Shown: one piece after another, positions 1 through 64,000 of the stretch
Position numbering within the stretch: position 1 is the stretch's first letter
How the letters are laid out: each line of letters starts with the position of its first letter
Source: an uncultured Spirochaetaceae bacterium
GTDB taxonomy: Bacteria > Spirochaetota > Spirochaetia > DSM-27196 > SLST01
DNA: 64,000 nucleotides
NCBI GenBank assembly: GCA_964599075.1
Contig: CAZREG010000008.1
Location: 8,972-72,971 of the forward strand
Direction of reading: 5' to 3'
The notes under the pieces: generated by a model
Database searches by the model: none
Told to the model about the DNA's origin: nothing
The model's input: the letters and a program-made list of their open reading frames with translations, nothing else
Program-made: the position numbers and the translations under genes

Positions 1-66
1 ACAAGCGCGGATTGTTCCCGGTACTCTGCTACCAATAAAACGTTCCTGACAAACGGATTCCATGTA

Positions 67-1203
67 GTGACTCGCGGTAGTGTACAACAACAGCAATCAG
101 GCGCCCGCCGCGAGGCAGGCGGACTGCAACATTCAGTAGTTGCCGGTCTCTCCCGCAGGCGTGATCAGCTCGTTGAGCTCTCCGAACACGTCTCAAGCGA
201 ACAGTTCGTCGCTGCAACTGCGCTCGCTGCGAATCACGCACGGCGAGCGGCCAAACGGTGTCTGGTCATTGCCGCCAGCGATCAGAGACTATCGCGGATA
301 GACCAGCTAATCCAGCAGCAGGACAAATCGGCCGCCCGAGTAGCCATCGTACGGCTCAACGGGACGGTGGCAGGAAAAGTTGGACGAACACAGAATCGAC
401 CAATGATCATGCTCGCAACCGCTGAGGGTGTCATTGATCACCTGCGTCGTGACGATCTACAGGTGCGAACCTCGCGGCTCTGTATTGTCGATGCAGTTGG
501 AGCGGAAAAACCGGAGCAGTTTGGGGCTGATCTGCAGTTCATCTATACGAAACTGCATGCAAAACCGCTCAGTGTGGCATTTGTCCCGGAAGCGAGCTCC
601 GATCTCCAACTCCTGCTTGAATTGCTTCGCAGACCGGTGACTCTGTGTTCATCAGAGTTCAGCGAGCCTGCAGGAGTCCGGACCAGTCAGGAACAGACAG
701 AGGAGCACGCCATGAGCGATCTACCATTTTCAGAGTCGGATCTCAAGGAGAGGATCTCAGATATCCTTCATGAGATCCATGAGTCAGAAGACCCTATCGA
801 GATGACCAAGCTGAAACGATTGGTTCGCAAGCACACATCACTATTCAGCCGCAGTTACATCACGGCCTACCTGCTCAAGCAAGCTATCGGAGGTGGCGCT
901 CCGGCCCGTAGCAAGCGCCGTGAGCGGAGTTCACGCTCTGACAAGCACGAGACCGAGAACAGAGACCAGCAGAGCATATTCGTCAGCATTGGACGAAACC
1001 GCAGGGTACACACGCGCGACTTGATCACATTTTTCACCAGTGCCGATGGGATCACCTCTGACGATATTGGGCAGATCAAAGTACTCGACAACTACAGTTT
1101 TGTTGAGGTGAATAAAGAGAAGGCTCAGTCTGCCATTGAGGCGCTCAATGGTCAGGAGCTTCGCGGCAGAAAGCTTACGGTGAACTTCGCCCGCCGGAAG
1201 TAA
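67..1203 (+). CDS. Degenerate DEAD-box helicase domain 1 fused to C-terminal DbpA-type RNA-binding domain; frame is open to the window edge so the true start is uncertain
   Basis: C-terminus SIFVSIGRNRRV...DDIGQIKVLDNYSFVEV...AIEALNG..LRGRKLTVNFA is a DbpA RBD. N-terminal half has helicase-like spacing (ATAEGVIDHLRRDDLQVRTSRLCIVDAVG). Internal SD GAGGAG at 700-705 precedes in-frame ATG 712. Confidence 0.75.
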   Translation: MTRGSVQQQQSGARREAGGLQHSVVAGLSRRRDQLVELSEHVSSEQFVAATALAANHARRAAKRCLVIAASDQRLSRIDQLIQQQDKSAARVAIVRLNGTVAGKVGRTQNRPMIMLATAEGVIDHLRRDDLQVRTSRLCIVDAVGAEKPEQFGADLQFIYTKLHAKPLSVAFVPEASSDLQLLLELLRRPVTLCSSEFSEPAGVRTSQEQTEEHAMSDLPFSESDLKERISDILHEIHESEDPIEMTKLKRLVRKHTSLFSRSYITAYLLKQAIGGGAPARSKRRERSSRSDKHETENRDQQSIFVSIGRNRRVHTRDLITFFTSADGITSDDIGQIKVLDNYSFVEVNKEKAQSAIEALNGQELRGRKLTVNFARRK

Positions 1204-1209
1204 CCCGAA

Positions 1210-2361
1210 CTACAGCAAGAGCCCCAGGATGAGCAGCGCAATAATGAAGTTTGCAAGCAGACCTACTGCGAGTATCGCAGTAGAGGCAAGCTCATACATC
1301 CGGGCCCGACGCCTGCAGCTGAGGACCAGCCGTGCCGGATCGCCTTCTATGATCATTGGCTCGGCAAGGGCGTCCCGCGAAGCATGCCGGACATCCGCGG
1401 GTTCTTGCGAGGAACGGGTGTCGGGGTTGCCGTAGAGGTTGATGACCGAGCCACGGATTGAGGCTGGAATCGGCACTCGGAATACACCGGCATCAACGAG
1501 CGCCGTTGCTTCGTCAGAGGAAACTTGCCATCGGCAGTAGCGCCCACCTCCCGGAAGATCACCGCACTCCTGATCACTGGCGAGAAAGCGTTCGGGGAGC
1601 GCGACTACATCCCGAAGAGCCCGATAGCGACGGCCACGCCTCCAGAGAAGACGATAGACATAGAAGAAGCCTACCGCCGGGGGCAGGAGTGGAAGGACAG
1701 GAACTGTAGCCAGGGCAATAGCGAGCTGTGCCACCGCCCTACCCGTCTGCTGTTGCAGTAACACGTACGCCCAGAGCAGAAGGCTGATAGTTGCTCCGGC
1801 GAGAGAGCTCGGGGTGACGGAGTTCCAGTACTCGTTCGCCTGGCGACCGCTCCAGATTGACCGCCGCACCAGAGTCTCATCAGGACCGTCAAAAAAGATC
1901 GCCGCTACAAAGTCGCCACGTGGCGCCCGAATCACCGGGTGCGCTCCTGATACGTCAAGCCGACCACATACCAGCACCCGCGCACCTTCCGGAAGGCTGC
2001 CCATCCTATTCCAGCTTGTCCGCATCGGAACTGTGTCTTCCTGACCCGGGCCATGAGAGCTCACCACATAGACGGCGCTTCGTGCCATGTCAGTCGCAAC
2101 ACTAATCTGCGAGCTTCGAACCCATAGCGTGTGCTCGCCCTGTATACTCTCCAGCGATCCTACGATTCTCACCGTCTGCGACTCGGGAACCCGGGAGCCT
2201 GAATGCAGGGATGCATAGGTCAACGGTTGGGAACATGAGGCACGCAGCACGTGGGCGCGGAATCGTCTCCACCGATACCGGACGCCAAAGGCCCCAATCG
2301 CCGGCAGAACCAGGAGAAAGAGAGCCGCTGTGGCGAGAACACCAAGTACGGGACCACTCAA
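1210..2361 (-). CDS. Hypothetical integral membrane protein
   Basis: 383-aa ORF, TTG start with GGAGG SD upstream, N-terminal, central and C-terminal hydrophobic segments. No family recognised. Confidence 0.6.
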   Translation of the reverse strand: MSGPVLGVLATAALFLLVLPAIGAFGVRYRWRRFRAHVLRASCSQPLTYASLHSGSRVPESQTVRIVGSLESIQGEHTLWVRSSQISVATDMARSAVYVVSSHGPGQEDTVPMRTSWNRMGSLPEGARVLVCGRLDVSGAHPVIRAPRGDFVAAIFFDGPDETLVRRSIWSGRQANEYWNSVTPSSLAGATISLLLWAYVLLQQQTGRAVAQLAIALATVPVLPLLPPAVGFFYVYRLLWRRGRRYRALRDVVALPERFLASDQECGDLPGGGRYCRWQVSSDEATALVDAGVFRVPIPASIRGSVINLYGNPDTRSSQEPADVRHASRDALAEPMIIEGDPARLVLSCRRRARMYELASTAILAVGLLANFIIALLILGLLL

Positions 2362-2366
2362 CTAGC

Positions 2367-2395
2367 TTGTCCTCCAGGACCAAATCCTCTAATTT
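2367..2395 (+). promoter_or_regulatory. Putative sigma70 promoter, near-leaderless, for MBL hydrolase
   Basis: TTGTCC(2367-2372)-N17-TAATTT(2390-2395)-N8-ATG(2404), no SD. Confidence 0.45.
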
Positions 2396-2403
2396 GACAC
2401 GAT

Positions 2404-3084
2404 ATGGTAGAACGCATCATCGTAGGACCACTGTATACAAACGCGTATGTGGTATCTACCGGCAAGAAAGAGTGTATGATCGTAGACCCGGGTGGCGATT
2501 CGGACCTGCTGCTGCAGCGGCTCGAGATTCTCAACGTCATACCTACTGCCATTGTATTCACCCATGGCCATCTCGACCACACGAGTGCGGCGCAGGCGAT
2601 CATCGAGCACTACAGCGATCGGGTAGAGAAGATCGAGGTAGGTATCCACCGTAGCGACCGTTCCTACCTTCCCCCAAAGGGGGAGCAGACAAATCGGGAG
2701 CTCTTTGAACCGCTCGGCGAAGATGCGATGGTGGTGTTTAATCAGCTAAACACCGAGCTTCCCAAGCCGACGTTTTTTCTCAAGGACGGCGACCCCATTC
2801 TGGATACTGATTTCTTGGCCGTCCATACACCAGGCCACACGCAGGGTAGCGTCTGTCTGTACAGTGAGGAGCGCAGCGCACTGTTCTCCGGCGATACGTT
2901 GTTTTTCAAGACTGTCGGGAGAACCGATGTCACCGGTGCAGATCTTGAGAAGCTGACGAAGAGTATTACCAAGACGCTGTTCGAGTTGCCCTCTGAAACA
3001 CGCCTGTTCCCGGGGCACGGGCCAAACTCTACTCTCGAGCGGGAGATGGAATATAACGATTTCACTCCCAATCCACAGATATAG
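2404..3084 (+). CDS. MBL-fold metallo-hydrolase (glyoxalase II/YcbL-like)
   Basis: THGHLDH metal motif, HTPGHTQGS, FSGDTLF, PGHG. Confidence 0.9.
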   Translation: MVERIIVGPLYTNAYVVSTGKKECMIVDPGGDSDLLLQRLEILNVIPTAIVFTHGHLDHTSAAQAIIEHYSDRVEKIEVGIHRSDRSYLPPKGEQTNRELFEPLGEDAMVVFNQLNTELPKPTFFLKDGDPILDTDFLAVHTPGHTQGSVCLYSEERSALFSGDTLFFKTVGRTDVTGADLEKLTKSITKTLFELPSETRLFPGHGPNSTLEREMEYNDFTPNPQI

Positions 3085-3125
3085 CGAGAAGCATCTTCAG
3101 AGGAAGTCCGGTGTGCCGCCGAGAA

Positions 3126-3518
3126 TCACGCGGAGAGATTGAGAAAGATTCCGCTTTCCGACGCCCCGGCGGCGAACGTTCCAACTCCAACATCAGCCCT
3201 CTTGAAAGCGTCTGCAAGCTCGGTGGCGAGCTGCTGGATCTGCGCGTCCGGTCCGCTCTCCGTGGTGAGAGAACCTACATCAAGCGAGTTGTCTGATCGA
3301 AGCGTAACCAATCGGTCTACCATGATATCTATGAGTTGGAGCTTTGAGATCGAGTAGCCGCCGTCGTCCCTGCTCGGCACACCCTTGACATGTTCGAGAC
3401 TTGTGTAGACGCCACCCCGTAGCGGTAGCGCCACCTTCCCGGAGGCGAACTGCGCTCTGACCAGGCTGGAGACCGGTACATTACGAGTGACAGCTGTCTG
3501 CGTTGCAGCGCTTATCAT
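3126..3518 (-). CDS. Conserved spirochete hypothetical protein downstream of dksA
   Basis: SD GAGGAA before ATG 3518. Core GKVALPL..VYTSLEHVKGVP...YSISKLQLIDIMVDRL resembles, from memory, the hypothetical gene next to dksA in treponemes. Confidence 0.6.
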   Translation of the reverse strand: MISAATQTAVTRNVPVSSLVRAQFASGKVALPLRGGVYTSLEHVKGVPSRDDGGYSISKLQLIDIMVDRLVTLRSDNSLDVGSLTTESGPDAQIQQLATELADAFKRADVGVGTFAAGASESGIFLNLSA

Positions 3519-3568
3519 ACACTTCCTCATCTAAAGAATCGGAAGTGATGGATGTCCTCTTTAGCGGC

Positions 3569-3925
3569 CTATCTGTTGCGTCGTTCGAGTTCGTTCTGCT
3601 CTTCTATACGGTACAGTGCGTACGGTATGGCCCGCAGCCGCTCCTTCGGAATCGGTGCTCCACTCTTCAGCGAGAGCCCGTACTTGCCGTTTTCTATGCG
3701 AACAAGAGCCGACTCGATCAATCGTAATCGCTTTAGCTCCTGAGCACCGAGCGCCTCGAGCGTCGTCTTGTCTATGTCGCTGCTGGCTATATCCACGAGA
3801 TCCTTGGAATCGTCCTTCTCAACGATGTCCTTGAACTCCTCGTCCTCTGACATGAGATTTTGGAGTATCTCGGCTTTCATTTCCAGGAGCTTCTCTTTCA
3901 TCTCCTCGACAAATGCTTTCTCCAT
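3569..3925 (-). CDS. dksA: DksA/TraR family RNA polymerase-binding factor, cysteine-free
   Basis: Coiled-coil tip DLVDIA, then ALVRIENGKYG...IPKERLRAIPYA. No Cys in the protein. Confidence 0.88.
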   Translation of the reverse strand: MEKAFVEEMKEKLLEMKAEILQNLMSEDEEFKDIVEKDDSKDLVDIASSDIDKTTLEALGAQELKRLRLIESALVRIENGKYGLSLKSGAPIPKERLRAIPYALYRIEEQNELERRNR

Positions 3926-3995
3926 CTGTTCCCGCTCCCCCTAAAAGAGATGCGGTAATGTGATATTTCCATTACAAAAAGTCAACAGCTGTGAA

Positions 3996-4025
3996 TTGAC
4001 ATTACAACTGCGTGTTCCGTACTCT
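3996..4025 (+). promoter_or_regulatory. Putative sigma70 promoter of infA
   Basis: TTGACA(3996-4001)-N18-TACTCT(4020-4025), followed by SD AAGGAG. Confidence 0.5.
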
Positions 4026-4045
4026 CTTGAAACAAAGGAGTTGCA

Positions 4046-4264
4046 GTGGCAAAAGAGGAAGCAATTGAAGTAGAGGGCGTAGTGACCGAGTCTCTGCCCA
4101 ACACCATGTTCAGAGTTGAGCTCAAGAATGGACACAACATTCTCACCCATCTCTCTGGAAAGATGAGAAAGCACTACATCCGAATTGTTCCAGGCGATAA
4201 AGTGAAAGTGGCCCTCTCACCATACGATCTGACGCGGGGAAGAATTATCTACCGGGAACGATAG
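4046..4264 (+). CDS. infA: Translation initiation factor IF-1
   Basis: [69 protein letters not shown] start with SD. Confidence 0.98.
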
Positions 4265-4300
4265 CTTCCGGGTTGCCGGGGCGGTTGCGGGACAGCGCTC

Positions 4301-4693
4301 CTACTCGGACGGCTCGAGATTCTCACCGTCCTCAGTTGCGGTTTCCCCGCGAAGCATTACCCACAAGGCTCCGGTGCCACCCTGAGATCCTTTTGCATAC
4401 CCCATCTGCCCCGCGCGACTGTCACGCTCAAGCATGGCACGCACCTCCCGCTTGATGACACCTGATCCGTTATCGCCCTTTCCGTGCACGATAAGAATCT
4501 TCCTGTATCCAGCGTTGACGCTCTGCTCAAGGAACTGACGCGTTGCGAGCAGGGCCTCGTCGAGCTTGTAGCCATGCAGATCAATGGTGTCGTCTATCTT
4601 CACGCGCTTCGGACTCACGCGTGCCTGCTCAGCGTCTTCGCCATCACCGTCTTTATCCACCGGGGGATACTTGTCAATCCAGCTCATGTCCAT
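4301..4693 (-). CDS. Smr/MutS2 domain protein
   Basis: IDLHGY, ILIVHGKG..GSGVIK, GGTGALWVML. SD AAGGAG before ATG 4693. Confidence 0.88.
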   Translation of the reverse strand: MDMSWIDKYPPVDKDGDGEDAEQARVSPKRVKIDDTIDLHGYKLDEALLATRQFLEQSVNAGYRKILIVHGKGDNGSGVIKREVRAMLERDSRAGQMGYAKGSQGGTGALWVMLRGETATEDGENLEPSE

Positions 4694-4704
4694 GAAGTGC
4701 TCCT

Positions 4705-6744
4705 TCACCCGTCAGCACGCGTCTGCAAACGATATCGCAACCGGCTGTACTCGGGATTCCCGGGCCACAGTAACTGTCCCCCCGAGACCCACCCTTCGAG
4801 CCCGGCAGCGGTCTTCACCAGTACGAACTGGTCGTGGGTACTTGCAATATCAACGGCGGTCCCTTCCGGCACCACCAGCCACCCTGCCGACTCCTCCGTG
4901 GGGATCCGACGCAGGTTATAGTCCGATGTGACCACTCCAAGCTGCTCGCCAAAGACCATGCTCGTCGCAATCAGCCCCACTAAAGATACTAACACCAGAA
5001 TGCCGGTAACCAGCTGACCCAGCAAAAAGAGTCCACGTTTTCGTCGCCAGGCTAAGGCAGTCAGGACTGCGACTGCATTCACCGACGCCGCGAGCATCGC
5101 AAAGAAGAGATCTGGATGGACTATGTGACGGGGCGCGACTGAGCGATTAAGTGACGCCGAACCCTCCACCGTTGACAGGAGGCCCCGCATGACTGGAAGG
5201 CGCGGAGCGAGTCTGATCGCTTCCCTCGCCGCGTACACCGAACGCGGGATATCACCAACCTTGAAATAGAGTACCGAGAGGTTGTACTCCAGACTCGGGG
5301 AGGAAACGCCGGTGCGATGCTCACGCTCGAGGACTTCGATCGCCTGCTCCACTTCTCCGGCAGCGTAGAGTTCAAGCCCTTCAGCCATTGAGTCGTGCGG
5401 AAGGATGGTGGAAGCGGCGTCTGTGAGGAAGAGAACTGCACCGAGCGCAAGGCCTATCGAAACAGGCTTCTTCCAGAATCGGGTTGCTATCAGAAAAAGT
5501 ATCCCTGGGACGAACCAGCCGTAGCTGAATGGTGAAGTAAACCAGACGCGCCGCTCGACTTCTACTGCTTCCTCGATCGACAGCGGCTCGAGATCCCTTG
5601 TCATATCGCCGACACGGGCCGGCTGCCGAACCGCAGTGATGACCGGTACGATAGGTGGGCCACTCTGCCGATCGATGCGACGCTCGTCCGGCTCAATGGA
5701 GGCGAACGCGGGTGAATGGATCCGGTGAGGACCCTCGGAAAGCGCCCGAAGCGTCGTCACTCTCTCGAGCTGCCCGTGATATCCGTTTTCGCGCGGAATG
5801 AGCTGAGAAACGTTTTGCTCTTCCACCAGCTGAAAACCGGAAATCTCAAGCTGCGGTATGCTAAGGAAGTGCAGATTCCCGGTTCCCGTAATTCGCTGCA
5901 CGACATCAACTGTTTCTCCGACTGGAACTGTCGTTTTAGTGACGCTGAGATCGTAGTCGAAATCACCCACTGCGCCCGAGAGCTCGACCGCGGGAGGGAG
6001 CGGTTGGAGCGGCACCTCCCGAGCAGCGACCTCGACCGCAAAGACCCCGGTAGAGATGGTAGCTTCCGGCAACCGCAGGGAGCCGCTGCCGGTCGCAGTC
6101 AGCATAAAGACCGCAACCGGTATGGTGTACAGGGTTGTTCCATCGATCTCTATCCGTGATATCTCACCAAGCCCCTGCACCTCTTCCAAAATCGCGTTCT
6201 CCGCTCGTCCGAGAGAGAGTGACTGCGGATAGAGAAACTCCGGTACGTTGTAGATTTCAAGCGAATATGCAGCGCTCTGTCCCGCTAGAAGCGGACCGGT
6301 CGGGCCCGACCAGCGCGCGCGAAACGGTACCACACTCCGGTTGCGCGCGGATGAAATCTCAAGGAGACGGCGCTCGGTCAAATAGAGCTGACCGGCAACT
6401 GAGACCGGTATCGCCGGCAGGACAAACCGTCCGGGCTCAGTCGCTGCGAACACAAAACGCACCTCCACCGCACGCCTTCCTCCGTCATCGCGAAACCGAG
6501 TCACCGGTCGGATCGCGGGACCTTCTACCAGACGCAATCCTTCGAACTCAGGAGCCCTTACCGCTACATCTGAGGCTTCCTCGTGATCAATGAGCACGGT
6601 ATAGGTAAGCTGCTCGCCCACTACCAGGAATCGGTCTGAGAGATTGGTCTCGACCTGTCCAAAGAGAGGAGACGCAGTCAGCAGCGCGGCAGCTACCAGT
6701 CCCGCACGCCGTCGGGCTGCCGGTCCTCTCTGTTTGCAATCCAT
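4705..6744 (-). CDS. batD: BatD-family protein with C-terminal TPR and SH3-like (BatE-like) module
   Basis: Signal-like N-terminus, repeated Ig-like BatD segments, AVGDF, ITGTGNL, TM helix, TPR (LEYNLSVLY), SH3-like end (PEGTAV...GLEGWV). Operon context. Confidence 0.8.
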   Translation of the reverse strand: MDCKQRGPAARRRAGLVAAALLTASPLFGQVETNLSDRFLVVGEQLTYTVLIDHEEASDVAVRAPEFEGLRLVEGPAIRPVTRFRDDGGRRAVEVRFVFAATEPGRFVLPAIPVSVAGQLYLTERRLLEISSARNRSVVPFRARWSGPTGPLLAGQSAAYSLEIYNVPEFLYPQSLSLGRAENAILEEVQGLGEISRIEIDGTTLYTIPVAVFMLTATGSGSLRLPEATISTGVFAVEVAAREVPLQPLPPAVELSGAVGDFDYDLSVTKTTVPVGETVDVVQRITGTGNLHFLSIPQLEISGFQLVEEQNVSQLIPRENGYHGQLERVTTLRALSEGPHRIHSPAFASIEPDERRIDRQSGPPIVPVITAVRQPARVGDMTRDLEPLSIEEAVEVERRVWFTSPFSYGWFVPGILFLIATRFWKKPVSIGLALGAVLFLTDAASTILPHDSMAEGLELYAAGEVEQAIEVLEREHRTGVSSPSLEYNLSVLYFKVGDIPRSVYAAREAIRLAPRLPVMRGLLSTVEGSASLNRSVAPRHIVHPDLFFAMLAASVNAVAVLTALAWRRKRGLFLLGQLVTGILVLVSLVGLIATSMVFGEQLGVVTSDYNLRRIPTEESAGWLVVPEGTAVDIASTHDQFVLVKTAAGLEGWVSGGQLLWPGNPEYSRLRYRLQTRADG

Positions 6745-7322
6745 CGTTGGGCTTCCTTTCTTCGCACATACTCGAGTATACGGACGGTCTGGCTGTCTCC
6801 ATCCGCCGATTCAGAGCCATCTCCCTGCCGTTCCGGGGGGCTTTCGGCCTGCTCCGCGGATTCGAGCTTCGCAAGGGTGAGCTCAAGGTTCTGCTTTGCC
6901 GAGAGACTGCGATTGTTCACCTCAAGCGCGTAGCGGAACTCGTCCCGTGCGTCGGCGAATCGCCCCTGCTGGTACAGTAAAACCCCCCGATTGTACGAGG
7001 CGGCATGCACCAGAGTCGTCTGGCGTGACCCGAGTCGATCACCGGCGACTGACTCAAGGTCGATTCGGGCATCGTTCCAGGCTGCAAGAGCCGCCTCCTG
7101 TTCGCCCATGGCGTAGTAGACGTTTCCTACGTTGAACAGGAGCCAGCCGCGATCATCGCTATCCTCATCCGTTGCAAGATAGTGCACAAGTGCGCCCTGA
7201 AAGTCACCACGGGCATACGCCACGTTTCCGCGCAGGACGGAAACTATAGGCGCATCCGCGCAGCCGGTCAGCAGGTGGATGAGGACGACTCCCGTAAAGC
7301 AAATCAGAACATTCCGCGCCAT
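6693..7322 (-). CDS. batC: BatC-like TPR protein
   Basis: GNVAYARGDF, FNVGNVYY, YNRGVLLYQQG, AKQNLEL, QPDGVRDW C-terminus. Confidence 0.8.
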   Translation of the reverse strand: MARNVLICFTGVVLIHLLTGCADAPIVSVLRGNVAYARGDFQGALVHYLATDEDSDDRGWLLFNVGNVYYAMGEQEAALAAWNDARIDLESVAGDRLGSRQTTLVHAASYNRGVLLYQQGRFADARDEFRYALEVNNRSLSAKQNLELTLAKLESAEQAESPPERQGDGSESADGDSQTVRILEYVRRKEAQRWIANREDRQPDGVRDW

Positions 7323-8293
7323 CGAATGAACCGTACCACGAGAGAGACGGTGAGTGAAGCCAGGGCCACCGCAAGAAACAGGCGATATCGCCTGCGCGGA
7401 ACCAGGCGAAATCCTTCGCTTTCCCGTACGGAAGCGAATCGATCCAGGAGAGACACCAGACGATCAGCGGCAGCTACATCCGACAGCGTAATAACTTCAC
7501 CCCCCGTTGCACCGGCAATCTGCACCAGGACCGTCGCATCGGCCCGGGATATAACCGGACGTCCATTCTCATCCAGGAGGGCCGTGCCGTCCGGGGCCGG
7601 CACCACAGCCCCTTCGCGCGTGCCGACGAGCACCGCGAACACGGGAATTCCGAGCGAACGGATCTCTGTGAGCGCCTCGTCAACGCTGCCGGTCAGTGCC
7701 TCACCATCCGTCATGAGAACGATTGCACGATGAGAGAGTGAGGCAGACGGAAACCGCTCGAGTCCCATCTGGAGTCCGGCAGCTATGTTGGTGCCGGGAG
7801 CCGTCACAAGGCCGGGTCCGGCGCCATCGAGCACCGTGTCAATAGCCGCCGTGTCGCCCGTCATGGGGATCAGAACGGTGGCCGCGCCCTTGAACAGCAC
7901 GATCGCCATCCGGGCGAACGGAAGCTCGCGAGAGACCAGTCTGACCGTGTCAACGCTCTGATCAAGGCGGCTTGGCGGGAGATCCTGAGCGAGCATGCTC
8001 CGGGAGACGTCAATGACAACCGCTATATCGAGTCCGCGGCGATCCTCCTCGACCGGTTCCTCCCCCCACGCGAATCCGGCTGAAGCCAGAATCGCGAAGA
8101 TAAGAAAGACATCAAAGCTGAACGCGCTGAGAAACCACTTCACAATAAAAAGAGAGGAGAGGCGCTCAGGACTGAGATGAGATCCAAGGCGCATCAGATC
8201 ACGCCTGCCAAGGAAGAAGCTCCTCAGTTGCAGCGTGACCACCGGAATGAGCACCAGAAGACCGTACAGAAGCTGTGGACTCGTCACACTCAC
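7304..8293 (-). CDS. batB: BatB-like VWA domain protein
   Basis: MIDAS DVSRSM, SRLD, PGTNIA, LMTDGE, flanking TM helices. Confidence 0.85.
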   Translation of the reverse strand: MSVTSPQLLYGLLVLIPVVTLQLRSFFLGRRDLMRLGSHLSPERLSSLFIVKWFLSAFSFDVFLIFAILASAGFAWGEEPVEEDRRGLDIAVVIDVSRSMLAQDLPPSRLDQSVDTVRLVSRELPFARMAIVLFKGAATVLIPMTGDTAAIDTVLDGAGPGLVTAPGTNIAAGLQMGLERFPSASLSHRAIVLMTDGEALTGSVDEALTEIRSLGIPVFAVLVGTREGAVVPAPDGTALLDENGRPVISRADATVLVQIAGATGGEVITLSDVAAADRLVSLLDRFASVRESEGFRLVPRRRYRLFLAVALASLTVSLVVRFIRWRGMF

Positions 8294-9294
8294 GGGAGCA
8301 CCTCCCGGACGAAGAGTCTCCGGATCAGGAAGTCAAGGAGAATCAGGGCAAGCGCGAGCAGAATGGCCTCCCGGAAGTACGGGGTTCGCTCTACGACCAT
8401 CAGAGAGCGCTCCTCAACACGCTCGACGGTGTCGATCGCCTCGAAAACCGATGCGAGCGCCGTCCTTGAACCGGCGAAGAAGTAACGTCCCCGACCCGCC
8501 TCTGTGATTCGCCGAAGCGCCTCCTCTTCAAACCCGTCAACAAGCTCGCCGGACCGAGTAGCCCCGGTCTCCGGATCTGTAACCACCAGGTCTACCGGCT
8601 CACCGCTCCCGATCCCTACCACATAGAGCTCGATTCCCAGCGACTCGGCTGCGGCTGCTGCAGTCTCAGGCTGAATCTCCCCGGCGTTGTTGACGCCATC
8701 AGTGATGAGGATAATTGCGCGGCGGGGCGCGTCAGAGCTCTGCAGATGCAACGCGGCTACCGCTATTCCCATCCCGATTGCAGTGCCGTCTCCGAGCTCG
8801 AACACGACCATCTGCTCGAGCACCGATAGCAGATGCTCGTAGTCGAGTGTCGGGGGAACCCGGAGAGCCGCCTCCTCCCCAAAGCCCACCAGCCCGATTG
8901 GGTCGTTCTCCCGCCGGCTGATAAACTCCCGAACAACCTGACGAGCCGCCTCGAAGCGGTTGTCGGGCTGGAAATCCCGGGCGGCCATGGTAGGACTCTG
9001 ATCAAGCGCAATGATAATGTCTGCCCCGCGAGTGAGGAACGCCCGCTCGCGCTCGGCCAGTTCCGGTCCTGCGGCGGCAACAATGAGAAGAGAAAAGCCG
9101 GTCCAGAATGCTATCGAAGAAAAGACGATCAGCGCCGTGGTGGCAGTCGTAGGTCCACGAAAACCAGCACGTCCCCAGACCCGAAACGGAAAGGCAAGAG
9201 TTCCGCCGCGAGAGGGCCAGAAATGGCGGGCGGCAACGAGGACGGGAACGGTGATCAGGAGCAAGAGCAGCGCAGGACGCTCAAATACGAGCAT
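8290..9294 (-). CDS. batA: BatA-like VWA domain protein
   Basis: GADIIIALDQSPTM, DGTAIGMGI, ILITDG.NNAG, YVVGIG. SD GGAGG before ATG 9294. Confidence 0.85.
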   Translation of the reverse strand: MLVFERPALLLLLITVPVLVAARHFWPSRGGTLAFPFRVWGRAGFRGPTTATTALIVFSSIAFWTGFSLLIVAAAGPELAERERAFLTRGADIIIALDQSPTMAARDFQPDNRFEAARQVVREFISRRENDPIGLVGFGEEAALRVPPTLDYEHLLSVLEQMVVFELGDGTAIGMGIAVAALHLQSSDAPRRAIILITDGVNNAGEIQPETAAAAAESLGIELYVVGIGSGEPVDLVVTDPETGATRSGELVDGFEEEALRRITEAGRGRYFFAGSRTALASVFEAIDTVERVEERSLMVVERTPYFREAILLALALILLDFLIRRLFVREVLP

Positions 9295-10192
9295 GTTCAG
9301 CCTCCCGTTTACGGGGATGAGCGCGCAGTCGCCGCCGCCCGGATTCAAGCTTCTCAAAGAGCGTCACGCAGCGCTCGACATCGGAGCTGCGCTGTAGGGA
9401 CGGCTCATCACGGCCGGCGAATTTCACCGCATCTGCCCGGTGGAGAATCGGTTCAAGTGAATCCACTTCTGATGAGGGGGCGGCACAGAGTGAAGCAAGG
9501 GCAGGCAGATAGCGAAGGAGCTCGGATGTAGTTGCGGAACGGCAATCCACACGCAGTACGGAGGACAGGTATCGTTGAATTGCCTGCACGAGCAGGATGT
9601 AGAACTCTCGTGCGGCCATCTGCTCTGCCTGGGCCTCAAGCAGGGTGAGGTCCTTCCGCAGGCGGCGATAGGGCAGCCGGGCGCGGTAGCGGGCAATCAG
9701 CATTCGGAGATGTGCTCGTCCGGGTCCAAACAGGTAGAGGGCCACCGTCAGAGTCCCGAAGATCAACACAGAAAAGAGAATGAGCGCGGCGCGGGTACCC
9801 GGGAGCCTCTGGGGACCAAAGATCGGCTGAAGTGAAGAGTCCACCTCCAGTACACTTGCGACAACAAGGCTGAAGCCCTCAATCTCAGCGCCACCAAGCG
9901 GCAGACTGGGCAATGTGAGCGTGCCCGGCTCAAATGGCACGACAACGATCCTCAGATCGTACGTCCCATCGCTGTGATCAATGGTCAGTGCCTCAATGGT
10001 GCCCCACGCGGGGTCCGGCAATTCGGCAGGGGCAACGAGTCTCTCATCCGATCGGATCCGGTAGCGCAGTTCAACCGGATCACCGACGTACGACTGTGCA
10101 GGCAAACGGACGGAGTCAATGATGGTATACGATTGTGCCCAAGGGGTTGCGCAGATGAGGATGAATACCGAGGCGAGAGTCAGACTTCGCAT
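9281..10192 (-). CDS. Bat-operon membrane protein (Ig-like domain, TM helix, C-terminal helical domain)
   Basis: Signal-like N-terminus, VVPFEPG, TM helix, SATTSEL, ADAVKFA. Lies between DUF58 and batA as in other Bat operons. Confidence 0.7.
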   Translation of the reverse strand: MRSLTLASVFILICATPWAQSYTIIDSVRLPAQSYVGDPVELRYRIRSDERLVAPAELPDPAWGTIEALTIDHSDGTYDLRIVVVPFEPGTLTLPSLPLGGAEIEGFSLVVASVLEVDSSLQPIFGPQRLPGTRAALILFSVLIFGTLTVALYLFGPGRAHLRMLIARYRARLPYRRLRKDLTLLEAQAEQMAAREFYILLVQAIQRYLSSVLRVDCRSATTSELLRYLPALASLCAAPSSEVDSLEPILHRADAVKFAGRDEPSLQRSSDVERCVTLFEKLESGRRRLRAHPRKREAEHARI

Positions 10193-11067
10193 CAGGATCG
10201 CCCTTTCCGGCTGTCAAAGAAGCGAATCAGCTGTGGGGCTACCTCGCGCTCAGTATCTATATCAAGAGTGACAATGCCACGCTTGCGGCACTCGCTGCGC
10301 CAGGTCTGCACATGCCCTTTCCAGTACTCATGGTAGGATTCGCGAAACTTTCGGGATCGTCCCGGAACGAGGATCGTGGCTCCGCTCTCGGGATCGTCGA
10401 GTCGGATCAGACCTGTGGCGGGAAACTCGTCGTCCAGAGGATCTGCAACGCGAATTGCAATGACGTCGTGGCGACGCCCCATCAGAGTGAGATCCGGTAG
10501 ATAGCCGGCCGTCTTGAAGTCCGATATGACCACGACCACTCCCCGACGCTTGAGCGACTCGCCGGTAGCCCGAAGCGCAAGGGAGAGGTCACTCCCCTTC
10601 CCGACAGGTTCAATGCCCACCATGTCCGTGATCAACCGCAACGCGTGCCGCTTGCCCTTCCTTGGTGCGACCCATCGTTCAATACGGTCACTGAACAGCA
10701 CCGCACCCACCCGATCATTGTTGACAGCGGCAGCGAGGCTGAGAAGCGCGAACGCCTCCGCGGCAACCTCCCGCCGGGTCCGGTCGGGCGGACCGAGTGC
10801 GAGGCTTGCCGACACGTCCACAACCAGGAAGAGCGTGAGCTCCCGCTCCTCCCGGAACGTCTTGGCGAACGGCTCGCTCATCCGGCTGCTCACGTTCCAG
10901 TCGATAAGCCGGGCATCATCCCCATCCACATACTCACGGACCTCGTCAAACTCGATTCCCGGGCCTCGGAATACACTGCGGTAGTCGCCTGCCAACAGAT
11001 TTTCCACCATTCGAGTTGCAAGGAGTTGAATCCGCTTTACGCTCGAGAGGAGTCGTGCACGATCCAT
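10192..11067 (-). CDS. DUF58 domain protein
   Basis: GDYRSVFRGPGIEFDEVREYVDGDDARLIDWNVSSR, VVDVSAS, VISDF. Confidence 0.93.
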   Translation of the reverse strand: MDRARLLSSVKRIQLLATRMVENLLAGDYRSVFRGPGIEFDEVREYVDGDDARLIDWNVSSRMSEPFAKTFREERELTLFLVVDVSASLALGPPDRTRREVAAEAFALLSLAAAVNNDRVGAVLFSDRIERWVAPRKGKRHALRLITDMVGIEPVGKGSDLSLALRATGESLKRRGVVVVISDFKTAGYLPDLTLMGRRHDVIAIRVADPLDDEFPATGLIRLDDPESGATILVPGRSRKFRESYHEYWKGHVQTWRSECRKRGIVTLDIDTEREVAPQLIRFFDSRKGRS

Positions 11068-11073
11068 AGGCGA

Positions 11074-12120
11074 TCAGGGTACAGGGACGGTGGAGAGAAG
11101 CAATTCAACCAGATCGTTGGAGGTGAGCTGCTCGGCCTCTGCCTCATAGCTGGGAACAATACGGTGGCGAAGCACGGGAGGAGCAACTGCCTTCACATCT
11201 TCAGGGATGACGTGCGACCGTCCCTCGAACAGGGCGTGCACCTTCGCACAACGAAAGAGATAGATGGTGGCCCGCGGTGACGCCCCAAGCTCGATGTAAC
11301 GGTGGAACGACCGGCCCTCCCCCTGCTTCCGAGAGCTCATCACAACGTGGACAATGTACTCCTGAATCCGTTCGTCCACCCGCACCTCGTTCGCCGCCTG
11401 TTGGAGGGAGAGAATGTCGGCCGTTGTGAGAATTGGTGAAAGTTCAGGCTCACGCTCCACTCCAACACGCTTGAGAATCTCCAGCTCCTCCTCCGGCGAG
11501 GGATAACTGATGGAGAGTTTCATGATAAACCGATCAAGTTGCGCCTCAGGCAGCGGGTAGGTGCCCTCCTGATCGATCGGATTCTGCGTAGCCATGACAA
11601 AGAACGGCTTCGGAAGCGGGTACGTCGTATCTCCGATGGTGACCTGTCTCTCCTGCATCGCCTCAAGCATTGCCGACTGCACCTTGGCGGGAGCCCGATT
11701 GACCTCATCCGCCAGAATGATGTTCGAGAAGATAGGACCTTTGCGGGCAACAAACTCACTGGTCTGCTGACGGTACATCATGGTTCCAATGAGATCTGCC
11801 GGGAGCAGGTCGGGGGTGAACTGGAGCCGCTTAAAGCTCGCGTCAATCACTTGAGCGAGGCTTCGAATGGCCAGGGTCTTCGCGAGTCCCGGGACCCCCT
11901 CAAGCAGAACATGCCCCCCGGTGAGGATGCCCACGAGCATCCCGTCCACCATGGACCGCTGGCCCACAACAGCCTTCGCAATCTCGGCCCTGCACCGATC
12001 GAGCTGCTCTCTCGCCTGCTGAGCCCCTGGGCTCAGGCCCGCTACAGGCTGGACGATGGAAGAATCGGACTCATCACCCGGGAGAGGGCGCCGCCCGAAC
12101 TGCGATTCATGTGTGTCCAT
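11074..12120 (-). CDS. moxR: MoxR-family AAA+ ATPase
   Basis: EGVPGLAKT, RLQFTPDLLPADLIG, LADEVNRAPAKVQSAMLEAMQE, ATQNPIDQEGTYPLPEAQLDRF, GASPRA. Confidence 0.96.
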   Translation of the reverse strand: MDTHESQFGRRPLPGDESDSSIVQPVAGLSPGAQQAREQLDRCRAEIAKAVVGQRSMVDGMLVGILTGGHVLLEGVPGLAKTLAIRSLAQVIDASFKRLQFTPDLLPADLIGTMMYRQQTSEFVARKGPIFSNIILADEVNRAPAKVQSAMLEAMQERQVTIGDTTYPLPKPFFVMATQNPIDQEGTYPLPEAQLDRFIMKLSISYPSPEEELEILKRVGVEREPELSPILTTADILSLQQAANEVRVDERIQEYIVHVVMSSRKQGEGRSFHRYIELGASPRATIYLFRCAKVHALFEGRSHVIPEDVKAVAPPVLRHRIVPSYEAEAEQLTSNDLVELLLSTVPVP

Positions 12121-12128
12121 ATGGTATC

Positions 12129-13412
12129 CTACGTTCTGTAATCTGCGTTCTCATGCACGTACTGATCGGAGAGGTCGCTTCCCCAGACAGTAGCACGACC
12201 GGGACCGTTCCCAAAGGCGAGGCTGATCTCCACCGTTCGCGAATGCTGAGGATAGCCGGTCACGCGGGGATTCAGGGCTGCGGTCTTCAGATAGTCTGCA
12301 AGCCGCATCTCCTTCTCCCGGTCTAGCTCAAAGGCTCCGTTGGCAAAGACCCGTTCGCCACCCAACGTAATCTCTACCTCAGAAGGATCAACAGCAACAC
12401 CAAGATTCCCCAGGAAATCTCCGACTGAGGAGAGCAGTCTACCCACATTCGGGTCGTTGCCGTAGATCGCCGTCTTGACCAGTGGGCTATTGACCACTGC
12501 CTTCGCTGTTCCACGGGCGAGCTCACTGGTTGCGCAGCCGGTTACTGACACCTCCATCACGTGGCCGGTGCCCTCCCCGTTTCGTACCACATCCCGGGCG
12601 AGCAGTCCACAGAGCGTGCCAAGAGCGGTGGTGAAATCGTGTTCACTCACTGCGGGCGCCCGCGCCGAACTCATAAGGACGGCCATGTCGCTTGTGCTCA
12701 TATCGCTGTCGACTGATATGGCGTTGAACGTGTCGGCCACGGCTGCGGTGAGTGCACGCCGGACAATCTCACGCTCCATCGTGACGTCGGTGAGCAGAAA
12801 GACGAGCATGGTGGCCATATTCGGCTCAATCATTCCCGCTCCCTTGGCAATCCCGACGATTGATCCGTCACCAATGGGGATGCGACGGATCTTGGGATAG
12901 CTGTCGGTGGTCATGATCGCCTGCGCCACCTCCAGTGCAGAGCCACCGTGTAGTCCGGCGTGGAGTCCGGGAAGCGCCTCCTCCATCTCAGGGACCGGCA
13001 GAGCCCACCCGATGATACCGGTGGAAACAGTGAGCAGCGCACGCTCGGGGACCGATGCAATCTCCCCGAGAGACCTTGTCAGACGCCGGGCGTCGTCAAG
13101 ACCGGTTTTTGCCCGAACGTTCGCGATCTTGTTGTTTATGAGCAACCCCTGCAGGTGTCCGTCCAATCGCTCGCGCCCAAGCAGGACCGGTGCTCCGGGA
13201 AACGCATTTCGCGTGAAGACAGCTGCGAATCGGTCGGTCGGCTCATCGGCGAGAATGAGACTGAGATTCATTCGGTACGGCTCGAGAGACGGTCGCTCAG
13301 CGGGAGTAAAGGCTATCCTGGCAGTTGATACCTGAAAGCCTTCTGGAAGGGCAGCGTGGGACTCGAGATAGTCGAGGTAACTCTGGCTGTCGCCGAACTC
13401 AGGATGATCCAT
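12129..13412 (-). CDS. argJ: Glutamate N-acetyltransferase / ornithine acetyltransferase
   Basis: STGIIG, IMTTDSYPK, AKGAGMIEPNMATML, SVDSDMSTSD, RNGEG, PLVKTAIYGNDPNVGR, Y..ENADYRT. Confidence 0.93.
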   Translation of the reverse strand: MDHPEFGDSQSYLDYLESHAALPEGFQVSTARIAFTPAERPSLEPYRMNLSLILADEPTDRFAAVFTRNAFPGAPVLLGRERLDGHLQGLLINNKIANVRAKTGLDDARRLTRSLGEIASVPERALLTVSTGIIGWALPVPEMEEALPGLHAGLHGGSALEVAQAIMTTDSYPKIRRIPIGDGSIVGIAKGAGMIEPNMATMLVFLLTDVTMEREIVRRALTAAVADTFNAISVDSDMSTSDMAVLMSSARAPAVSEHDFTTALGTLCGLLARDVVRNGEGTGHVMEVSVTGCATSELARGTAKAVVNSPLVKTAIYGNDPNVGRLLSSVGDFLGNLGVAVDPSEVEITLGGERVFANGAFELDREKEMRLADYLKTAALNPRVTGYPQHSRTVEISLAFGNGPGRATVWGSDLSDQYVHENADYRT

Positions 13413-14169
13413 ACGGCACTATAATACGATTGCCGTGAAGCTTCAGCCCACTTGATGCGGGTAGCGATCGTCGCTGCAGATACGCGTGCACCCGATCCGG
13501 GTACCGAACTGGTAGCTCAATGGCGCTCTCGGTCACCGAGAATCCGATGATCTCCTCCATGGTTCGACGGGCGATCTCGGTAATCCTCCCCCACGCTTGC
13601 TCACGCAGGGCATCCTGCGGCACGATCCAGCTGCCGCCACAGGCAACCACCTGGGGAAGCGAGAGATAGCTGTGAATATTCGCAAGCGAGATGCCACCGG
13701 TGGGCATGAATCGAACGTGCGGATAGGGCCCGCAGAGGGCCTTCAGCATCTTCACGCCGCCGGCCGCCTCGGCAGGGAAGAACTTAACCACTGCCAGGTT
13801 TCGGGCAAGAGCCTGCTCAAGATCGCCGGTGGAACTGATTCCAGGAAAGATCGGTATCCCGTTCGTTATGCAGTAGTCCACAACGGGAGCGTTGAAACCG
13901 GGCGTCACTATGAACGCGGCTCCTGCAGCAACAGCCTCCCCGGCCTGTGCCACGCTGGCCACCGTCCCGGCTCCAACGATCATATTGGGACACTCACGAC
14001 TCATGCGTGAGATGCCCTCAGCGGCTGCAGGCGACCGGAAGGTGATCTCTGCAACCGGAAGACCGCCGGCTGCAAGCGCGTCACCGAGGGGTTTCGCCTG
14101 CCCGGGGCTGTCAAGCACAATCACCGGGACGGCGCCGTACTCAGAGATGGCCTGTGCTACCTGTGTCAT
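13399..14169 (-). CDS. eda: KDPG/KHG aldolase with short C-terminal extension
   Basis: VPVIV, AEITFRS, GAGTV, FIVTPG, VKFFPAE..GG, FMPTGGI, CGGSW. SD AGGAG before ATG 14169. Confidence 0.92.
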   Translation of the reverse strand: MTQVAQAISEYGAVPVIVLDSPGQAKPLGDALAAGGLPVAEITFRSPAAAEGISRMSRECPNMIVGAGTVASVAQAGEAVAAGAAFIVTPGFNAPVVDYCITNGIPIFPGISSTGDLEQALARNLAVVKFFPAEAAGGVKMLKALCGPYPHVRFMPTGGISLANIHSYLSLPQVVACGGSWIVPQDALREQAWGRITEIARRTMEEIIGFSVTESAIELPVRYPDRVHAYLQRRSLPASSGLKLHGNRIIVPYGSS

Positions 14170-14177
14170 TACTGCTC

Positions 14178-15278
14178 CTATCGGGCGACCCTGGCGCTGC
14201 CGCCGGCCACCAGGCGCTCTACCTCTGAGAGCGAGGCCATTGATGTGTCGCCTGGTGTTGTCATGGCAAGGGCGCCGTGGGCGGCACCAAACTCCACACA
14301 CTCTTGCGGCTCCATACCGGAGAGAAACCCGTAGATCAGGCCACTGGCAAAGCTGTCTCCGCCGCCGACCCGATCGAGTATCTCCAGTCCTTCGCGATTC
14401 GTGGCCTGAGAGAACGCTCCGTCATGATAGAGAATGGCGCTCCAGTCATTTACGGTAGCACTCTCTACGTCCCGAAGGGTAGTGGCTACCGCCTGGAAAC
14501 TCGGAAACGTCTCCACCACACGGGCAATCATTCGCTTGAACTTGGACGGATCTAAAGCCGTGATTGAATCGTTGAGACCCTCCACCTCAAAGCCGAGAGA
14601 GGCAGTAAAATCCTCTTCGTTGCCGATCATGACATCCACGTGCCGTGCAATCTCACGATTGATCTCCTGCGCCCGCTTCTGGCCACCGCGGGACTTCCAG
14701 AGTGAGCTGCGGTAATTGAGGTCGTAGCTAACTACAGTACCGTAGCGATGAGCCGTCTCCATAGCCTCAATCACCACCTCAGGCGACGTCTCACTGAGTG
14801 CCGCGTAGATGCCGCCGCAGTGAAACCAGCGAGCGCCCTCGGTGTGAAAGATGGTCTCCCAGTCCACGTCGCCCGGTTTAAGACCACCGGCAGCGGAATG
14901 GGCGCGATCGGAGACCCCGAGTGCTCCGCGCACGCCAAACCCGCGCTCGGTGAAGTTGAGTGCCACCCTGTTCTCCGTCCCGATTCCGTCGTAATCGGTC
15001 CAGCGGACGTGGCGCAGGTCCACCCCACCCTGAAGCATCAGATCCTCAAGCAGCAGTCCCAGGTCCGTCCTTGGAATCGCGGTGACGACCGCGGTCCGCA
15101 AGCCAAAACAGCGGCGCAATCCGCGCGCAACGTTGTACTCACCGCCGCCCTCCGAGACCCGAAAGCTCCGGGCGCTTCGCACTCGCCCCTCGCCCGGATC
15201 GAACCGCAGCATCACTTCGCCCAGGCTTACCTGATCCCAGAGACAGTCAGCGGCGTCACGAAGTCTGATTGAATGCAT
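14178..15278 (-). CDS. kdgK: 2-keto-3-deoxygluconate kinase (PfkB family)
   Basis: LGEVMLRFDP, GGGEYNVARGL, SYDLNYRSSLW, DRVGGGDSFASGLIYG. Adjacent to eda. Confidence 0.9.
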   Translation of the reverse strand: MHSIRLRDAADCLWDQVSLGEVMLRFDPGEGRVRSARSFRVSEGGGEYNVARGLRRCFGLRTAVVTAIPRTDLGLLLEDLMLQGGVDLRHVRWTDYDGIGTENRVALNFTERGFGVRGALGVSDRAHSAAGGLKPGDVDWETIFHTEGARWFHCGGIYAALSETSPEVVIEAMETAHRYGTVVSYDLNYRSSLWKSRGGQKRAQEINREIARHVDVMIGNEEDFTASLGFEVEGLNDSITALDPSKFKRMIARVVETFPSFQAVATTLRDVESATVNDWSAILYHDGAFSQATNREGLEILDRVGGGDSFASGLIYGFLSGMEPQECVEFGAAHGALAMTTPGDTSMASLSEVERLVAGGSARVAR

Positions 15279-15300
15279 TCCGGCTTCCTCTGTTTTAGCG

Positions 15301-16446
15301 TTACTCAAGTGCAGAGACATCAACCCACGAGCGGGTCTTCCAGCTCTTCATGCCCAGTTCGGCGAGTTGGACACCCTTTGCTCCTTCAAGCAGGTTCCAG
15401 GGGAACTCGATCTCATCGGCGAGGTGCCGGAGAAAGAGCTCCCACTGCAACTTGAACGCATTCTCCATTGGGTCACGGGTCGGCATGGTCATCCAGTTCT
15501 CATAGTAGTCGATCGGACTGGGTATGTCAGGATTCCAGACCGGCTTCGGTGTCTCGGCATCGCTCTGGATGACGCAGTCACGAAGACCCGCCACCGCCGT
15601 ACCCCGCGTGCCATCCACCTGAAGGGTGAGAAGGTCGTCGCGACGGACCCGTACCGCCCAGCTGGAGTTAAACTGACAGATAATCCCATTCGCAAGCTCG
15701 AAGGTCCCGTACGCGGCATCGTCGGCGGTACACGGGTAGGGCTCTCCCTGCTCGTCTCGACGCTTGGGAATGTGAGTAGCGCCAATAGCGACCAGACGGG
15801 AGATCTCGCCGAACAGATTGTCGATCACGTAGCGCCAGTGACAGAACATGTCTATCATGATGCCGCCACCGTCCTCACTCCGGTAGTTCCAGCTCGGTCG
15901 CTGCGTCGGCTGATGCTCTCCGTCAAACACCCAGTAGCCGAACTCTCCCCTGACACTGAGGATCTCACCAAAGAAACCGGTGTCAATGAGATAACGCAGC
16001 TTGCGCAGACCCGGCAGCCAGAGCTTGTCCTGCACCACACCGTTCTTGACACCGGCGGCCTTGGCCTTCGTCCACAGGCCGTACGCGTCCTCGAGCGTAG
16101 TGGCCGTAGGCTTCTCGCAGTAGATTGACTTCCCCGCGTCAATCGCCTTGCTGACCCCAACCGTTCGAAGCTCAGTGCGCGCGGAGTCGAAGTAGACCTC
16201 TACCTTCGGGTCCGAAAGCACCGCGTCAAGATCCGTGGAGTACGCCTTCACCCCGTGCTCTGCTGCAAGCCGGGCAAGTTTCTTCTCATTCCTTCCGATC
16301 AGCACCGGCTCAGGCACAAGGCGGTCATCGTTTGCCAGCGGCACACCGCCCTGATCACGAATGGCAAGAAGGCTCCTGATCAAATGCTGATTGGTGCCCA
16401 TCCTGCCGGTGACACCGTTCATCCCAATCCTGATTATGCGTTCCAT
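15301..16446 (-). CDS. Gfo/Idh/MocA family oxidoreductase
   Basis: [38 protein letters not shown]. Confidence 0.88.
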
Positions 16447-16454
16447 AGCTGCTC

Positions 16455-17273
16455 CTAAACGTGGTTTTCAAACGCGCTGACAATGCGCGCGAGATAGTTT
16501 CGTTGATCCATTGCCCAGTACTCCTGTGAGAAGATCTCTACCTCACAGAAGCCTGAGAACCCGGCCTGTTCAACCCATTCGCGTATTCCCCGGATATCAA
16601 TGCAGCCCTCCCCCATGAGTCCTCTGTCGGTGAGTATGTCACGGGTCGGGGTGCGCCAGTCACAGACGTGAAACGCAAGAATCCGGCTTCCGGCCCGACG
16701 AATCTCACTTTTCAGTCTGGGATCAAACCAGAGATGGTAGACATCCACTGCAATCCCTAAAAAGTCTGATGGGACCTCATCACAGAGATTGTTCGCCTGC
16801 GTCAGAGAGGTGATAGCACTGCGGCTGTCGGCGTACATAGGATGCAGCGGCTCAACTGCCAGCTTCACACCCAGACGCTCGCAGTCAGGAAGCAGGGTCT
16901 CAACCCCACGGCGTATCTGGCCCCTTGCCTGATCAAGTGCAACCGTCGGGTCCGCACCGCAGACGAGAACCACCATGGGGGCACCAAGCTCGGCCGCTTC
17001 CCGAATGACCGCGCGATTCTCTTCAACGGCTGCCGCGCGCAGATGCTCCTGCCCCGAGACAAAAAAGCCACCGCGACACAGTGACACCGTCTCAAGGCCC
17101 GCGGTGCGGATGAGCCGTGCAGCCTCTGTGACCCCGGTCTGTTCATAGGCATCACGCCAGACGGTAATCCCGCTGACGCCTGCGCGCGCATACTCCTGCA
17201 CGGCACGTTCAAGCGGGAGCGGTCGGGTGGTAGCGGTATGGATGCAAAGGCGCTCCAGTCCTGGCCCGCTCAT
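16455..17273 (-). CDS. Sugar-phosphate isomerase/epimerase (xylose-isomerase-like TIM barrel)
   Basis: [36 protein letters not shown] metal-ligand pattern. Confidence 0.87.
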
Positions 17274-18688
17274 TCCGTTGCTCCGGAACCCACGCCGATG
17301 TCAAAGAAACGCTGTGGTTCCTTGCCCTCGCCAAGTCGTCTGATCGCTACACCAAGCTCAAGCGCGTGGTAGTCTCCCCACATGCTCGACTCACCGCTCG
17401 GCACCTTCTCACCCGCGGCGACATGGTCCCAGCCGTTTGGCCGGTGGTAGACCGAGTGCAACAGGATCCCCTGATGCCCAGCATCCTGAGCAAGATAGGT
17501 GTGTGAGAAGAGCGTCCGGGCAACGGTAAAGGCGGCGGCCTGATAGCGAGCCCCGGTTTCCTGCTCGCCGTGTCTCATCAGATACCGTCCGAGCCGCAGC
17601 AGTCCCTGCGCAGAGATTGCCGCCGCGGAGCTGTCGACCGGCTCATAGGCGTTAAACGGCTCACTCGGACGGTCACGGTAATCGCCCATGTGTACCAGTC
17701 CCGGCGCCCCGGTGTCCCAGTATGGAACCCCGTCGGTGGGCGTCTGTTCCAGATAGAAATCCGCCACCGCGCGGGAGACCTCCAGAAAGCGCTCACGGGC
17801 GTCTGCAAGCGAGGAATAGACCGATGAACCGCTCGCCTGGAACTCCTGTTCACTCATTCCCTCCAGCCACTCAAGCTGCTCGGGATAGCCGGCGAGAATC
17901 CAGCTCAGACCCCGGGTCCAGGTGGTGAACGGTGAGTACCCCTGCTGGGTGGAGGGACACCGGTAGGCGCCGGATTCAACGTTGAAAATGCTCTCATGCA
18001 CAACACGGCCGCGAATATCATAGCTGTCTCGCCCGGTTCCGTAGTAGACGTTGTACCGTGCCGTCGCCTCAGCGTGGGCGAGCAGTCGCGCCAAAAGCGA
18101 GATACGCTCGTCCTGCTCACCCATAAGCACGTGCCCAAGCTGGTGAGAAACGGCGAGCGAGCGCATGCTTCGGATGGTGTCCGAGAAAAGGCTGTGCGCG
18201 CCGTTGAAACTGGGCACGTAGCCCAACCCGTCGGGCAGCCTTGTCCAGCGTGCCGCCTGCACCGCACCGGAGACCGCAAGCGCAAGACGGTACACTTCGG
18301 CCTCGTGAGAGTTGTTCTCCGTTAGCCCCTCCGCCATGAACCGCAACAGGTTGCCGTAGGTGCTCACGTTGTTGAACCCGTGATCGTGCACCCCGGTGTG
18401 TGTGAGGTGAGGCGCCATACGCGACATGGTCTCGGTCCGGCCGTAATCAAGAAACTCCCGGTTTCCGGTAGCCTCAAAGAGCAGCAGCGGGCAGCCGTAC
18501 TGGAAGCCCTGGGTCCACTCGGTCCAGCCCCGTGTGGTGTAGGAGCCGGCCACCGTGAACACCGGCGTTCCGTTCTCAGGTTTCCAGTGTGTACGCAGCA
18601 GTGAAACACTCTTCGCGCCGACTCGGAAGAGCTCTTCCAGCCCGCCGGCAAGGTCGCCTGGCGTAAGTGAAGTATCGATACTGATCAT
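17270..18688 (-). CDS. GH88-like unsaturated glucuronyl hydrolase
   Basis: WTEWTQGF, HDHGF, WTRGLSW, VPYWD, DSSAAAI, WGDYH (alpha/alpha)6-barrel motifs. Confidence 0.82.
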   Translation of the reverse strand: MISIDTSLTPGDLAGGLEELFRVGAKSVSLLRTHWKPENGTPVFTVAGSYTTRGWTEWTQGFQYGCPLLLFEATGNREFLDYGRTETMSRMAPHLTHTGVHDHGFNNVSTYGNLLRFMAEGLTENNSHEAEVYRLALAVSGAVQAARWTRLPDGLGYVPSFNGAHSLFSDTIRSMRSLAVSHQLGHVLMGEQDERISLLARLLAHAEATARYNVYYGTGRDSYDIRGRVVHESIFNVESGAYRCPSTQQGYSPFTTWTRGLSWILAGYPEQLEWLEGMSEQEFQASGSSVYSSLADARERFLEVSRAVADFYLEQTPTDGVPYWDTGAPGLVHMGDYRDRPSEPFNAYEPVDSSAAAISAQGLLRLGRYLMRHGEQETGARYQAAAFTVARTLFSHTYLAQDAGHQGILLHSVYHRPNGWDHVAAGEKVPSGESSMWGDYHALELGVAIRRLGEGKEPQRFFDIGVGSGATE

Positions 18689-18697
18689 GGAATCTCC

Positions 18698-19465
18698 TCA
18701 CAGTTCCGGTATTGTCAGCCCACCGTCGGTGTTGATAACCGTCCCGGTGGAGAAATCAAGATGCCCGTCCATAAACGAACAGATCACCTTTCCCGTGTCC
18801 TCCGGCATGCCCCAGCGACGCTGTGGAACCAGGCCATCGGCAATAAGACGGTCATACTTCTCGCTAACTCCGGCGGTCATATCGGTCTTGGTTATTCCCG
18901 GCCGTACCTCAATCACGGGAATACCGATTTCTGCTAGTCGCACCGCAAACAGCTGTACCGCCATTGAAAGGCCGGCCTTGCTGACGCAATACTCACCGCG
19001 ATTCACCGAGGGCATCTCAGCACTCACCGAGGTCACGAATGCGATCCGTCGGTCACCCTTTCCGGGATTGGAGGCCCAATGCCGGGCCACGAGCTGAGTG
19101 AGAAAGTAGGGCCCGGTGAGGTTGACCGCCATAACTTCCTGATAGACTTCCTCGCTCGCCTCAAGAACGTCATCCCGACGGCGAGGGGCGATCCCGGCGT
19201 TATTGACCAGGCCGTGGATCTCGCCGTAGTGGGTGAGAACCTGCTCGACCAGTCTGCTTCGCTGCGTAGCCTCCGCGATGTTCGCCTGAAACGCGTGATG
19301 ATTCTGCACGGCGGTCGTTGCCTCCGAGCACGCTTTCACGCAGGACTCAGCAGCCTCCCGGTTTCCGTTATAGTGAACCGCAACAGTGTGCCCGGCGCCG
19401 GCGAGTGAGATTGCGATACCACGGCCAATCCCTCGGCTCGCTCCAGTGACCAGAATAACGCCCAT
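18698..19465 (-). CDS. SDR family oxidoreductase (FabG-like annotation class)
   Basis: TGASRGIG, LVNNAG, VTSVS, catalytic YCVSK, RPGITKTDMT. Confidence 0.9.
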   Translation of the reverse strand: MGVILVTGASRGIGRGIAISLAGAGHTVAVHYNGNREAAESCVKACSEATTAVQNHHAFQANIAEATQRSRLVEQVLTHYGEIHGLVNNAGIAPRRRDDVLEASEEVYQEVMAVNLTGPYFLTQLVARHWASNPGKGDRRIAFVTSVSAEMPSVNRGEYCVSKAGLSMAVQLFAVRLAEIGIPVIEVRPGITKTDMTAGVSEKYDRLIADGLVPQRRWGMPEDTGKVICSFMDGHLDFSTGTVINTDGGLTIPEL

Positions 19466-19473
19466 AGAACCTC

Positions 19474-20457
19474 CTACACGCTCTGTTCCGGCACTAAAGA
19501 GCCGGCCAGTGACTCGATCCCGTTCAGAGCTTCACGGGAGAGGATTGCTTCAACGAGTCGCTCTGCCGCCCGGCAGGCAAGCCGTGAAACGGCGAGATCA
19601 ACGGTAGCAATTGGTGTTTCAAGCAGTGAGCGAACCGGCGCGTTGTCGTAACCGGTGACGCCCGCCGTTTCCGGAATGCGCCTCCCGAGACGCAACAGCC
19701 GTTCGGTGACCGCCACTGCAACAAGATCGTTGACGCAGACAAAGAGATCGAATCCCTCGCGAAGCGATTCTTGCATCCGATCGGTACACAGGGCGGCGAT
19801 GGTCGGGAGATGCAGCGACGGAGCGTGTTCAAGAAGTGCCACGCCGGATGAGCGAAGGGCGCTCAGCCGATAGCCTGCAACCGGTTGCTGCTCGTCGGTC
19901 GCAACGAAGAGGGCACGGGCGGACGGGCGTTTCTGTGCAATCCAGTTCCCCAGCTCGCGGAACCCTGACTGCGCATCATTTATCACCCCTGCACCGTAGT
20001 CGCTTCGTCGATTGATCAGAATAAACGGTATGTCGCGACTGGAGAGCGCCTGCATGGTCTTCTCATCCGGCTCACAGAAAGCGAAAATGCAGCCGTCAAT
20101 GTCTCCGAGCTTCTTCCCGGCAAACGGGGAGAGCGAATGATTGAGTGCCGCGATGGTGTGCGCCCGTCGGTCACCGAGCCCCTCATAGACACCGCCGAGC
20201 AGCTCTGCGGCATCGTAGAACAGGTGATACTCAGGCTGCGCCTTGTTCGGGAGAAAAACCACGACATTGAGAATGGAGCGTCCGCCGGGACGCCTGATCT
20301 GACGCTGCGAATAGCCAAGACTTCGCGCGACCGTAAGCACGTGTTCGCGGGTCTGTTCTCCAATGAGGGAGCTCCTGTTGAGTACTCGGGAGACGGTGCT
20401 GACGGATGTTTCAGCCGCCTGCGCTATGTCGTAGACGGTCACGCTCTTTGCTGCCAT
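19474..20457 (-). CDS. LacI family transcriptional regulator, first gene of the uronate operon
   Basis: TVYDIAQAAETSVSTVSRVLN HTH plus periplasmic-binding-type domain (VCVND.VA, VTGYDN). Start at 20457 inferred from the promoter position. Confidence 0.9.
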   Translation of the reverse strand: MAAKSVTVYDIAQAAETSVSTVSRVLNRSSLIGEQTREHVLTVARSLGYSQRQIRRPGGRSILNVVVFLPNKAQPEYHLFYDAAELLGGVYEGLGDRRAHTIAALNHSLSPFAGKKLGDIDGCIFAFCEPDEKTMQALSSRDIPFILINRRSDYGAGVINDAQSGFRELGNWIAQKRPSARALFVATDEQQPVAGYRLSALRSSGVALLEHAPSLHLPTIAALCTDRMQESLREGFDLFVCVNDLVAVAVTERLLRLGRRIPETAGVTGYDNAPVRSLLETPIATVDLAVSRLACRAAERLVEAILSREALNGIESLAGSLVPEQSV

Positions 20458-20498
20458 TTGTTGCATGCAACAATATCATAAAAATGATGGGTCTGCAA
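20458..20498 (-). promoter_or_regulatory. sigma70 promoter overlapped by a 16-bp palindromic operator
   Basis: Minus strand TTGCAG(20498-20493)-N17-TATTGT(20475-20470). Perfect palindrome TTGTTGCATGCAACAA at 20458-20473. Confidence 0.65.
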
Positions 20499-20533
20499 GC
20501 AAAATGGGGTATAAACAAGCGTGTTGGTAAACC

Positions 20534-22057
20534 TCAGATCCGCCCGTAGAGCTCACTCATCTCAAACAACCGCTCAGCAATCTCATCCGAGAGCTGCTGT
20601 GGGGTGAGTCTGAACTCCCAGTTACCGCCAAGCGTGCCGGGTGTGTTCATTCGAGCAGCGCTGCCAAGCCCCAGCAAGTCCTGAGCAGGCACCACGGCAA
20701 AGTGTGCCGGACTCTCAAGCGCTCCACGGATAAAGTCCCAGTGCGGCTCCTCTCCGGCACGCAGATAGTTGCACGCAAATCGTCGATCTGCCTCGGAAAC
20801 CGCCTCAAGCCACCCGACGATCGTGTCATTGTCGTGGGTTCCCGTGTACACAACCGCGTTTTGCTCGTATCGGTATGGGAGGTAGAGGTTTCGCTCACCG
20901 GCGTTAAACGCGAACTGGAGCACTTTCATACGGGCGAAACCGAAGGTCTCGATCAGCTCTACCACGTCCGGCGTGATGACTCCCAGGTCCTCAGCGATAA
21001 CGGGCAGACGGCCAAGCCGCTCTTCGGCAGCGCGAAACAGATCGTAGCCAGGCGAGGATATCCATTGTCCGTTGAGGGCAGTCTCCTCCCCGGCATCGAC
21101 CGACCAATACGCACTGAATCCGCGAAAGTGATCAATCCGCACATAGTCGTAGAGAGAGAACTTGCTCTCAAAGACCGATATCCACCAACTGAAGCGGTCC
21201 TCCTGGTGGGCGTCCCAGTTGTAGATTGGGTTCCCCCAGAGCTGACCGGTTGCGCTAAAGTAATCTGGAGGGACCCCGGCAACTACGGTGGGATTTCCGG
21301 ACTCATCGAGATAGAAGAGATCCCGATTTGCCCACACGTCTGCACTGTCGTGTGCGACAAAGATGGGTAGATCGCCCATGACTCGAATGCCATGCGCCGC
21401 AGCCACGGCACGGATCTCACTCCACTGGGTATGGAAGACCCACTGCAGAAACTTCACCAGGGAGATGTGGTCGCGATGCTCTGCGGCGAACGTCTGAAGC
21501 GCTTGCGGGTAGCGATCGCGAAGGGGAATCTCCCACTCGGTCCACGGTCTGCCCGCGTGGTACTCCTTTATGGCAACAAAGAGCGCGTAGTCATGGAGCC
21601 AGCCCGCCTGCAGCCGCTCAAAGCGCGCAAGCTTAGCCCGCTGTGCCTGATCGGCTCTCGCGAGAAATCCGCTGTAGCTGATTCGAAGCCGCTCCTGTTT
21701 CCACGGTATAAGCGATCCGTAGTCAACCCGTGATCCGGGTCCCGGGGAATCCTTCAGCTCGGAGGCCTTCAGATAGCCGGCCTCAACCAGCGGCTCCAGT
21801 CCGATCAGCATGGCATTGCCGGCGAGCGCACTGAGGCACTGATAGGGAGAGTCTCCGTAGCCGGTGGGCCCGAGCGGACAGACCTGCCACAGGCGCTGTC
21901 CGGAACGGATAAGAAAATCTATGAATGCGTGAGCCTCCGGTCCGAACGAGCCGATCCCATGTTCACCGGCAAGCGAGCTTGGATGGAGCAACACCCCGGA
22001 GCTGCGGGGGGATGAGAGGATTGAATGATCAATACCATCGGTTCGGCTCATATTCAC
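20534..22057 (-). CDS. malQ: 4-alpha-glucanotransferase (GH77)
   Basis: SGVLLHPSSL, WQVCPLGPTGYGDSPY, GDLPIFVAHDSADVW, RIDHFRGF, IAEDLG, YTGTHDNDT, RMNTPG. Confidence 0.96.
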   Translation of the reverse strand: MNMSRTDGIDHSILSSPRSSGVLLHPSSLAGEHGIGSFGPEAHAFIDFLIRSGQRLWQVCPLGPTGYGDSPYQCLSALAGNAMLIGLEPLVEAGYLKASELKDSPGPGSRVDYGSLIPWKQERLRISYSGFLARADQAQRAKLARFERLQAGWLHDYALFVAIKEYHAGRPWTEWEIPLRDRYPQALQTFAAEHRDHISLVKFLQWVFHTQWSEIRAVAAAHGIRVMGDLPIFVAHDSADVWANRDLFYLDESGNPTVVAGVPPDYFSATGQLWGNPIYNWDAHQEDRFSWWISVFESKFSLYDYVRIDHFRGFSAYWSVDAGEETALNGQWISSPGYDLFRAAEERLGRLPVIAEDLGVITPDVVELIETFGFARMKVLQFAFNAGERNLYLPYRYEQNAVVYTGTHDNDTIVGWLEAVSEADRRFACNYLRAGEEPHWDFIRGALESPAHFAVVPAQDLLGLGSAARMNTPGTLGGNWEFRLTPQQLSDEIAERLFEMSELYGRI

Positions 22058-23139
22058 GAGTGCACGGGCGAGACGGCGATCCGAACGGCATCTCGCTGGG
22101 CGGTCAGGCAGAGCTCGGCTGCCTTGAAGGTGTGCTCCTGCCCCATCGCCAGATCGGTCCCGTCAAGAGAGTCTCTGATAAGCCGCCCGAAGTACGGGAA
22201 GCCGATCTGCCCTCCAACAGAGAAGCGTTTCTCACCCTCATGGTTTGCAAGCAGGACGTGGTCGCCCCGCTTCTCAGTTGCAAGATCGACATACTTGCGA
22301 AGCTCCAGGTAACCGTCGGTCCCCAGGATAAAGGTCCGACCATCGCCCCACGTTGAGAGTCCGTCAGGGGTGAACCAATCGACTCGGAAGTAGTTCGTGG
22401 CGCCGTTGTCCGCCACGAGAGTCGCGTCGCCAAAGTCCTCGAGCTCAGGGTAGCGCGGATGATTGAAGTTGGCCACCTTGCTGTGCAGCACGCGAGCATC
22501 GGTGGCGCCGGAGTAGTAGAGAAACTGTTCAATCTGATGGCTTCCAATGTCAGTAAGAATTCCGCCGTAGCGCTCCTTCTTGAAAAACCAGTCCGGTCGG
22601 CTATCTGCGCCAAGCCGGTGCGGTCCCATGCCTATCACCTGAATCACTGTCCCAATGGCACCCTCTTGAATCAGATCGCCGGCAAAGATCGCTGCCTCGT
22701 TCTGCACGCGCTCGCTGTAACAGACCGCCCAGATGAGCCCGGTCTGTTCAACCTTCGCGCGAGCTGCCGAAAGCTGTTCGAACGTGGTGAACGGCGCTTT
22801 GTCCGAGAGATAGTGCTTTCCGTGGTCCATGACGCGAAGGCCGAGTGGACCTCTGTCTGCCGTCACTGCGGCGGAAGCCACCATACGGATTGACTGATCT
22901 TCGAGGACCTCTTCCTCTGAGCGCGCAGCTCTTGCTCCGGGGAACTCTCCAAGAAACTTCTCAAGCTTGCGAGGATCCGGATCGTAGACCAAAGCCAGGT
23001 CGGCTCCCGCATCCACCAGTCCGTGGGCCATACCGTAGATGTGCCCGTGATCAAGGCCAACTGCCGCGAAAGAGAACTCACCGGGTCCGACGACCGGCTC
23101 GGCTTTGCCGCGCGGAGCGTAATTCATTCCATCTGACAT
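22054..23139 (-). CDS. Gfo/Idh/MocA family oxidoreductase
   Basis: GLDHGHIYGM, LSDKAP, GPHR, YGGILTDIGSHQ, VDWFTPDGL.TWGDGR. Confidence 0.88.
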   Translation of the reverse strand: MSDGMNYAPRGKAEPVVGPGEFSFAAVGLDHGHIYGMAHGLVDAGADLALVYDPDPRKLEKFLGEFPGARAARSEEEVLEDQSIRMVASAAVTADRGPLGLRVMDHGKHYLSDKAPFTTFEQLSAARAKVEQTGLIWAVCYSERVQNEAAIFAGDLIQEGAIGTVIQVIGMGPHRLGADSRPDWFFKKERYGGILTDIGSHQIEQFLYYSGATDARVLHSKVANFNHPRYPELEDFGDATLVADNGATNYFRVDWFTPDGLSTWGDGRTFILGTDGYLELRKYVDLATEKRGDHVLLANHEGEKRFSVGGQIGFPYFGRLIRDSLDGTDLAMGQEHTFKAAELCLTAQRDAVRIAVSPVHS

Positions 23140-23771
23140 TACTTCTTCTTCCTTTTGTTCGGCCGTTTGTGCTTGACTTCAACGGCGCCAAAGATAGCAG
23201 CGCCATCGACGCGGATAACCGGGGCATCCGGAGCATAGGATTCCGATTTTTCGTTCCCCTCGAACGCACCAAAAATTCCGCCTCCGTTCGCCTCAATCCG
23301 GACACCTTCAGGAACCACGATCTCCACCCCGCCGAACATGGCAAACGCAACGATATGCATGCCACCAGGAGGAATCCGCGCATTCGAAAGATCGATGTCG
23401 CTTCCACCAAAAACGGCAATGGTGTGCAGTTTACGCGGCGGGTTCCAGACACCCTTTCGTTCGGTCCCGGAGAAGATCGCCACGAGAGTCCCCGATTCAG
23501 AAACCTGATCGTGGTTGGTCAGGTACCCGTGGCCGCTGTCGGAAGCCTGCGCAGCACGTCCATCCGCTGTAACGGGAGCATTCGGGGATCCGGCTACCGG
23601 CAGATCGATGATAAGAGCGCGTAGATTCGCATGGGTATCCGCGCTTGTCGCACTCTCTATTCGCTGCTCAAACTCGTCCTGACTGAGGTAGTCACGGGAG
23701 TAGCTTGCTGAAAGCTGCTCAATAACTTGCTCACGCAGGCGCTCCAGCGAGTTGTGGGAGGAGTCGCTCAT
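23139..23771 (-). CDS. DUF1707 (SHOCT-like) plus LiaF/DUF2154-like C-terminal domain protein
   Basis: REQVIEQLSASY...LSQDEFEQRIESA...LIIDLP, then AIFSG..RKG.W, AVFGGSDIDL, AMFGGVEIVVPEG. Confidence 0.8.
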   Translation of the reverse strand: MSDSSHNSLERLREQVIEQLSASYSRDYLSQDEFEQRIESATSADTHANLRALIIDLPVAGSPNAPVTADGRAAQASDSGHGYLTNHDQVSESGTLVAIFSGTERKGVWNPPRKLHTIAVFGGSDIDLSNARIPPGGMHIVAFAMFGGVEIVVPEGVRIEANGGGIFGAFEGNEKSESYAPDAPVIRVDGAAIFGAVEVKHKRPNKRKKK

Positions 23772-23778
23772 AGAAGGC

Positions 23779-23808
23779 AGTATAAGGGTAACCGTACGAT
23801 TCTGTCAC
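23779..23808 (-). promoter_or_regulatory. Putative leaderless promoter of the DUF1707-Gfo-malQ operon
   Basis: GTGACA-N18-TATACT-N7-ATG(23771), no SD. Confidence 0.55.
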
Positions 23809-23819
23809 GAACACAGAGT

Positions 23820-23848
23820 TTGACAGAGCGCAATACGGAGAATACCCT
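23820..23848 (+). promoter_or_regulatory. Putative leaderless promoter of rmuC-polB-SMUG1
   Basis: TTGACA(23820-23825)-N17-TACCCT(23843-23848)-N6-ATG(23855), no SD. Confidence 0.65.
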
Positions 23849-23854
23849 CCGGGT

Positions 23855-24679
23855 ATGACCTCGCAGCTCGTTCTCGTCATTGTCATTGCGGCGGTGGCCG
23901 TCAGTGTGGTTGTCGTTGCTCTGCTGTTCGCTGCGAGGAGCAAGGCCGCACCAGCAGGCGAAACGGCGCTGCTTGCTCAGATGGAACAGGTTCGGGGCGA
24001 ATTACGCGAGCTCTCAGAGCTCTTCCTGGTTCCACGACGCCGCGGCGCGGTCGGTGAAACGCTACTCCACGAGCTTCTCAGGAGCTGGCTTCCGGAACAG
24101 GGATATGAGCTTCAGTTCGCATTCCCGAACGGTACCCGTGCGGACGCGGTGATCCGTCTTGGCTCGCGGCTTGTTGTTGTTGACAGTAAGTATCCCCAGG
24201 AGGCGGTAACCGCACACAGCGGCGAGGTGCTCTCCGGCGAGCTGCGTCGGGCCATTACCAGGCACATCGGTGATATCGCCGTGAAGTACATCCAGCCGGA
24301 CGCCGGCACCATGCCGTTCGCGCTTATGTACGTGCCTTCCGAACGGATCTATCTTGAGCTCTTTGCTTCACGCGATCCCACACTGATGCAGGCCGCGCTT
24401 TCGAACAACGTGGTGCCCGTCAGCCCGTCCACGCTCTTTGTCTACGTACAGACCGTGGCGTACGGGCTTCGTGGTCTCGCGCTCTCAGAGCGCAGCGAGC
24501 GTTTGCTGAAGAACATGGAACAGCTGCAGGCCGAGCTATCTGGATTCACGAAACGGTTTGACGTAGCTCAGACTCACCTCCGTAATCTCAGCCGTGCATT
24601 TGATGAGGCCGGGGCCCATCTCACCCGGGTGGACCGGGCGGCACGAATGATGCAGCTTGAGGAACGGGAATCAGAGTGA
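23855..24679 (+). CDS. rmuC: RmuC-family protein (short form, N-terminal TM anchor)
   Basis: RGAVGE..L..LL, RADAVIRL...VVVDSKYP, YIQP..GT..FALMYVPSE.IY, VSPSTL. Confidence 0.85.
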   Translation: MTSQLVLVIVIAAVAVSVVVVALLFAARSKAAPAGETALLAQMEQVRGELRELSELFLVPRRRGAVGETLLHELLRSWLPEQGYELQFAFPNGTRADAVIRLGSRLVVVDSKYPQEAVTAHSGEVLSGELRRAITRHIGDIAVKYIQPDAGTMPFALMYVPSERIYLELFASRDPTLMQAALSNNVVPVSPSTLFVYVQTVAYGLRGLALSERSERLLKNMEQLQAELSGFTKRFDVAQTHLRNLSRAFDEAGAHLTRVDRAARMMQLEERESE

Positions 24680-27072
24680 CGGTGACCGGCTTCATCGTCC
24701 ACAGTCTTGTTCAGAATCCCTCGAATCAGACCGGCTCCCGGCTTGCCATGATTGGTCGTGCCACCGACGGTTCAACGTTCGCCGCAGTGGTCGAGCCCTA
24801 CTTCCCCCCGCTCTACATTCGGCAGAGCGACCAGGACAAGATTGCCGGCCCTCCTCCTGAGAGGGTCGCCAGAACGGACCGATCGACCATTGACGGCGAG
24901 GCGGTCGTTCGTTGTGAGTATCAATCGCTGTACGAGCTGCGCAGTGCCGGCAACGCCTTCGCTTCAGCCGGGGTGCGAACCTATGAAGCAGATCTTTCTC
25001 AGTGTGAGCCGTATCTGCTCGACCACCACATTCGCGGCACCGTGAGAATCGAAGGGGACGCAGTCAGTGGCCACACCGTAGATCACGTGTTCATCAACTC
25101 CCGGGTTGCACCGATCAGTGCGGAGGTTGCCCTGTCAACTCTATCTCTCGACATTGAGACTGAGCCGCAGACGAACGAGATCCTGGCCATTGGTCTTCAG
25201 GGCGAAAGTCCATGGCGAGAGCCGCTGAGTGAGGTGCTGTACAACGGCACTGCGGACGCCCCGGAGATCACCGCGGTGGCAGGCGAGAGAGATCTACTCG
25301 AGCGCTTTGTGACCCGGGTACGGGAGTTTGATCCGGACATCATAACCGGCTGGAACGTCATTGAGTTCGATCTTGCCGTAATCGCCGAGCGGGCAAAAGC
25401 GCTGGGTGTGGAGCTCGGTTTCTCCCGGGCGCCGCAGCCTGCAGAGTTCCTGCCCTCGTGGACCGCAGCCGACGGACGGCGGCAGGCGGCAAGCTTCATC
25501 TGCCCGGGGCGCCAGGCGCTCGACGGGCTGCGACTGGTCCGATACGGCCCGCAACAGTACGGCGATCGAAAGCTCGACAGCGTCGCACAGGCGGTGCTCG
25601 GGCGGGGAAAAACGATAGATCAGGGAACGAGTGCCGAGAAGCTGAGAACGCTCAGAGAGCTTCGGCAGAGAGACCCGGTCACCTTCTGTCGCTACTGCCT
25701 GAATGATGCCGAACTGGTGTTGAGAATACTCGAGAAGACCGGCCTTCTCTCACTCACCATCCAACGCACTGCGCTCACCGGCGTGGGGCTGCACCGCGCA
25801 TGGACCAGCATCCCTGCGTTCGAGTTCCTCTACATGGAAGAGATGCATGCCCGCGGTCTCGTGGCCCCCACGCTCGGCGTGGACAGACTCCCGCAGGGAG
25901 AAGCGCCCGGCGGGGCCATCCTCAAGCCCCACCCCGGACTCTTCTCCGACGTCCTTGTGTTTGACTTCAAGAGCCTCTATCCATCCATCATCAGAACCTT
26001 CGCCATAGATCCGGTTGGGTACCGCGGTACGGATGAGGGCTATCCGGAGGGAACGCCGCCCCCGGCAGACGAGCAGGTAGTGGTGGCGCCGAACGGTGCG
26101 AGGTTCTCAAGAGAGGGAGCAATCCTGCCTTCCATTATTGACAGATTCTGGCAGGAGCGGGACGCGGCCAAGAGCCGATCAGACAGTGTGGCCAGTTACG
26201 TCTACAAGATTGTGATGAACTCATTCTATGGTGTACTGGGCACCTCAGGCTGCCGGTTTGCCGGCCGGGCGATTGCCGGTGCCATCACCAGCTTCGGGCA
26301 GTACATCCTGCGCTGGTCGCGCGACCAATTCGTCCGGTTTGGCTGCACCGTCATATACGGTGACACTGACTCGCTCTTTGTTCTCACTCCCGACACAAAT
26401 GAGCTCAGCGCGGAAGCTCTGTGCCGGCGGTTAAATGATGATCTTGCACGCTTCATCCGTGAACATTTTGGTGTAGAATCGCAGCTTGAGCTCGAGTTCG
26501 AGAAAGAGTACCGCCGCTTCTATTTGCCGACCGTTCGACACGTTGCCGGGAGTGAAGCCCGCGGGCGTGCCAAGGGATACGCCGGGCAACCGCTGGACAG
26601 GAACGGTACTGCGCTTCCCGTGGAGATCCGGGGCATGGAGGCTGCTCGAAGTGACTGGACACCGGTGGCCGCACAGTTCCAGCGCGAGCTGCTGGAGATG
26701 CTCTTCTCAGACGCGGGGCCTGAGGCGATCGGCACCCGAATCGGGGAACAGGTCCGGGCGGTGCGCGAGGGTGAGATTGATGCCGCGCTCGTCTATTCGA
26801 GGCGGCTGCGAAAGAGCGTTGCATCGTACACAAAGAGCTCCCCGCCCCACGTCCAGGCTGCGCGCCTTCTCCCGGAGGAGGAGCAGGAAGGGACGATCGA
26901 CTACGTGATCACTGTTGAGGGACCTCAGCCGGCCGGGCGCAGGCACGCTAAGATCGACTACGAGCACTATGTGGAAAGGCAGCTACGACCAATCGCAGAG
27001 CCGATCTGCGAGGTAGCCGGGGTGGACGCGAGATCACTGTTCGACCCGTCACAACAACTCTCACTGTTTTGA
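24676..27072 (+). CDS. polB: Family B DNA polymerase (Pol II type) with intact proofreading motifs
   Basis: Exo I SLDIET, Exo II TGWNVIEFDL, Exo III YCLNDAEL. Polymerase motifs DFKSLYPSII, KIVMNSFYGVLG, YGDTDS. Pol II-like C-terminus ending QLSLF. Confidence 0.93.
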   Translation: MTVTGFIVHSLVQNPSNQTGSRLAMIGRATDGSTFAAVVEPYFPPLYIRQSDQDKIAGPPPERVARTDRSTIDGEAVVRCEYQSLYELRSAGNAFASAGVRTYEADLSQCEPYLLDHHIRGTVRIEGDAVSGHTVDHVFINSRVAPISAEVALSTLSLDIETEPQTNEILAIGLQGESPWREPLSEVLYNGTADAPEITAVAGERDLLERFVTRVREFDPDIITGWNVIEFDLAVIAERAKALGVELGFSRAPQPAEFLPSWTAADGRRQAASFICPGRQALDGLRLVRYGPQQYGDRKLDSVAQAVLGRGKTIDQGTSAEKLRTLRELRQRDPVTFCRYCLNDAELVLRILEKTGLLSLTIQRTALTGVGLHRAWTSIPAFEFLYMEEMHARGLVAPTLGVDRLPQGEAPGGAILKPHPGLFSDVLVFDFKSLYPSIIRTFAIDPVGYRGTDEGYPEGTPPPADEQVVVAPNGARFSREGAILPSIIDRFWQERDAAKSRSDSVASYVYKIVMNSFYGVLGTSGCRFAGRAIAGAITSFGQYILRWSRDQFVRFGCTVIYGDTDSLFVLTPDTNELSAEALCRRLNDDLARFIREHFGVESQLELEFEKEYRRFYLPTVRHVAGSEARGRAKGYAGQPLDRNGTALPVEIRGMEAARSDWTPVAAQFQRELLEMLFSDAGPEAIGTRIGEQVRAVREGEIDAALVYSRRLRKSVASYTKSSPPHVQAARLLPEEEQEGTIDYVITVEGPQPAGRRHAKIDYEHYVERQLRPIAEPICEVAGVDARSLFDPSQQLSLF

Positions 27073-27081
27073 GGAGACTCT

Positions 27082-27819
27082 ATGGCAACGACTGCAGCAC
27101 AGAGGATTCTGCGGGATTCACAGGAACTTACTAACGCTCTCGCGCGCCTCTCCTTTTCGCCTCCGGTGAGCTCCGTCTACAATCCACTGGTCTATGCCCG
27201 GGCAAGCTGGAAGGCCTACCACGAACGATTCGCGAATGAGAAGTGCAGAGTGCTCTTCCTGGGGATGAACCCCGGTCCGTGGGGCATGGCACAGACGGGA
27301 ATCCCATTCGGGGAGGTTGGGGCAGTCCGAACGTGGATTGGAATCGAAGAGACGGTTGGAAAACCGCCTCGGGAGCACCCGGCCCGACCGATTGAGGGAT
27401 TCGGATGCAGCCGGAGCGAAGTAAGCGGTCGCCGGCTCTGGGGACTCATGAAGGAGCGGTTCGGCACGGCCGATCGCTTCTTTGCCGATCACTTCGTCGC
27501 GAACTACTGTCCGCTCGTCTTTATGGGCGAGAGCGGTAGAAACATCACCCCTGACAAACTGCTTGCCGACGAACGGGCACCGCTGTTTAAAGCGTGTGAC
27601 GCGTTCCTTCAAGCGGTGGTGCACGCACTCGAACCGCAATTCGTGGTGGGAGTCGGCAAGTTTGCAACCGGACGAGCGGAGACCGCTCTCTCATCTCTGC
27701 GGCAGAAACCGACCGTCCTCTCCGTTCTCCATCCAAGCCCCGCAAGCCCCGCGGCGAATCGTGACTGGGCAGGAGCCGCGACCCGCAGCCTTATCGAATC
27801 GGGCGTCTGGCAAGGGTGA
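27082..27819 (+). CDS. SMUG1-type (family 3) uracil-DNA glycosylase
   Basis: YNPLVYA, FLGMNPGPWGMAQTG.PFG, RSEVSG.RLW, NYCPL, HPSPASP. Confidence 0.93.
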   Translation: MATTAAQRILRDSQELTNALARLSFSPPVSSVYNPLVYARASWKAYHERFANEKCRVLFLGMNPGPWGMAQTGIPFGEVGAVRTWIGIEETVGKPPREHPARPIEGFGCSRSEVSGRRLWGLMKERFGTADRFFADHFVANYCPLVFMGESGRNITPDKLLADERAPLFKACDAFLQAVVHALEPQFVVGVGKFATGRAETALSSLRQKPTVLSVLHPSPASPAANRDWAGAATRSLIESGVWQG

Positions 27820-28942
27820 CGGAAATCGGCAGATGATCTGAGACTCCGCGCCCGGTTCTCGGATCGTAACGCAGCGGCACCCCGTGCTCGTCAGTCAACC
27901 GTGGGCGCGTCTGTGCCTGAAGTCCGGCGAACCAGTGATCGGTATCGCCGGCGGCGGCCGGAAGGTAGAGAAACGCCTGGTCTAGTCGCTGCCAGAGTCC
28001 ACGGTAAACGTAGGAGCCGGGCCCCGAATCATCAGCCCAGAGCCAGATGAACCGTTCCCGGGGCCAGGGACGCGCAGTCACCGGTAGAGAGAGAATCCCG
28101 GACATCTGGTTATCAACGCTCACAGAGGATACGGACGCAGGAAGCTGGGACCCACCGGCGCCGTCTACCTCCAGCGCGGAGAACCGTGAGCCATCGGCTT
28201 CCAGGAGAGGATCCTCGTTCAGGTCGCCAATCAGCAGTGCCGGGATCTCCGCCCGCCTGATCACCGAGCGAGCCAGCCGCGCCTCAAGGATGCGATAGGC
28301 AGCCGTCTGCTCCGCGCCTCCTCGCTGGCTCTTCCAGTGCGCAGCGTAGACAAGAAACGGCTCTTTCCCTGCCGGGCCGCGGGGGAGCCTGACTGCAACC
28401 GCATCCCGCGAACGCCAGAGGAGCGGGTTCCGGTCGCCGCCTGCAATTACCTCAGTGGCCGCGTGAATATGCGTCTGTATGGACGGGACTCTGCTTGCGA
28501 CGACTACCTGCGTACCGAACTGCGGCGGAAGCCCGGCGGCGATATGCCACTCGCCGCCGATCAGAGTCCCGGTAAGCTCAGCCACCACCCCCGGGTGCTC
28601 CACCTCAATTAACACAAGGAGCTGCGCCTGACGCACCTCCAGTTCGCGAAGGACGGTCGAAATGACATCCAGCCGAGACCAGTACGCGTACCCGTCGTAG
28701 CCGGACTGCGGAGTAAAGGACGGAAACTCCCCGCCGGCCACCTCGTCATCAAACAGATTCTGGACGTTGTAGCTCAGTGCCCGCCACACCGGTGTTCGCC
28801 CGGCGGCAGTAGCCAGAACGCCTACTGCTACGATACAGACACCTGCAAGCACGTACGGCCAGAGACGGCGAACCTGAGGGTGTGGTTGTGGAAAGAGGCT
28901 GCGCGTGCCGTCGCTCAGCCGATCAGTCGTCTTCTTCTTCAT
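27791..28942 (-). CDS. Endonuclease/exonuclease/phosphatase (EEP) family protein with N-terminal membrane anchor
   Basis: SYNVQNLFD, EVE, HWKSQ, GDLNE, LDQ, SDHLPI. Basic N-terminus followed by a hydrophobic helix. Confidence 0.82.
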   Translation of the reverse strand: MKKKTTDRLSDGTRSLFPQPHPQVRRLWPYVLAGVCIVAVGVLATAAGRTPVWRALSYNVQNLFDDEVAGGEFPSFTPQSGYDGYAYWSRLDVISTVLRELEVRQAQLLVLIEVEHPGVVAELTGTLIGGEWHIAAGLPPQFGTQVVVASRVPSIQTHIHAATEVIAGGDRNPLLWRSRDAVAVRLPRGPAGKEPFLVYAAHWKSQRGGAEQTAAYRILEARLARSVIRRAEIPALLIGDLNEDPLLEADGSRFSALEVDGAGGSQLPASVSSVSVDNQMSGILSLPVTARPWPRERFIWLWADDSGPGSYVYRGLWQRLDQAFLYLPAAAGDTDHWFAGLQAQTRPRLTDEHGVPLRYDPRTGRGVSDHLPISVTLARRPIR

Positions 28943-29894
28943 CCTGTCGCTCCTCTACAAACGACAAGATTTTTTTCTTCTCTGCTTCGCAATCAGTGCT
29001 CATTGCCTTGAATTCTGAGCCGGTAATCCGCTCGAACGCCTGCTGGTAGCGCCGGGAGACCTCGTGAAGGACGGAGGCCGGGATCTGCGGCGGATGCCCC
29101 TCGCCGCTCCAGCCCTGCTCCATCAGCCAGCGTCGCAGATACTCTTTGTCAAGCTGATGCGGATACTCCCCACGCTGAAACCGCTGTTCGTAGCTGTCGG
29201 CGAACCAGTAGCGTGAAGAGTCCGGCGTGTGCACCTCATCAATGAGATAGAGCTCATCGTCGCGCAGTCCAAACTCGTACTTGGTATCCACAAGAATCAG
29301 ACCCTGTCTGCGGGCAAGCTCGGAGCCCCGCGCAAAGAGCCGCAGCGCCGTCTGCTCTACCTGCTCCCAGAGGTCCGGGTCAATGACCCCTGCGGCGAGG
29401 ATCTCGTCCCGACTGCAGGGTCGATCGTGCAGACCGTCACTCTCCTTGGTGGAGGGGGTCAGAAGCGGTTCGTTAAACTGCTGATTCTCACGCATTCCAT
29501 CAGCAAGCGAGATTCCTGAGACCGGACGTCCGGCCCGGTAGTCACGCCACGCACTGCCGGTCAGGTATCCCCGGACAACCACCTCAACCGGTATGACGTG
29601 GCAGGCGGCGGCCAGAACGGCCCGGGGACTGATCGTTGCCAGCAGATGATTCTGGATGATGTCGGACGTCTTTCCGAACCAGTAGACAGTCAGACGGTTG
29701 AGGACTTCGCCCTTAAACGGCACTGCACCAAGGATACGGTCAAAGGCCGATATCCGGTCGGAGGTGGAGATGACCAGCTCATCGTCCCCTACGTAGAAAA
29801 TGTCGCGAACCTTTCCCTCACTGAAGGTGGTCGCGGTTGGAATCTCCGCGTCACGGAATCCAGGAAACGGCGCTGCTTCGGCGGGATCGATCAT
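28923..29894 (-). CDS. purC: SAICAR synthetase
   Basis: GKVRDIF, SDRISAFD, PVEVVVRGYLTGS, LTPSTK, LVDTKYEFG, IDEVHTPDSSRYW, LDKEYLR. Confidence 0.96.
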   Translation of the reverse strand: MIDPAEAAPFPGFRDAEIPTATTFSEGKVRDIFYVGDDELVISTSDRISAFDRILGAVPFKGEVLNRLTVYWFGKTSDIIQNHLLATISPRAVLAAACHVIPVEVVVRGYLTGSAWRDYRAGRPVSGISLADGMRENQQFNEPLLTPSTKESDGLHDRPCSRDEILAAGVIDPDLWEQVEQTALRLFARGSELARRQGLILVDTKYEFGLRDDELYLIDEVHTPDSSRYWFADSYEQRFQRGEYPHQLDKEYLRRWLMEQGWSGEGHPPQIPASVLHEVSRRYQQAFERITGSEFKAMSTDCEAEKKKILSFVEERQDEEEDD

Positions 29895-30512
29895 CTATTG
29901 CAGTTCAGACCTGTTGGTAACGATACGCGAGATAAGCCCGTACTGGCTTGCCTCTTCGGCATTCATCCAGAAGTCGCGGTCGGTGTCACGCTCGACTTTC
30001 TCCATCTCCTGCCCGGTCTCTTCGGAGATCAGCTTGTTGATTCTGATGCGCATTCGCTCGATCTCACGAGCATGAATCTCTATATCGGTTGCGACACCTC
30101 TGATCCCTGAGAGCGGCTGATGAATCAGATAGTGACTGTTGGGCAGTCCCAGGCGCAGCTCCTTTGGTGAACTGAGCAGGATGAGTGCCCCGGCACTGGC
30201 CACGAGACCCATACCAATCGTGTAGACGTTCGGCTTGACAAAGCGAATCATATCAAGGACTGCATAGCCGGCGTCAGCATCACCACCGGGAGAGTCAATG
30301 AAGAGCCGAATAGGCTCGTCCCCGCTGTCCTCAAGAAGCAGCAGTTGCCGTACAACCCGCTCGGCGAGCTCCTTGTTGATCTGACCGGAGAGCAAGACAT
30401 TCCGGGTACGCAGCATCTTCTCCATCAGCGGCGGCTGCTGATTGCTGCTCTCCTCCTCTTGCTCCTCCTGCTCATCGTCCTCATCAAGTCTCCAGTCGTA
30501 TCGTTGCGCCAT
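29895..30512 (-). CDS. clpP: ATP-dependent Clp protease proteolytic subunit
   Basis: IDSPGG, GLVASAG (catalytic Ser), IHQP (His), DTDRDFWMNAEEA..YGLI. SD GAGGA before ATG 30512; alternative ATG at 30539. Confidence 0.93.
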   Translation of the reverse strand: MAQRYDWRLDEDDEQEEQEEESSNQQPPLMEKMLRTRNVLLSGQINKELAERVVRQLLLLEDSGDEPIRLFIDSPGGDADAGYAVLDMIRFVKPNVYTIGMGLVASAGALILLSSPKELRLGLPNSHYLIHQPLSGIRGVATDIEIHAREIERMRIRINKLISEETGQEMEKVERDTDRDFWMNAEEASQYGLISRIVTNRSELQ

Positions 30513-30561
30513 TTGGTTCCTCTTCTGGTCGTTATCCATATGTGAAGGGTAATATACTAGC

Positions 30562-31476
30562 ATGAGTGAGCCGGTATCAAAGGGGCACAGGGCGGCCTTC
30601 GTAGCAATCGTCGGGCGTCCGTCGGTCGGCAAATCGACCCTGCTGAATGCCCTCTGTGGCCACAAGGTGGCCATTGTCTCAGACATACCACAGACTACCC
30701 GGAACAGGGTGCGAGGCATTGTCACCCGACCGGAGGGTCAGCTCGTGTTCATAGACACACCGGGATTCCACCGTTCAAAGAGACCCTTCAACCGGCACAT
30801 GCGCGGGCTCATCCAGGAGACAATCCGTGAGAGCGAGATCGTGCTCTACGTTGCAGATGCTGCTCGCCATCCCGGACCGGAAGAGGAACAGCTTCTACGC
30901 CTGGTCGCCTCGGTGGGAGAGATCCCTCAGGTCGTCGCGCTGAACAAGATTGATCTGAATGCTACCCGTGCCGCTACCGAAGTCGACGAGCTCGCGCGGG
31001 AGTATCTCCCAAATGCACCGATCGTCCCCGTCTCAGCCAAAGGGCACGGCGGACTCGACCTGCTCCTTGATACCCTGTTCAAGCTGGCTCCGCAGAGTGA
31101 GCCCCTCTACCCGCAGGAGTACTACACCGACCAGCCTCCGGAGTTCCGTGTAGCAGAGCTCATCAGGGAGCGGGCGATGGCCGGACTCAAGGAGGAACTC
31201 CCGCACTCTCTCTACGTGGATGTAGCGGATATGGAGATCAGCGAAGAGGAGCACGGGTCTGAAACACTCGCCATCCGCGCGTTTATACTCGTGGAGCGCG
31301 AGAGCCAGAAGGGCATTCTTGTAGGCAAGGGAGGAAGCAGAATCAAGACCATACGGCAGACCGCGGAACGCGAGATAGCCACGCTCTTCCCCTACCGCAT
31401 CACCCTTGATGTGCGTGTTAAGGTGGATTCAAACTGGCGGCAGAATGAGCAGGTACTGCGCCGACTCGTACACTGA
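30562..31476 (+). CDS. era: GTPase Era
   Basis: GRPSVGKST, QTTRN, DTPG, NKID, KH-domain EELPHS...SQKGILVGKGG.RIK. Confidence 0.96.
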   Translation: MSEPVSKGHRAAFVAIVGRPSVGKSTLLNALCGHKVAIVSDIPQTTRNRVRGIVTRPEGQLVFIDTPGFHRSKRPFNRHMRGLIQETIRESEIVLYVADAARHPGPEEEQLLRLVASVGEIPQVVALNKIDLNATRAATEVDELAREYLPNAPIVPVSAKGHGGLDLLLDTLFKLAPQSEPLYPQEYYTDQPPEFRVAELIRERAMAGLKEELPHSLYVDVADMEISEEEHGSETLAIRAFILVERESQKGILVGKGGSRIKTIRQTAEREIATLFPYRITLDVRVKVDSNWRQNEQVLRRLVH

Positions 31477-31520
31477 CTGAGGTTCACGATCGATTTTCTG
31501 ACCATTGACCGCAGCGTCGG

Positions 31521-32231
31521 TCAGCGGTTTCCCAGGTACGCTTCGACCGTTCCGTCGGGTCGACCTATGAGCACGTCCGGGCGGGTACGGGAGAAAACTC
31601 CGTTCCCAAGGACACCGGGAATTGCACTCAGGTCCCGCTCCATCTCCGATGGGACAAATGGGTCGGTGAAGTAGACATCCACGACAATGTTCCCATTGTC
31701 GGTAATCACCGCTCCCATCTTTCGCTCAGCCTCGCGGACCTCGGGTCTCCCACCGAGACGCTCGAGAGCCCTCAGTACCGGCACCCGGGCCTGTGGCAGG
31801 ACCTCAAGAGGAACGGGGAACCGTATCCCGAGGTTCTCAACCAGCTTCCCGGAGTCAGCAACTATCACCACCCTACCAGACGCGTACGCCACGATCTTCT
31901 CTACCAGAAGCGCGGCTCCTCCGCCCTTCACCAGGTTGAGCTGCGGATCTATCTCGTCGGCCCCGTCAAAGGTGAGATCGAGCGAGCCGGCTATCTCAGG
32001 GTCATTCATGGTTCTCAGCGGGATACCCAGGCTCTGGCACTCGAGCTCACTCTGGCTGCTCGTGGGAACACCAACTATACCGGTAAGCTCACCGGTCTGA
32101 AGAAGCTCGCCGATGCGACGTATCGCCCAGACTGCCGTTGAGCCGGTCCCCATCCCGATTTTCATGCCGCTTTTTACGTACCGATCGACTGCCGCGCGTC
32201 CTACGGCTCTCTTTGCATCCGTTCGATTCAT
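31521..32231 (-). CDS. rpiA: Ribose-5-phosphate isomerase A
   Basis: GMGTGSTA, DGADEID, KGGGAALL.EKIVA, TDNGN. Confidence 0.96.
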   Translation of the reverse strand: MNRTDAKRAVGRAAVDRYVKSGMKIGMGTGSTAVWAIRRIGELLQTGELTGIVGVPTSSQSELECQSLGIPLRTMNDPEIAGSLDLTFDGADEIDPQLNLVKGGGAALLVEKIVAYASGRVVIVADSGKLVENLGIRFPVPLEVLPQARVPVLRALERLGGRPEVREAERKMGAVITDNGNIVVDVYFTDPFVPSEMERDLSAIPGVLGNGVFSRTRPDVLIGRPDGTVEAYLGNR

Positions 32232-32236
32232 GGCGG

Positions 32237-33904
32237 CTACAACTGCTCGCGGTAAGGCTTGAGGATGGTCAACAGCCGCTCCCGGCCAATGGTGAAAAGG
32301 AATCCGCCAAGACGCGGCCCGCGCTCTTTACCAATCAGCACCTGGTACATGGCGGCAAAGAACTCCTTCTTCTCTGCTCCGGCAGCTTCTGCCAGCTCGT
32401 AGATTCTATTCTGGAGGCTCTTCTCGTCGTGCTCATCCAGATGATCGTGAACCTCATCGTAGAGAAGCTGCAGGGCTCGCGCCTGCTCCGGCGTGACGTC
32501 AACCGGAGGCTCGGTTCCCTGTTTCAGCTCAAAGCGAAAGTCATCCGGAGCGAAGTTGGTGATCCAGTTCCACGCACACTGGGCGCGGCGAACCAACCGC
32601 TCCTTCTCTCCGGCGTACGCCTGCTCGGAGTACTCCGGAAACCGGGCAAGTGCCGCCTCAATGTCTCCGGCAGTGATCATAAGGAAGTTGCACACGGTCC
32701 GAAACGGAAACTGAAGCGGGGCGTGATCACTGCGGTCCGTGCCTGCGCCCAACTGAGTAAGGACGGCCGCTCGCTCGGGGAGCTGACTCAGCAGGTAGGT
32801 TCGCACTTCCTTTTCCAACTTTTTTTCGTTCATCTTCTCAAGGCCAAAGAAGGCTCGCTCACATCGGTCGTAGTCCTCGTAGATCTTGATGACATCAAGG
32901 TCAAAGCTGATCGCGAACTCCGCGTTCGGCCGAGTGCCGGCGAAGAGATAGCGGACCACCTCAGGCTCATAGACTTCCAGAACGTCAGAGAGCGCGACGA
33001 CCTCGCCATGGGAGCTCGAGATCTTGCCCCCACGGCCTTTGATGCTGATGAAGTCGTACTTGAACGTGACCGGCGGTGGATAGTCGTATACCCGCTCACT
33101 GATCAGGCGTGCGGTGTCAAAACTGCCGCCCGCTGAGTGGTGCTCCTTTCCAGCCGGTTCAAAGTCTACCTGTTCATGGCGCCAGCGCATTGGCCAGTCA
33201 GTGCGCCAGAGCAGCTTGGCCCCGGTTGCAGTTCGCAGATCAATCGTCTCTTCCCGGCCGCTCTCCCCGCACCGATAGGTGACCCCCCATTCGCCGTCCC
33301 AGGAGAGAATCGTGGTGGTGTCCTTGTGAGAAAAGCTGCTGAAGATCGTGACCGGCCACCAATCCTCCGGCAGCGGTGAGGTTCGGTGCTCGTTGAGAAT
33401 GTCCCGGATAGTCTCCCGTCCAGCAAGCGCCGCCCGCATGCCTTCTGCGTAGGTCCCGGATCGGTATTCCCGGGTCTGATAGAGATACTCCGGCGTCACT
33501 CCCACAAGCGGCAGGACAGCCTCCAGCACCTTCTCGTTGTGAGCAGCGTAACTCTCCTCAGCCTCGTACGGGTCGGGCACATCGGTTATAGGCCAGCGCA
33601 GATGCTCCTTGAGCATCTGCTGCTTGGGCATCGCCGGCGGAACCTTTCTGAACACATCAAAGTCGTCCCAGGAGTAGATGAATCTCACTCTTTCACCGGC
33701 ATCACGAAGGGCTCGAACCACCAGGTCCACCGAGATGATCTCCCGAAAGTTCCCAATGTGAATGACGCCGCTCGGTGTTATTCCGGAGGCGCAGGTAAAG
33801 TGCTCCTTCTGGGCACCAAGCGGCCCGCGCTCAGCAATAATTCGCGCTGCGATCTGATCGGCCCAATGGACCGGCGGTCTTCCTTTCTCCTGTTCGCTGG
33901 CCAT
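32237..33904 (-). CDS. lysS: Class I lysyl-tRNA synthetase
   Basis: HWAD, SGITPSG..HIGNFRE, WRTDWPMRW, EPAGKEH, KISSS, GPRLG. Confidence 0.95.
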   Translation of the reverse strand: MASEQEKGRPPVHWADQIAARIIAERGPLGAQKEHFTCASGITPSGVIHIGNFREIISVDLVVRALRDAGERVRFIYSWDDFDVFRKVPPAMPKQQMLKEHLRWPITDVPDPYEAEESYAAHNEKVLEAVLPLVGVTPEYLYQTREYRSGTYAEGMRAALAGRETIRDILNEHRTSPLPEDWWPVTIFSSFSHKDTTTILSWDGEWGVTYRCGESGREETIDLRTATGAKLLWRTDWPMRWRHEQVDFEPAGKEHHSAGGSFDTARLISERVYDYPPPVTFKYDFISIKGRGGKISSSHGEVVALSDVLEVYEPEVVRYLFAGTRPNAEFAISFDLDVIKIYEDYDRCERAFFGLEKMNEKKLEKEVRTYLLSQLPERAAVLTQLGAGTDRSDHAPLQFPFRTVCNFLMITAGDIEAALARFPEYSEQAYAGEKERLVRRAQCAWNWITNFAPDDFRFELKQGTEPPVDVTPEQARALQLLYDEVHDHLDEHDEKSLQNRIYELAEAAGAEKKEFFAAMYQVLIGKERGPRLGGFLFTIGRERLLTILKPYREQL

Positions 33905-33942
33905 AGACCGTGGAATATACCAAAGCGGCAGTCCGATTGACA

Positions 33943-34527
33943 CTATGAGCCGGCACTCTCCGGGTTGCCGGCAAGACCAATTTCATCTGCAACGCTCCGC
34001 ATGGCAGCAATCGTCTCTGTTATAAGGTCCGCGAGCTCGAGCTCCAGCATGGCGGCACCCTCCTCAATGATGGATCGGTCGACCCCGGCTGCAAAGCTCT
34101 TCTGGTTCCACTTCTTCTTCACGCTCTTTACACTCAGGTCGAGGATGCTCCGGCTCGGCCGCATGAGCGCGGTTGCGGTGATAAGTCCGGTGAGTTCGTC
34201 AGTTGCATAGAGCACCTTCTCCATGGTGTGTTCCGGCTTTACATCCGTCACAATCCCCCACCCGTGGCTTTGGATGGCACGGATGTACTCACCAGGCCAT
34301 CCGGCCCCACGGAGAATCTCCTCGGTCTTCCGGCAGTGCTGCTCAGGATACATCTCCCAGTCCAGATCGTGCACCAGCCCAATGATTCCCCACTTCTCCG
34401 GGTCCTCGCCAAAGCGGACAGCGAAGTGGCGCATTACCGCCTCAACGCTCAGACCATGGCGTATAAGACTCTCACTCTTTGTGTACTGGGTCAGAAGCTC
34501 AATCGCCTGCTCTCTTGTCGGGTTCAT
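33943..34527 (-). CDS. HD/HDIG domain protein
   Basis: SLIRHGLSVEAVM, GLVHDLDWE, AIQSH, DELTGLI, KSFAAGV.R. Confidence 0.88.
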   Translation of the reverse strand: MNPTREQAIELLTQYTKSESLIRHGLSVEAVMRHFAVRFGEDPEKWGIIGLVHDLDWEMYPEQHCRKTEEILRGAGWPGEYIRAIQSHGWGIVTDVKPEHTMEKVLYATDELTGLITATALMRPSRSILDLSVKSVKKKWNQKSFAAGVDRSIIEEGAAMLELELADLITETIAAMRSVADEIGLAGNPESAGS

Positions 34528-34582
34528 GAGCCTGAAAGTAATCAATGCTCCACACCGCGTCACCGCCGGCCGATAACAAAGT

Positions 34583-35224
34583 ATGAGACTCCCGACTCCT
34601 GGACCGGCAGGTGCACTCTCACGACGGTCTGTTCTCGCTCTGCTCCTGTTTGGGCTGGCGCTGCCTGCCCTCGCTGAGGCTCAACAGGAAGCCGCACAGG
34701 ATGAGGCACACGAACTCTCCGGTTACGCGAGCTGGTACGGCGGCAAGTTTCAAGGAAGGCTCACGGCCAACGGGGAGCGGTTTGACACCAATGAGCTCAC
34801 CGCAGCCCACAAGACACTGCCATTTGACACCACTGTTGAGGTCCGCCACCTGGGTAACGGTCGCACCGTGACCGTCCGGATAAACGACCGCGGCCCGTTC
34901 GTCGCTGGACGTGTCATCGATCTCTCCCGGGCTGCTGCGGACGCGCTGCGGATGACTGCTGAAGGCATTGCCGCGGTGGAGATCACCGTCCTTTCGACTC
35001 CGGACCTCAGGTTTACTCTCCAGATCGGAAGCTTTGGACTTCCGGAGAATGCAGAGAGAATGGTCAACCGGCTGCGAGCCGCGGGGATCGCTGCAAGCGT
35101 TGAGCCGGCAGGAGCGGTACGTCGGGTTGTGGTGAAAGAGATAATGGAGTCAGAACTGGATGCACTTCACGGGCGTCTTGAGACGCTCGGTATCTCCTCG
35201 CCGCTGGTACGTGAAGAGCGCTGA
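34583..35224 (+). CDS. rlpA: Septal ring lytic transglycosylase RlpA family with SPOR domain
   Basis: ASWYG..FQGRLTANGE, TAAHKTLPF, VRINDRGPF, VIDLS, C-terminal LQIGSF...NA. Confidence 0.93.
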   Translation: MRLPTPGPAGALSRRSVLALLLFGLALPALAEAQQEAAQDEAHELSGYASWYGGKFQGRLTANGERFDTNELTAAHKTLPFDTTVEVRHLGNGRTVTVRINDRGPFVAGRVIDLSRAAADALRMTAEGIAAVEITVLSTPDLRFTLQIGSFGLPENAERMVNRLRAAGIAASVEPAGAVRRVVVKEIMESELDALHGRLETLGISSPLVREER

Positions 35225-35230
35225 CTCAAC

Positions 35231-36967
35231 TCAGCTGGCAACTCCGGCGTCTTTCAGCAGATCAAGAAGCTCGGTGTCCTGGACGCTACCCTGCTCGATC
35301 AGCCGAGCCGCTATCTCCCGGAGCGAGAGGAGCTCGTCGTTGTAACTGATTGTGACATCCAGGCTGGCACCTGAGGCTACCAGATCTTTGATCAGGTCTT
35401 CCTGTGTCTCACCGGTGAAAAGCGCCCAGCGCACGGCGATGGCCAGCGGCGTCAGCTCTTCGCCCTCAAGTACAATTGTCGCGTTTAGCCGGACACCGCT
35501 ACTGATGAGGGTCTGGACAAGAAACCGGACGTCAAAACCGGCAACGCCGGCGAGCACCGCCGCGTGAAGCAACTTGAATGTGGAACCCTCCACCACGAAC
35601 GGTGTTTCCAGGTTCGCCCCAGCTGCCACAATGGTTCTGAGGATGTCTCGGTCGTACGTCAGATCGGGGGCCTGGCCCTGGAGGACCGGCACAATCCCGG
35701 AGGCAAGAACCAGCGCCGGTATGCCGGCGGCGGTGCGAACGTCCACCGAGCCACCCTCCTGGACGTAGGTACGGATGGTACCCAGATCGTCTGCGGCAAT
35801 CGCCTGCAGAAAACTCTCCGCACTTATCGACGGGGGCAGGCGTTCGAGCTGAACGGTCAGCACCTCACTGCGCGCGCGGTCCACCTGTATTCGCCGCTCT
35901 CGGTACCCAGCTTTTGCTACCCGGATGGAGAGGCTCTGGTTGGCACGAAGTACCGCACGATAGACGCTTGAACCAACGAAGGCGCCGTCAATATATATCT
36001 CCGCGTTCTGCGGAAGCGTCCGGAGAGTGAATTTCACCAGCTCGGCTGCTGAGTCACCTTCAAGCAGCGAACGGTTCTGAGGATCCTTGGGCACCGGAAG
36101 CAGCGGCGCCTGGGCGATTGCAGCAAGCTTCCCGGCCGTCTCGGCAGGAACGGGCGAGCCGGAGGCCGCCACAGAGGACAGCACCTCGCGGGTAGCTCTG
36201 ATCGCTTCGCGAAGCTCGGCGACAAGAGAGTCTCCCGCCTCGCGAGTGCGGTCGGAGTTTACGATCAGTTCGGCAAGGGCGGCAGCAAGATCGTTGGCCC
36301 GTTGCAGGGGAACCGGCTCTATCTCGCCGTGCTGCCCGGAGGTAAAAAAAGGAGCCGCACGGTCAAGCTCAGTGAGCTGCTGGTGAAGCGGATCGTCCGC
36401 GGAGAGATACTGCCGCAGCGTCACCAGATCGAGCGGGCGCGGCAGCACCGCCACCTCACCCTCGGCGACGCTGACAGACTCACTCTGCGTGGTATCCACA
36501 TGAAACTCGGTTCCACGAACCGAATAGAGCGCGGAACCGGAGCGAATGGTGAACGAGTCAGAACCCGAGAGCTCGGCAACTCGTGCCGTCACGGCACCCA
36601 CAATGAGCTCAATGCGCATGGCGGGCAGTTCCAGCGGACCAAGCTGTGTGCGGACTATGAACTCTGCAGGGCCATCGACCTTCACCAGCGCGGTTTCAGC
36701 AAACTGGAGATCTATGTGAGACTCAGGTCCCACCGTGATGCGGCTCTGGTCGGTGATTGGACTCCCCGGTTCAAGATCAACAAGCGCCCCGTCCACGAGA
36801 CGAAGAGCCGAACCGGAGATGCTGACGGCGTAGGCTGTGCGAGGCGTGGCAGATGAACCCGTGGCCGCACTGGCGTCCGCTGAGGGTGGTGTAGTCTGCC
36901 CGTCCCCGCATGCCGCCAGCACAAGAGCTGCGAATCCAGCGAGAACGAGATGGGTACGTACATGCAT
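35231..36967 (-). CDS. Lipoprotein with FecR, PEGA and ankyrin-like domains
   Basis: Lipobox LAAC, FecR (SVRGTEF.V...V.EGEV.V), PEGA (PQNAEIYIDG...VAKAGY), ankyrin-like units (GGSVD, AGANLE, TPLAIAV, SGASLD). Confidence 0.72.
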   Translation of the reverse strand: MHVRTHLVLAGFAALVLAACGDGQTTPPSADASAATGSSATPRTAYAVSISGSALRLVDGALVDLEPGSPITDQSRITVGPESHIDLQFAETALVKVDGPAEFIVRTQLGPLELPAMRIELIVGAVTARVAELSGSDSFTIRSGSALYSVRGTEFHVDTTQSESVSVAEGEVAVLPRPLDLVTLRQYLSADDPLHQQLTELDRAAPFFTSGQHGEIEPVPLQRANDLAAALAELIVNSDRTREAGDSLVAELREAIRATREVLSSVAASGSPVPAETAGKLAAIAQAPLLPVPKDPQNRSLLEGDSAAELVKFTLRTLPQNAEIYIDGAFVGSSVYRAVLRANQSLSIRVAKAGYRERRIQVDRARSEVLTVQLERLPPSISAESFLQAIAADDLGTIRTYVQEGGSVDVRTAAGIPALVLASGIVPVLQGQAPDLTYDRDILRTIVAAGANLETPFVVEGSTFKLLHAAVLAGVAGFDVRFLVQTLISSGVRLNATIVLEGEELTPLAIAVRWALFTGETQEDLIKDLVASGASLDVTISYNDELLSLREIAARLIEQGSVQDTELLDLLKDAGVAS

Positions 36968-37043
36968 TCCGCGGTCCCGTCGTCCTGGCTTTAGAGTGTA
37001 TCGCCTCCGCCGTCAAATGCCAACTCTGAAGAATCCAGGCCGG

Positions 37044-38927
37044 CTACGCAGCCGACCCATCTACCAGCTGCTCAAAACGCGCTCTATCAAGGATCTCTTC
37101 AGTCAGCAAGACCTGCGCCACTCGCTCGAGCTTCTCTCGGTGACTTGAGAGAAGCGAACAGACCAGGTCATAGCGCTCTTCAATGATCCGTGCGCTCTCT
37201 TCATCAATATAGGTCTGGGTGGACTCTGAGTACTCTCGCTGAAGCAGGCCTCCATCTTCAAGAAAGCCACCGGCACGACGGGATGGAAGATAGAGATTGC
37301 GAAACTTCTCGCTCATCCCGTACTCTGTGATCATCCTTCGCGCAATATCGGCAGCCCGGGTCAAGTCGTTTCCAGCACCCGTGGACACCTCACCGAACAC
37401 AACCTGCTCGGCCGCACGTCCTGCCAGCAGCACGTCAATTCGCCCGAGCAGCTCACCCTCGGTCTGCAGGAAACGCTCCTCATTCGGCAGTTGCAGAGTG
37501 TATCCGAGAGCCGCCAGTCCTCGAGGTACAATCGATATTTTCTCCACCGGATCAGCGCCGGGAGTCAGGTGTGCCACCAGTGCATGCCCGGTCTCGTGGA
37601 AGGCCACAAGACGACGCTCGCGCTCTTCGAGTACGCGGTTTCGTCGCGAGAGCCCTGCAATGCTCTTCTCTATCGCCTCCGAAAGATCCTCCTGTGAGAC
37701 CAGGGTTCGATCACCACGCACGGCCAGCAGCGCCGCCTCATTCACAATGTTGGCAAGATCTGCACCGGCAAGGCCGGCGGTCGCCCGCGCCACCCGGTGG
37801 AGGTCAACGTTCGGGTCAAGCCGCACCTTCTTCGCATGCAGCGCCAGAATCTGATGCCGGCCGGCAATGTCCGGCTTGTCCACGAGGACCTGGCGATCGA
37901 ACCTGCCGGGGCGAAGCAGCGCCGGATCAAGCACCTCGGGTCGATTTGTTGCGGCGAGCACGATTACTCCGGTGGCCGCATCAAAACCATCCATCTCGAC
38001 GAGGAGCTGATTAAGCGTCTGTTCTCGTTCATCGTTCCCCGAGACACCTGCGGCCGCCCGGCTCTTGCCGATCGCATCAAGCTCGTCAATAAACACTATT
38101 GAGGGCGCCTGTGAGCGGGCCTGCTTGAACAGATCGCGAACGCGACTTGCTCCTACGCCAACAAACATCTCAACAAAATCGGACCCTGAGAGCCGAATAA
38201 ACGAGACGCCTGATTCACCGGCAACCGCTCGGGCAAGCAAGGTCTTTCCGGTGCCGGGGGCTCCGACGAGCAGGACGCCTTTGGGAATCCGCCCGCCAAT
38301 CTCGCGGTACCTGGCCGGCGCCTTGAGAAAATCCACTATCTCTTCGAGCTCGGCCTTACTCTCGTCAGCACCGGCCACATCGTCAAACGTCACTCCCGTC
38401 TCGCCTTCGGCCACAACACGGCTGCGGCTCTTGCCGATCGCAAGGATGTCGCCACCGAGCCCGCTTCCGCGCGAGATGTGACGAAACATAAACAGCAGCA
38501 GCAGGACGGGAACGACCCAGCTCAACAGCAGTGTCAGGAATCCGGTTCGGGGAGCACGGGGCGCAAAGTAGCTCACGCTGTACTGCTCGAGCAGCGGAAT
38601 AAGCTCAGCGTCTTCAACGGCAACCGTGCGGAACAGCGCCGCTGCAGAGTTGTCCGCCGCAGAGCTTGCAAGCGCGGTCAGGTACTCGGGCCCGATCTCA
38701 ACTCTGTCAACCGCTCCATCTCTTATCTGCTGCTTGAATTGACTGTAGTCGAGTGTCGGGATCGTATTCGTGGCAAGTGAGCCGAGGGCCTGAGCGGCAA
38801 GAAGGAGCCCAAAGAGCGCAAGCGGGAGCCAGCGAATGAGTTTCTTCGCCGCTCGGGGATCCTTATCGTTCTCCAAATCTTCTGACGGGCCGGACCGCCA
38901 GCTGTCACGTCGTGCATCATCACTCAT
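37044..38927 (-). CDS. ftsH: ATP-dependent zinc metalloprotease FtsH
   Basis: Two TM helices, [60 protein letters not shown]. Confidence 0.97.
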
Positions 38928-39141
38928 GTTGTACTCCATATAGCTCTTAGCAAACCGCATGCCATCCGCCAATAATCGCTGTATTTCTCTTAACAGAAAT
39001 GACTTACACAATCCTTTCGAACACGGGTGACCGGATAGCGATCAACCCAGCACGCCGTTCGGGTCACAATGACCCTTTTTGTGAACCGGACCGGTGACAG
39101 TTGGGCCTCTTTCGGCTATATTCGCCGCATCTGGAGGCCCG

Positions 39142-40017
39142 ATGAAGCAACACGCCGGCCAACATGTGGCGAATGGACTCAAGGGAAGCCTGATTGGGGC
39201 TGCCAACACCATCCCGGGTGTCAGCGGTGGCACGATCGCTGTCATCACACGACTCTACGACGGCCTCATTGAGAGCGTTGGAGCATTCTTCAAGACCGGA
39301 TGGAAGAAGAACCTCTCCTTCCTGCTTCCGATTGTCCTGGGAGTGGTGGTAGGGATCGCCCTGTTCGCCCGCGTGGTCGACTTCTTTCTCGCGAGCTATC
39401 CAGTGGAGACAGCCTTCTTCTTTATGGGTCTGATCCTCGGCAGCGTCCCCGCCCTCTTTAAGATCACCGTGCAGGAGCGCTTTCACCCGGTGTACGTGGT
39501 ACCGTTTCTCCTGGCGTTTGGCCTTCTCGCTGCCATGGCCCTCGTAGGCCGGCCGCCGGCAAGCGAACCGATCACAATTGTAACCGTTCAGTCTGGGATA
39601 CGAATCTTTCTCACCGGCGTGATCAGTTCGGCAACCATGATCATCCCGGGAGTCTCCGGTAGCTTCGTCATGCTGCTGATTGGGATGTACTCCACGTTTA
39701 TCGCCGCGATCAATGACCTCAACCTCCCGGTGCTCGCGCTGCTGGTGCCGGGGTTCATTCTGGGAATCGTCCTGGTGAGCAAGGTCATCCGCGCTCTGCT
39801 GCACCGCTTTCATTCGGTGACCTATTGGGCGATAATCGGACTGGTACTCGGATCGATTCTTGCAATCTGGCCGCGAGCGGCAGATGAGTCGTGGATAGTG
39901 CCTACGACCGTCTCATCGGTCGTGGCAGGCATTGGTGTGTTTGCTGTCGGATTCCTGCTGGCCTTCTTTCTGGGCAGTGAACGGCGTCCGTCTCAGATGA
40001 AGGAGGACCGCGCATGA
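39142..40017 (+). CDS. DUF368 family membrane protein
   Basis: G.LIGAANTIPGVSGGTIA, MIIPGVSGSF..LLIG.Y. SD GGAGG. Confidence 0.9.
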   Translation: MKQHAGQHVANGLKGSLIGAANTIPGVSGGTIAVITRLYDGLIESVGAFFKTGWKKNLSFLLPIVLGVVVGIALFARVVDFFLASYPVETAFFFMGLILGSVPALFKITVQERFHPVYVVPFLLAFGLLAAMALVGRPPASEPITIVTVQSGIRIFLTGVISSATMIIPGVSGSFVMLLIGMYSTFIAAINDLNLPVLALLVPGFILGIVLVSKVIRALLHRFHSVTYWAIIGLVLGSILAIWPRAADESWIVPTTVSSVVAGIGVFAVGFLLAFFLGSERRPSQMKEDRA

Positions 40018-40907
40018 GGCGCCTGCTGATGATACTCGCAATCGTAATCGCTTCCCTTGTAGTGCTCGTTCTTGCCGGAGGATTGATCCTGCCCAAGGCG
40101 GCACCCCACCCTGCTCTGGAAAATAACTCGTGGCAGGTCATTGCCCATCAGGGAGGCAACCATCTGTGGCCTGATAACACCCTCTTTGCGTTCAGGGAAG
40201 CTGTGGCCGCGGGGGTTGATGTGCTTGAGATGGATGTTCATGCAAGCAGTGACGGCGAACTTGTTCTTATACATGACGAGACTGTAGACCGAACCACCGA
40301 CGGAAGCGGTGTGGTCTGGGAAATGAGCCTTGCACAGCTGCAGTCACTGGACGCCGCGTACCAGTGGCCTCATCATCGGGAAACCGATGCGTTCCCCTAC
40401 CGCGGACAAGGTATCCAGATACCCACTCTCGAGAGCGTGCTTCGCGAGTTCCCTGACGTTCCCATGGTGATCGAGATCAAGCAGAGTGAGCCTCCCATTG
40501 TGGATGCATTCGGAGAGCTGCTGCAACGCTACGACCGGGAGCAGAATACCGTAGTGGCAAGCTTCTCCCCTGAGGTGATGCAGGAGTTTCGAGAGAAGTT
40601 CCCTGACTTTGCAACCTCGGGGGTGGAACCGGAGATACGCACGTTTTTTGCTTTGAAGAGCGCATTTGCCGGCTGGATCTATCCGCCGCCCATGAACGTT
40701 TTTGCAGTTCCTGAGCGCTTTGGCAATCTGCGGGTCATCACACCTCGATTTGTGCGCGCGGCAAAGCGCAGGGGCATAGAGGTGCAGGTCTGGACGGTCA
40801 ATGAGCGGGAACAGATGAATCGAATGCTCGACGCCGGCGTGGACGGAATCATCACTGATGAGCCGATCATGCTCATCGATGTTCTCCAGAGGCGGGGACT
40901 TCGCTAG
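40014..40907 (+). CDS. Glycerophosphodiester phosphodiesterase
   Basis: IAHQGG...PDNT, EMDVH, HDETVDRTT, IEIK, VWTVN, GVDGIITD. N-terminal anchor. Confidence 0.92.
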   Translation: MRRLLMILAIVIASLVVLVLAGGLILPKAAPHPALENNSWQVIAHQGGNHLWPDNTLFAFREAVAAGVDVLEMDVHASSDGELVLIHDETVDRTTDGSGVVWEMSLAQLQSLDAAYQWPHHRETDAFPYRGQGIQIPTLESVLREFPDVPMVIEIKQSEPPIVDAFGELLQRYDREQNTVVASFSPEVMQEFREKFPDFATSGVEPEIRTFFALKSAFAGWIYPPPMNVFAVPERFGNLRVITPRFVRAAKRRGIEVQVWTVNEREQMNRMLDAGVDGIITDEPIMLIDVLQRRGLR

Positions 40908-41737
40908 AGTTCTATTACCACAAGCACGGCTGAGTGCTCACCAGGCGCCCGACCGTCGGCCCCGTAGAGCGCCAGACGCGCCTCAAGAGGGCGTACCGCC
41001 GGCTTTATGGAGAGATAGTCATGGCGGGTGGCTTTCTCCCCGTCCGTCGGGTTATCCAAGCGGATACCTCGGGTGAGATCGCCGTAATTCTGGTCTGAGA
41101 ACCCAGGGGATGGATCGTCAGATCCGTGACCATGAACTGATGCTCCGATCACAATGACCCGACTCTCTACACGCTCACTATCTGCCGGACGGTGTTGCCG
41201 AACAGGGCCACGCTTCCTCGGCTTCGCGGGACGCCTCTCCTGAAGCAGTGCCGGAGTCTGATCAACAAACGAGAGCAGACGGTCGGCCTCATCCCGAGCG
41301 CCAGCCTCAGCGCCCAGGGATGCGCTGTAGGCATCAAGCACGGTGTTCGGACCAAGCGCCAGTCTTGCCATGACGGCGTTGCACGCATTGGCCCTGTTGC
41401 AGATCCGGGGATCAGATAGAGACTCCAGAACCGGTACCTGTGAGAGCACGGCACACCCGCCTGCCTCTGGTTCGTCGGTCTCGCCCACACGGCTGTGCAC
41501 AAGCTCATAACGCAATCCTACTCCACGGAGGGCGTACTGAAGGTGCGCCGCCGGACTCTCGCGCGGGGGAAGCGGACCGTCGCTGTCAGAGAGCTTGAAG
41601 CTATCCGTACGGCACCCCTGCAGGAACACACAGCTGATGTTCTCATGAGCGATGAGGTGGGCCAGCGCATTGATCGATCCATGAGCGGTCTGAGAATCGA
41701 GCGTGCTCAGGTCATAGGTAACCAGCGAGATTCGCAT
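40904..41737 (-). CDS. EEP-fold protein with degenerate catalytic motifs
   Basis: LVTYDL, VFLQG, GCAVLSQVPV, HDYL, GEHSAV align with EEP motifs T.N, LQE, G.AILS..P, IDYI, SDH. Confidence 0.6.
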   Translation of the reverse strand: MRISLVTYDLSTLDSQTAHGSINALAHLIAHENISCVFLQGCRTDSFKLSDSDGPLPPRESPAAHLQYALRGVGLRYELVHSRVGETDEPEAGGCAVLSQVPVLESLSDPRICNRANACNAVMARLALGPNTVLDAYSASLGAEAGARDEADRLLSFVDQTPALLQERRPAKPRKRGPVRQHRPADSERVESRVIVIGASVHGHGSDDPSPGFSDQNYGDLTRGIRLDNPTDGEKATRHDYLSIKPAVRPLEARLALYGADGRAPGEHSAVLVVIEL

Positions 41738-41761
41738 TGAGACAGAGTATCGCTTCAGCGG

Positions 41762-42244
41762 CTACGCGTCATCACCCCGCTTGAGATGAAGGGACACATG
41801 GGCATGCAGTACCTCCAGACGCTTCTCATTTGCCCATCCGCTTGCGCACCAGAGCACCGCTCCATTCTGGTTTATGAGGTAGATGTACGCACTCTCAAGG
41901 TCGTGAATGTGGAGCTGCTCTCGAAGTCTGGCCGATCCGCCATAGTAGGTGGCCACGTGATCATGGCGCTCGGCCGCGACACCTGCCCGCATTCCACTGT
42001 CTATGAAACCTGAGATCATCCGCCAGCCGCCGGCGAGAAGCGGAATCTCATAGTAGGTGATCCCGGGATGCTCGGCGTAGGCACGCGCTACCGGATTGAG
42101 CCACGACTCCACAGAAGACTGTGCATGACGACGGAATGCAAGCGCGACAATCGCAAGCTGGTTCTCAAGAGCATCTGGTAGGACGAGAGAGCGTCCGTTC
42201 AGCGTTTCTGCAACCAGTCGGGGGAAATGTTTGTCGCTCTCCAT
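41762..42244 (-). CDS. ATP10-like thioredoxin-fold protein
   Basis: AETLNG..LVLP, Q.SVESWL, FIDSGMRAG, YIYLINQNG.VLW..SG.A resemble bacterial ATP10-domain proteins. Confidence 0.6.
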   Translation of the reverse strand: MESDKHFPRLVAETLNGRSLVLPDALENQLAIVALAFRRHAQSSVESWLNPVARAYAEHPGITYYEIPLLAGGWRMISGFIDSGMRAGVAAERHDHVATYYGGSARLREQLHIHDLESAYIYLINQNGAVLWCASGWANEKRLEVLHAHVSLHLKRGDDA

Positions 42245-42344
42245 CGTGCCGGAAGATAACTCCAATTACGACAAAAAGGCTACAAAAAGAAACGGAAAAT
42301 CCAGGGCCGGTCAGAGCCGGGTGCAATAACCCCTCAACTACACG

Positions 42345-43103
42345 CTACTCATCTGGAATAGGAGTTGCAGAGACGATCTGCTCGTCGTAGGACACCGTAA
42401 CTACATGGCCCACCGGCACCACAAGTGTTTCCTGCTCGAGCCAGTTCCCATTCAAAATCCGGCTCATCCACCCCTTCTCCGCTGGAATCTCGTCATAGTT
42501 CCAGCCAAGCTCCGCTGCGGCCTTCCGGGTGGATTCGCGATAAGCCGGTCGCTCAAGTTCCTTCCAGCACGCGTGCGTACAGTGGTTATACTCAGCAAGC
42601 CACTGCTGCTCGCTCTCCATGAGAAACTCTGCGTTGTCCTCACCGTACTCTCTCTCGTAGCGCTCACGAAGCAGGCGTGTCCGCTCGGAACCCGGCATCA
42701 GCGTCTGCTCAATCCAGCCGGGAGTGTACCAGTAGGTTCCTGGATGCTCGTCAAAGTAGCGCTTGTACCGCTTATGCGATCCCACGATCATGGCTATGCA
42801 ATCGTGGGCCCGCGGGACAACCAGCGGCACGGTGCGCGAGTGAAGCCCTGCCACCGCGTTCGAGCACAGACCGTAGAGCAGTACAATACCGGCAAAGCGA
42901 TCGCGGTCGCCGAACTGCTGGGTGTGCATGTCGTCGCCCGAGTCTATCCGGTCAATCTCCTCCTGGAGCTCATGACGGAGCAGCTCGGGAGTATCGTGAA
43001 GCCCCTGGCGCAGATACGTCACGTCAATGACGTGCTCGCTCTCCATCGTCAGCAGCGAGACTTCACGGGCGAACACCTTGCAGGCGAGAACCTTTATACG
43101 CAC
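42345..43103 (-). CDS. DUF1638 domain protein
   Basis: LACKVF.RE, GLHDTP, LYGLCSN, PRAHDCI, YW.TPGW. GTG start. Confidence 0.85.
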   Translation of the reverse strand: MRIKVLACKVFAREVSLLTMESEHVIDVTYLRQGLHDTPELLRHELQEEIDRIDSGDDMHTQQFGDRDRFAGIVLLYGLCSNAVAGLHSRTVPLVVPRAHDCIAMIVGSHKRYKRYFDEHPGTYWYTPGWIEQTLMPGSERTRLLRERYEREYGEDNAEFLMESEQQWLAEYNHCTHACWKELERPAYRESTRKAAAELGWNYDEIPAEKGWMSRILNGNWLEQETLVVPVGHVVTVSYDEQIVSATPIPDE

Positions 43104-43177
43104 AGCCTCTATTCTACCGTGCGCAACGGTTCGAAAAAAGGCACGCCCACGTCACCGACGCTGTTTTTGTTCTCCGC

Positions 43178-44581
43178 TCAGACCTGATTTGCCTCGGCCG
43201 GATCAACGTGAATCTCAACATGCTCGGCAGATGTGTTGTACATCAGCGGCTTCTCCTGCGGGAGGGAACCCTTCATGATGGGAATCCACTGCTCGTGTGC
43301 CTGCATCAGCTCACGCGTCATTGCCCGAATCTCGTCGAGCGTGGCACTCATCCCGGTCAGCGGATCCATACACATAGCCTGAAAGACCTTCTCCGCGTCG
43401 GCAGTCTGGACCGCCTCCACCGCGAGCCGCTGGACCTCAACCTGTTTCTTGTTGAGAGCCGAGATGTGGCTCGGAAGCGAACCAATCCTGACCGGCTGGA
43501 CGCCATTTCGGTCGACGAGACAGGGAACCTCCACAATGCAGTCGTAGGGAAGGTTTGAGATGACCCCATGGTTCTTCACGTTCCCATAGATCACCGCAGG
43601 CTCGTTCGTCTCGATCGCATTTACGATCATTGATCCGTACTCGTGGCTGCGCTCAAGTTTCACCGGCTTTTCCCAGCTCGCCATCTTCTGCATATCTTCA
43701 CGCCAATCTGGTCGGGCGTAGAGCCTCTTTATAAAGCCGTGTCCCCCGTTCCAGTCGGCATGCGTGCTGTCGCAGTATCTCTCGACCGTCTCCGCGTCTT
43801 TGCGGAACCAGGGGTTGTATTCACTCCCGTGGCCACTCGACTCGGTCACCGGATAGCCGAAGTGCTTCAGATACTCCATTCGGGTTGAGTCGCCTTTCCA
43901 TATCTCCGGCTTGAGAGCGAGCTCACGTATCTTCGGAAGCATGTCCTCGCCATTGTGCTCAAAGGTGAGGTAGAACGCCTGATGATTGATACCGGCACAC
44001 GTGTAGCTCACTTCCTCAAGCGGAACTCCCAGACGGGTTGCCCATTCGCTCGCCCCACCCTGTACGCTGTGACAGAGCCCAACAAGTTTCAGATCAGGCT
44101 CCGCCTCCTGCATGCCCCAGACGAGCATGGACATGGGGTTGGTATAATTGAGCACGTGGGCGGCAGGGCAGATTCTCATAATGTCGTGCGCCATCTCCTG
44201 GAGCGCCGGCAGCGTCCGCAGACAGCGCATGATCCCACCGGGGGTCAGCGTGTCGCCAATGCATTGATCAATGCCATACTTCATTGGAATATCGATCTCA
44301 GCCTGAATCGCCTCATAGCCTCCAACGAGGATGCTGATGATGACGTAGTCCGCGTCCTTGAGCGCCTCTGTGCGGTCGGCGTGCGAGCTGACGGTAGCGT
44401 CGGAGTATCCTCCCTCCTTGAAGATGCGGCGAGTAATCTGCTCTGCATACGACAGCCGCTCTGCATCAACGTCAACAAGCGCAAAGTGAGCGCCCCGGAA
44501 CGCGTCGTAGGTGAGAATGTCTGCAGTGAGCCGGCTTGAAAAGACCAGGCTGCCCGCACCAATAATAACTACTTTCGGCAT
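43178..44581 (-). CDS. Family 4 glycoside hydrolase (NAD+/Mn2+-dependent alpha-galactosidase/alpha-glucosidase, MelA-like)
   Basis: IGAGS, GDTL.PGG, NYTNPM, GLCHS, GINH, VEVPCLVD. SD GGAGGAG. Confidence 0.92.
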   Translation of the reverse strand: MPKVVIIGAGSLVFSSRLTADILTYDAFRGAHFALVDVDAERLSYAEQITRRIFKEGGYSDATVSSHADRTEALKDADYVIISILVGGYEAIQAEIDIPMKYGIDQCIGDTLTPGGIMRCLRTLPALQEMAHDIMRICPAAHVLNYTNPMSMLVWGMQEAEPDLKLVGLCHSVQGGASEWATRLGVPLEEVSYTCAGINHQAFYLTFEHNGEDMLPKIRELALKPEIWKGDSTRMEYLKHFGYPVTESSGHGSEYNPWFRKDAETVERYCDSTHADWNGGHGFIKRLYARPDWREDMQKMASWEKPVKLERSHEYGSMIVNAIETNEPAVIYGNVKNHGVISNLPYDCIVEVPCLVDRNGVQPVRIGSLPSHISALNKKQVEVQRLAVEAVQTADAEKVFQAMCMDPLTGMSATLDEIRAMTRELMQAHEQWIPIMKGSLPQEKPLMYNTSAEHVEIHVDPAEANQV

Positions 44582-44788
44582 GAGACTCCTCCATGATTCA
44601 ATGACGCTGAGGGTACCATGAGCGCCGGGTTTCCGATAGGCCATTTTGTTGCAGAGGAGAGACCCAAGCCCGTAGAACTTTGACAATATGTTGCGATCCT
44701 GTAGTACCACGGCTCTTCCACGGTAGCCGCGATGTCTCAAGCTCTGCTATCCAGGCGACCCCTTCGGGTGAAGAACCGACGGGTGAGC

Positions 44789-45772
44789 TTATGCCCAGCT
44801 GCGCTCACGCGAAGAGACAAAGACCCGTTCTATGACTCTCATGTTCGCCACCGCATCTTCAACAGGAGTTGCGACCGGTGTGTCATTGAGAATCGCGAGC
44901 GACATATTCTCCGCCTGCAGCGTGTACTGGTCGACAACGGGGAACTCGATAACTTCAAACTCACTTCCACGCTGCAGGTTTATGATGCACGGCCTGTCAG
45001 GCGGCGCATTGAACGGAATCTGGATCTCGATCCGTCCGTCGGTGCCAAAGATGTTCACGCGCTGATACGGCGCAAGCTGCGTTGAGTAGCTGAAGGTGGA
45101 GGTGCCACCCTCGAACTCAAGGGCCACGCTGCCATACGAATCTGTCTGAAAGGTCCGGTCTATTTCAATAGAGGCGCTCACGTTCCGCGGCTCAGACCCG
45201 TAGATGAATCGACTGGCAGAGATGGGATAGCAACCGATGTCCATGAGCCCGCCGCCGCCGATCTCTGCCTGGTTACGGATATTACCGGGATCCACGTTGT
45301 GGTAGCTGAAGAAAGAGTGCATCGTCTTGAGCGTGCCTATCGCACCGTCTTCGACAAGCTGCTTCGCCCGGATCCACTGGGGGTGGTGACGGTACATAAA
45401 CGCCTCCATCAGCTTCAGACGTGGATAGCTCTCGCCGGCAGCCTCGAGCTGCTCGGCCTCAGCCACCGACAGACCGATCGGTTTCTCGCAGAGCACGTGC
45501 TTCCCGGCCTCAAGACACTTGATAGACCATTCAACATGGAGGTGGTTGGGAAGCGGATTGTAGATCGCATCAATCTGGGGATCCGCGAGCAGCGCGTCGT
45601 AACTGCCGTACGATCGTGGAATCCCGAGTCTGGCGGACACCTGTTCGGCTCGCCCCCGGTCGCGTGAAGCAATCGCCGCAACATCTGTATACCTGGCGTT
45701 CTGCATGGCCGGAATCACCTTTTGAATACCGATTTTTGCCGTACTGAGAATGCCCCACCGCACTCGTTTCAT
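44789..45772 (-). CDS. Gfo/Idh/MocA family oxidoreductase
   Basis: WGILSTAKIG, YNPLPNHLH.EW, HVLCEKP, EAFMYRHHPQW, GGGLMDIGCY. Confidence 0.92.
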   Translation of the reverse strand: MKRVRWGILSTAKIGIQKVIPAMQNARYTDVAAIASRDRGRAEQVSARLGIPRSYGSYDALLADPQIDAIYNPLPNHLHVEWSIKCLEAGKHVLCEKPIGLSVAEAEQLEAAGESYPRLKLMEAFMYRHHPQWIRAKQLVEDGAIGTLKTMHSFFSYHNVDPGNIRNQAEIGGGGLMDIGCYPISASRFIYGSEPRNVSASIEIDRTFQTDSYGSVALEFEGGTSTFSYSTQLAPYQRVNIFGTDGRIEIQIPFNAPPDRPCIINLQRGSEFEVIEFPVVDQYTLQAENMSLAILNDTPVATPVEDAVANMRVIERVFVSSRERSWA

Positions 45773-45861
45773 AGTGCCCCCTGCCCGCCAGTCTAAACCC
45801 GACCGGCGAAGACGCCAAGAGCAGCCCGATCACAGAATAGGGGCAATCGTGCCCAACTCCC

Positions 45862-45915
45862 TTGCATTATCCGACAATCTTCATTACGATTTACATGATT
45901 TCGAAAGATAATCAT
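45862..45915 (+). promoter_or_regulatory. sigma70 promoter and candidate DeoR operator
   Basis: TTGCAT(45862-45867)-N17-TACGAT(45885-45890), then ATGATT-N9-AATCAT inverted repeat (45895-45915) containing palindrome TTTCGAAA (45899-45906). Confidence 0.6.
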
Positions 45916-45917
45916 AA

Positions 45918-46694
45918 ATGTTTCAAAACCTTTCAGGCCGTGAAAAGCAAGTCCTTGATCTCCTCGTTGAAGAAGAAGGTATATCAGTTACGGATCTGGG
46001 CAAGAGGCTTGCCGTATCAACGGTAACGGTCCGCTCCGTACTCAATACGCTCAGTGAGAAGGGCGTCATTGTTCGGACCTGGGGCGGCGCGACACCGGCG
46101 TTCCATCCGGCTATCCTTGAGCGACAGCGGACCAACCATGAGGTGAAGGCCCGGATTGCGGCGAGGGCGGCGGAGATGGTGCATGATGGAGACGCAATAA
46201 TGGTGGAGGCCGGTACCACGACAAGTCAGATCGGCCGTTACCTATTTGGCAAACGTGATCTGCATGTGGTGACCAATTCCACGCTCTTTGTTGCCTACGG
46301 CCGTGCAAATCCGGCACTCAGCGTAACCGTTGTCGGCGGGAGCTTTCAGCCGGTTACCGAGTCGCTCGTGGGCCCCATTACGCTTCGCGAGCTCGAGCAG
46401 TTTCACGTCCGGCTGGCATTTGTGGGAGCGGACGGGTTCAGCGTCTCCGAAGGCGCCACCGCACATCTGGTTGAAGGCGCCGAGATTGTCCGCAAGATGA
46501 CCGAACGCGCAGACCGACCGATCCTTCTTGCCGACAGCAGCAAGTACAACCAGCATGGGTTTACGCGCGTGATCGATCTGAACCGGTTTTCCATGATCAT
46601 CAGTGATACCGACCTGGCGCCCGAGGCTCGTACAGAACTTCAGGACGCAGGTATAGAACTCTGTCTTGTAGAGAGGAGAAAGAATGGCAAGTGA
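45918..46694 (+). CDS. DeoR/GlpR family transcriptional regulator
   Basis: HTH (ISVTDLG..L.VS..TVR), EAGTTT, VVTNS, FVGADG, LADSSK. Confidence 0.93.
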   Translation: MFQNLSGREKQVLDLLVEEEGISVTDLGKRLAVSTVTVRSVLNTLSEKGVIVRTWGGATPAFHPAILERQRTNHEVKARIAARAAEMVHDGDAIMVEAGTTTSQIGRYLFGKRDLHVVTNSTLFVAYGRANPALSVTVVGGSFQPVTESLVGPITLRELEQFHVRLAFVGADGFSVSEGATAHLVEGAEIVRKMTERADRPILLADSSKYNQHGFTRVIDLNRFSMIISDTDLAPEARTELQDAGIELCLVERRKNGK

Positions 46695-47976
46695 GGTGTT
46701 GTTGCCCAAACAGGGTAACTCAGTCGAGAGCTGCATCATTGTCCAGTGGAAGGTGGATGAAGGCGCATCGGTCTCCAAAGGAGACCCGATTCTCGAGGTG
46801 GAAACCGACAAGGCGACCATGGAGGTGGAATCCACAGCCGACGGCGTGCTGCTCAGGCAGCTCGTTGGGGAAGGCGATGACGTACCGGTCCTCTCCCCCA
46901 TCGCTATTGTAGGAGAGGCGGGGGAGAAGGTAGATGTCCCGGGCAAGGCCGATGATAATCGGTCCGTCTCAACTGGCTCAGCCGACGGCGGCTCTGCGAA
47001 ATCCGCCGGACGGCAATCGTCAAAGGAGGCTGTCGCGACCGCACCGGCGGATGCAGCCGGGTCCGGGAGCTCCCCGGGCCGCACCCACACCGGCGGTGCA
47101 AAGATCAGCCCGCGGGCCCGAAAGCTCGCAGAGAAGCTGGACGTGGACTACTCCGCTCTCTCCGGCAGCGGACCGGGTGGCCGAATAATGGCGCGGGACG
47201 TTGAAACCGCTACGCCCCGGGCAGCCGGCGAAGCCGCTGGGTCAGCGGCCCACGAAGGCGCAACAGCCGCCGCAGTCGGACGGCCGGCTCAGATTGCCGA
47301 GAGCGTCCAGATCAAGGGCGTGCGCAAGCTCATTGCAGAGCGGATGCATGCCTCGCTGGCCACTACCGCGCAGCTTACCATGGATGCAAGCGCGGACGCC
47401 CGCCAGATCCTTGGCTACCGCAAACGGCTGAAGGCCTCCGGTGATGAGCAGCTGCAGGCTGTCTCCATCAACGACCTGATCCTCTTTGCCGTCAGCAGAA
47501 CGGTAGCCGCGTCCCCGGATCTCAACCGAACCTTTGAGAGTGGGACGGTGACCAGCTATCACGGCGTGAACCTGGGGTTCGCCGTGGATACACCAAAGGG
47601 GCTTATGGTACCGGTCATCCCGGGAGCAGACACGCTTTCACTGGTGGAACTCGCTCGTCAGGCGCACACACTCGCAGAGAGGTGTCTGTCAGGATCGGTC
47701 TCCCCTGATGATCTGCGGGGTGGGACGTTCACCGTGACGAATCTTGGTGCGTTCGGGATCGAGCGGTTCACACCGGTGCTTAATCCCCCGCAGGTTGGAA
47801 TTCTTGGGGTCTGCGCCGTCACACAGAAGCCAGCCCCGGATGGCGAGGGAACGATCCCCATGATGGGACTCTCTCTCACCATTGATCATCAGATAGTAGA
47901 TGGTGCGCCGGCAGCGCGGTTCCTCAACGCCATGACAGAGGCCGTTGCGCAACTTGACCTGACGCTCGCGAAATAG
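46684..47976 (+). CDS. Dihydrolipoamide acyltransferase (E2)
   Basis: Lipoyl domain ETDKA, subunit-binding domain SPRARKLA...GSGPGGRI, catalytic TVTNLG...DHQIVDG. Confidence 0.93.
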   Translation: MASEVLLPKQGNSVESCIIVQWKVDEGASVSKGDPILEVETDKATMEVESTADGVLLRQLVGEGDDVPVLSPIAIVGEAGEKVDVPGKADDNRSVSTGSADGGSAKSAGRQSSKEAVATAPADAAGSGSSPGRTHTGGAKISPRARKLAEKLDVDYSALSGSGPGGRIMARDVETATPRAAGEAAGSAAHEGATAAAVGRPAQIAESVQIKGVRKLIAERMHASLATTAQLTMDASADARQILGYRKRLKASGDEQLQAVSINDLILFAVSRTVAASPDLNRTFESGTVTSYHGVNLGFAVDTPKGLMVPVIPGADTLSLVELARQAHTLAERCLSGSVSPDDLRGGTFTVTNLGAFGIERFTPVLNPPQVGILGVCAVTQKPAPDGEGTIPMMGLSLTIDHQIVDGAPAARFLNAMTEAVAQLDLTLAK

Positions 47977-47985
47977 GAGAAGGAA

Positions 47986-50442
47986 ATGCCACAGTCACAG
48001 GTAATCAACCCGGAAGAAGTCCGAAAGGGCGGGACAATAAAGCTGGGTGAGATCCCCATCAATCAGTACAACGCGACGCCAAAACAGGAGGTGAAGCGTT
48101 ACGGGAAGGAGCGCCTCACGCGTGCGCTCTACGACATGATGACCATCCGCGAGTTCGAGTCCATGCTCAACGAGATCAAGATGCAGGGCAGCTACCGCGG
48201 AATTGAGTACACGCACAAAGGGCCGGCCCACCTCTCGATAGGACAGGAGTCCACGGCCGTCGGGGTGGCAATGGAACTGGAGGTGGAGGACTTCATCTTT
48301 GGAAGCCACCGCAGCCACGGAGAGATCCTGGCGAAGTGCTACTCCGCAATCACACAGCTTGATGATGCAGCACTCGACCGGACAATGCGCGATTACTTTG
48401 GTGGTGAGATCCTCAGCGTTGTGGAGCCGGGATCAGACGGTGGTGTCACGGAGCTTGCGGAAGATTTCGTGCTTTACGGAACCCTCGCAGAGATCTTCGC
48501 ACGCAAGACCGGATTCAACCGCGGTCTCGGTGGCAGCATGCACGCCTTCTTTGCCCCGTTCGGCAGCATGCCGAACAACGCTATCGTTGGCGGCAGCGCG
48601 GACATTGCGCTCGGCTCGGCGCTGTTCAAGCGTATCAACCGCAAGCCGGGCATCGTCATCGCAAGCGTTGGTGATGCCTCTATGGGCTGCGGCCCGGTCT
48701 GGGAGGCGATGATGCTCAGCGCCATGGATCAGTACCACTCGCTCTGGCAGGAGGATATCGGTGGGGCACCGCCGGTGTTGTTTAACTTTATCAACAACTT
48801 CTACGGCATGGGTGGCCAGACATCCGGGGAAACGATGGGTTTTGGTGTTCTTGCCCGCGCCGGCGCCGGCGTGAACGCGGAAATGATGCATGCTGAACGT
48901 GTTGACGGCTACAACCCGCTTGCCGTCGCCGACGCAATTGCGCGCAAGAAGGAGCTCCTGCTTGCCGGCAGAGGTCCCGCGCTCATGGACACCATCACCT
49001 ACCGCATAAGCGGCCACTCGCCCAGCGATGCGTCGAGCTATCGGACCAAAGAGGAGATCCAGCTCTGGCAGGAGGCGGATGCTCTGGCAAGCTTCAGCGA
49101 ACGCCTCAAAGAGGCTGAAGTGGTGAGCGAGAGCGAGATTGGCGCCATGCAGGAGAAGATCATCGGGAAGATCGAGAAGGCGATGCGCCTTGCCATCGAC
49201 ATGGAAAAGAGTCCTCGGGTGCCCGGGAAGTTTATAGGTGAGGTGATGTTCAGCAACTCACCAACCGAGAAGCTCGACGACCGGGAGCCTGAGGTGATGC
49301 TACCGCGGGAAGAGAATCCACGGGTGAAGCAGATCGCTCGCAAAAGCCGCAGCGCATTTGACGAGAACGGTGAAGAACTCTCCCGGATGAAGGTTGTCGC
49401 CTACCGCGATGCGCTCTTTGAGGCTGTTGTTCACCGGTTCTACGAGGACCCCACGCTTGCAGCCTGGGGGGAGGAGAACCGGGACTGGGGTGGCGCGTTT
49501 GCGGTGTATCGGGGCCTCACGGAGGCGCTGCCTTACCACAGGCTGTTTAACAGCTCGATCAGTGAGGGCGCGATTGTAGGTACGGGTGTTGGCTATGCTC
49601 TCAGCGGAGGCCGTGCGCTTGTTGAGCTCATGTACTGTGACTTCATGGGCCGCGCCGGGGATGAAATATTCAACCAGGCCGCCAAGTGGCAGAGCATGAG
49701 TGCCGGCGTCCTGAAGATGCCCTTGGTGGTACGAGTGAGTGTGGGCAGCAAGTACGGTGCACAGCACAGTCAGGACTGGACCAGCCTGGTCGCGCACATC
49801 CCGGGTCTCAAGGTCATGTTTCCGGCAACTCCGTACGACGCAAAGGGCATGCTCAATCTGGCCCTGCGGGGAACAGATCCGGTCATCTTCTTCGAGAGCC
49901 AGCGTCTCTATGACATTGGTGAGCAGTTCCACCCCCAGGGCGTGCCGGAGGGCTACTATGAGATCCCGGAGGGGGAGCCTGATGTAAAACGTGAGGGGAC
50001 CGATCTCACAATCGTGACGGTTGGCGCGACGCTCTATGTGGCGCTCGAGGCGGCGGAGGAGCTTGAACAGAAGTACGGAGTAAGCACGGAGGTTATCGAC
50101 GCACGCTTTATCAACCCGCTGAACATTGGGGCGATAAACGCCAGCGTTGCGAAAACCGGCAAGCTGGTGCTCGCAAGTGACGCCTGTGACCGAGCAAGCT
50201 TCCTGCATACCATCGCGAGTCAGGTGACGCAGACCGCATTTGATGAGCTGGACGGTCCCCCGGTGGTAGTGGGAAGCCGAAACTGGATCACCCCGGCGGT
50301 AGAGATGGAACCGGAGTTCTTCCCGCAGAAAGAGTGGATCATTGACGCAATCCACGAGCGGGTCCTGCCGCTTGCGGGCCACACGGTGACAACAGAACAG
50401 AGTGAGCAGGCGCTCATAGATCGATATAAGGCCGGCGTGTAA
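47986..50442 (+). CDS. Fused E1 alpha/beta ThDP-dependent dehydrogenase (2-oxoacid/acetoin dehydrogenase superfamily)
   Basis: HLSIGQE, HRSHG, GGSMH, ThDP motif GDAS...NNFY, TYR..GHS.SD. Beta part GEE, ISE..IVG, ELMYCDF, HSQ, P.TPYDAKG, DP.IFFE. Confidence 0.92.
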
Positions 50443-50462
50443 GGCGCGGCAAGGAGACAGAA

Positions 50463-51743
50463 GTGACTACAACAGCAGTTCGGATGTACGGCAAGAAGGA
50501 CCTCAGGCTCGAGAGTTTTGAGCTCCCTGAGATCAAAGATGATGAAATTCTCGCCCACATTGTGAGTGACAGCATCTGCATGTCCAGCTACAAGGCGGCA
50601 AAGCAGGGCTCCGATCACAAGCGGGTACCGGCAGACATTGGCACGAATCCGGTTCTCATTGGCCACGAGTTCTGTGGAGAGCTCGTGCAGGTTGGTGAGA
50701 AGTGGAAGGGCCAGTTCAAGGAGGGGCAGAAGTTCGGCATCCAGCCTGCCATGTTTTACGAGGGCGGCCCGGTTGGCATCCTCAGCGCTCCAGGCTACAG
50801 CTATCGCTACATTGGCGGAGATGCCACCTACATCGTGATTCCCAAAGAGGTGATGGAACAGGGGTGCCTGCTGCCTTACTCCGGCAGCGCATACTTCATG
50901 GGAAGCTTGAGTGAGCCGGTAAGCTGCATCGCCGGCGCCTTCCACGCGCAGTACCACACCACCCAGGGCTCCTACGAGCACAAGATGGGCATTGTTGAAG
51001 GCGGCACAATGGCGCTGCTCGCAGGCGTTGGTCCCATGGGCCTGGGGGCAATTGACTACGCGATCCACAACCCGGTGAAGCCGCGGCTGCTGGTGGTGAC
51101 GGACATCAATCAGGAGCGGCTGGACCGGGCGGAATCAATCTACACCGTTGAGCAGGCAGAACAGCAGGGTGTGGAACTTCACTACCTCAATACTGCCGGC
51201 ATGAGTGACCCGGTTGCAGAAATAAAGAAGAAGAACGGCGGCAACGGCTACGATGACGTTTTTGTCTTTGCGCCGGTGAAGCCGGTCGTTGAACAGGGGG
51301 ACGCTCTGCTGGGCAACGATGGATGCCTGAACTTCTTTGCCGGACCCACGGACACCGAGTTCAGCGCGAACTTCAACTTCTACAACGTCCACTATGAGGC
51401 ACACCACGTGGTGGGAACCTCAGGCGGCAACACGGATGACATCAAAGAGGCCCTAGAACTCATGAGCCGGGACGTGGTGAAGCCGGTCGCGATGATCACC
51501 CATGTGGGCGGCATCAACGCTGTTGTGGAGACAACGATCAACCTTCCTGATATCCCCGGGGGAAAGAAGCTGATCTATACAAACAAGAACCTCCCGCTGG
51601 TCGGGATTGACGACTTCGCGGAGAAAGGCAAGACCGATCCCTTCTACGCCCGCCTCGCAGAGATCTGCGCGAAAAACAACAACCTGTGGAGCGAAGAGGC
51701 GGAGAGATATCTGCTGGAGAATGCACCGGATATCGACTCATAG
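50463..51743 (+). CDS. MDR-family dehydrogenase, L-sorbose-1-phosphate reductase (SorE)-like
   Basis: AVRMYGKKDLRLESFELP, SDSICMSSYK, GHEF, AGVGPMG, FFAGP, VGTSGG, KKLIY. GTG start with SD GGAG. Confidence 0.85.
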   Translation: MTTTAVRMYGKKDLRLESFELPEIKDDEILAHIVSDSICMSSYKAAKQGSDHKRVPADIGTNPVLIGHEFCGELVQVGEKWKGQFKEGQKFGIQPAMFYEGGPVGILSAPGYSYRYIGGDATYIVIPKEVMEQGCLLPYSGSAYFMGSLSEPVSCIAGAFHAQYHTTQGSYEHKMGIVEGGTMALLAGVGPMGLGAIDYAIHNPVKPRLLVVTDINQERLDRAESIYTVEQAEQQGVELHYLNTAGMSDPVAEIKKKNGGNGYDDVFVFAPVKPVVEQGDALLGNDGCLNFFAGPTDTEFSANFNFYNVHYEAHHVVGTSGGNTDDIKEALELMSRDVVKPVAMITHVGGINAVVETTINLPDIPGGKKLIYTNKNLPLVGIDDFAEKGKTDPFYARLAEICAKNNNLWSEEAERYLLENAPDIDS

Positions 51744-51753
51744 CCCACCATTT

Positions 51754-51780
51754 CCGGGGACCACGACCGCTGGTCCCCGG
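51754..51780 (+). terminator. 10-bp stem-loop after the sorE-like gene (no U-tract)
   Basis: CCGGGGACCA(51754-51763)-N7-TGGTCCCCGG(51771-51780). Confidence 0.45.
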
Positions 51781-51823
51781 TCTGCTCCCTTATCGAACAG
51801 GGAACGTCCGTATCACACAGCTC

Positions 51824-51852
51824 TTGACCCTCGAATCTCCGCATGGTAGTAT
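51824..51852 (+). promoter_or_regulatory. Extended -10 sigma70 promoter of the radical SAM gene, near-leaderless
   Basis: TTGACC(51824-51829)-N17-TAGTAT(51847-51852) preceded by TGG, ATG at 51861 eight nt downstream. Confidence 0.65.
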
Positions 51853-51860
51853 CACAATCT

Positions 51861-53219
51861 ATGAAAAGTGGAGTTATTGACTTTAATTACTGGTATAGAG
51901 TTGATGACGGAATTACCTTCGCGTTCGACCTGCGTCAGAATCGATTCATCACTGTCACCGGTGATGACCCGCATGGTGCTGTGAAGGCGGTCAGAGAACT
52001 TCGTTCCGAGGCGGAGCGTAAAGTCCAGACGAGTACCCGTTCCGCACTATCACGGCTGAAGATCAGCAGTTCCGGCGCCTGTGGCCGGGATTGCACCTAC
52101 TGCTTCGGTGGAGACCGACGCTCTGAGCCGGTACCGCGGGAGGTGGCTCGACTGGCCATTGAAACCCTTGTGGAAACGCTTGGCCCGGACGCGCCATACT
52201 ACGAGATATACTACGACACCGGGTCGCAGCCGCTCGAACATCACGAGGGGCTTGCCTGTTTGTTGGAGACAGGTGCGGAGCTCGAAGCGCAAACGGGTAA
52301 ACGAATTGTCTGGCGCGTTGCAACAAACGGTGGAGAGACCGCAAGAGCGGGAGAGACCCTTGCGCGAATCCGTGATGTCGGCGGTAGCGTGGTGCTGCGG
52401 ATTGACGGGCCTCGCGACATACACAACCGCGCTCGCGTCCATCGTAACGGCCACGTTCCCCACGAGCAGGCGCTCGAGACCTTCGATCTCGCCCGCAAGC
52501 TATCTGTCCCGGTAGAAGGTGAGGCGATCATAACCGGTGACTATCCGTACCCGGCGAGAGTCTTCACCTACCTGCGCGATCTCGGGTTCAGCCGGATTGC
52601 GACGCGTCCGGTCAGGTCAAACCGTGTCTATGACCTCCAGGTAGCACGATTCAGGACGGGGTACGAGGATCTGTTCTCGGTGCTTCGACACTCCGTACGA
52701 TCAGGCCAGGAGGACGTATTCCGACAGCTCGCGAACGATCAGGCTCTCTCGCCGCTCTGGCGACTGCTGCCCGGACTCGAAAATCAAACCCGGCAGCAAT
52801 CCGAGATTGTTGTTGATGCAAAGGGCTTCTTTCATGTCTGTGATCGCTTGGTGGGAAGTCAATCCCGCGTCGTCGGAAGTATGCAAGACGGGATCAATTG
52901 GAACTCGGTGGATCAGGACCCGGAGGTGATTCCCCGCAGCCCCTGCACGCATTGCTGGGCTAGATTCGCATGTGGAGGTGCCTGCAGGCTTACCGGCATC
53001 TACAAGAACCTTGCACCGCAGAGCATTGACCGCTTGCCTTGCGAGTTCAACGAGTTCCTCGTGCAGAAAAATCTGGAGCTGATAGCGTACGCCGCGGCTC
53101 CCGTGAACCGATTGGAACTGATTCGAAAGGGGCTACTCGCGACCGTCCCCGAATCAGGATCAACGGGAGACGTCGCTCAGGCAACTGCGATAGACCCGAT
53201 CAAAGCGAGAGGCGGCTGA
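51861..53219 (+). CDS. Radical SAM/SPASM domain protein (anSME/peptide-maturase-like)
   Basis: CGRDCTYC, ATNG, IDGPRDIHN..R, G..HVC, CTHCWARFACGGAC...C. Confidence 0.82.
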   Translation: MKSGVIDFNYWYRVDDGITFAFDLRQNRFITVTGDDPHGAVKAVRELRSEAERKVQTSTRSALSRLKISSSGACGRDCTYCFGGDRRSEPVPREVARLAIETLVETLGPDAPYYEIYYDTGSQPLEHHEGLACLLETGAELEAQTGKRIVWRVATNGGETARAGETLARIRDVGGSVVLRIDGPRDIHNRARVHRNGHVPHEQALETFDLARKLSVPVEGEAIITGDYPYPARVFTYLRDLGFSRIATRPVRSNRVYDLQVARFRTGYEDLFSVLRHSVRSGQEDVFRQLANDQALSPLWRLLPGLENQTRQQSEIVVDAKGFFHVCDRLVGSQSRVVGSMQDGINWNSVDQDPEVIPRSPCTHCWARFACGGACRLTGIYKNLAPQSIDRLPCEFNEFLVQKNLELIAYAAAPVNRLELIRKGLLATVPESGSTGDVAQATAIDPIKARGG

Positions 53220-53228
53220 CAAAAGAAT

Positions 53229-53684
53229 CTACAGCTGATACCGCAGTCCAATGGCTCCCATGACATCAAGCTCGGTTGCGGGGATAAGGTTGAGTCCGGG
53301 CGCGATCTCCAGGAAAGCCTCGAGCGGAAGGTCGGGGAAATTGTAGAACAGACCGATCGGGACCCGAGCGCCGACCACCGGTTGGTCGCTAAGGTAGATC
53401 TTTGGCCCAACACCGACGAAGAACAGAAGCTGCACTGCTTCCACGTCTATCTGTTCGAAGTACTGCTGATAGTCGACGTGAAGATAGAGTGACCCGCCTG
53501 CGCCGCTCTCACCGCGCGGAACGAGAGACCAGGCTACGGCCAGATCGAGCGACGCGGCTGTTCCAAGCACCTGCCGAACGCTCAGGCCGGTCGGTTCTCC
53601 TGCTATCACACCAATGCTCGTCTGAGCTCCCAGGGTGCCGGCAAAGGTTGCCAGCGCAATAAAGGCAACTGCTGCTCTTTTCAT
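53229..53684 (-). CDS. Small outer-membrane beta-barrel protein (DUF3996-like)
   Basis: Signal peptide, IG...GEPTGLS, LYLHVDY, GARVPIG, FLEIAPG, terminal GLRYQL. Confidence 0.75.
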   Translation of the reverse strand: MKRAAVAFIALATFAGTLGAQTSIGVIAGEPTGLSVRQVLGTAASLDLAVAWSLVPRGESGAGGSLYLHVDYQQYFEQIDVEAVQLLFFVGVGPKIYLSDQPVVGARVPIGLFYNFPDLPLEAFLEIAPGLNLIPATELDVMGAIGLRYQL

Positions 53685-53691
53685 ATCATCC

Positions 53692-54828
53692 TCACTTTAA
53701 CATGCTCTGGCCGCCGGTGACGGGTACCGCCTGGCCTGTCTCATAAACCTGCTCAACTACGTAGAGCAGAGCCCGAACCACGTCTCCACCCGTGCACCCA
53801 CGGCCGAGCGGGACCTTCGCCTCGTACGCGGCCCGGACCTCCTCCACCGTCTTCGCCCCGGGTACCTTCCCCGCCTGGAGATACTGCACAAAGAGTCCCT
53901 TCTCCGGGTCGGACCAGAGGGGCCCGTCCAGGAAGTTGCCGGGGCACAGTGCGTTCACCTTGATCCGGTCCTCAACAAGCTCAAGCGCAAAGCTCTGCAC
54001 CAACCCTATTCCGCCGAACTTGCTTCCGGCGTACGCCCCGTTCTTGTTGCTGCCGATCAGACCGCTTTTGGAGTTGATCTGAACGATGTCCGTGAGATAG
54101 CTTGCCGGGGCAGCTGCATTCTGGACAGCCATCACTTGAGCCGCATACTTCGTGCAGACAAAAAAGCCGTTGTAGTTCACGTTGGTCACAAACGAAAAGT
54201 CACGACCGCTGAGCTCCTTCACACTTCCGGATTTCACGACCCCCGCGTTCGCAACGAACAGATCTATACCGCCGGCACGATCAACCAGCGTCTCAAGGAG
54301 TGCCTCAACGCTCTGTTCACTCGACACGTCAACGGTAGCACCAAAGGTACGCGGCCCGTGCTTCGCGTTGAGCTCTGCTGCAAGCGCATCCGCCCCCTCC
54401 CGGTTGAGGTCGGCTATACAGACAAGAGCGCCGTTATCCACCAGTCCGCGGACAAGCTGCTCGCCAAATCCCTGGGCGCCACCGGTCACAACGGCAACCC
54501 GACCACGAACAACGTTTTCGCGACCGACTGCGGAGGCGGCCTCACGCAGCGGTTCAGCGCTGCGGTCGGTGAACGGCGAGAGGGTGGCCCCGGTACGACA
54601 GAGGGTTCCATCCTCAAACTCGATCTCCCGCGGGATCCCCTGCTGCTGGACAAACTCCTGGAGCAGCGAGTTGATTGCTCCAGCGTCGTCAGTTAGCGGG
54701 ACGCCTGTCATGCGGGGGGACACAGCCCCGGCAGGCGATCGGTCTGCGAGCCGGATAATTGTAGGGGGTGCACCAAACTGCGCGAGGCCCCCGCGAAGAA
54801 GCGCAATACTCTGGTGAATCTGCTTCAT
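53692..54828 (-). CDS. Sorbitol-6-phosphate 2-dehydrogenase-like SDR with N-terminal extra domain
   Basis: TGGAQGFG, ANAG, QINSKSG..GS.KN.AYAGSKFGG.GL.QS.ALEL, PGNF.DGPLW, GQAVPVTGGQ.M. Confidence 0.85.
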   Translation of the reverse strand: MKQIHQSIALLRGGLAQFGAPPTIIRLADRSPAGAVSPRMTGVPLTDDAGAINSLLQEFVQQQGIPREIEFEDGTLCRTGATLSPFTDRSAEPLREAASAVGRENVVRGRVAVVTGGAQGFGEQLVRGLVDNGALVCIADLNREGADALAAELNAKHGPRTFGATVDVSSEQSVEALLETLVDRAGGIDLFVANAGVVKSGSVKELSGRDFSFVTNVNYNGFFVCTKYAAQVMAVQNAAAPASYLTDIVQINSKSGLIGSNKNGAYAGSKFGGIGLVQSFALELVEDRIKVNALCPGNFLDGPLWSDPEKGLFVQYLQAGKVPGAKTVEEVRAAYEAKVPLGRGCTGGDVVRALLYVVEQVYETGQAVPVTGGQSMLK

Positions 54829-54846
54829 TACTATCTCCTTGAGTCT

Positions 54847-56145
54847 CTACCAATCGACAAGCTGGTACGCCTGTTCCGGATGCGCCGGATCAATGGCGCG
54901 GCCAATGCGTGCGTATCTCTCAATACGTTCGCCAAGCGTCACTCCGGATCCGGATGACTCACTGAAAAGCGAGAGCGATGCGTCGTGGCTGGTAAGTTTC
55001 TCGTGTGCAATAAGCGCCCAGGTCGCCGCAATGAGGTGGGTAAACTCTGGTTGCATGATCTGAGGACAGGTGAACTCCTGTCGGGAAGAGTTGATATCCA
55101 CCCCGCTGATCTCCATCAGTGAGTGCCTTGTGCACAGCTCCTGAACCCGTCGCAGTTGCTGAACCGTGTTTCGTGGAGGCATGTAAGTGACGGCCCTGAA
55201 CCCAAGGCCCTTGATCACGGAAAACAGCTCGTCGAGATAAGAGTCCTCAAACATCTCCGCCTTTTTATCCCCGGTGGGACTCTCTCCCACGTCACCCAGA
55301 TAGGCGTAGGCTGGGACTGCCTCCAGAGACACGCCAAAAGAGACCACCTGCTCGACCGGGATGCACTCGTCCTCGTCCGGTTGTTCAAAAAATCTCGGGA
55401 GGAAGGTGCTCTTCATGGCCCCCAGCAGATCGTACTCGTAGTGCGGATTGGTCTGGTCGTCCAGGTAGCCGGCAAGACGTGCAGGAAGGCTGCCTGTCAG
55501 ATTACTCTCAAGCCAGTTCCGCAGCTGGGACCCGCGCCCTTTCCAGGCCACCAGCGCTTTTGCGGCGGCGAACAGGAGGTGACGCTCGGTTATACTCCCG
55601 CCCTCCTCCGAGCGCGAGAGTGCTGAAACATCCTCCCAGCTCACCTCCGGGGCTCCGGACTCTGTAAGCAACCGGCTCATTGCGACGGTCTGGGACCGAT
55701 TGCGCTCGTTGCGACGTGCTCGTAGCGGCGTAAGAAACGCCTCCACCTCAGGGATCCTATCCCGCGGGACTCCGTGAAGCACCATGTAGGCGATATTGGT
55801 GCTGTCAGGATTGTTGAGCTTTCGTCCTTCCAGCGGCGTCCCAGAGAAGTTCACCCGCAGCTCGCACCCCACGGTGCTGCCGATCTCCAGGATCCTGCCC
55901 GCCTCAAGCATCTCTCGGGCAGCAGCGATTGAATCGTGATCCACACTTCCGACCGCCTGAAGACCAGCCTCTCTCGCCATCCATGCGGCAGCAGTGGGTG
56001 AATAGGGACTGAACGAATAAAACGTGTGTACGTGGTTGTTGACCTCTTCAAGCGGCGGGGGCGGTGCAGTGTCACCGGCAAGCAGGGCAAGGGCGGCAAG
56101 ACGCTCATCCGGCGTCGCGGCGTTGAGTTGTACCAACGGTTCCAT
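54847..56145 (-). CDS. PHP domain protein
   Basis: NNHVHT.YS, DHDS, GCE, LHGV, AYAYLGD, GVDIN. Confidence 0.82.
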   Translation of the reverse strand: MEPLVQLNAATPDERLAALALLAGDTAPPPPLEEVNNHVHTFYSFSPYSPTAAAWMAREAGLQAVGSVDHDSIAAAREMLEAGRILEIGSTVGCELRVNFSGTPLEGRKLNNPDSTNIAYMVLHGVPRDRIPEVEAFLTPLRARRNERNRSQTVAMSRLLTESGAPEVSWEDVSALSRSEEGGSITERHLLFAAAKALVAWKGRGSQLRNWLESNLTGSLPARLAGYLDDQTNPHYEYDLLGAMKSTFLPRFFEQPDEDECIPVEQVVSFGVSLEAVPAYAYLGDVGESPTGDKKAEMFEDSYLDELFSVIKGLGFRAVTYMPPRNTVQQLRRVQELCTRHSLMEISGVDINSSRQEFTCPQIMQPEFTHLIAATWALIAHEKLTSHDASLSLFSESSGSGVTLGERIERYARIGRAIDPAHPEQAYQLVDW

Positions 56146-56146
56146 A

Positions 56147-57079
56147 CTACGCTTTTTTCAATCTGCCGACGACCTCAGCGACCGCCTCATCCGCCCGGTC
56201 GTTGTCAATCTGGCAGGTACCCGCGGAACCGTGGCCACCGCCCCCGTACTCGAGCATCAACTCACCCACATTGGCTTCCGAACTGCGATTGAAAATTGAC
56301 TTTCCAACGGTAATGACCGTGTTTTGTTTCTTGAATCCCCAGATGACCTGTACGGATATATTGGTGTCAGGATAGAGCGCGTATTTCAAAAATCGGTTTC
56401 CTGCATAGATTGTCTCTTCCCCGCGTAGATCCACAATGAGAACGTTTCCGTCGACCGTCGAACAGGTACGCGTCTGTTCCTTGAACAGCTTCTCGTGCTC
56501 CCGATACAGCTCCACCCGCTCGCGCACGTCCTGAAGCTCCAGGATCTCCTCAATGGTGTACTCCCGGCAATAATCGATGAGGTCCATCATGAGCTGATAG
56601 TTTGATATGCGGAAATTCTTGAATCGACCCAGCCCGGTGCGGGCGTCCATCATGAAGTTCATCAGGTCCCAGCGCTGAGGATGCAGAACTTCCTCGCGGG
56701 TGAAGTTCGCCGAGTCGCCCTTGTCCACTGCATCCATGAGCTCTGTGGATACGGTCTTGAACACATCTACGCCGCCATAGTAGTCGTATACCACCCGCGC
56801 CGCAGAGGGTGCGTTGGTATCAATGATGTAGTTATCGTGATCGGTGTTGCGTCGTGACTCGGAAAGATGATGATCAAACGCGAGGTGCACACCTTCCACG
56901 AACGGCAGATTTGTAGTGATGTCCTCATCACTTATGGCAATCAGGCCATCCTGCATATCTTTCGGGTGCACGAATTTGATGTCGTTTATGAGATCGAGCT
57001 CTTTGAGCAGGACCGCACAGACCAGCCCGTCAAAGTCGCTTCGAGTCACGAGGCGGTACCTCTTTTTGTCTCCCGCCAT
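56147..57079 (-). CDS. DHH-family phosphoesterase (exopolyphosphatase-related/NrnA-like)
   Basis: TRSDFDG, FDHH, APSAAR, GGGGH..AG. SD AAGGAG before ATG 57079. Confidence 0.85.
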   Translation of the reverse strand: MAGDKKRYRLVTRSDFDGLVCAVLLKELDLINDIKFVHPKDMQDGLIAISDEDITTNLPFVEGVHLAFDHHLSESRRNTDHDNYIIDTNAPSAARVVYDYYGGVDVFKTVSTELMDAVDKGDSANFTREEVLHPQRWDLMNFMMDARTGLGRFKNFRISNYQLMMDLIDYCREYTIEEILELQDVRERVELYREHEKLFKEQTRTCSTVDGNVLIVDLRGEETIYAGNRFLKYALYPDTNISVQVIWGFKKQNTVITVGKSIFNRSSEANVGELMLEYGGGGHGSAGTCQIDNDRADEAVAEVVGRLKKA

Positions 57080-57142
57080 CAATTCCACTCCTTCGGCGCT
57101 ATGCTACAGGGAACGCCCGGTCGATTCAAGATAGCTGCTTCC

Positions 57143-57171
57143 TTGCTATTTTACCAGCACTTGGGTAGAGT
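57143..57171 (+). promoter_or_regulatory. Putative leaderless promoter of glk
   Basis: TTGCTA(57143-57148)-N17-TAGAGT(57166-57171)-N6-ATG(57178), no SD. Confidence 0.6.
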
Positions 57172-57177
57172 CGCTCC

Positions 57178-58191
57178 ATGATCCTGGTTGGGGATATTGG
57201 AGGAACCAATACCACTGTTGGGCTTGTCTCTGAGCAAAACGGCAGATTCGTGCTCGAGCGGAAGGAGCGCTACGCGACCCAGTCTCTCGCCGGTGTTGAG
57301 AGTGCCATTGAGCAGTTCAGACAGGCATCACCATCCGACTGGGAGAGCGTCAACCGCTGCTGTTTAAGTGCAGCCGGTCCGGTCCGCGACGGAGTCTGTC
57401 GCATGACGAATGTGCCGTTCACCATCAACGCGTCTTATATCTCTACGGAGACAGGGATTGAGACACTTCTCATCAACGATTTCTCTGCCATCTGCTACGC
57501 GCTTCCCCTGCTCGACACCCATGACACCATTGACTCCCTGCCGCTGGTACACCCGGATGGTTCTCATCCGCCGCCGCATGGGCCGGTGAGAGCGGTCGTG
57601 GGCGCGGGTACCGGACTGGGAACGGGCTACCTCATCCAGGACGGCTCTCACTTTGTTGCTCACCCGTCGGAGGGCGGTCACAGTGACTTCCCAGCCACAG
57701 ATGAGCTCAGCCGAGCCTTCTTCGACTACCTCAGCAGTGATGCTTCCCCACCGCCCGGTATGGAACCTCATCTGTCGGGCCAGGGGATCCGGAACGCGTT
57801 TTACTTCCTCGCAGAGACCGGCCGCATAGAGACCGATGACACGGTTCAGGGGATTCTCGCCGGACCGGCGGATCAGATCCCCGAGCAGGTTGCCCGGCAC
57901 GCCGATGAGCACGACGGCCTGGCGACCGTCATGAAGCTCTTTGTGAAGCTCTACGCCCGCTACGCACGCAACACTGCTCTTTTCTTCCTGCCGCGAGGCG
58001 GTCTCTACCTCGCCGGAGGCATTGCGGCAAAGAATCAGACGTGGTTTACTGATAGTCACCGGTTCATGCGGGAGTTTGAGCAGAACTACAATGACCGAAT
58101 CACTCCCCTGCTGCGGGACACGCCGGTTTCACTCATAGTGGACTACGACGTCTCGCTCTATGGGGCCGCTCACGCCGCACTCAGCCTGTAA
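57178..58191 (+). CDS. glk: Glucokinase (gamma-proteobacterial/group II type)
   Basis: GDIGGTN, AAGPV, LINDF, GAGTGLG, SEGGH, GGLYLAGGIA.K, L.GAA. Confidence 0.92.
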   Translation: MILVGDIGGTNTTVGLVSEQNGRFVLERKERYATQSLAGVESAIEQFRQASPSDWESVNRCCLSAAGPVRDGVCRMTNVPFTINASYISTETGIETLLINDFSAICYALPLLDTHDTIDSLPLVHPDGSHPPPHGPVRAVVGAGTGLGTGYLIQDGSHFVAHPSEGGHSDFPATDELSRAFFDYLSSDASPPPGMEPHLSGQGIRNAFYFLAETGRIETDDTVQGILAGPADQIPEQVARHADEHDGLATVMKLFVKLYARYARNTALFFLPRGGLYLAGGIAAKNQTWFTDSHRFMREFEQNYNDRITPLLRDTPVSLIVDYDVSLYGAAHAALSL

Positions 58192-58207
58192 CACGCGAGG
58201 AGCACCC

Positions 58208-59821
58208 ATGGCACAGCAGAGTTCCATCAGTCCCGAACTACGGGACCGCATGGCGGAACAGAATATTGACGTTGATCTCAGCCTCTCCATTCTCGACGCC
58301 TTTAACCGCGGTGAGTTCGATCACTTCAAGCCAATTTCTGTAGGAGAGATCCCGAACGTTGACGGCTCGGTAGTCATCGACTTCACCGACTCACCGGAGC
58401 TCTCACTCACCATGGGGGCCGCCGGCAAAGCACTCAAACGGCTCCTTCCTGACGCTGTGCTCTCGAGACTCCCCGCACTTCAGGGAACCGACTCCGATAC
58501 CGTCACGTTTGATTACGCGGCGCTCGAGCACCTGGGGCTGCTGCTCATGCCAAGGGTGGCCTACGGCGTACTCAACGGAGGCTCGGCGACAAGCTACGCA
58601 GACCGGACGAAGAACTCCGGATTCAGTGAAGAACTCTTCTCACTGATGGAGAGCGAGTTTGACCAGATGGCCGAAGTGAGCCGCGGTCGAGCGAAGGGCC
58701 TGACGCCGGCGTTTGTACAGCCTGACGGAAGCTTTGGACCGAGCTTCCTCCAGCTGAAGATGCGAAACCTCCTGGTGACGGCGATCCGCAGTAAGGCTGC
58801 GCTTGATGAGCTGGCCCCCGAGGCTGCCGACGAGCTTCCCATGCCGCTTTTGCCGTTTTTCCAGATGACGAGCATACACACGGATGACGAGCTTGCCTCG
58901 AGCTACGGCGAGTACCGCAGCGATCCCATGCTCGCAGATCTCATTGCCCTGACCGGTCTTGATCCAACTGATCCCGAGAGTGCGGTACAGCCGCTGATCT
59001 CCGCCTACACCCACAGCGAGCTGGGTCGACCAAAGGCGGTCTTTGCAGACGCGTACGGCCGCGAGGGTGAACCGCTTCCGCTGCCCGGCGGGCACGGACA
59101 GAACTTCAGCGTTCTCAAAGATATCTACCGCCGTCTCCACGAGAGCGGGAAGCGGTTTGTCTACCTGGGCAATGTGGACAATCTGGGCTTCCTGCCGGAT
59201 CCGGTGGAGGTCGCCTATCTGGCACTCACGGGCAAGCAGGCAGGTTTTGACTTTGCCTACAAGACACCGGTAGACGTAAAGGGTGGCATTTTGGTCCGTG
59301 ATAAGCAGGGGGGGCTGAACTGCGCAGATATCGGTCCGGCAGTCAGTAAAGAGGATGTAGCCAAAGCACAGGATGCAGGCAAGCCGATCCTGTTCAACGC
59401 GGCAACGGGCCTGTTTGATCTGGACTACCTGGTCAACAACATCGACCGTGTGATCAAGGATCTACCGACCCGGTTTACCGATCAAGACAAGGACGCCGGC
59501 AGATACTCGCAGGCAGAGCAGGTGACCTGGGAAATTATCGGAATGCTCGATGACTTTCTCATCTTCAGCGTGTCCAAATGGAACCGTCTACTTGCCGCCA
59601 AGCTGCTGAGCGAGACCCTCATGACAAGCGGTACCAAGTTGGATAATGACTCCTACCCCACCAGCGACGACCCGGCCGACGACCTGAAGGGAACGGCGAA
59701 ACAGCTTCATGAGGGACTCGTATCAAAGCTGGAGAACGAGTACCAGATGCGTCGGGATGAGGGGATCTGGTCACCCGTCCCGGCAGCAGAGATCCAGAGC
59801 CGGTTCAGTAAAAATGACTGA
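58208..59821 (+). CDS. UTP--glucose-1-phosphate uridylyltransferase, eukaryote-like UDPGP superfamily
   Basis: LNGG.ATS, PGGHG.NF, GNVDN, KGG, FNAAT..F. SD GAGGAG. Confidence 0.82.
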
Positions 59822-60161
59822 CTCCCCCGGAGCCGGTCGGCCGGCGCCCTTGATTGAACCGGACTTCCAGCGCTCTCCGCTTGTGCCTGCCGTGGCGCAG
59901 GACTGGACAACAGGTGAAGTGCTGATGGTCGCCTGGATGGATCACGAGGCGTGGAATGCAACTCTGGCCACCGGCTACGGGCACTATCACAGTCGCAGCA
60001 GGGATTGTCTCTGGAAGAAGGGAGAGACATCCGGGAACGTCCAGCGCGTGGTCGAAGTACGGGTGGACTGTGACCAGGACACCGTGCTTCTAAAGGTGGA
60101 ACAGACCGGGCCGGCCTGCCACACCGGTAACCGAAGCTGCTTCTATCGGAAGAGCTGGTGA
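59814..60161 (+). CDS. hisI: Phosphoribosyl-AMP cyclohydrolase
   Basis: [48 protein letters not shown]. Confidence 0.95.
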
Positions 60162-60173
60162 ACCCGATCGGCG

Positions 60174-60803
60174 CTACTGGGACCGTTCAGCGTCCATACC
60201 AGCGAGCAGCGCTCTGAACGCGCGGCCGAACAGCGCATCGTCTATCTCCTCACCGTAGAGCAGCTTGAACAGGCCCAGCCCGGGCAGCAGCGCCAGGAAC
60301 AGGTCAGCGTACTCCTCGGCGCCTTGCAAAGGAGCATCACCTGCGGCGGCAAGATGGCGCCGAACAAGCTCCTGTGCTGCCTCTCGCAGCTTTCGGTGTT
60401 CGCGCACGTAGGCGTCCCGCAGCTCGGCGTGTCGCACAGCAGAGAGCTGAAACTCCAGCATCCAGAGTAAGTTGGACGGATCACCGTAGAACGAACGCGC
60501 GAGTTCGGTGTAGCCATCAGCAAGCGCGTCACTGCCGACCCGTGAAGCCATCCCGCGGATTCCCTGGAGATCGGAGTCGAAGCCCTCTGCAATCAACGCC
60601 TTCATGAGCTCTTCTTTGTTGCTGAAGTTTGCATAGAAGGCTCCGCGGGAGTAGCCTGCGTGCTCGGCTATCTCCTCAACGCTTGGACCCTCGTAGCCCA
60701 GACGTGCGAAAAGCTCCGCACCCGACTCAAGGAGGCGCCGCCGGGTCTGCGCCTTCTGCTCTTCTCTTGTCAGTCGCGGTCGTTTGGGAGGTAGTTTCTC
60801 CAT
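60174..60803 (-). CDS. TetR/AcrR family regulator
   Basis: TRRRLLESG.ELF...GY, SVEEIA.HAGYSRGAFY.NF.NKEEL. Confidence 0.92.
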   Translation of the reverse strand: MEKLPPKRPRLTREEQKAQTRRRLLESGAELFARLGYEGPSVEEIAEHAGYSRGAFYANFSNKEELMKALIAEGFDSDLQGIRGMASRVGSDALADGYTELARSFYGDPSNLLWMLEFQLSAVRHAELRDAYVREHRKLREAAQELVRRHLAAAGDAPLQGAEEYADLFLALLPGLGLFKLLYGEEIDDALFGRAFRALLAGMDAERSQ

Positions 60804-60809
60804 GTATAC

Positions 60810-60838
60810 AGTATGGCCCATTCCGCCGTTCCAGTGAA
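60810..60838 (-). promoter_or_regulatory. Putative leaderless promoter of tetR
   Basis: TTCACT-N17-CATACT-N6-ATG(60803). Confidence 0.55.
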
Positions 60839-60847
60839 ACCGGACGG

Positions 60848-63322
60848 CTACTCCGCCAGGCGCCCCACCAGCACCTGCTGCGCATAGAGACGGTCACGCG
60901 TGAGGTCGAGCACCCCACGATCAACACGGCACGTGCCCTTCTCATAGGCGGAGATGAAGCGGTGCACCTCTTCGCCGCGGCCGATCCCTCCAAAGGCGCC
61001 GCAGAGCAGCAGTGTGGAACCCAGATGATAGGGGTGAATCCCACGCATCTGCTCGAATCCGGTGGTCAACCAGTCCCACAGCTTGCTGGAGATAGGGGTG
61101 TGCGACGCCGCTTTTCGCAGGAAATAGAGCCTGTTCCGGGACGGCACCTCCTCCAGAATGAACGTCAAAGCCTCATCCACCGCCTCAGGTTCGGTTACCC
61201 CGGAAAGTGCGGCAATGAGGCTGACCGCCCTCCCCTCCGGAGTCTGAGGATCACGAATACGGTCGGTCATCCACTCCAGCGCAGCGTGCTCCCGCGAGGC
61301 CCAGACGCGCATGGCAACAGGGACAAGGTCTGGATGGAGAGGATGGCCGGCAGCAACGTCCTTCGCCATTGCAACCAGTGCGGCAGCAACAGACTCATCC
61401 CCGAACCGCGTGAGTGCCCAGAGAACTGACTCTCGCAGCAGCACATTCTGATAGGGTTCCTCCTCAGTCGGGGTGGCAAGAAGCTGGTCAGCCAGTGGGG
61501 AGAGCGCCCTGCGCCCGACTGAGGCTGCGCTACTTGCTCCGCCGGAAAGTTCGTGGATGCGAAGGAGCGCTTCAGTGAGCGCCTCCAGCACCACGTAACT
61601 CTGCTCGCCCGCGGCGAATCGAGCCACAAAAGCCAGGAACTGATCTGCAGTCACCAATCCGGCATTCACGAACGCAAACAGATCGGAAACAAGCCCGTAT
61701 CGGTCAAGGTCCGACAGGTCCCGTGCGGCCGCTGCGTCAGCCAGCACGTCCCAATGCTCCGGGTCCGCGTAGAAGACACGGTAGTAGCCGGTCTGGTCGG
61801 TATTGAGCTTGACCCACCGGGCGTCGCTTGCGAGCGTCAGCTGCGTCTCACGCTCGGTGAGGGTCACCCGGATCTGTTCTCCGCTACTGGTGTAGCCGGA
61901 GACGGGAATGACCCAGCAGGGGGCCTGTGTACGGTCGCCGGAGAGTAGAAATCGGTCCTGACGGATCTTTATGGTACGCCCTTCCCGATGCACCTGCAGA
62001 ACCGGCACGCCGGGCTGGGTAATCCAGCCGGAGAGCATCTCGCCGGCAGCTTCACCCAGCGCGGAACCGAAGGTCTTAAGGAAATCTTCGGTGGTGGCGC
62101 TTGAGAACTGGTACTCCTTTAGATAGACCGTGCACGCGGTGTTGAATCGCTGGTCGCCGTAAAACGCGCGAAGCATACGCAGGAGGTTCGCTCCTTTCTG
62201 ATAGATAATGGGAGCGGTGGACGCATCAATCTCTATCTCGTCCCGGTCGAGCTCGATGGGAATCGTGTTCGGATGGCTGTCCCGATCCATGGCTGCTGCC
62301 TGACTGGTGAGGACAAACTGATCCATGGTCTGCCAGTGCGGATACCAGTGATCGGTGACTACGTTTCCCAGGTAGGTGGCGAACGCCTCATTGAGCCAGA
62401 CGTAGCGCCACGCCGCCGGGCTCACCAGGTCTCCGAACCACATGTGCGCAATCTCATGAGCGGCAATCCCCATCTGCTTCTCCCGCTCCTTGCGAGTGGT
62501 TATCTCAGGGATGTCGAGCAGGAAGTTCTCCCGGTAGGAGATAGCGCCAAAGTTTTCCATGGCGCCAAACGCAAAGTCCGTGACGCCAATGCTGTCGAGC
62601 TTGCTCAACGGATACCAGACACCGGTGAGCTCCTCAAGATAGGTGATCGACTGTCGCGCATAGTCGAGCGCCGGGCCGGTGTACTTTCCATGCCCGGGAC
62701 TGACTGCGACACGAATCGGGATACGCCAGCTCACATCCTCGCTGAGATCAAACGGTCCAACGGCAAAAAACACGAGGTACGTAGAGATTGGTGGAGTCTC
62801 GGCAAACCGATAGAGAACCCGGCCGTTCTCCAGGGTCTCCGTCTGTTCGGCCGCCTCGTTGCTGATGGCAGTGGTGCCTGCCGGTGCATGGATGGAGATG
62901 CGAAAACGCGCTTTCTGCCCAGGCTCATCAATGCAGGGAAAGGCACGGCGGGCATCCCGCTCTTCGAACTGGGTGACACCAACGTAGCGTTCCTCTCCCC
63001 CTACCCGATATCGGCTTCGGTAGAAGCCCGCCATCAAGTCGTTGATCTCACCGCTGTACCCGATGGTGAGCGAGAACGTACCCCCTGCGTCAGCCGGCAG
63101 TTCCACGCCAAGCGTGGAGTCGCCAACGGTCCATGGGGGCTGCGAATCGCTCCCGCGGCAGGACAGGGTAACCGAATCGACGGCCAGATCCACCGCATCC
63201 AGTTGGACAAGCGGGACCGGATGTTCTGTTGAAAACGCAATGGTGACAACGCCTGTGAAGGTAAGTTCCTCAAGGTCTGGTGTGATCGTCAGCGTGTAGT
63301 GAGTGGGACGGTAGCTTCGCAT
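60848..63322 (-). CDS. M1 family aminopeptidase with ERAP1-like C-terminal domain
   Basis: GFYRS.Y, TQFE..DARRAFPCIDEP, GAMEN, HEIAH..WFG...WLNE, IY.KG. TATACT 6 nt upstream of ATG. Confidence 0.93.
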   Translation of the reverse strand: MRSYRPTHYTLTITPDLEELTFTGVVTIAFSTEHPVPLVQLDAVDLAVDSVTLSCRGSDSQPPWTVGDSTLGVELPADAGGTFSLTIGYSGEINDLMAGFYRSRYRVGGEERYVGVTQFEERDARRAFPCIDEPGQKARFRISIHAPAGTTAISNEAAEQTETLENGRVLYRFAETPPISTYLVFFAVGPFDLSEDVSWRIPIRVAVSPGHGKYTGPALDYARQSITYLEELTGVWYPLSKLDSIGVTDFAFGAMENFGAISYRENFLLDIPEITTRKEREKQMGIAAHEIAHMWFGDLVSPAAWRYVWLNEAFATYLGNVVTDHWYPHWQTMDQFVLTSQAAAMDRDSHPNTIPIELDRDEIEIDASTAPIIYQKGANLLRMLRAFYGDQRFNTACTVYLKEYQFSSATTEDFLKTFGSALGEAAGEMLSGWITQPGVPVLQVHREGRTIKIRQDRFLLSGDRTQAPCWVIPVSGYTSSGEQIRVTLTERETQLTLASDARWVKLNTDQTGYYRVFYADPEHWDVLADAAAARDLSDLDRYGLVSDLFAFVNAGLVTADQFLAFVARFAAGEQSYVVLEALTEALLRIHELSGGASSAASVGRRALSPLADQLLATPTEEEPYQNVLLRESVLWALTRFGDESVAAALVAMAKDVAAGHPLHPDLVPVAMRVWASREHAALEWMTDRIRDPQTPEGRAVSLIAALSGVTEPEAVDEALTFILEEVPSRNRLYFLRKAASHTPISSKLWDWLTTGFEQMRGIHPYHLGSTLLLCGAFGGIGRGEEVHRFISAYEKGTCRVDRGVLDLTRDRLYAQQVLVGRLAE

Positions 63323-63397
63323 GAGAAGAGTATACGGCGTACCCGCCTGAGCAAACCACCGTTACGCGCTCAGACATCCAGCGTTTTGGGGACAGTC

Positions 63398-63931
63398 TCA
63401 GTTACGCTCTTCAGTTTCGAAATCCTTGAACAGCATGCTGTGCTGAATGCCCTTGTTGTTCTGGTACTTACCGCTGGAGTAGGTGTCGTAGTCGCCTTCA
63501 ATGCTATGATAGAAGATCTGGCAAATTTGCACACCGGCGTAGATCCGGATTGGCTGAACACAGAATATCTCAAGGGTCCAGAATCCCTTGAAACCGATGT
63601 CACCAAAGCCGGCCGTGATGTGCACAAACAGCCCCAGTCTGCCGATAGAGCTGCGGCCTTCGAGCATGGGCACGAAACCGCTGGTCTCCGTGTACTCCAC
63701 CGTTCGCCCCAGGTAGAGAGTCTGCGGTTCGAGCAGCAATCCCTGCGGCGGTATCATCAGCTCATCCGACAGGTTCTCCACCCGCATGTCGAGCTCTCGG
63801 TTGCGGTAGACCCGCAACTGATCGTGGAGGGTGAGGTTGTAGGAGTTAGGGTTGAGTCGGGACTGATCAAAGGGATCGATGACGATTCTGTCACCAAGGT
63901 TCCGTCTGATCTCCCGTCCGGAAAGGATCAT
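63398..63931 (-). CDS. dcd: dCTP deaminase
   Basis: MILSG.EI, LNPNSYNL, GRSSIGRLG, AGFGD.GF.G.WTLEI, ICQI. Confidence 0.93.
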   Translation of the reverse strand: MILSGREIRRNLGDRIVIDPFDQSRLNPNSYNLTLHDQLRVYRNRELDMRVENLSDELMIPPQGLLLEPQTLYLGRTVEYTETSGFVPMLEGRSSIGRLGLFVHITAGFGDIGFKGFWTLEIFCVQPIRIYAGVQICQIFYHSIEGDYDTYSSGKYQNNKGIQHSMLFKDFETEERN

Positions 63932-63947
63932 ACCGAAGGGACGTGCG

Positions 63948-63971
63948 AAAAAAAGCCCCGCGGAGCGGGGC
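63948..63971 (-). terminator. Intrinsic terminator of an upstream minus-strand gene
   Basis: Minus strand GCCCCGC-TCC-GCGGGGC followed by T7. Confidence 0.75.
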
Positions 63972-63978
63972 CATTCGC

Positions 63979-64000
63979 TTACATAAGGTCGCGGGGCTTT
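63979..64000 (-). CDS. 3' end of an unidentified gene entering from beyond the window (…KPRDLM*)
   Basis: In-frame TAA at 63979-63981 just before the terminator. Only 6 codons are visible. Confidence 0.35.

Follow-up and report, generated by a model that had tools for sequence, protein, structure and literature searches.

Seven open reading frames, all on the minus strand of the 64,000-nt stretch of DNA that was analyzed (hereafter, the window), form a single run encoding a LacI-family regulator, an SDR, a GH88-like protein (GH88L), a xylose-isomerase-like TIM barrel, a Gfo/Idh/MocA oxidoreductase (Gfo), a PfkB-family kinase, and the aldolase Eda (Table 1), as a preliminary description of this DNA had reported. 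From the LacI gene to eda, in the order of transcription, the junctions measure 8, 9, −4, 8, 22, and 8 nt, with the TIM barrel gene overlapping the GH88L stop codon by 4 nt (ATGA); the end of eda is in turn overlapped by argJ over 14 nt. The start of the kinase gene was set at MHSIRL, after a 366-aa orthologue in a related spirochaete (L001). The operon, whose source is a microbial-mat spirochaete, recurs widely among bacteria, with 599 species genomes as the lower bound. An identical gene order was found again in Spirochaetota, Verrucomicrobiota, SAR324, and Bacteroidota, and the arrangement is far from chance. The LacI gene, here separated by 8 nt from the SDR gene that follows it, keeps its position in the related spirochaetes L001, L005, and L007, and the regulator at this position in other phyla is AraC-type or XRE-type.

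Table 1. Genes of the seven-gene run, in the order of transcription, with their positions in the window.
Gene product	Position	Strand	Basis of assignment
LacI-family repressor, presumed operon regulator	19474..20466	-	Pfam LacI HTH 45 bits + Peripla_BP_3
SDR, classical	18698..19465	-	NCBIfam PRK12745 subfamily
GH88L (GH88-like, 472 aa)	17270..18688	-	PF07470 below cut-off + profile/fold comparison
Xylose-isomerase-like TIM barrel	16455..17273	-	PF01261, 130 bits
Gfo/Idh/MocA oxidoreductase	15301..16446	-	Three Gfo/Idh/MocA domains
PfkB-family kinase, most likely KdgK	14178..15278	-	PF00294
KDPG/KHG aldolase Eda	13399..14169	-	PF01081, TIGR01182, PRK05718

The GH88 label given to the third gene in the preliminary description holds for the fold and, apparently, for the catalytic residues, but the protein belongs to a divergent subfamily. 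GH88L reaches 20.3 bits on PF07470, short of the gathering score (26.6), and no NCBIfam model matches it; judged by its sequence, it is a divergent 472-aa relative of GH88 and not a canonical GH88 protein of ~380 aa, with ~90 extra loop residues and no signal peptide. The GH88L family profile matched UGL structures (E = 1.9e-13), hhalign against canonical GH88 gave a probability of 99.7%, and a Foldseek search with the AF2 model (pLDDT 90) returned UGLs as all of its top matches, the best being 1vd5 (TM 0.82 on the target, 21% identity); these profile and predicted-fold comparisons place GH88L with the unsaturated glucuronyl hydrolases. UGL sequence blocks that are invariant in 35 GH88L homologues include TEWTQGF (W58), HD102HGF, which corresponds to the UGL motif HHD(88/115)xGF, HES (H231), TQQG (Q249), TWTRG (W257 and R259), W263, YWD, DSS, and WGDYH; we take Q249 and R259 to be the UGL residues that bind the carboxylate adjacent to this bond in the unsaturated substrate. 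D102 is firmly assigned as one of the two catalytic Asp residues. D170 was not aligned to a UGL catalytic Asp by sequence (hhalign and MAFFT both give R173, and a richer profile gives a gap); the AF2 models of GH88L and canonical GH88 share a 12-helix topology in which a 3-residue strand is followed by helix 6 with an Asp at its N-terminus (D170 and D173, respectively), and by the topology of these two predicted models D170 appears to be the second catalytic Asp. We propose that GH88L is a cytoplasmic (alpha/alpha)6-barrel and a putative unsaturated uronyl hydrolase (vinyl-ether hydratase). Identity within this family is unusually high between phyla (58–62%).

The TIM barrel is orthologous to the uncharacterized structures 7vpf, 3qc0, and 3ju2 (SMc04130), with E ~1e-68; among characterized proteins, it is closest to the ketol isomerase IolI (inosose isomerase, 1i60; E = 1.8e-8). 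Gfo carries the motifs EKP (at 111) and DMFCH (at 199) and is orthologous to the uncharacterized structure 3oqb (E = 3.5e-152); its top NCBIfam match is levoglucosan dehydrogenase (62.8 bits vs. a cut-off of 650), and among its remoter relatives in the PDB are levoglucosan dehydrogenase 6a3f and the C-glycoside protein DgpA. The PDB search output gave no functional name for the orthologues 3oqb, 3qc0/3ju2, 7vpf, and 4da9, and a literature search on 3oqb, 3qc0, 3ju2, and SMc04130 found no paper. The SDR, with the motifs TGASRGIG, NNAG, and YCVSK, scores 293 bits on PRK12745 (cut-off 250) and 120 bits on the KduD model TIGR01832 (cut-off 339); it shares 31.5% identity with E. coli KduD, the KduD structure 4z9y ranks 15th among its PDB matches, and none of its listed PDB matches at E ≤ 1e-20 bears the name of a DEH reductase. 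On NCBIfam, the PfkB kinase best matches the kinase portion of KHG/KDPG aldolase-kinase fusions (287 bits), along with KDG/KDGal kinases, in every case below the equivalog cut-off; the protein has a GGGD motif, its gene adjoins eda here and in other phyla, and it is most likely a 2-keto-3-deoxygluconate kinase (KdgK). Eda scores 214 bits on PF01081, 241 bits on TIGR01182 (cut-off 156), and 255 bits on PRK05718 (cut-off 241), and contains the motifs EITFR and VKFFP.

Linkage was examined in 84 related loci, 55 of which are well-flanked. The commonest neighbor of GH88L was the SDR (38 of the 55 well-flanked loci). Gfo was found in 24, accompanied in 14 by the TIM barrel and in 10 by a 152-aa cupin with an intact metal motif in the position of the TIM barrel, but never by both. 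KduI itself is of the cupin fold class (bicupin), and the exchange of TIM barrel and cupin in one slot is what a non-homologous isomerase should show. KduI was present in none of the 84 loci. Together with the kinship to IolI, these observations favor the earlier suggestion that the TIM barrel substitutes for KduI, and we propose it as a candidate metal-dependent ketol isomerase with a KduI-like role on 4-deoxy-5-keto-uronate. The companion suggestion, that the SDR and/or Gfo takes the place of KduD, had to be revised, as the obligate partner of the isomerase is Gfo (24 of 24 loci) while the SDR pairs with GH88L; Gfo is proposed as the candidate KduD-like keto-reductase that yields KDG, and the SDR as an NAD(P)H-dependent reductase of the 4-deoxy-5-keto-uronate produced by GH88L. 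KdgK/Eda linkage was seen in at least six phyla, KdgK-Eda come directly after Gfo both here and in several phyla, and minimal SDR-GH88L-Eda-KdgK clusters with no isomerase occur in Ignavibacteriales and Chitinophagales. KdgK/Eda were present in 11 of the 55 well-flanked loci, and a conserved uronate-type module ending in KdgK/Eda is supported.

The module cupin and the E. coli proteins KduI, RpiB (used as a proxy for DhuI), UxaA, UxaC, UxuA, and UxuB had no match in the window by tblastn at E ≤ 0.01, and E. coli KduD matched only generic SDRs (25–32% identity); the reported lack of kduI and dhuI, like that of other uronate genes, was borne out at the scale of the window. No dehydratase of the UxuA, UxaA, or enolase type was found in the window. 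In two loci, the module has classical hexuronate genes as neighbors: uxuA and uxaC in L080, and uxaA in L010.

We tentatively favor, with somewhat less than even confidence, a reading in which the TIM barrel or cupin and Gfo form a non-homologous isomerase-reductase pair that does the work of KduI and KduD, with the SDR as a direct reductase. The operon would provide a cytoplasmic route from lyase-made 4,5-unsaturated uronides to central metabolism. Judging from homology, GH88L would hydrate the C4=C5 vinyl ether of a non-reducing unsaturated uronate, releasing the aglycone and a 4-deoxy-5-keto-uronate, either DKI/DHU from substrates of the GlcA/GalA/IdoA type or DEH from those of the ManA/GulA type. 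The TIM barrel (the cupin in other lineages) would then convert the aldose form by ketol isomerization to 2,5-diketo-3-deoxygluconate, the common product of either C2 epimer, which Gfo would reduce to KDG; linkage and fold class suggest that these two steps are the non-homologous counterpart of KduI/KduD or DhuI/DhuD. The SDR may be a second reductase, most simply one that converts the DEH-type aldehyde directly to KDG, in which case the minimal SDR-GH88L-KdgK-Eda clusters would be self-sufficient; how the work is divided between SDR and Gfo is where the scheme is least secure. Strong homology indicates that KdgK would phosphorylate KDG and that Eda would split KDPG into pyruvate and glyceraldehyde-3-phosphate, and LacI would act as the repressor of the operon. 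If this reading is true, an uncharacterized isomerase/oxidoreductase pair acts where KduI and KduD normally do; the only isomerases named for the 4-deoxy-5-keto-uronate step in the literature to December 2025 are KduI and DhuI (Nishimura et al. 2025, PMC12838403). Several observations count against it. Because the pathway needs one reductase after the isomerase, either the SDR or Gfo is left unexplained or redundant, and no polysaccharide lyase or transporter lies beside the operon in the window. An OYE-like flavoprotein replaces TIM barrel and Gfo in eight loci, as does a GhrB-like dehydrogenase in some deltaproteobacterial loci; both replacements are outside the predictions of the scheme. 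In Poribacteria and, largely, in Actinobacteria, GH88L also lies amid housekeeping genes with the SDR as its sole sugar-acid partner.

These heterogeneous partner sets and housekeeping neighborhoods would be accounted for if the operon were an ordinary one, with the SDR, TIM barrel, and Gfo unrelated or accessory and KduI/KduD (or DhuI/DhuD) encoded elsewhere in the genome, as they may be, or if GH88L were not a uronide hydrolase and acted on another enol-ether carboxylate or small metabolite. The alignments that place Arg173, and not Asp, at the second catalytic position point the same way, as does the high identity between phyla, which resembles that of a small-molecule metabolic enzyme. We nevertheless consider this explanation unlikely, although of appreciable weight, given the KdgK/Eda linkage across phyla, the hexuronate genes in L080 and L010, the lack of KduI in all 84 loci, the interchange of TIM barrel and cupin beside Gfo, and an invariant D170 that model topology puts at the UGL catalytic Asp site.

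The main rival assignment, which we regard as rather improbable, is that GH88L and the SDR alone make KDG from a DEH-type (alginate-like) product and that TIM barrel or cupin plus Gfo handle a saturated uronate, either one freed as the aglycone of an unsaturated di-uronide or one imported on its own; the pair would be a non-homologous UxaC/UxuB, converting uronate to keto-uronate to aldonate, with the dehydratase encoded elsewhere. The Ashwell hexuronate pathway proceeds through the UxaC isomerase, a UxuB/UxaB reductase, a UxuA/UxaA dehydratase, KdgK, and Eda; it resembles the operon in its last two enzymes, and the reactions proposed for TIM barrel and Gfo are likewise a uronate aldose-ketose isomerization followed by keto reduction. 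The minimal clusters fit this assignment, as does L080, where uxaC and uxuA, without uxuB, lie beside cupin-Gfo-GH88L-SDR. Gfo orthologues elsewhere (55–60% identity) are followed directly by DHDPS-like proteins and have a Tct transporter or an acid-sugar (ACS-type) MFS in the vicinity, and that of Haloferax adjoins a gene for GH28, a releaser of saturated galacturonate; these acid-sugar contexts speak for the preferred reading as well. Gfo-TIM pairs without GH88L or SDR adjoin an acid-sugar MFS of the ACS type in Chimaeribacter, whereas their neighbors in Alphaproteobacteria are Tct transporters, a member of the enolase superfamily, and, directly downstream of Gfo, a DHDPS-like protein; the order in Alphaproteobacteria fits isomerase, reductase, dehydratase, and aldolase, and a saturated-uronate route fits it at least as well as the preferred reading, against which it counts. 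In the verrucomicrobium Verruconatronum alginivorum, alginate induces an operon of a cytoplasmic GH88, a cupin, and a regulator (PMC13274419); this operon, possibly related to the GH88L module, is in line with this rival and with the preferred reading alike. However, UxaC, UxuB, UxuA, and UxaA are all absent from the window; lacking a dehydratase, the operon could not by itself carry a saturated uronate to KDG, and a dehydratase is near only two of the 84 module loci. The position of KdgK-Eda directly after Gfo fits a product that is already KDG, and pAO1 encodes Gfo, followed directly by a DHDPS-like protein, but no dehydratase.

A non-hydrolytic, oxidative glycoside-cleavage cascade, with oxidation of a ring hydroxyl assigned to Gfo, elimination of the aglycone to the TIM barrel, hydration of the enol ether so formed to GH88L, and reduction of the ketone to the SDR, would employ all four enzymes in one linear path, would suit the vinyl ether hydration that is GH88 chemistry as well as the levoglucosan dehydrogenase and DgpA relatives of Gfo, and has parallels in 3-keto-glycoside and levoglucosan routes (levoglucosan LgdA/B, C-glycoside CarA/BC and DgpA, Bacteroides BT2156-2160) that use Gfo and TIM-barrel proteins of the same Pfam family for exactly the oxidation and elimination steps, but it is very unlikely, as its product would be a normal sugar and not KDG, leaving KdgK-Eda unexplained, GH88L-SDR-KdgK/Eda clusters without Gfo or TIM barrel would miss oxidation and elimination, Q249 and R259 are retained, and a cupin can stand in for the TIM barrel, whereas we know of no 3-keto-glycoside lyase of cupin fold. 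The known systems also differ in having no GH88-fold protein and no KdgK/Eda ending, and the Gfo-isomerase pair is dispensable in many GH88L loci.

The preferred reading follows the classical unsaturated-uronate route (UGL (GH88) or GH105, KduI or DhuI, KduD or DhuD, KdgK, and KdgA/Eda) in beginning with a cytoplasmic GH88-fold enzyme, in ending with a KDG kinase and a KDPG aldolase, in having an isomerase-type protein and NAD(P)-dependent oxidoreductases in between, and in being organized as one operon with a sugar-type repressor. It departs from that route in the sub-threshold, loop-extended GH88L subfamily, in an isomerase candidate that is a TIM barrel or monocupin instead of the KduI bicupin or RpiB-like DhuI, in tying the isomerase to a Gfo/Idh/MocA reductase and not an SDR, and in an extra SDR that has no specific kinship to KduD/DhuD. 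The alginate monomer route uses KdgF, a cupin, and a DEH reductase (DehR, A1-R, or FlRed), followed by KdgK and Eda; in the characterized alginate pathways known to us, unlike here, the monomer is released by exolytic lyases and not by GH88, and a PDB search with the module cupin returned no chain named KdgF at E ≤ 0.001. A single NAD(P)H-dependent reductase from 4-deoxy-5-keto-uronate to KDG, as in the alginate route, is implied by the minimal clusters, and a cupin likewise adjoins GH88L in many Verrucomicrobiota.

The run of seven genes on one strand that had been reported in the preliminary description was recovered in full, with its ORFs, its families (assigned by Pfam and NCBIfam), and its short junctions (8, 9, -4, 8, 22, and 8 nt from LacI to Eda); start codons were chosen with orthologue support. 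The operon includes a divergent 472-aa GH88-like protein (GH88L), a xylose-isomerase-like PF01261 TIM barrel (TIM), and a Gfo/Idh/MocA oxidoreductase (Gfo), and catalytic signatures were found in its SDR, Gfo, kinase, and aldolase. The absence of KduI, DhuI, and KduD homologues from the window, also claimed earlier, held for the two isomerases: E. coli KduI, UxaA, UxaC, UxuA, and UxuB, as well as a 152-aa cupin that takes the TIM slot in other lineages, gave no tblastn match in the 64-kb window, and E. coli RpiB, standing in for DhuI, likewise found nothing, whether searched against the window (E ≤ 0.01) or against the loci fetched for comparison (E ≤ 1e-5). E. coli KduD did find tblastn matches in the window, all of them generic SDRs. 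A promoter and terminator scan of the 12–21 kb region returned counts no different from those of shuffled sequences and was thus uninformative.

Coordinates and gene content of the operon, its flanks, and selected comparison loci (L numbers)
Feature	Source	Coordinates	Strand	Genes
Seven closely packed ORFs	Window	13399-20466	minus	LacI, SDR, GH88L, TIM, Gfo, PfkB kinase, Eda
Overlap of eda and argJ	Window	13399-13412		Final 14 nt of eda; argJ start at 13412
Upstream operon	Window	20534-23771		DUF1707/LiaF-like, second Gfo/Idh/MocA, GH77 4-alpha-glucanotransferase
Upstream operon, related spirochaete	L001	2875-6143		DUF1707/LiaF-like, Gfo, GH77
OYE-like gene beside GH88L	L067	7385-8911		OYE-like FMN oxidoreductase
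Alphaproteobacterial cluster	L089, S. meliloti SMc04129-33	8185-14916		
pAO1 cluster	L097	65747-70743		GMC oxidoreductase, aldehyde dehydrogenase, Gfo (55% identity), DHDPS-like, glycerate kinase
Haloarchaeal Gfo locus	L096, Haloferax volcanii pHV3	373220-375769		GH28 gene and alpha/beta hydrolase adjoining Gfo

The GH88 assignment made previously stood at the level of fold and profile homology, although GH88L is not a canonical member of the family: it scored below the PF07470 gathering threshold (20.3 versus 26.6 bits) and had no NCBIfam match. Alignments against canonical GH88 gave an hhalign probability of 99.7% (E ~1e-25), and the only PDB matches of the GH88L family profile were structures of unsaturated glucuronyl hydrolases (UGLs; E = 1.9e-13). 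The AF2 model (pLDDT 90.2) presented an (alpha/alpha)6-barrel as in UGL, and UGLs took all 12 top places among its Foldseek matches in the PDB (E = 3.5e-15, TM 0.82 on the target, ~21% identity). The order of the 12 helices is identical in this model and in that of a canonical Paenibacillus GH88, with approximately 90 extra residues of GH88L forming loops between helices 6-7, 7-8, 8-9, 9-10, and 11-12. No signal peptide was found in GH88L.

The first catalytic Asp of UGL, D88 in the Bacillus enzyme and D115 in that of S. agalactiae, lies in an HHDxGF motif; D102 of GH88L (HD102HGF) was aligned with HDLGF every time and is invariant in 35 homologues, and by alignment it is the first catalytic Asp. 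At the position of the second catalytic Asp (D149/D175), the general acid of an IIDC motif, hhalign and MAFFT (three modes each) placed R173, and a richer canonical profile placed a gap. A canonical Paenibacillus GH88 was therefore modelled with AF2 as an alignment-independent test. In that model, catalytic D173 comes after a strand (169-171) and lies where helix 6 begins; in the GH88L model, a strand (166-168) is followed by D170, invariant in the 35 homologues, just ahead of helix 6 (171-183), and the loops preceding strand and Asp measure 18 and 19 residues, respectively. Because both models put active-site residues at the N-termini of alternate helices, it is likely that D170 is the equivalent of the second catalytic Asp, a placement that the sequence aligners do not share. 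The residues that bind at subsite -1 are W42, H193, Q211, W219, R221, and W225 in Bacillus UGL. HMMER alignment to 2ahf/1vd5 paired TDWTDGF, HTF, THQG, and TWTRGQAW of UGL with the subsite -1 blocks TEWTQGF, HES, TQQG, and TWTRGLSW, respectively, which are invariant throughout the GH88L family. GH88L is predicted by homology to be a hydrolase of 4,5-unsaturated uronides.

GH88L matches more than 8000 database clusters and was found in at least 599 species-representative genomes from more than 10 phyla (Spirochaetota, Verrucomicrobiota, Planctomycetota, Poribacteria, Bacteroidota, Ignavibacteriota, Acidobacteriota, Actinomycetota, Chloroflexota, and others), with unusually high identity between phyla (58–78%). 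The names of 240 database homologues of GH88L and Gfo were only generic labels.

Among the partners of GH88L, Eda passed both TIGR01182 (240.9 bits; cut-off 156.05) and PRK05718 (254.7 bits; cut-off 241). The kinase passed PfkB (85.7 bits), had the kinase half of aldolase-kinase fusions as its top NCBIfam match, and fell below the cut-offs of the KDG and KDGal kinase models (141 and 75 bits versus 440 and 400); its putative assignment as KdgK follows from its adjacency to eda. An identity of the SDR as a KduD orthologue was rejected: its best NCBIfam model was PRK12745 (293 bits), it failed the KduD equivalog TIGR01832 (119.6 bits; cut-off 338.85), it shares 31.5% identity with E. coli KduD over 184 aa, and the KduD structure 4z9y ranked 15th among its PDB matches, on par with FabG-type structures. 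TIM passed PF01261 (130.5 bits; cut-off 31.1) and no functional equivalog model (IolO, 36.7 bits versus a cut-off of 300), and its nearest characterised relative is IolI, a ketol isomerase. Gfo passed PF01408, PF02894, and PF22725, covering the N-terminal Rossmann and C-terminal domains, and contained the catalytic motifs EKP at 111 and DMFCH (DxxxH) at 199; it likewise passed no functional equivalog model in NCBIfam. The cupin was rejected as a KduI homologue (hhalign probability of 5% against KduI, a PF04962 bicupin) and as a KdgF homologue, as no KdgF-named chain was present among its PDB profile matches. Any KduI-like role of TIM or the cupin would be one of analogy and not of membership in the KduI family.

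A total of 84 loci (80 from species genomes and four others) were compared by tblastn scoring and ORF clustering, including 55 well-flanked ones, in which the sequence extends at least 3 kb upstream of GH88L and at least 4 kb downstream; KduI was found in none of the 84. A PRK12745-type SDR was present in 38 of the well-flanked loci and a Gfo orthologue in 24, accompanied by TIM (14 loci) or the cupin (10 loci). In all 24, Gfo occurred with exactly one of the two, never alone and never with both, the cupin taking the TIM slot between GH88L and Gfo; Methylacidiphilaceae contain both versions. KdgK, Eda, or both were present in 11/55 loci. Minimal SDR-GH88L-Eda-KdgK clusters were found in Ignavibacteriales and Chitinophagales, classical hexuronate genes adjoin the module in two loci (uxuA and uxaC in L080, uxaA in L010), and the adjacent transporters are of two kinds, GPH-like MFS proteins and sodium:solute symporters accompanied by a small subunit. 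On the GH88L tree, partner type tracks clades (14 label changes versus 31.8 with shuffled labels), so modules are inherited or transferred as wholes.

An OYE-like flavoprotein was present in 5/55 well-flanked loci and a GhrB-like dehydrogenase in 2/55, and 15/55, mostly from Poribacteria, had no listed partner. The OYE-like protein, an FMN oxidoreductase of approximately 500 aa, replaces TIM and Gfo beside GH88L in eight loci (L067, L011, L021, L023, L055, L068, L071, and L074) from Verrucomicrobiota, Chloroflexota, Planctomycetota, and Bifidobacteriaceae, with KdgK/Eda sometimes present. In Poribacteria (L020, L025, L032, L037, L040, L042, L045, L050, L052, and L058), a solitary GH88L follows genes for a cytidylyltransferase-like protein and an EF-Tu-like GTPase, and no SDR, Gfo, TIM, KdgK, or Eda was found within 10 kb of it. 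Deltaproteobacteria of the Desulfocapsaceae type (L009, L013, and L029) presented CoA-transferase, acyl-CoA dehydrogenase, and GH88L genes followed by a distant Gfo (23–26% identity), and, in L013 and L029, by a GhrB-like 2-hydroxyacid dehydrogenase and an MFS transporter. In a few loci, GH88L has a gene for shikimate dehydrogenase or dehydroquinate synthase in its vicinity; a role of GH88L as an enolpyruvyl-ether hydrolase of shikimate/chorismate metabolism was set aside, as its recurrent partners are KdgK/Eda and hexuronate genes.

Gfo orthologues (55–60% identity) also occur without GH88L or the SDR, in contexts that are all acid-sugar ones. On Chimaeribacter plasmids, the order is TetR-Gfo-TIM-MFS, with a transporter of the anion:cation-symporter type that is galactonate/hexuronate-like. 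Sinorhizobium (SMc04129-33), Nitratireductor, and Paroceanicella encode a Tct or ABC transporter, TetR, TIM, an enolase-like protein, Gfo, a DHDPS-like protein, and TIM; this alphaproteobacterial cluster (L089, L091, and L099) comprises five to six genes, among them a second TIM or Gfo, and its enolase-like (471 aa) and DHDPS-like (387 aa) proteins are both atypical. The enolase-like S. meliloti protein had no PDB relative, and the DHDPS-like one matched only the uncharacterised 4dnh, at near-identity (E = 4e-258), which is probably the same protein. The three TIM orthologues compared were 45–53% identical. In haloarchaea, Gfo (58% identity) is found with a DUF362 protein, not with TIM or the cupin, and in Halosolutus (L098) it is adjoined by a DUF4147 glycerate-kinase-like and FAH-family proteins. 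KdgK/Eda and DHDPS-type aldolases/dehydratases are consumers of 2-keto-3-deoxy acids, and in bacteria, except on the Chimaeribacter plasmid, Gfo mostly adjoins one or the other. On the authority of Mihasan et al. 2013, PMC8190789 attributes an oxidative xylose pathway to the non-nicotine genes of the nicotine plasmid pAO1. Going by its aldehyde dehydrogenase annotation, the Gfo cluster is probably the one described; its substrate may be worth a second look. Structural-genomics entries exist for Gfo (3oqb), TIM (3qc0, 3ju2, and 7vpf), a relative of the SDR (4da9), and the DHDPS-like protein (4dnh), the alphaproteobacterial cluster being represented by 3qc0, 3ju2, 4dnh, and a relative of 3oqb; the PDB search output gave no functional name for any of the six. 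Literature searches found no functional study for 7VPF, 3OQB, 3QC0, 3JU2, or SMc04129-33, no paper on 3oqb, 3qc0, 3ju2, or SMc04130, and no functional study joining GH88, Gfo/MocA, xylose-isomerase-like proteins, KdgK, and KduI.

GH88 enzymes hydrate the C4=C5 vinyl ether, yielding the aglycone and a 4-deoxy-5-keto-uronate. Conversion of the L-threo form (DKI/DHU) to KDG requires a ketol isomerase and a keto-reductase, and for the alginate-derived L-erythro form (DEH) one aldehyde reductase suffices; since the two differ solely at C2, which becomes the carbonyl carbon of 2,5-diketo-3-deoxygluconate, both could be channelled through a single ketol isomerase. TIM barrels and cupins are classic folds of metal-dependent sugar ketol isomerases. 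The scheme that best accommodates the data has two functional units: GH88L and the SDR would form a core sufficient for DEH-type substrates, and TIM-or-cupin with Gfo would form an isomerase-reductase unit analogous to KduI/KduD. We propose this second, non-homologous pair tentatively, with somewhat less than even confidence, because Gfo is coupled to TIM or the cupin in every Gfo-containing locus, because these two are mutually exclusive and both of ketol-isomerase fold, because the nearest characterised relative of TIM catalyses such a reaction, because Gfo immediately precedes KdgK-Eda, and because the operon lacks a dehydratase. The route from uronate to KDG suggested in the preliminary description is partly supported, by the pair-type linkage and the lack of KduI across the loci.

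That the genes form an ordinary operon, or serve another substrate, appears somewhat unlikely. The main rival, in which TIM-or-cupin and Gfo would act on a saturated uronate as an analogue of UxaC/UxuB, is unlikely as well; it would better match the alphaproteobacterial and Haloferax contexts, but would require the dehydratase that the operon does not encode. An oxidative 3-keto cascade is highly improbable, because GH88L-SDR-KdgK-Eda clusters exist without Gfo and TIM.

With its divergent GH88 subfamily and the proposed non-homologous isomerase-reductase pair, the module reads as a variant on the known unsaturated-uronate pathway. A pan-genomic survey of December 2025 (PMC12838403) recognised only KduI and DhuI as isomerases and only KduD/DhuD as reductases on this step, whereas the module carries TIM or the cupin with Gfo. 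TIM with Gfo and the cupin with Gfo might, more tentatively still, represent a third and a fourth non-homologous solution for converting DKI/DHU (possibly DEH) to KDG, coupled to a dedicated SDR and to a cytoplasmic GH88 subfamily that is very widespread and had gone unrecognised. In the soda-lake verrucomicrobium Verruconatronum alginivorum, an operon in which a cytoplasmic GH88 is encoded together with a cupin and a cupin-HTH regulator is reported to be up-regulated on alginate (2026, PMC13274419); its order of genes is that of the cupin variant of the module, and the operon, if it truly belongs here, would provide the first expression evidence and point to alginate-type substrates. Unsaturated uronates are a common currency of the lyase breakdown of pectin, alginate, ulvan, glycosaminoglycans, and microbial exopolymers, and reconstructions and tools based on KduI/DhuI and KduD/DhuD would call module-bearing genomes incomplete. 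If the proposal is true, many Verrucomicrobiota, Planctomycetota, Spirochaetota, Poribacteria, and others seemingly without the KduI step would have a complete pathway. Assignment of the module would close a gap that recurs in models of carbon cycling in mats, soils, sponges, and soda lakes, and would supply a function for at least five orphan structures from structural genomics (3oqb, 3qc0/3ju2, and 4da9 in their own right, and perhaps also 4dnh, the product of a neighbouring cluster). It would also add a new GH88 subfamily to CAZy-type annotation and another instance of a metabolic step at which non-homologous enzymes have replaced one another repeatedly.

The contig derives from microbial-mat metagenomes, the sequencing runs found being DNA metagenomes of microbial mats and stromatolites with no RNA run among them, and the loci related to that of the window are spirochaetal. 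The upstream operon, which directly precedes the LacI gene, is kept in related spirochaetes (L001 and L006), with no evident functional tie to the uronate module. At the other end, argJ appears to be translationally linked to the sugar-acid operon through its overlap with eda, and the order eda-argJ-moxR is also kept in L001.

What the first reader, a model, noticed from the sequence alone, without database searches (positions are those of the whole stretch)
45918..56145. Uncharacterised lipoate/ThDP multienzyme complex embedded in a polyol/ketose-phosphate regulon
Seen: deoR-E2-fused E1alpha/beta-SorE-like reductase on the plus strand converge on PHP-SrlD-like dehydrogenase on the minus strand. 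There is no E3, kinase or PTS in the window. E2 retains the lipoyl Lys and catalytic His (DHQIVDG), and E1 has a variant ThDP motif (GDAS...NN). Established: DeoR/GlpR regulators sense sugar phosphates, SorE and SrlD interconvert ketose phosphates and glucitol-6-P, and acetoin dehydrogenase uses the same E1/E2 design to cleave an alpha-ketol oxidatively into aldehyde plus acyl-CoA. Inference: this complex is not PDH. It may be an oxidative 'ketolase' that splits a ketose(-phosphate) into an aldose(-phosphate) plus glycolyl/acyl-CoA with NADH gain. Alternatively it decarboxylates a 2-keto sugar acid. The two dehydrogenases would generate or recycle the ketose phosphate, and PHP would act as the phosphatase. 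Either would be a sugar-catabolic chemistry I do not know to be described.
Basis: partly seen in the sequence, partly recalled or inferred. Interest (0 to 1): 0.78.

Follow-up and report, generated by a model that had tools for sequence, protein, structure and literature searches.

The report
Sugar-linked lipoate/thiamine cleavage complex
A spirochaete gene cluster joins a pyruvate-dehydrogenase-like complex to two sorbose-pathway-type sugar-phosphate dehydrogenases; the same module occurs in several phyla, often beside fucose and rhamnose genes, which points to an undescribed way of breaking down these deoxy sugars.

Summary
Window 45918-56145 encodes DeoR, E2, a fused E1alpha/beta, a zinc dehydrogenase about 50% identical to L-sorbose-1-phosphate reductase (SorE), an SrlD-like SDR and a divergent PHP-fold protein.

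The E1 is 64-78% identical in at least 588 species genomes from five or more phyla. Relatives typically read DeoR-E2-E3-E1-PHP-SDR-SorE-like. Most carry the E3 that this window lacks, and seven loci carry a lipoate ligase. Of 80 genome loci, 11 have L-fucose or L-rhamnose isomerase nearby, usually with a sugar kinase. Rhizobium and Agrobacterium plasmids hold a 54-56% identical E1 with an AcoC-type E2, sugar kinases and a sugar-phosphate regulator.

Best reading (about 0.35): the two dehydrogenases move the carbonyl of L-fuculose-1-P or L-rhamnulose-1-P to C5, and an acetoin-dehydrogenase-like complex then cleaves the 1-deoxyketose phosphate into acetyl-CoA and a tetrose-4-phosphate.

Main rival (about 0.22): it is a PDH finishing lactaldehyde, lactate and pyruvate, because some relatives fuse the SDR to a RhaE-type aldolase domain.

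Nine literature searches found no description.

The parts
45918..46694 (+). DeoR/GlpR-family regulator. First gene of the plus-strand operon; overlaps E2 by 11 nt.
   Evidence: Pfam HTH_DeoR plus DeoRC. Best NCBIfam hits are AgaR, GlpR and SrlR, all below cut-off. A homologue sits upstream of E2 in 36 of 48 related loci.
46684..47976 (+). E2 dihydrolipoyl acyltransferase: lipoyl domain, E3-binding domain and catalytic domain.
   Evidence: Pfam Biotin_lipoyl, E3_binding and 2-oxoacid_dh. ETDKA lipoyl-lysine motif and DHQIVDG are present; the lysine motif and the His, Asp and Gly are conserved in 58 homologues. All PDH and OGDH equivalog cut-offs are missed.
47986..50442 (+). Fused E1 alpha/beta ThDP enzyme, 818 aa.
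   Evidence: Pfam E1_dh, Transket_pyr and Transketolase_C. GDA...NN ThDP motif, GGSMH, and [11 protein letters not shown] aligned with human PDH E1alpha. It is 64-78% identical in at least 588 species genomes of several phyla and 54-56% identical on Rhizobium, Agrobacterium and Pleomorphomonas plasmids.
50463..51743 (+). SorE-family zinc dehydrogenase (ketose-1-phosphate reductase type), 426 aa.
   Evidence: 50-51% identity over 99% of its length to annotated L-sorbose 1-phosphate reductase genes, and 54% to E. coli yggP. Catalytic Cys38 and His67-Glu68 are conserved. It is linked to E1/E2/E3 in two different gene orders.
51754..51780 (+). Perfect 10-bp inverted repeat directly after the SorE-like stop codon; probable end of the plus-strand operon.
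   Evidence: the repeat finder. No T-run follows, so a terminator function is inferred only.
53692..54828 (-). SrlD-like short-chain dehydrogenase. The catalytic domain is roughly residues 105-378; the N-terminal 100 residues or so are poorly conserved.
   Evidence: NCBIfam sorbitol-6-P dehydrogenase 235 bits against a cut-off of 307. PDB 5o3z, E 8e-47. 36-39% identical to annotated srlD. 51-58% identical to the SDR domain of aldolase-SDR fusions in relatives. Conservation profile.
54847..56145 (-). Divergent PHP-fold protein, 432 aa, of the TrpH/YciV structural type with a helical insertion.
   Evidence: No Pfam hit. HxH, DHD and GxE motifs are invariant, but the last motif reads D-I-N instead of D-x-H. 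AlphaFold pLDDT 91.9. Foldseek best matches are 3o0f, 2yb1 and RNase AM at 15-18% identity. It follows E1 directly in most relatives. Roughly 25%-identical homologues occupy the same position in L102 and L157.

Best explanation
The six genes form a catabolic module for a phosphorylated deoxy sugar, most likely derived from L-fucose or L-rhamnose.

Proposed steps (all inferred; only the gene families and their linkage are shown):
1. An isomerase and an FGGY kinase, encoded next to the module in many relatives and elsewhere in this genome, make L-fuculose-1-P or L-rhamnulose-1-P.
2. The SorE-like enzyme reduces the C2 keto group next to the phosphate, and the SrlD-like SDR oxidises the C5 hydroxyl. 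SorE and SorD do the same when they turn L-sorbose-1-P into fructose-6-P.
3. Because C6 is a methyl group, the product is a 1-deoxy-2-ketohexose 6-phosphate, in effect a substituted acetoin.
4. The fused E1 adds ThDP to the methyl ketone and cleaves the C2-C3 bond. A tetrose-4-phosphate is released and the hydroxyethyl group passes to the lipoyl arm of E2.
5. E2 makes acetyl-CoA. An E3 encoded elsewhere in this genome reoxidises the lipoamide and yields NADH.
6. The PHP-fold protein acts on a sugar phosphate of this route. A 3-epimerase or isomerase activity would make D-erythrose-4-P the product from both sugars; a phosphoesterase role is the alternative.
7. DeoR senses a sugar phosphate of the pathway.
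For: 1. The SorE-like and SrlD-like genes are the two enzyme families of the sorbose pathway. Here they co-occur with E1/E2/E3 in several independent gene orders and phyla.
2. FucI, FucU, RhaA and FGGY or RhaB-like kinases lie next to the module in at least three different arrangements. In L012, L038 and L074 the operon holds isomerase plus kinase but no aldolase.
3. The E1 alpha part is of the PDH/acetoin type, with GGSMH and the GHS His. The known substrates of that type are methyl ketones.
4. The 54-56% identical alphaproteobacterial E1 sits with a separate lipoyl protein and an AcoC-type alpha/beta-hydrolase E2, a xylulokinase-like or PfkB kinase, a SorC-type sugar-phosphate regulator and sugar ABC transporters. 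Depending on the replicon, these loci also hold a polyol dehydrogenase, a xylose-isomerase-like TIM protein, a RbsD/FucU protein or lipA. Those loci carry no annotated SorE-like or SrlD-like gene. If their kinases phosphorylate the distal carbon, as xylulokinase does, no carbonyl transposition would be needed; that kinase specificity is inferred, not shown.
5. E3 passes the curated dihydrolipoyl dehydrogenase cut-off in relatives. LplA lies inside or beside the module in seven loci. The complex is therefore a working lipoyl system even in anaerobes.
6. None of the curated PDH, OGDH or BCKDH models is met.
Against: - No enzyme has been assayed, and no E1 of this family is known to accept a sugar phosphate.
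- In L102, L107, L108, L112 and L157 the SDR is fused to a class II aldolase domain. This is the architecture of RhaEW, which makes L-lactate from rhamnulose-1-P. Stand-alone RhaE-like genes lie near the module in about ten loci. Both points suggest lactaldehyde as the SDR substrate.
- By my stereochemical bookkeeping the direct product would be D-threose-4-P. An extra epimerase has to be assumed.
- The PHP role is a guess.
- About one third of the loci have only DeoR-E2-(E3)-E1. Some have only DeoR-SorE-like-E2-E3-E1-LplA without an SDR.
- This window contains no isomerase, sugar kinase or E3.
Confidence: 0.35

Rival explanations
1. Lower branch of the classical deoxyhexose pathway. An aldolase (RhaE-like, FucA or RhaD) gives DHAP plus L-lactaldehyde. 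The SDR oxidises lactaldehyde to L-lactate as RhaW does. Lactate is oxidised to pyruvate, and E1/E2/E3 is a dedicated pyruvate dehydrogenase making acetyl-CoA.
For: - Relatives carry aldolase-SDR fusions collinear with RhaEW models, and stand-alone RhaE-like genes.
- RhaEW is experimentally an aldolase plus lactaldehyde dehydrogenase, and lactate dehydrogenase genes join RhaR regulons in some genomes (PMC3870299).
- The best HMM hits of E1 and E2 are PDH models.
- DeoR-E2-E3-E1 stands alone in about a third of the loci.
- It needs no new chemistry.
Against: - It gives no role to the SorE-family enzyme (50% identical to sorbose-1-P reductase) or to the PHP protein. These are the genes most tightly linked to E1.
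- The module has no lactate dehydrogenase.
- The SDR scores 235 bits on SrlD but about 126 bits on RhaEW models, and the fusions reach only 230-250 bits against a cut-off of 568.
- All PDH cut-offs are missed.
- The alphaproteobacterial sister loci have sugar kinases and AcoC but no aldolase or lactaldehyde genes.
- From general knowledge, many host taxa already have a PDH or PFOR. This was not tested here.
Confidence: 0.22
2. E1 cleaves an ordinary ketose phosphate, as transketolase does, but transfers the glycolyl unit oxidatively to lipoate. The products are glycolyl-CoA and an aldose phosphate.
For: It rests on the same co-conservation with SorE-like and SrlD-like dehydrogenases, kinases and sugar-phosphate regulators. 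The SorE/SrlD pair could make a rare ketose-6-P from an L-ketose-1-P.
Against: - The neighbours are deoxyhexose genes (FucI, RhaA), not genes for rare hexoses.
- The E1 alpha part is of the PDH/acetoin type, whose known products are acetyl units (inference).
- No gene for glycolyl-CoA metabolism appears near the module.
- An ordinary ketose-6-P such as fructose-6-P would not need this complex.
Confidence: 0.1
3. E1 acts directly on a ketose-1-phosphate, or on a small methyl ketone such as methylglyoxal made after C5 oxidation and aldol cleavage. The SorE-like enzyme works before or after E1 on the carbonyl next to CH2-O-P, for example reducing the 4-carbon keto-aldehyde phosphate left by cleavage. 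The PHP protein removes a phosphate from the product.
For: - The minimal unit DeoR-SorE-like-E2-E3-E1-LplA has no SDR (L137, L140).
- The PHP fold is that of nucleotide or phosphoester hydrolases.
- The aldolase-SDR fusions would then catalyse consecutive steps.
Against: It is purely chemical reasoning, and no data separate it from the best explanation. It leaves the SDR without a clear role in the majority arrangement, or else requires toxic methylglyoxal.
Confidence: 0.1
4. An ordinary acetoin or 2-oxoacid (including 2-keto sugar acid) dehydrogenase complex that merely lies beside sugar genes.
For: The domain composition is that of any E1/E2 pair. Pleomorphomonas annotators named the homologues acoB and acoC.
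Against: - Linkage to SorE-like, SrlD-like, PHP and DeoR or SorC-type regulators recurs in several gene orders and at least five phyla.
- No AcoR-type regulator, butanediol dehydrogenase or sugar-acid enzyme (dehydratase, aldonate kinase) was seen in any locus.
Confidence: 0.06

Closest known systems
Acetoin dehydrogenase enzyme system (AcoA/AcoB/AcoC/AcoL)
   Same: ThDP E1 of the alpha/beta type, lipoyl E2 and E3. It cleaves a methyl ketol (CH3-CO-CHOH-R) into acetyl-CoA plus an aldehyde with NADH gain, and it also operates in anaerobes (general knowledge). As in Aco systems, the E2 partner is either a classical E2 (this window) or an alpha/beta-hydrolase AcoC type (Rhizobium and Agrobacterium relatives).
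   Different: E1 alpha and beta are fused, with an insertion of about 50 aa and a GDA ThDP motif. The regulator is a DeoR or SorC sugar-phosphate type, not AcoR. The neighbours are sugar kinases, isomerases and sugar-phosphate dehydrogenases rather than butanediol dehydrogenase. The proposed R group is a phosphorylated triol.
L-sorbose pathway enzymes SorE (L-sorbose-1-P reductase) and SorD/SrlD (glucitol-6-P dehydrogenase)
   Same: The same two enzyme families are encoded together: 50% identity to SorE and 36-39% to SrlD. Together they move a carbonyl from C2 to C5 of a ketohexose-1-phosphate.
   Different: There is no sorbose PTS. The pair is linked to E1/E2/E3 and a PHP protein. The SDR misses the SrlD cut-off (235 against 307 bits). 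With a 6-deoxy substrate the product could not enter glycolysis as fructose-6-P does.
RhaEW, bifunctional L-rhamnulose-1-P aldolase / L-lactaldehyde dehydrogenase (PMC3870299)
   Same: It belongs to rhamnose catabolism. In five relatives the module's SDR is the C-terminal domain of a protein collinear with RhaEW. The aldolase-like domain keeps the E...HxH...H metal motif.
   Different: Scores are 230-250 bits against a cut-off of 568. The SDR domain is closer to SrlD. In this window and in most relatives the aldolase domain is absent.
Pyruvate dehydrogenase complex (heterotetrameric E1 type)
   Same: Best-scoring HMMs for E1 alpha, E1 beta and E2. The catalytic His and the E2 motifs are the same.
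   Different: All equivalog cut-offs are missed by wide margins. E1 is fused. The regulator is DeoR. The complex is embedded in sugar-phosphate genes, and no E3 is found in the window.
TrpH/YciV-type PHP phosphoesterases (pAp phosphatase Cv1693, RNase AM)
   Same: The fold matches, with TM-score normalised to the target of 0.65-0.69. The HxH, DH and Glu motifs are shared.
   Different: Identity is only 15-18%, with about 130 extra residues. The last D-x-H motif is D-I-N and the first-motif Asp is missing. The context is sugar catabolism rather than nucleotide metabolism.

Membership tests
2-oxoacid/acetoin dehydrogenase multienzyme complexes | E1 with a ThDP-binding motif (GDG-X-NN), a pyrimidine-binding domain and a transketolase C-terminal domain | tested here: met
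   Pfam E1_dh, Transket_pyr and Transketolase_C. The motif is the variant GDA...NN, conserved in 76 homologues.
2-oxoacid/acetoin dehydrogenase multienzyme complexes | E2 with a lipoyl-lysine (DKA) domain, a peripheral-subunit-binding domain and a catalytic DHxxxDG His | tested here: met
   Pfam hits. ETDKA and DHQIVDG are present; Lys, His, Asp and Gly are conserved.
2-oxoacid/acetoin dehydrogenase multienzyme complexes | A dihydrolipoyl dehydrogenase (E3) partner | tested here: not met
   tblastn finds no E3 in the 64-kb window. E3 lies between E2 and E1 in 36 of 48 relatives and passes the TIGR01350 cut-off. An E3 elsewhere in this genome cannot be checked.
Pyruvate dehydrogenase (PDH) proper | Scores above the curated equivalog cut-offs for PDH E1 alpha, E1 beta and E2 | tested here: not met
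   E1 alpha 172 against 394 bits, E1 beta 243 against 321, E2 284 against 445.
Pyruvate dehydrogenase (PDH) proper | Pyruvate as the preferred substrate | not testable with these tools
   Needs an enzyme assay.
Acetoin dehydrogenase enzyme system | Cleavage of a methyl ketol rather than decarboxylation of a 2-oxoacid | not testable with these tools
   Inferred only, from the sugar context and the AcoC-type partner in relatives.
Acetoin dehydrogenase enzyme system | aco-type operon context (AcoR regulator, butanediol or acetoin genes) | tested here: not met
   The regulator is DeoR here and SorC-type in alphaproteobacteria. No butanediol dehydrogenase or AcoR was seen in any locus inspected.
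SorE, L-sorbose-1-phosphate reductase family | Full-length similarity to characterised or annotated SorE, with the catalytic zinc ligands | tested here: met
   50-51% identity over 99% coverage to annotated sorE. Cys38, His67 and Glu68 are conserved. Substrate not tested.
SrlD/SorD, hexitol-6-phosphate 2-dehydrogenase | Score above the curated equivalog cut-off | tested here: not met
   235 bits against a cut-off of 307. It is still the best hit by about 100 bits and the only annotated relative found at E<=1e-30 on plasmids.
RhaEW bifunctional aldolase/dehydrogenase | N-terminal class II aldolase domain fused to the SDR, with a score above cut-off | tested here: not met
   The window SDR has no aldolase domain; its N-terminal 100 aa match nothing. 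Fused relatives score 230-250 bits against 568.
PHP-domain metal-dependent phosphoesterases | PHP fold | tested here: met
   AlphaFold pLDDT 92. Foldseek E 2e-10 to 3o0f, also 2yb1 and RNase AM.
PHP-domain metal-dependent phosphoesterases | Complete set of His/Asp/Glu ligands of the trinuclear metal site | tested here: inconclusive
   HxH, DHD and Glu95 are invariant, but the terminal D-x-H reads D350-I-N352 and the first-motif Asp is absent. This was judged from sequence only, without a structural superposition.
DeoR/GlpR regulators | HTH_DeoR N-terminal domain plus DeoRC sensor domain | tested here: met
   Pfam E 1e-10 and 4e-43. The effector is unknown.

The most novel reading that the evidence does not exclude
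Many anaerobes and plant-associated bacteria degrade L-fucose and L-rhamnose by a route that bypasses lactaldehyde and needs no aldolase. Sorbose-type enzymes move the carbonyl of the 6-deoxyketose-1-phosphate. A lipoate/ThDP complex then performs an oxidative, acetoin-type cleavage of a 1-deoxyketohexose-6-phosphate into acetyl-CoA plus erythrose-4-phosphate. The PHP-fold protein would be the first non-hydrolytic (epimerase or isomerase) member of its family. E1 enzymes of the 2-oxoacid dehydrogenase family would thereby gain sugar phosphates as a substrate class.
Probability: 0.25. Interest if true: 0.85.

Novelty: new variant of a known kind. Interest (0 to 1): 0.72.

Why it matters
Fucose and rhamnose are major sugars of mucus, pectin, fucoidan and root mucilage. 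The textbook anaerobic route discards half the carbon as 1,2-propanediol or needs B12-dependent microcompartments. A route that yields acetyl-CoA, a pentose-phosphate-pathway intermediate and NADH would change carbon and redox budgets for spirochaetes, Verrucomicrobiota, Propionibacteriaceae and rhizobia in guts, sediments and rhizospheres.

It would also add a new substrate class (sugar phosphates) to the E1/E2/E3 family, suggest a function for the SorE-like homologue YggP of E. coli (54% identical, function unknown), and give a handle on thousands of unannotated 'PHP domain-containing' proteins. Even if the complex proves to be a dedicated PDH, the module defines an unrecognised, widely transferred extension of deoxyhexose regulons. 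It is directly testable, because cultured hosts exist (Marispirochaeta aestuarii, Treponema primitia, Tessaracoccus, Rhizobium johnstonii 3841).

Tried and rejected
- **313-aa gene next to PHP (56147-57088).** It is a PggH-type pGpG phosphodiesterase (PDB 7d62, E 1.5e-128) and co-occurs in only three loci. Excluded from the module.
- **Radical SAM/SPASM gene and 151-aa secreted protein inside the interval.** Absent from the 84 other loci screened for them. Excluded.
- **E3, lipoate ligase, FucI, RhaA or FGGY kinases elsewhere in the window.** None found.
- **Nine full-text literature searches.** Topics covered glycolyl-CoA with lipoamide, fucose/rhamnose with dehydrogenase complex, erythrulose, threose-4-P and 1-deoxy sugars, sorbose-1-P reductase and yggP, pRL8 and RhaEW. 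None describes the module. The pRL8 transcriptome paper does not mention these genes.
- **Reading substrate specificity from E1 active-site residues.** Tried with PDB alignments and the Geobacillus E1 paper. Not informative without a structure.
- **DeoR operator near TTTCGAAA upstream of deoR.** Matches in the window are no more frequent than chance, and no repeats lie in the promoter region.
- **Neighbours of loci that have only DeoR-E2-E3-E1 or only SorE-like-E2-E3-E1.** They are unrelated housekeeping or miscellaneous genes.
- **N-terminal 100 residues of the SDR as a remnant of the aldolase domain.** No detectable similarity.
- **2-keto sugar acid substrate.** Rejected for lack of any dehydratase, aldonate or uronate gene in the loci.

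Full report
**What is in the window**

ORF listing and profile searches show a plus-strand operon:
- deoR, 45918-46694;
- E2, 46684-47976, overlapping deoR by 11 nt;
- a fused E1alpha/beta of 818 aa, 47986-50442, starting 9 nt after E2;
- a 426-aa zinc dehydrogenase, 50463-51743.

A perfect 10-bp hairpin follows at 51754-51780.

On the minus strand, converging, lie a 432-aa protein without a Pfam hit (54847-56145) and a 378-aa SDR (53692-54828).

Between the two groups sit a radical SAM/SPASM gene (51843-53219, +) and a 151-aa signal-peptide protein (53229-53684, -).

- E2 has ETDKATMEVES and DHQIVDG.
- E1 has VGDASMG...FINN, plus GGSMH and [11 protein letters not shown] aligned with human PDH E1alpha.

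tblastn finds no E3, FGGY kinase, fucose or rhamnose isomerase, or lipoate ligase anywhere in the 64 kb. Homologue names place the organism in the Spirochaetota.

**Identity of the accessory genes**

- The zinc dehydrogenase is a SorE-family enzyme. It is 50-51% identical over 99% of its length to genes annotated L-sorbose 1-phosphate reductase in Klebsiella, Citrobacter and Serratia, and 54% identical to E. coli yggP.
- The catalytic domain of the SDR has sorbitol-6-phosphate dehydrogenase as its best hit by far: 235 bits, but below the 307 cut-off. The PDB match 5o3z has E 8e-47, and identity to annotated srlD is 36-39%.
- The 432-aa protein has invariant HxH, DHD and Glu motifs. Its AlphaFold model (pLDDT 92) matches TrpH/YciV-type PHP phosphoesterases at 15-18% identity. 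The last PHP motif reads D-I-N rather than D-x-H, so it may not be a canonical phosphoesterase.
- The 313-aa gene upstream of it (56147-57088) is a PggH-type pGpG phosphodiesterase. It is not part of the module.

**Conservation**

A scan of one genome per species found at least 588 genomes encoding an E1 that is 64-78% identical. They come from Spirochaetota, Propionibacteriaceae, Chloroflexota, Verrucomicrobiota, Lentisphaerota, Anaeromyxobacter and others. tblastn and ORF clustering of the 80 loci returned give a canonical order of DeoR-E2-E3-E1-PHP-SDR-SorE-like.

- Of 48 loci with enough upstream sequence, 47 have E2, 36 have E3 and 36 have DeoR.
- Of 44 loci with at least 5 kb downstream, 27 have PHP plus SDR and 19 have the SorE-like gene. 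Propionibacteriaceae and Chloroflexota use a longer zinc dehydrogenase instead.

The E3 of relatives passes the curated dihydrolipoyl dehydrogenase cut-off. The window therefore carries a rearranged copy: E3 is lost from the operon, the PHP-SDR pair is inverted, and two foreign genes are inserted. All module genes are full length.

A second scan centred on the SorE-like gene in metagenomes found further orders:
- DeoR-SorE-like-E2-E3-E1-LplA;
- SorE-like-SDR-PHP;
- SorE-like-(aldolase-SDR fusion)-E2-E3-E1-PHP.

The linkage between the SorE-like gene and the complex has therefore been kept through several rearrangements. A lipoate-protein ligase lies in or beside the module in seven loci.

**Physiological context**

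- Among the 80 genome loci, 11 carry L-fucose isomerase or L-rhamnose isomerase next to the module, usually with FucU and an FGGY kinase. The kinase is either rhamnulokinase-like (471 bits on TIGR02627) or a divergent type. More such loci appear in the metagenome set.
- The isomerase and kinase genes lie upstream of deoR in some loci and downstream of the SorE-like gene in others. These are independent juxtapositions.
- In L012, L038 and L074 the operon contains isomerase and kinase but no aldolase.
- A RhaE-type class II aldolase gene is nonetheless nearby in about ten loci. In five loci the SDR is the C-terminal domain of a 653-673-aa protein collinear with the RhaEW aldolase/dehydrogenase, though far below its cut-offs. 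The aldolase-like domain keeps its metal motif.
- RhaEW is experimentally an L-rhamnulose-1-P aldolase plus L-lactaldehyde dehydrogenase that yields L-lactate (PMC3870299).

**A sister clade in cultured bacteria**

tblastn against plasmids found 54-56% identical fused E1 genes on Rhizobium leguminosarum/johnstonii 3841 pRL8, on Agrobacterium tumefaciens pAt15955 and in Pleomorphomonas. The next-best hits drop to 33%.

In all three replicons the E1 is followed by a 78-aa lipoyl protein and an alpha/beta-hydrolase of the AcoC type, and the locus holds a SorC-type sugar-binding regulator and a sugar ABC transporter. The other neighbours differ by replicon:
- pRL8: a PfkB kinase, a xylose-isomerase-like TIM protein and a RbsD/FucU protein.
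- pAt15955: a xylulokinase, a mannitol-dehydrogenase-family protein and lipA.
- Pleomorphomonas pSM30-1: a xylulokinase.

These loci have no annotated SorE-like, SrlD-like or PHP genes.

**Mechanistic inference**

What the data show is the gene families and their linkage. Everything below is inferred.

SorE and SorD/SrlD together convert L-sorbose-1-P through glucitol-6-P into fructose-6-P, moving the carbonyl from C2 to C5 (established pathway knowledge). Applied to L-fuculose-1-P or L-rhamnulose-1-P, the same two steps give a 1-deoxy-2-ketohexose 6-phosphate. That compound cannot enter glycolysis, but chemically it is a substituted acetoin.

An E1 of the PDH/acetoin type would cleave it into hydroxyethyl-ThDP and a tetrose-4-phosphate. 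E2 and E3 would then deliver acetyl-CoA and NADH.

This reading explains:
- why sugar-phosphate dehydrogenases, sugar kinases and sugar-phosphate regulators travel with the complex;
- why some operons lack an aldolase;
- why the alphaproteobacterial version, if its kinases phosphorylate the distal carbon as xylulokinase does, would need neither dehydrogenase;
- why an AcoC-type E2 can substitute for the classical E2.

By my stereochemical bookkeeping both sugars converge on one tetrose. C4 becomes the aldehyde and C5 the ketone. The product would be D-threose-4-P, unless C3 is epimerised first. With that epimerisation the intermediates are 6-deoxy-L-sorbose-1-P and 1-deoxy-D-fructose-6-P, and the product is D-erythrose-4-P.

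The PHP-fold protein is the only candidate in the module for such a step. Xylose-isomerase-like TIM proteins accompany the Chloroflexota and Rhizobium versions. This role for PHP is a guess.

**Rivals**

The strongest rival is a lower-pathway role: aldolase, then lactaldehyde to lactate by the SDR, then pyruvate, then a PDH. The RhaEW-like fusions and the stand-alone DeoR-E2-E3-E1 loci support it. However, it gives no function to the SorE-like and PHP genes and does not fit the alphaproteobacterial loci.

It fits the deoxyhexose context and the PDH/acetoin-type E1 less well.

Variants in which E1 acts on a ketose-1-phosphate or on methylglyoxal cannot be excluded. A 2-keto sugar acid has no support.

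I put the best explanation at about 0.35, the PDH rival at 0.22, and the others at 0.1 or less each.

**Novelty and verdict**

Nine full-text searches found no description of this module or of the proposed intermediates in catabolism. Database names are generic: 'alpha-ketoacid dehydrogenase subunit alpha/beta' and 'PHP domain-containing protein'.

The parts belong to known families, so I class the module as a new variant of a known kind. Interest is 0.72.

Noticed in passing
window 51843-53219 (+) and 53229-53684 (-): A radical SAM/SPASM protein of 458 aa (CxxxCxxC at Cys80-87; best hit is a PapB-type ranthipeptide maturase at 91 bits, far below cut-off) and a 151-aa protein with a signal peptide and a beta-barrel-like C-terminus. 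They sit between the SorE-like gene and the inverted PHP-SDR pair and are absent from the 84 other loci screened for them. No precursor peptide was identified.
   Followed up: partly
window 56147-57088 (-): A PggH-like DHH/DHHA1 pGpG phosphodiesterase (PDB 7d62, E 1.5e-128). Its stop codon lies 1 nt before the start of the PHP-fold gene. The same pairing occurs in L003 and L081, so two nucleotide-phosphoesterase-type folds lie side by side.
   Followed up: partly
window 57178-59821 (+): A glucokinase and a 553-aa UDPGP-family protein lie divergent from the PggH-like gene. The same neighbours flank the module in Marispirochaeta aestuarii (L083) and in L003 and L081.
   Followed up: no
window 42345-45772 (-): DUF1638, a GH4 glycosidase (520 aa) and a GFO/IDH/MocA oxidoreductase lie divergent from deoR. 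They are not conserved next to the module in relatives.
   Followed up: no
L014 6284-7339, L018 3281-4348, L024 8873-9937: Termite-gut Treponema loci carry a 351-aa protein with a 4Fe-4S double-cluster domain (Fer4_16) inserted between E3 and E1. This may be an alternative electron outlet for the complex.
   Followed up: no
L085 1-11335: In one large contig the E1 is separated from the PHP-fold gene by a PhdYeFM/PIN toxin-antitoxin pair, an Fe-ADH (FucO-like), a LarA-like protein and a GntR/FCD regulator. This hints at a link to lactaldehyde or lactate.
   Followed up: no
L086 (Rhizobium johnstonii 3841 pRL8, record 81899-93416): The E1/lipoyl protein/AcoC/PfkB kinase/SorC-regulator cluster lies about 10 kb from the homoserine dehydrogenase gene pRL80071 on the pea-rhizosphere plasmid pRL8. 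The transcriptome paper read here does not mention the cluster.
   Followed up: partly
window 53692-54828 (-), codons 1-100: The N-terminal 100 residues or so of the SDR ORF are poorly conserved among 38 homologues. Their codon-position GC resembles that of coding sequence, so the true start codon is uncertain.
   Followed up: partly
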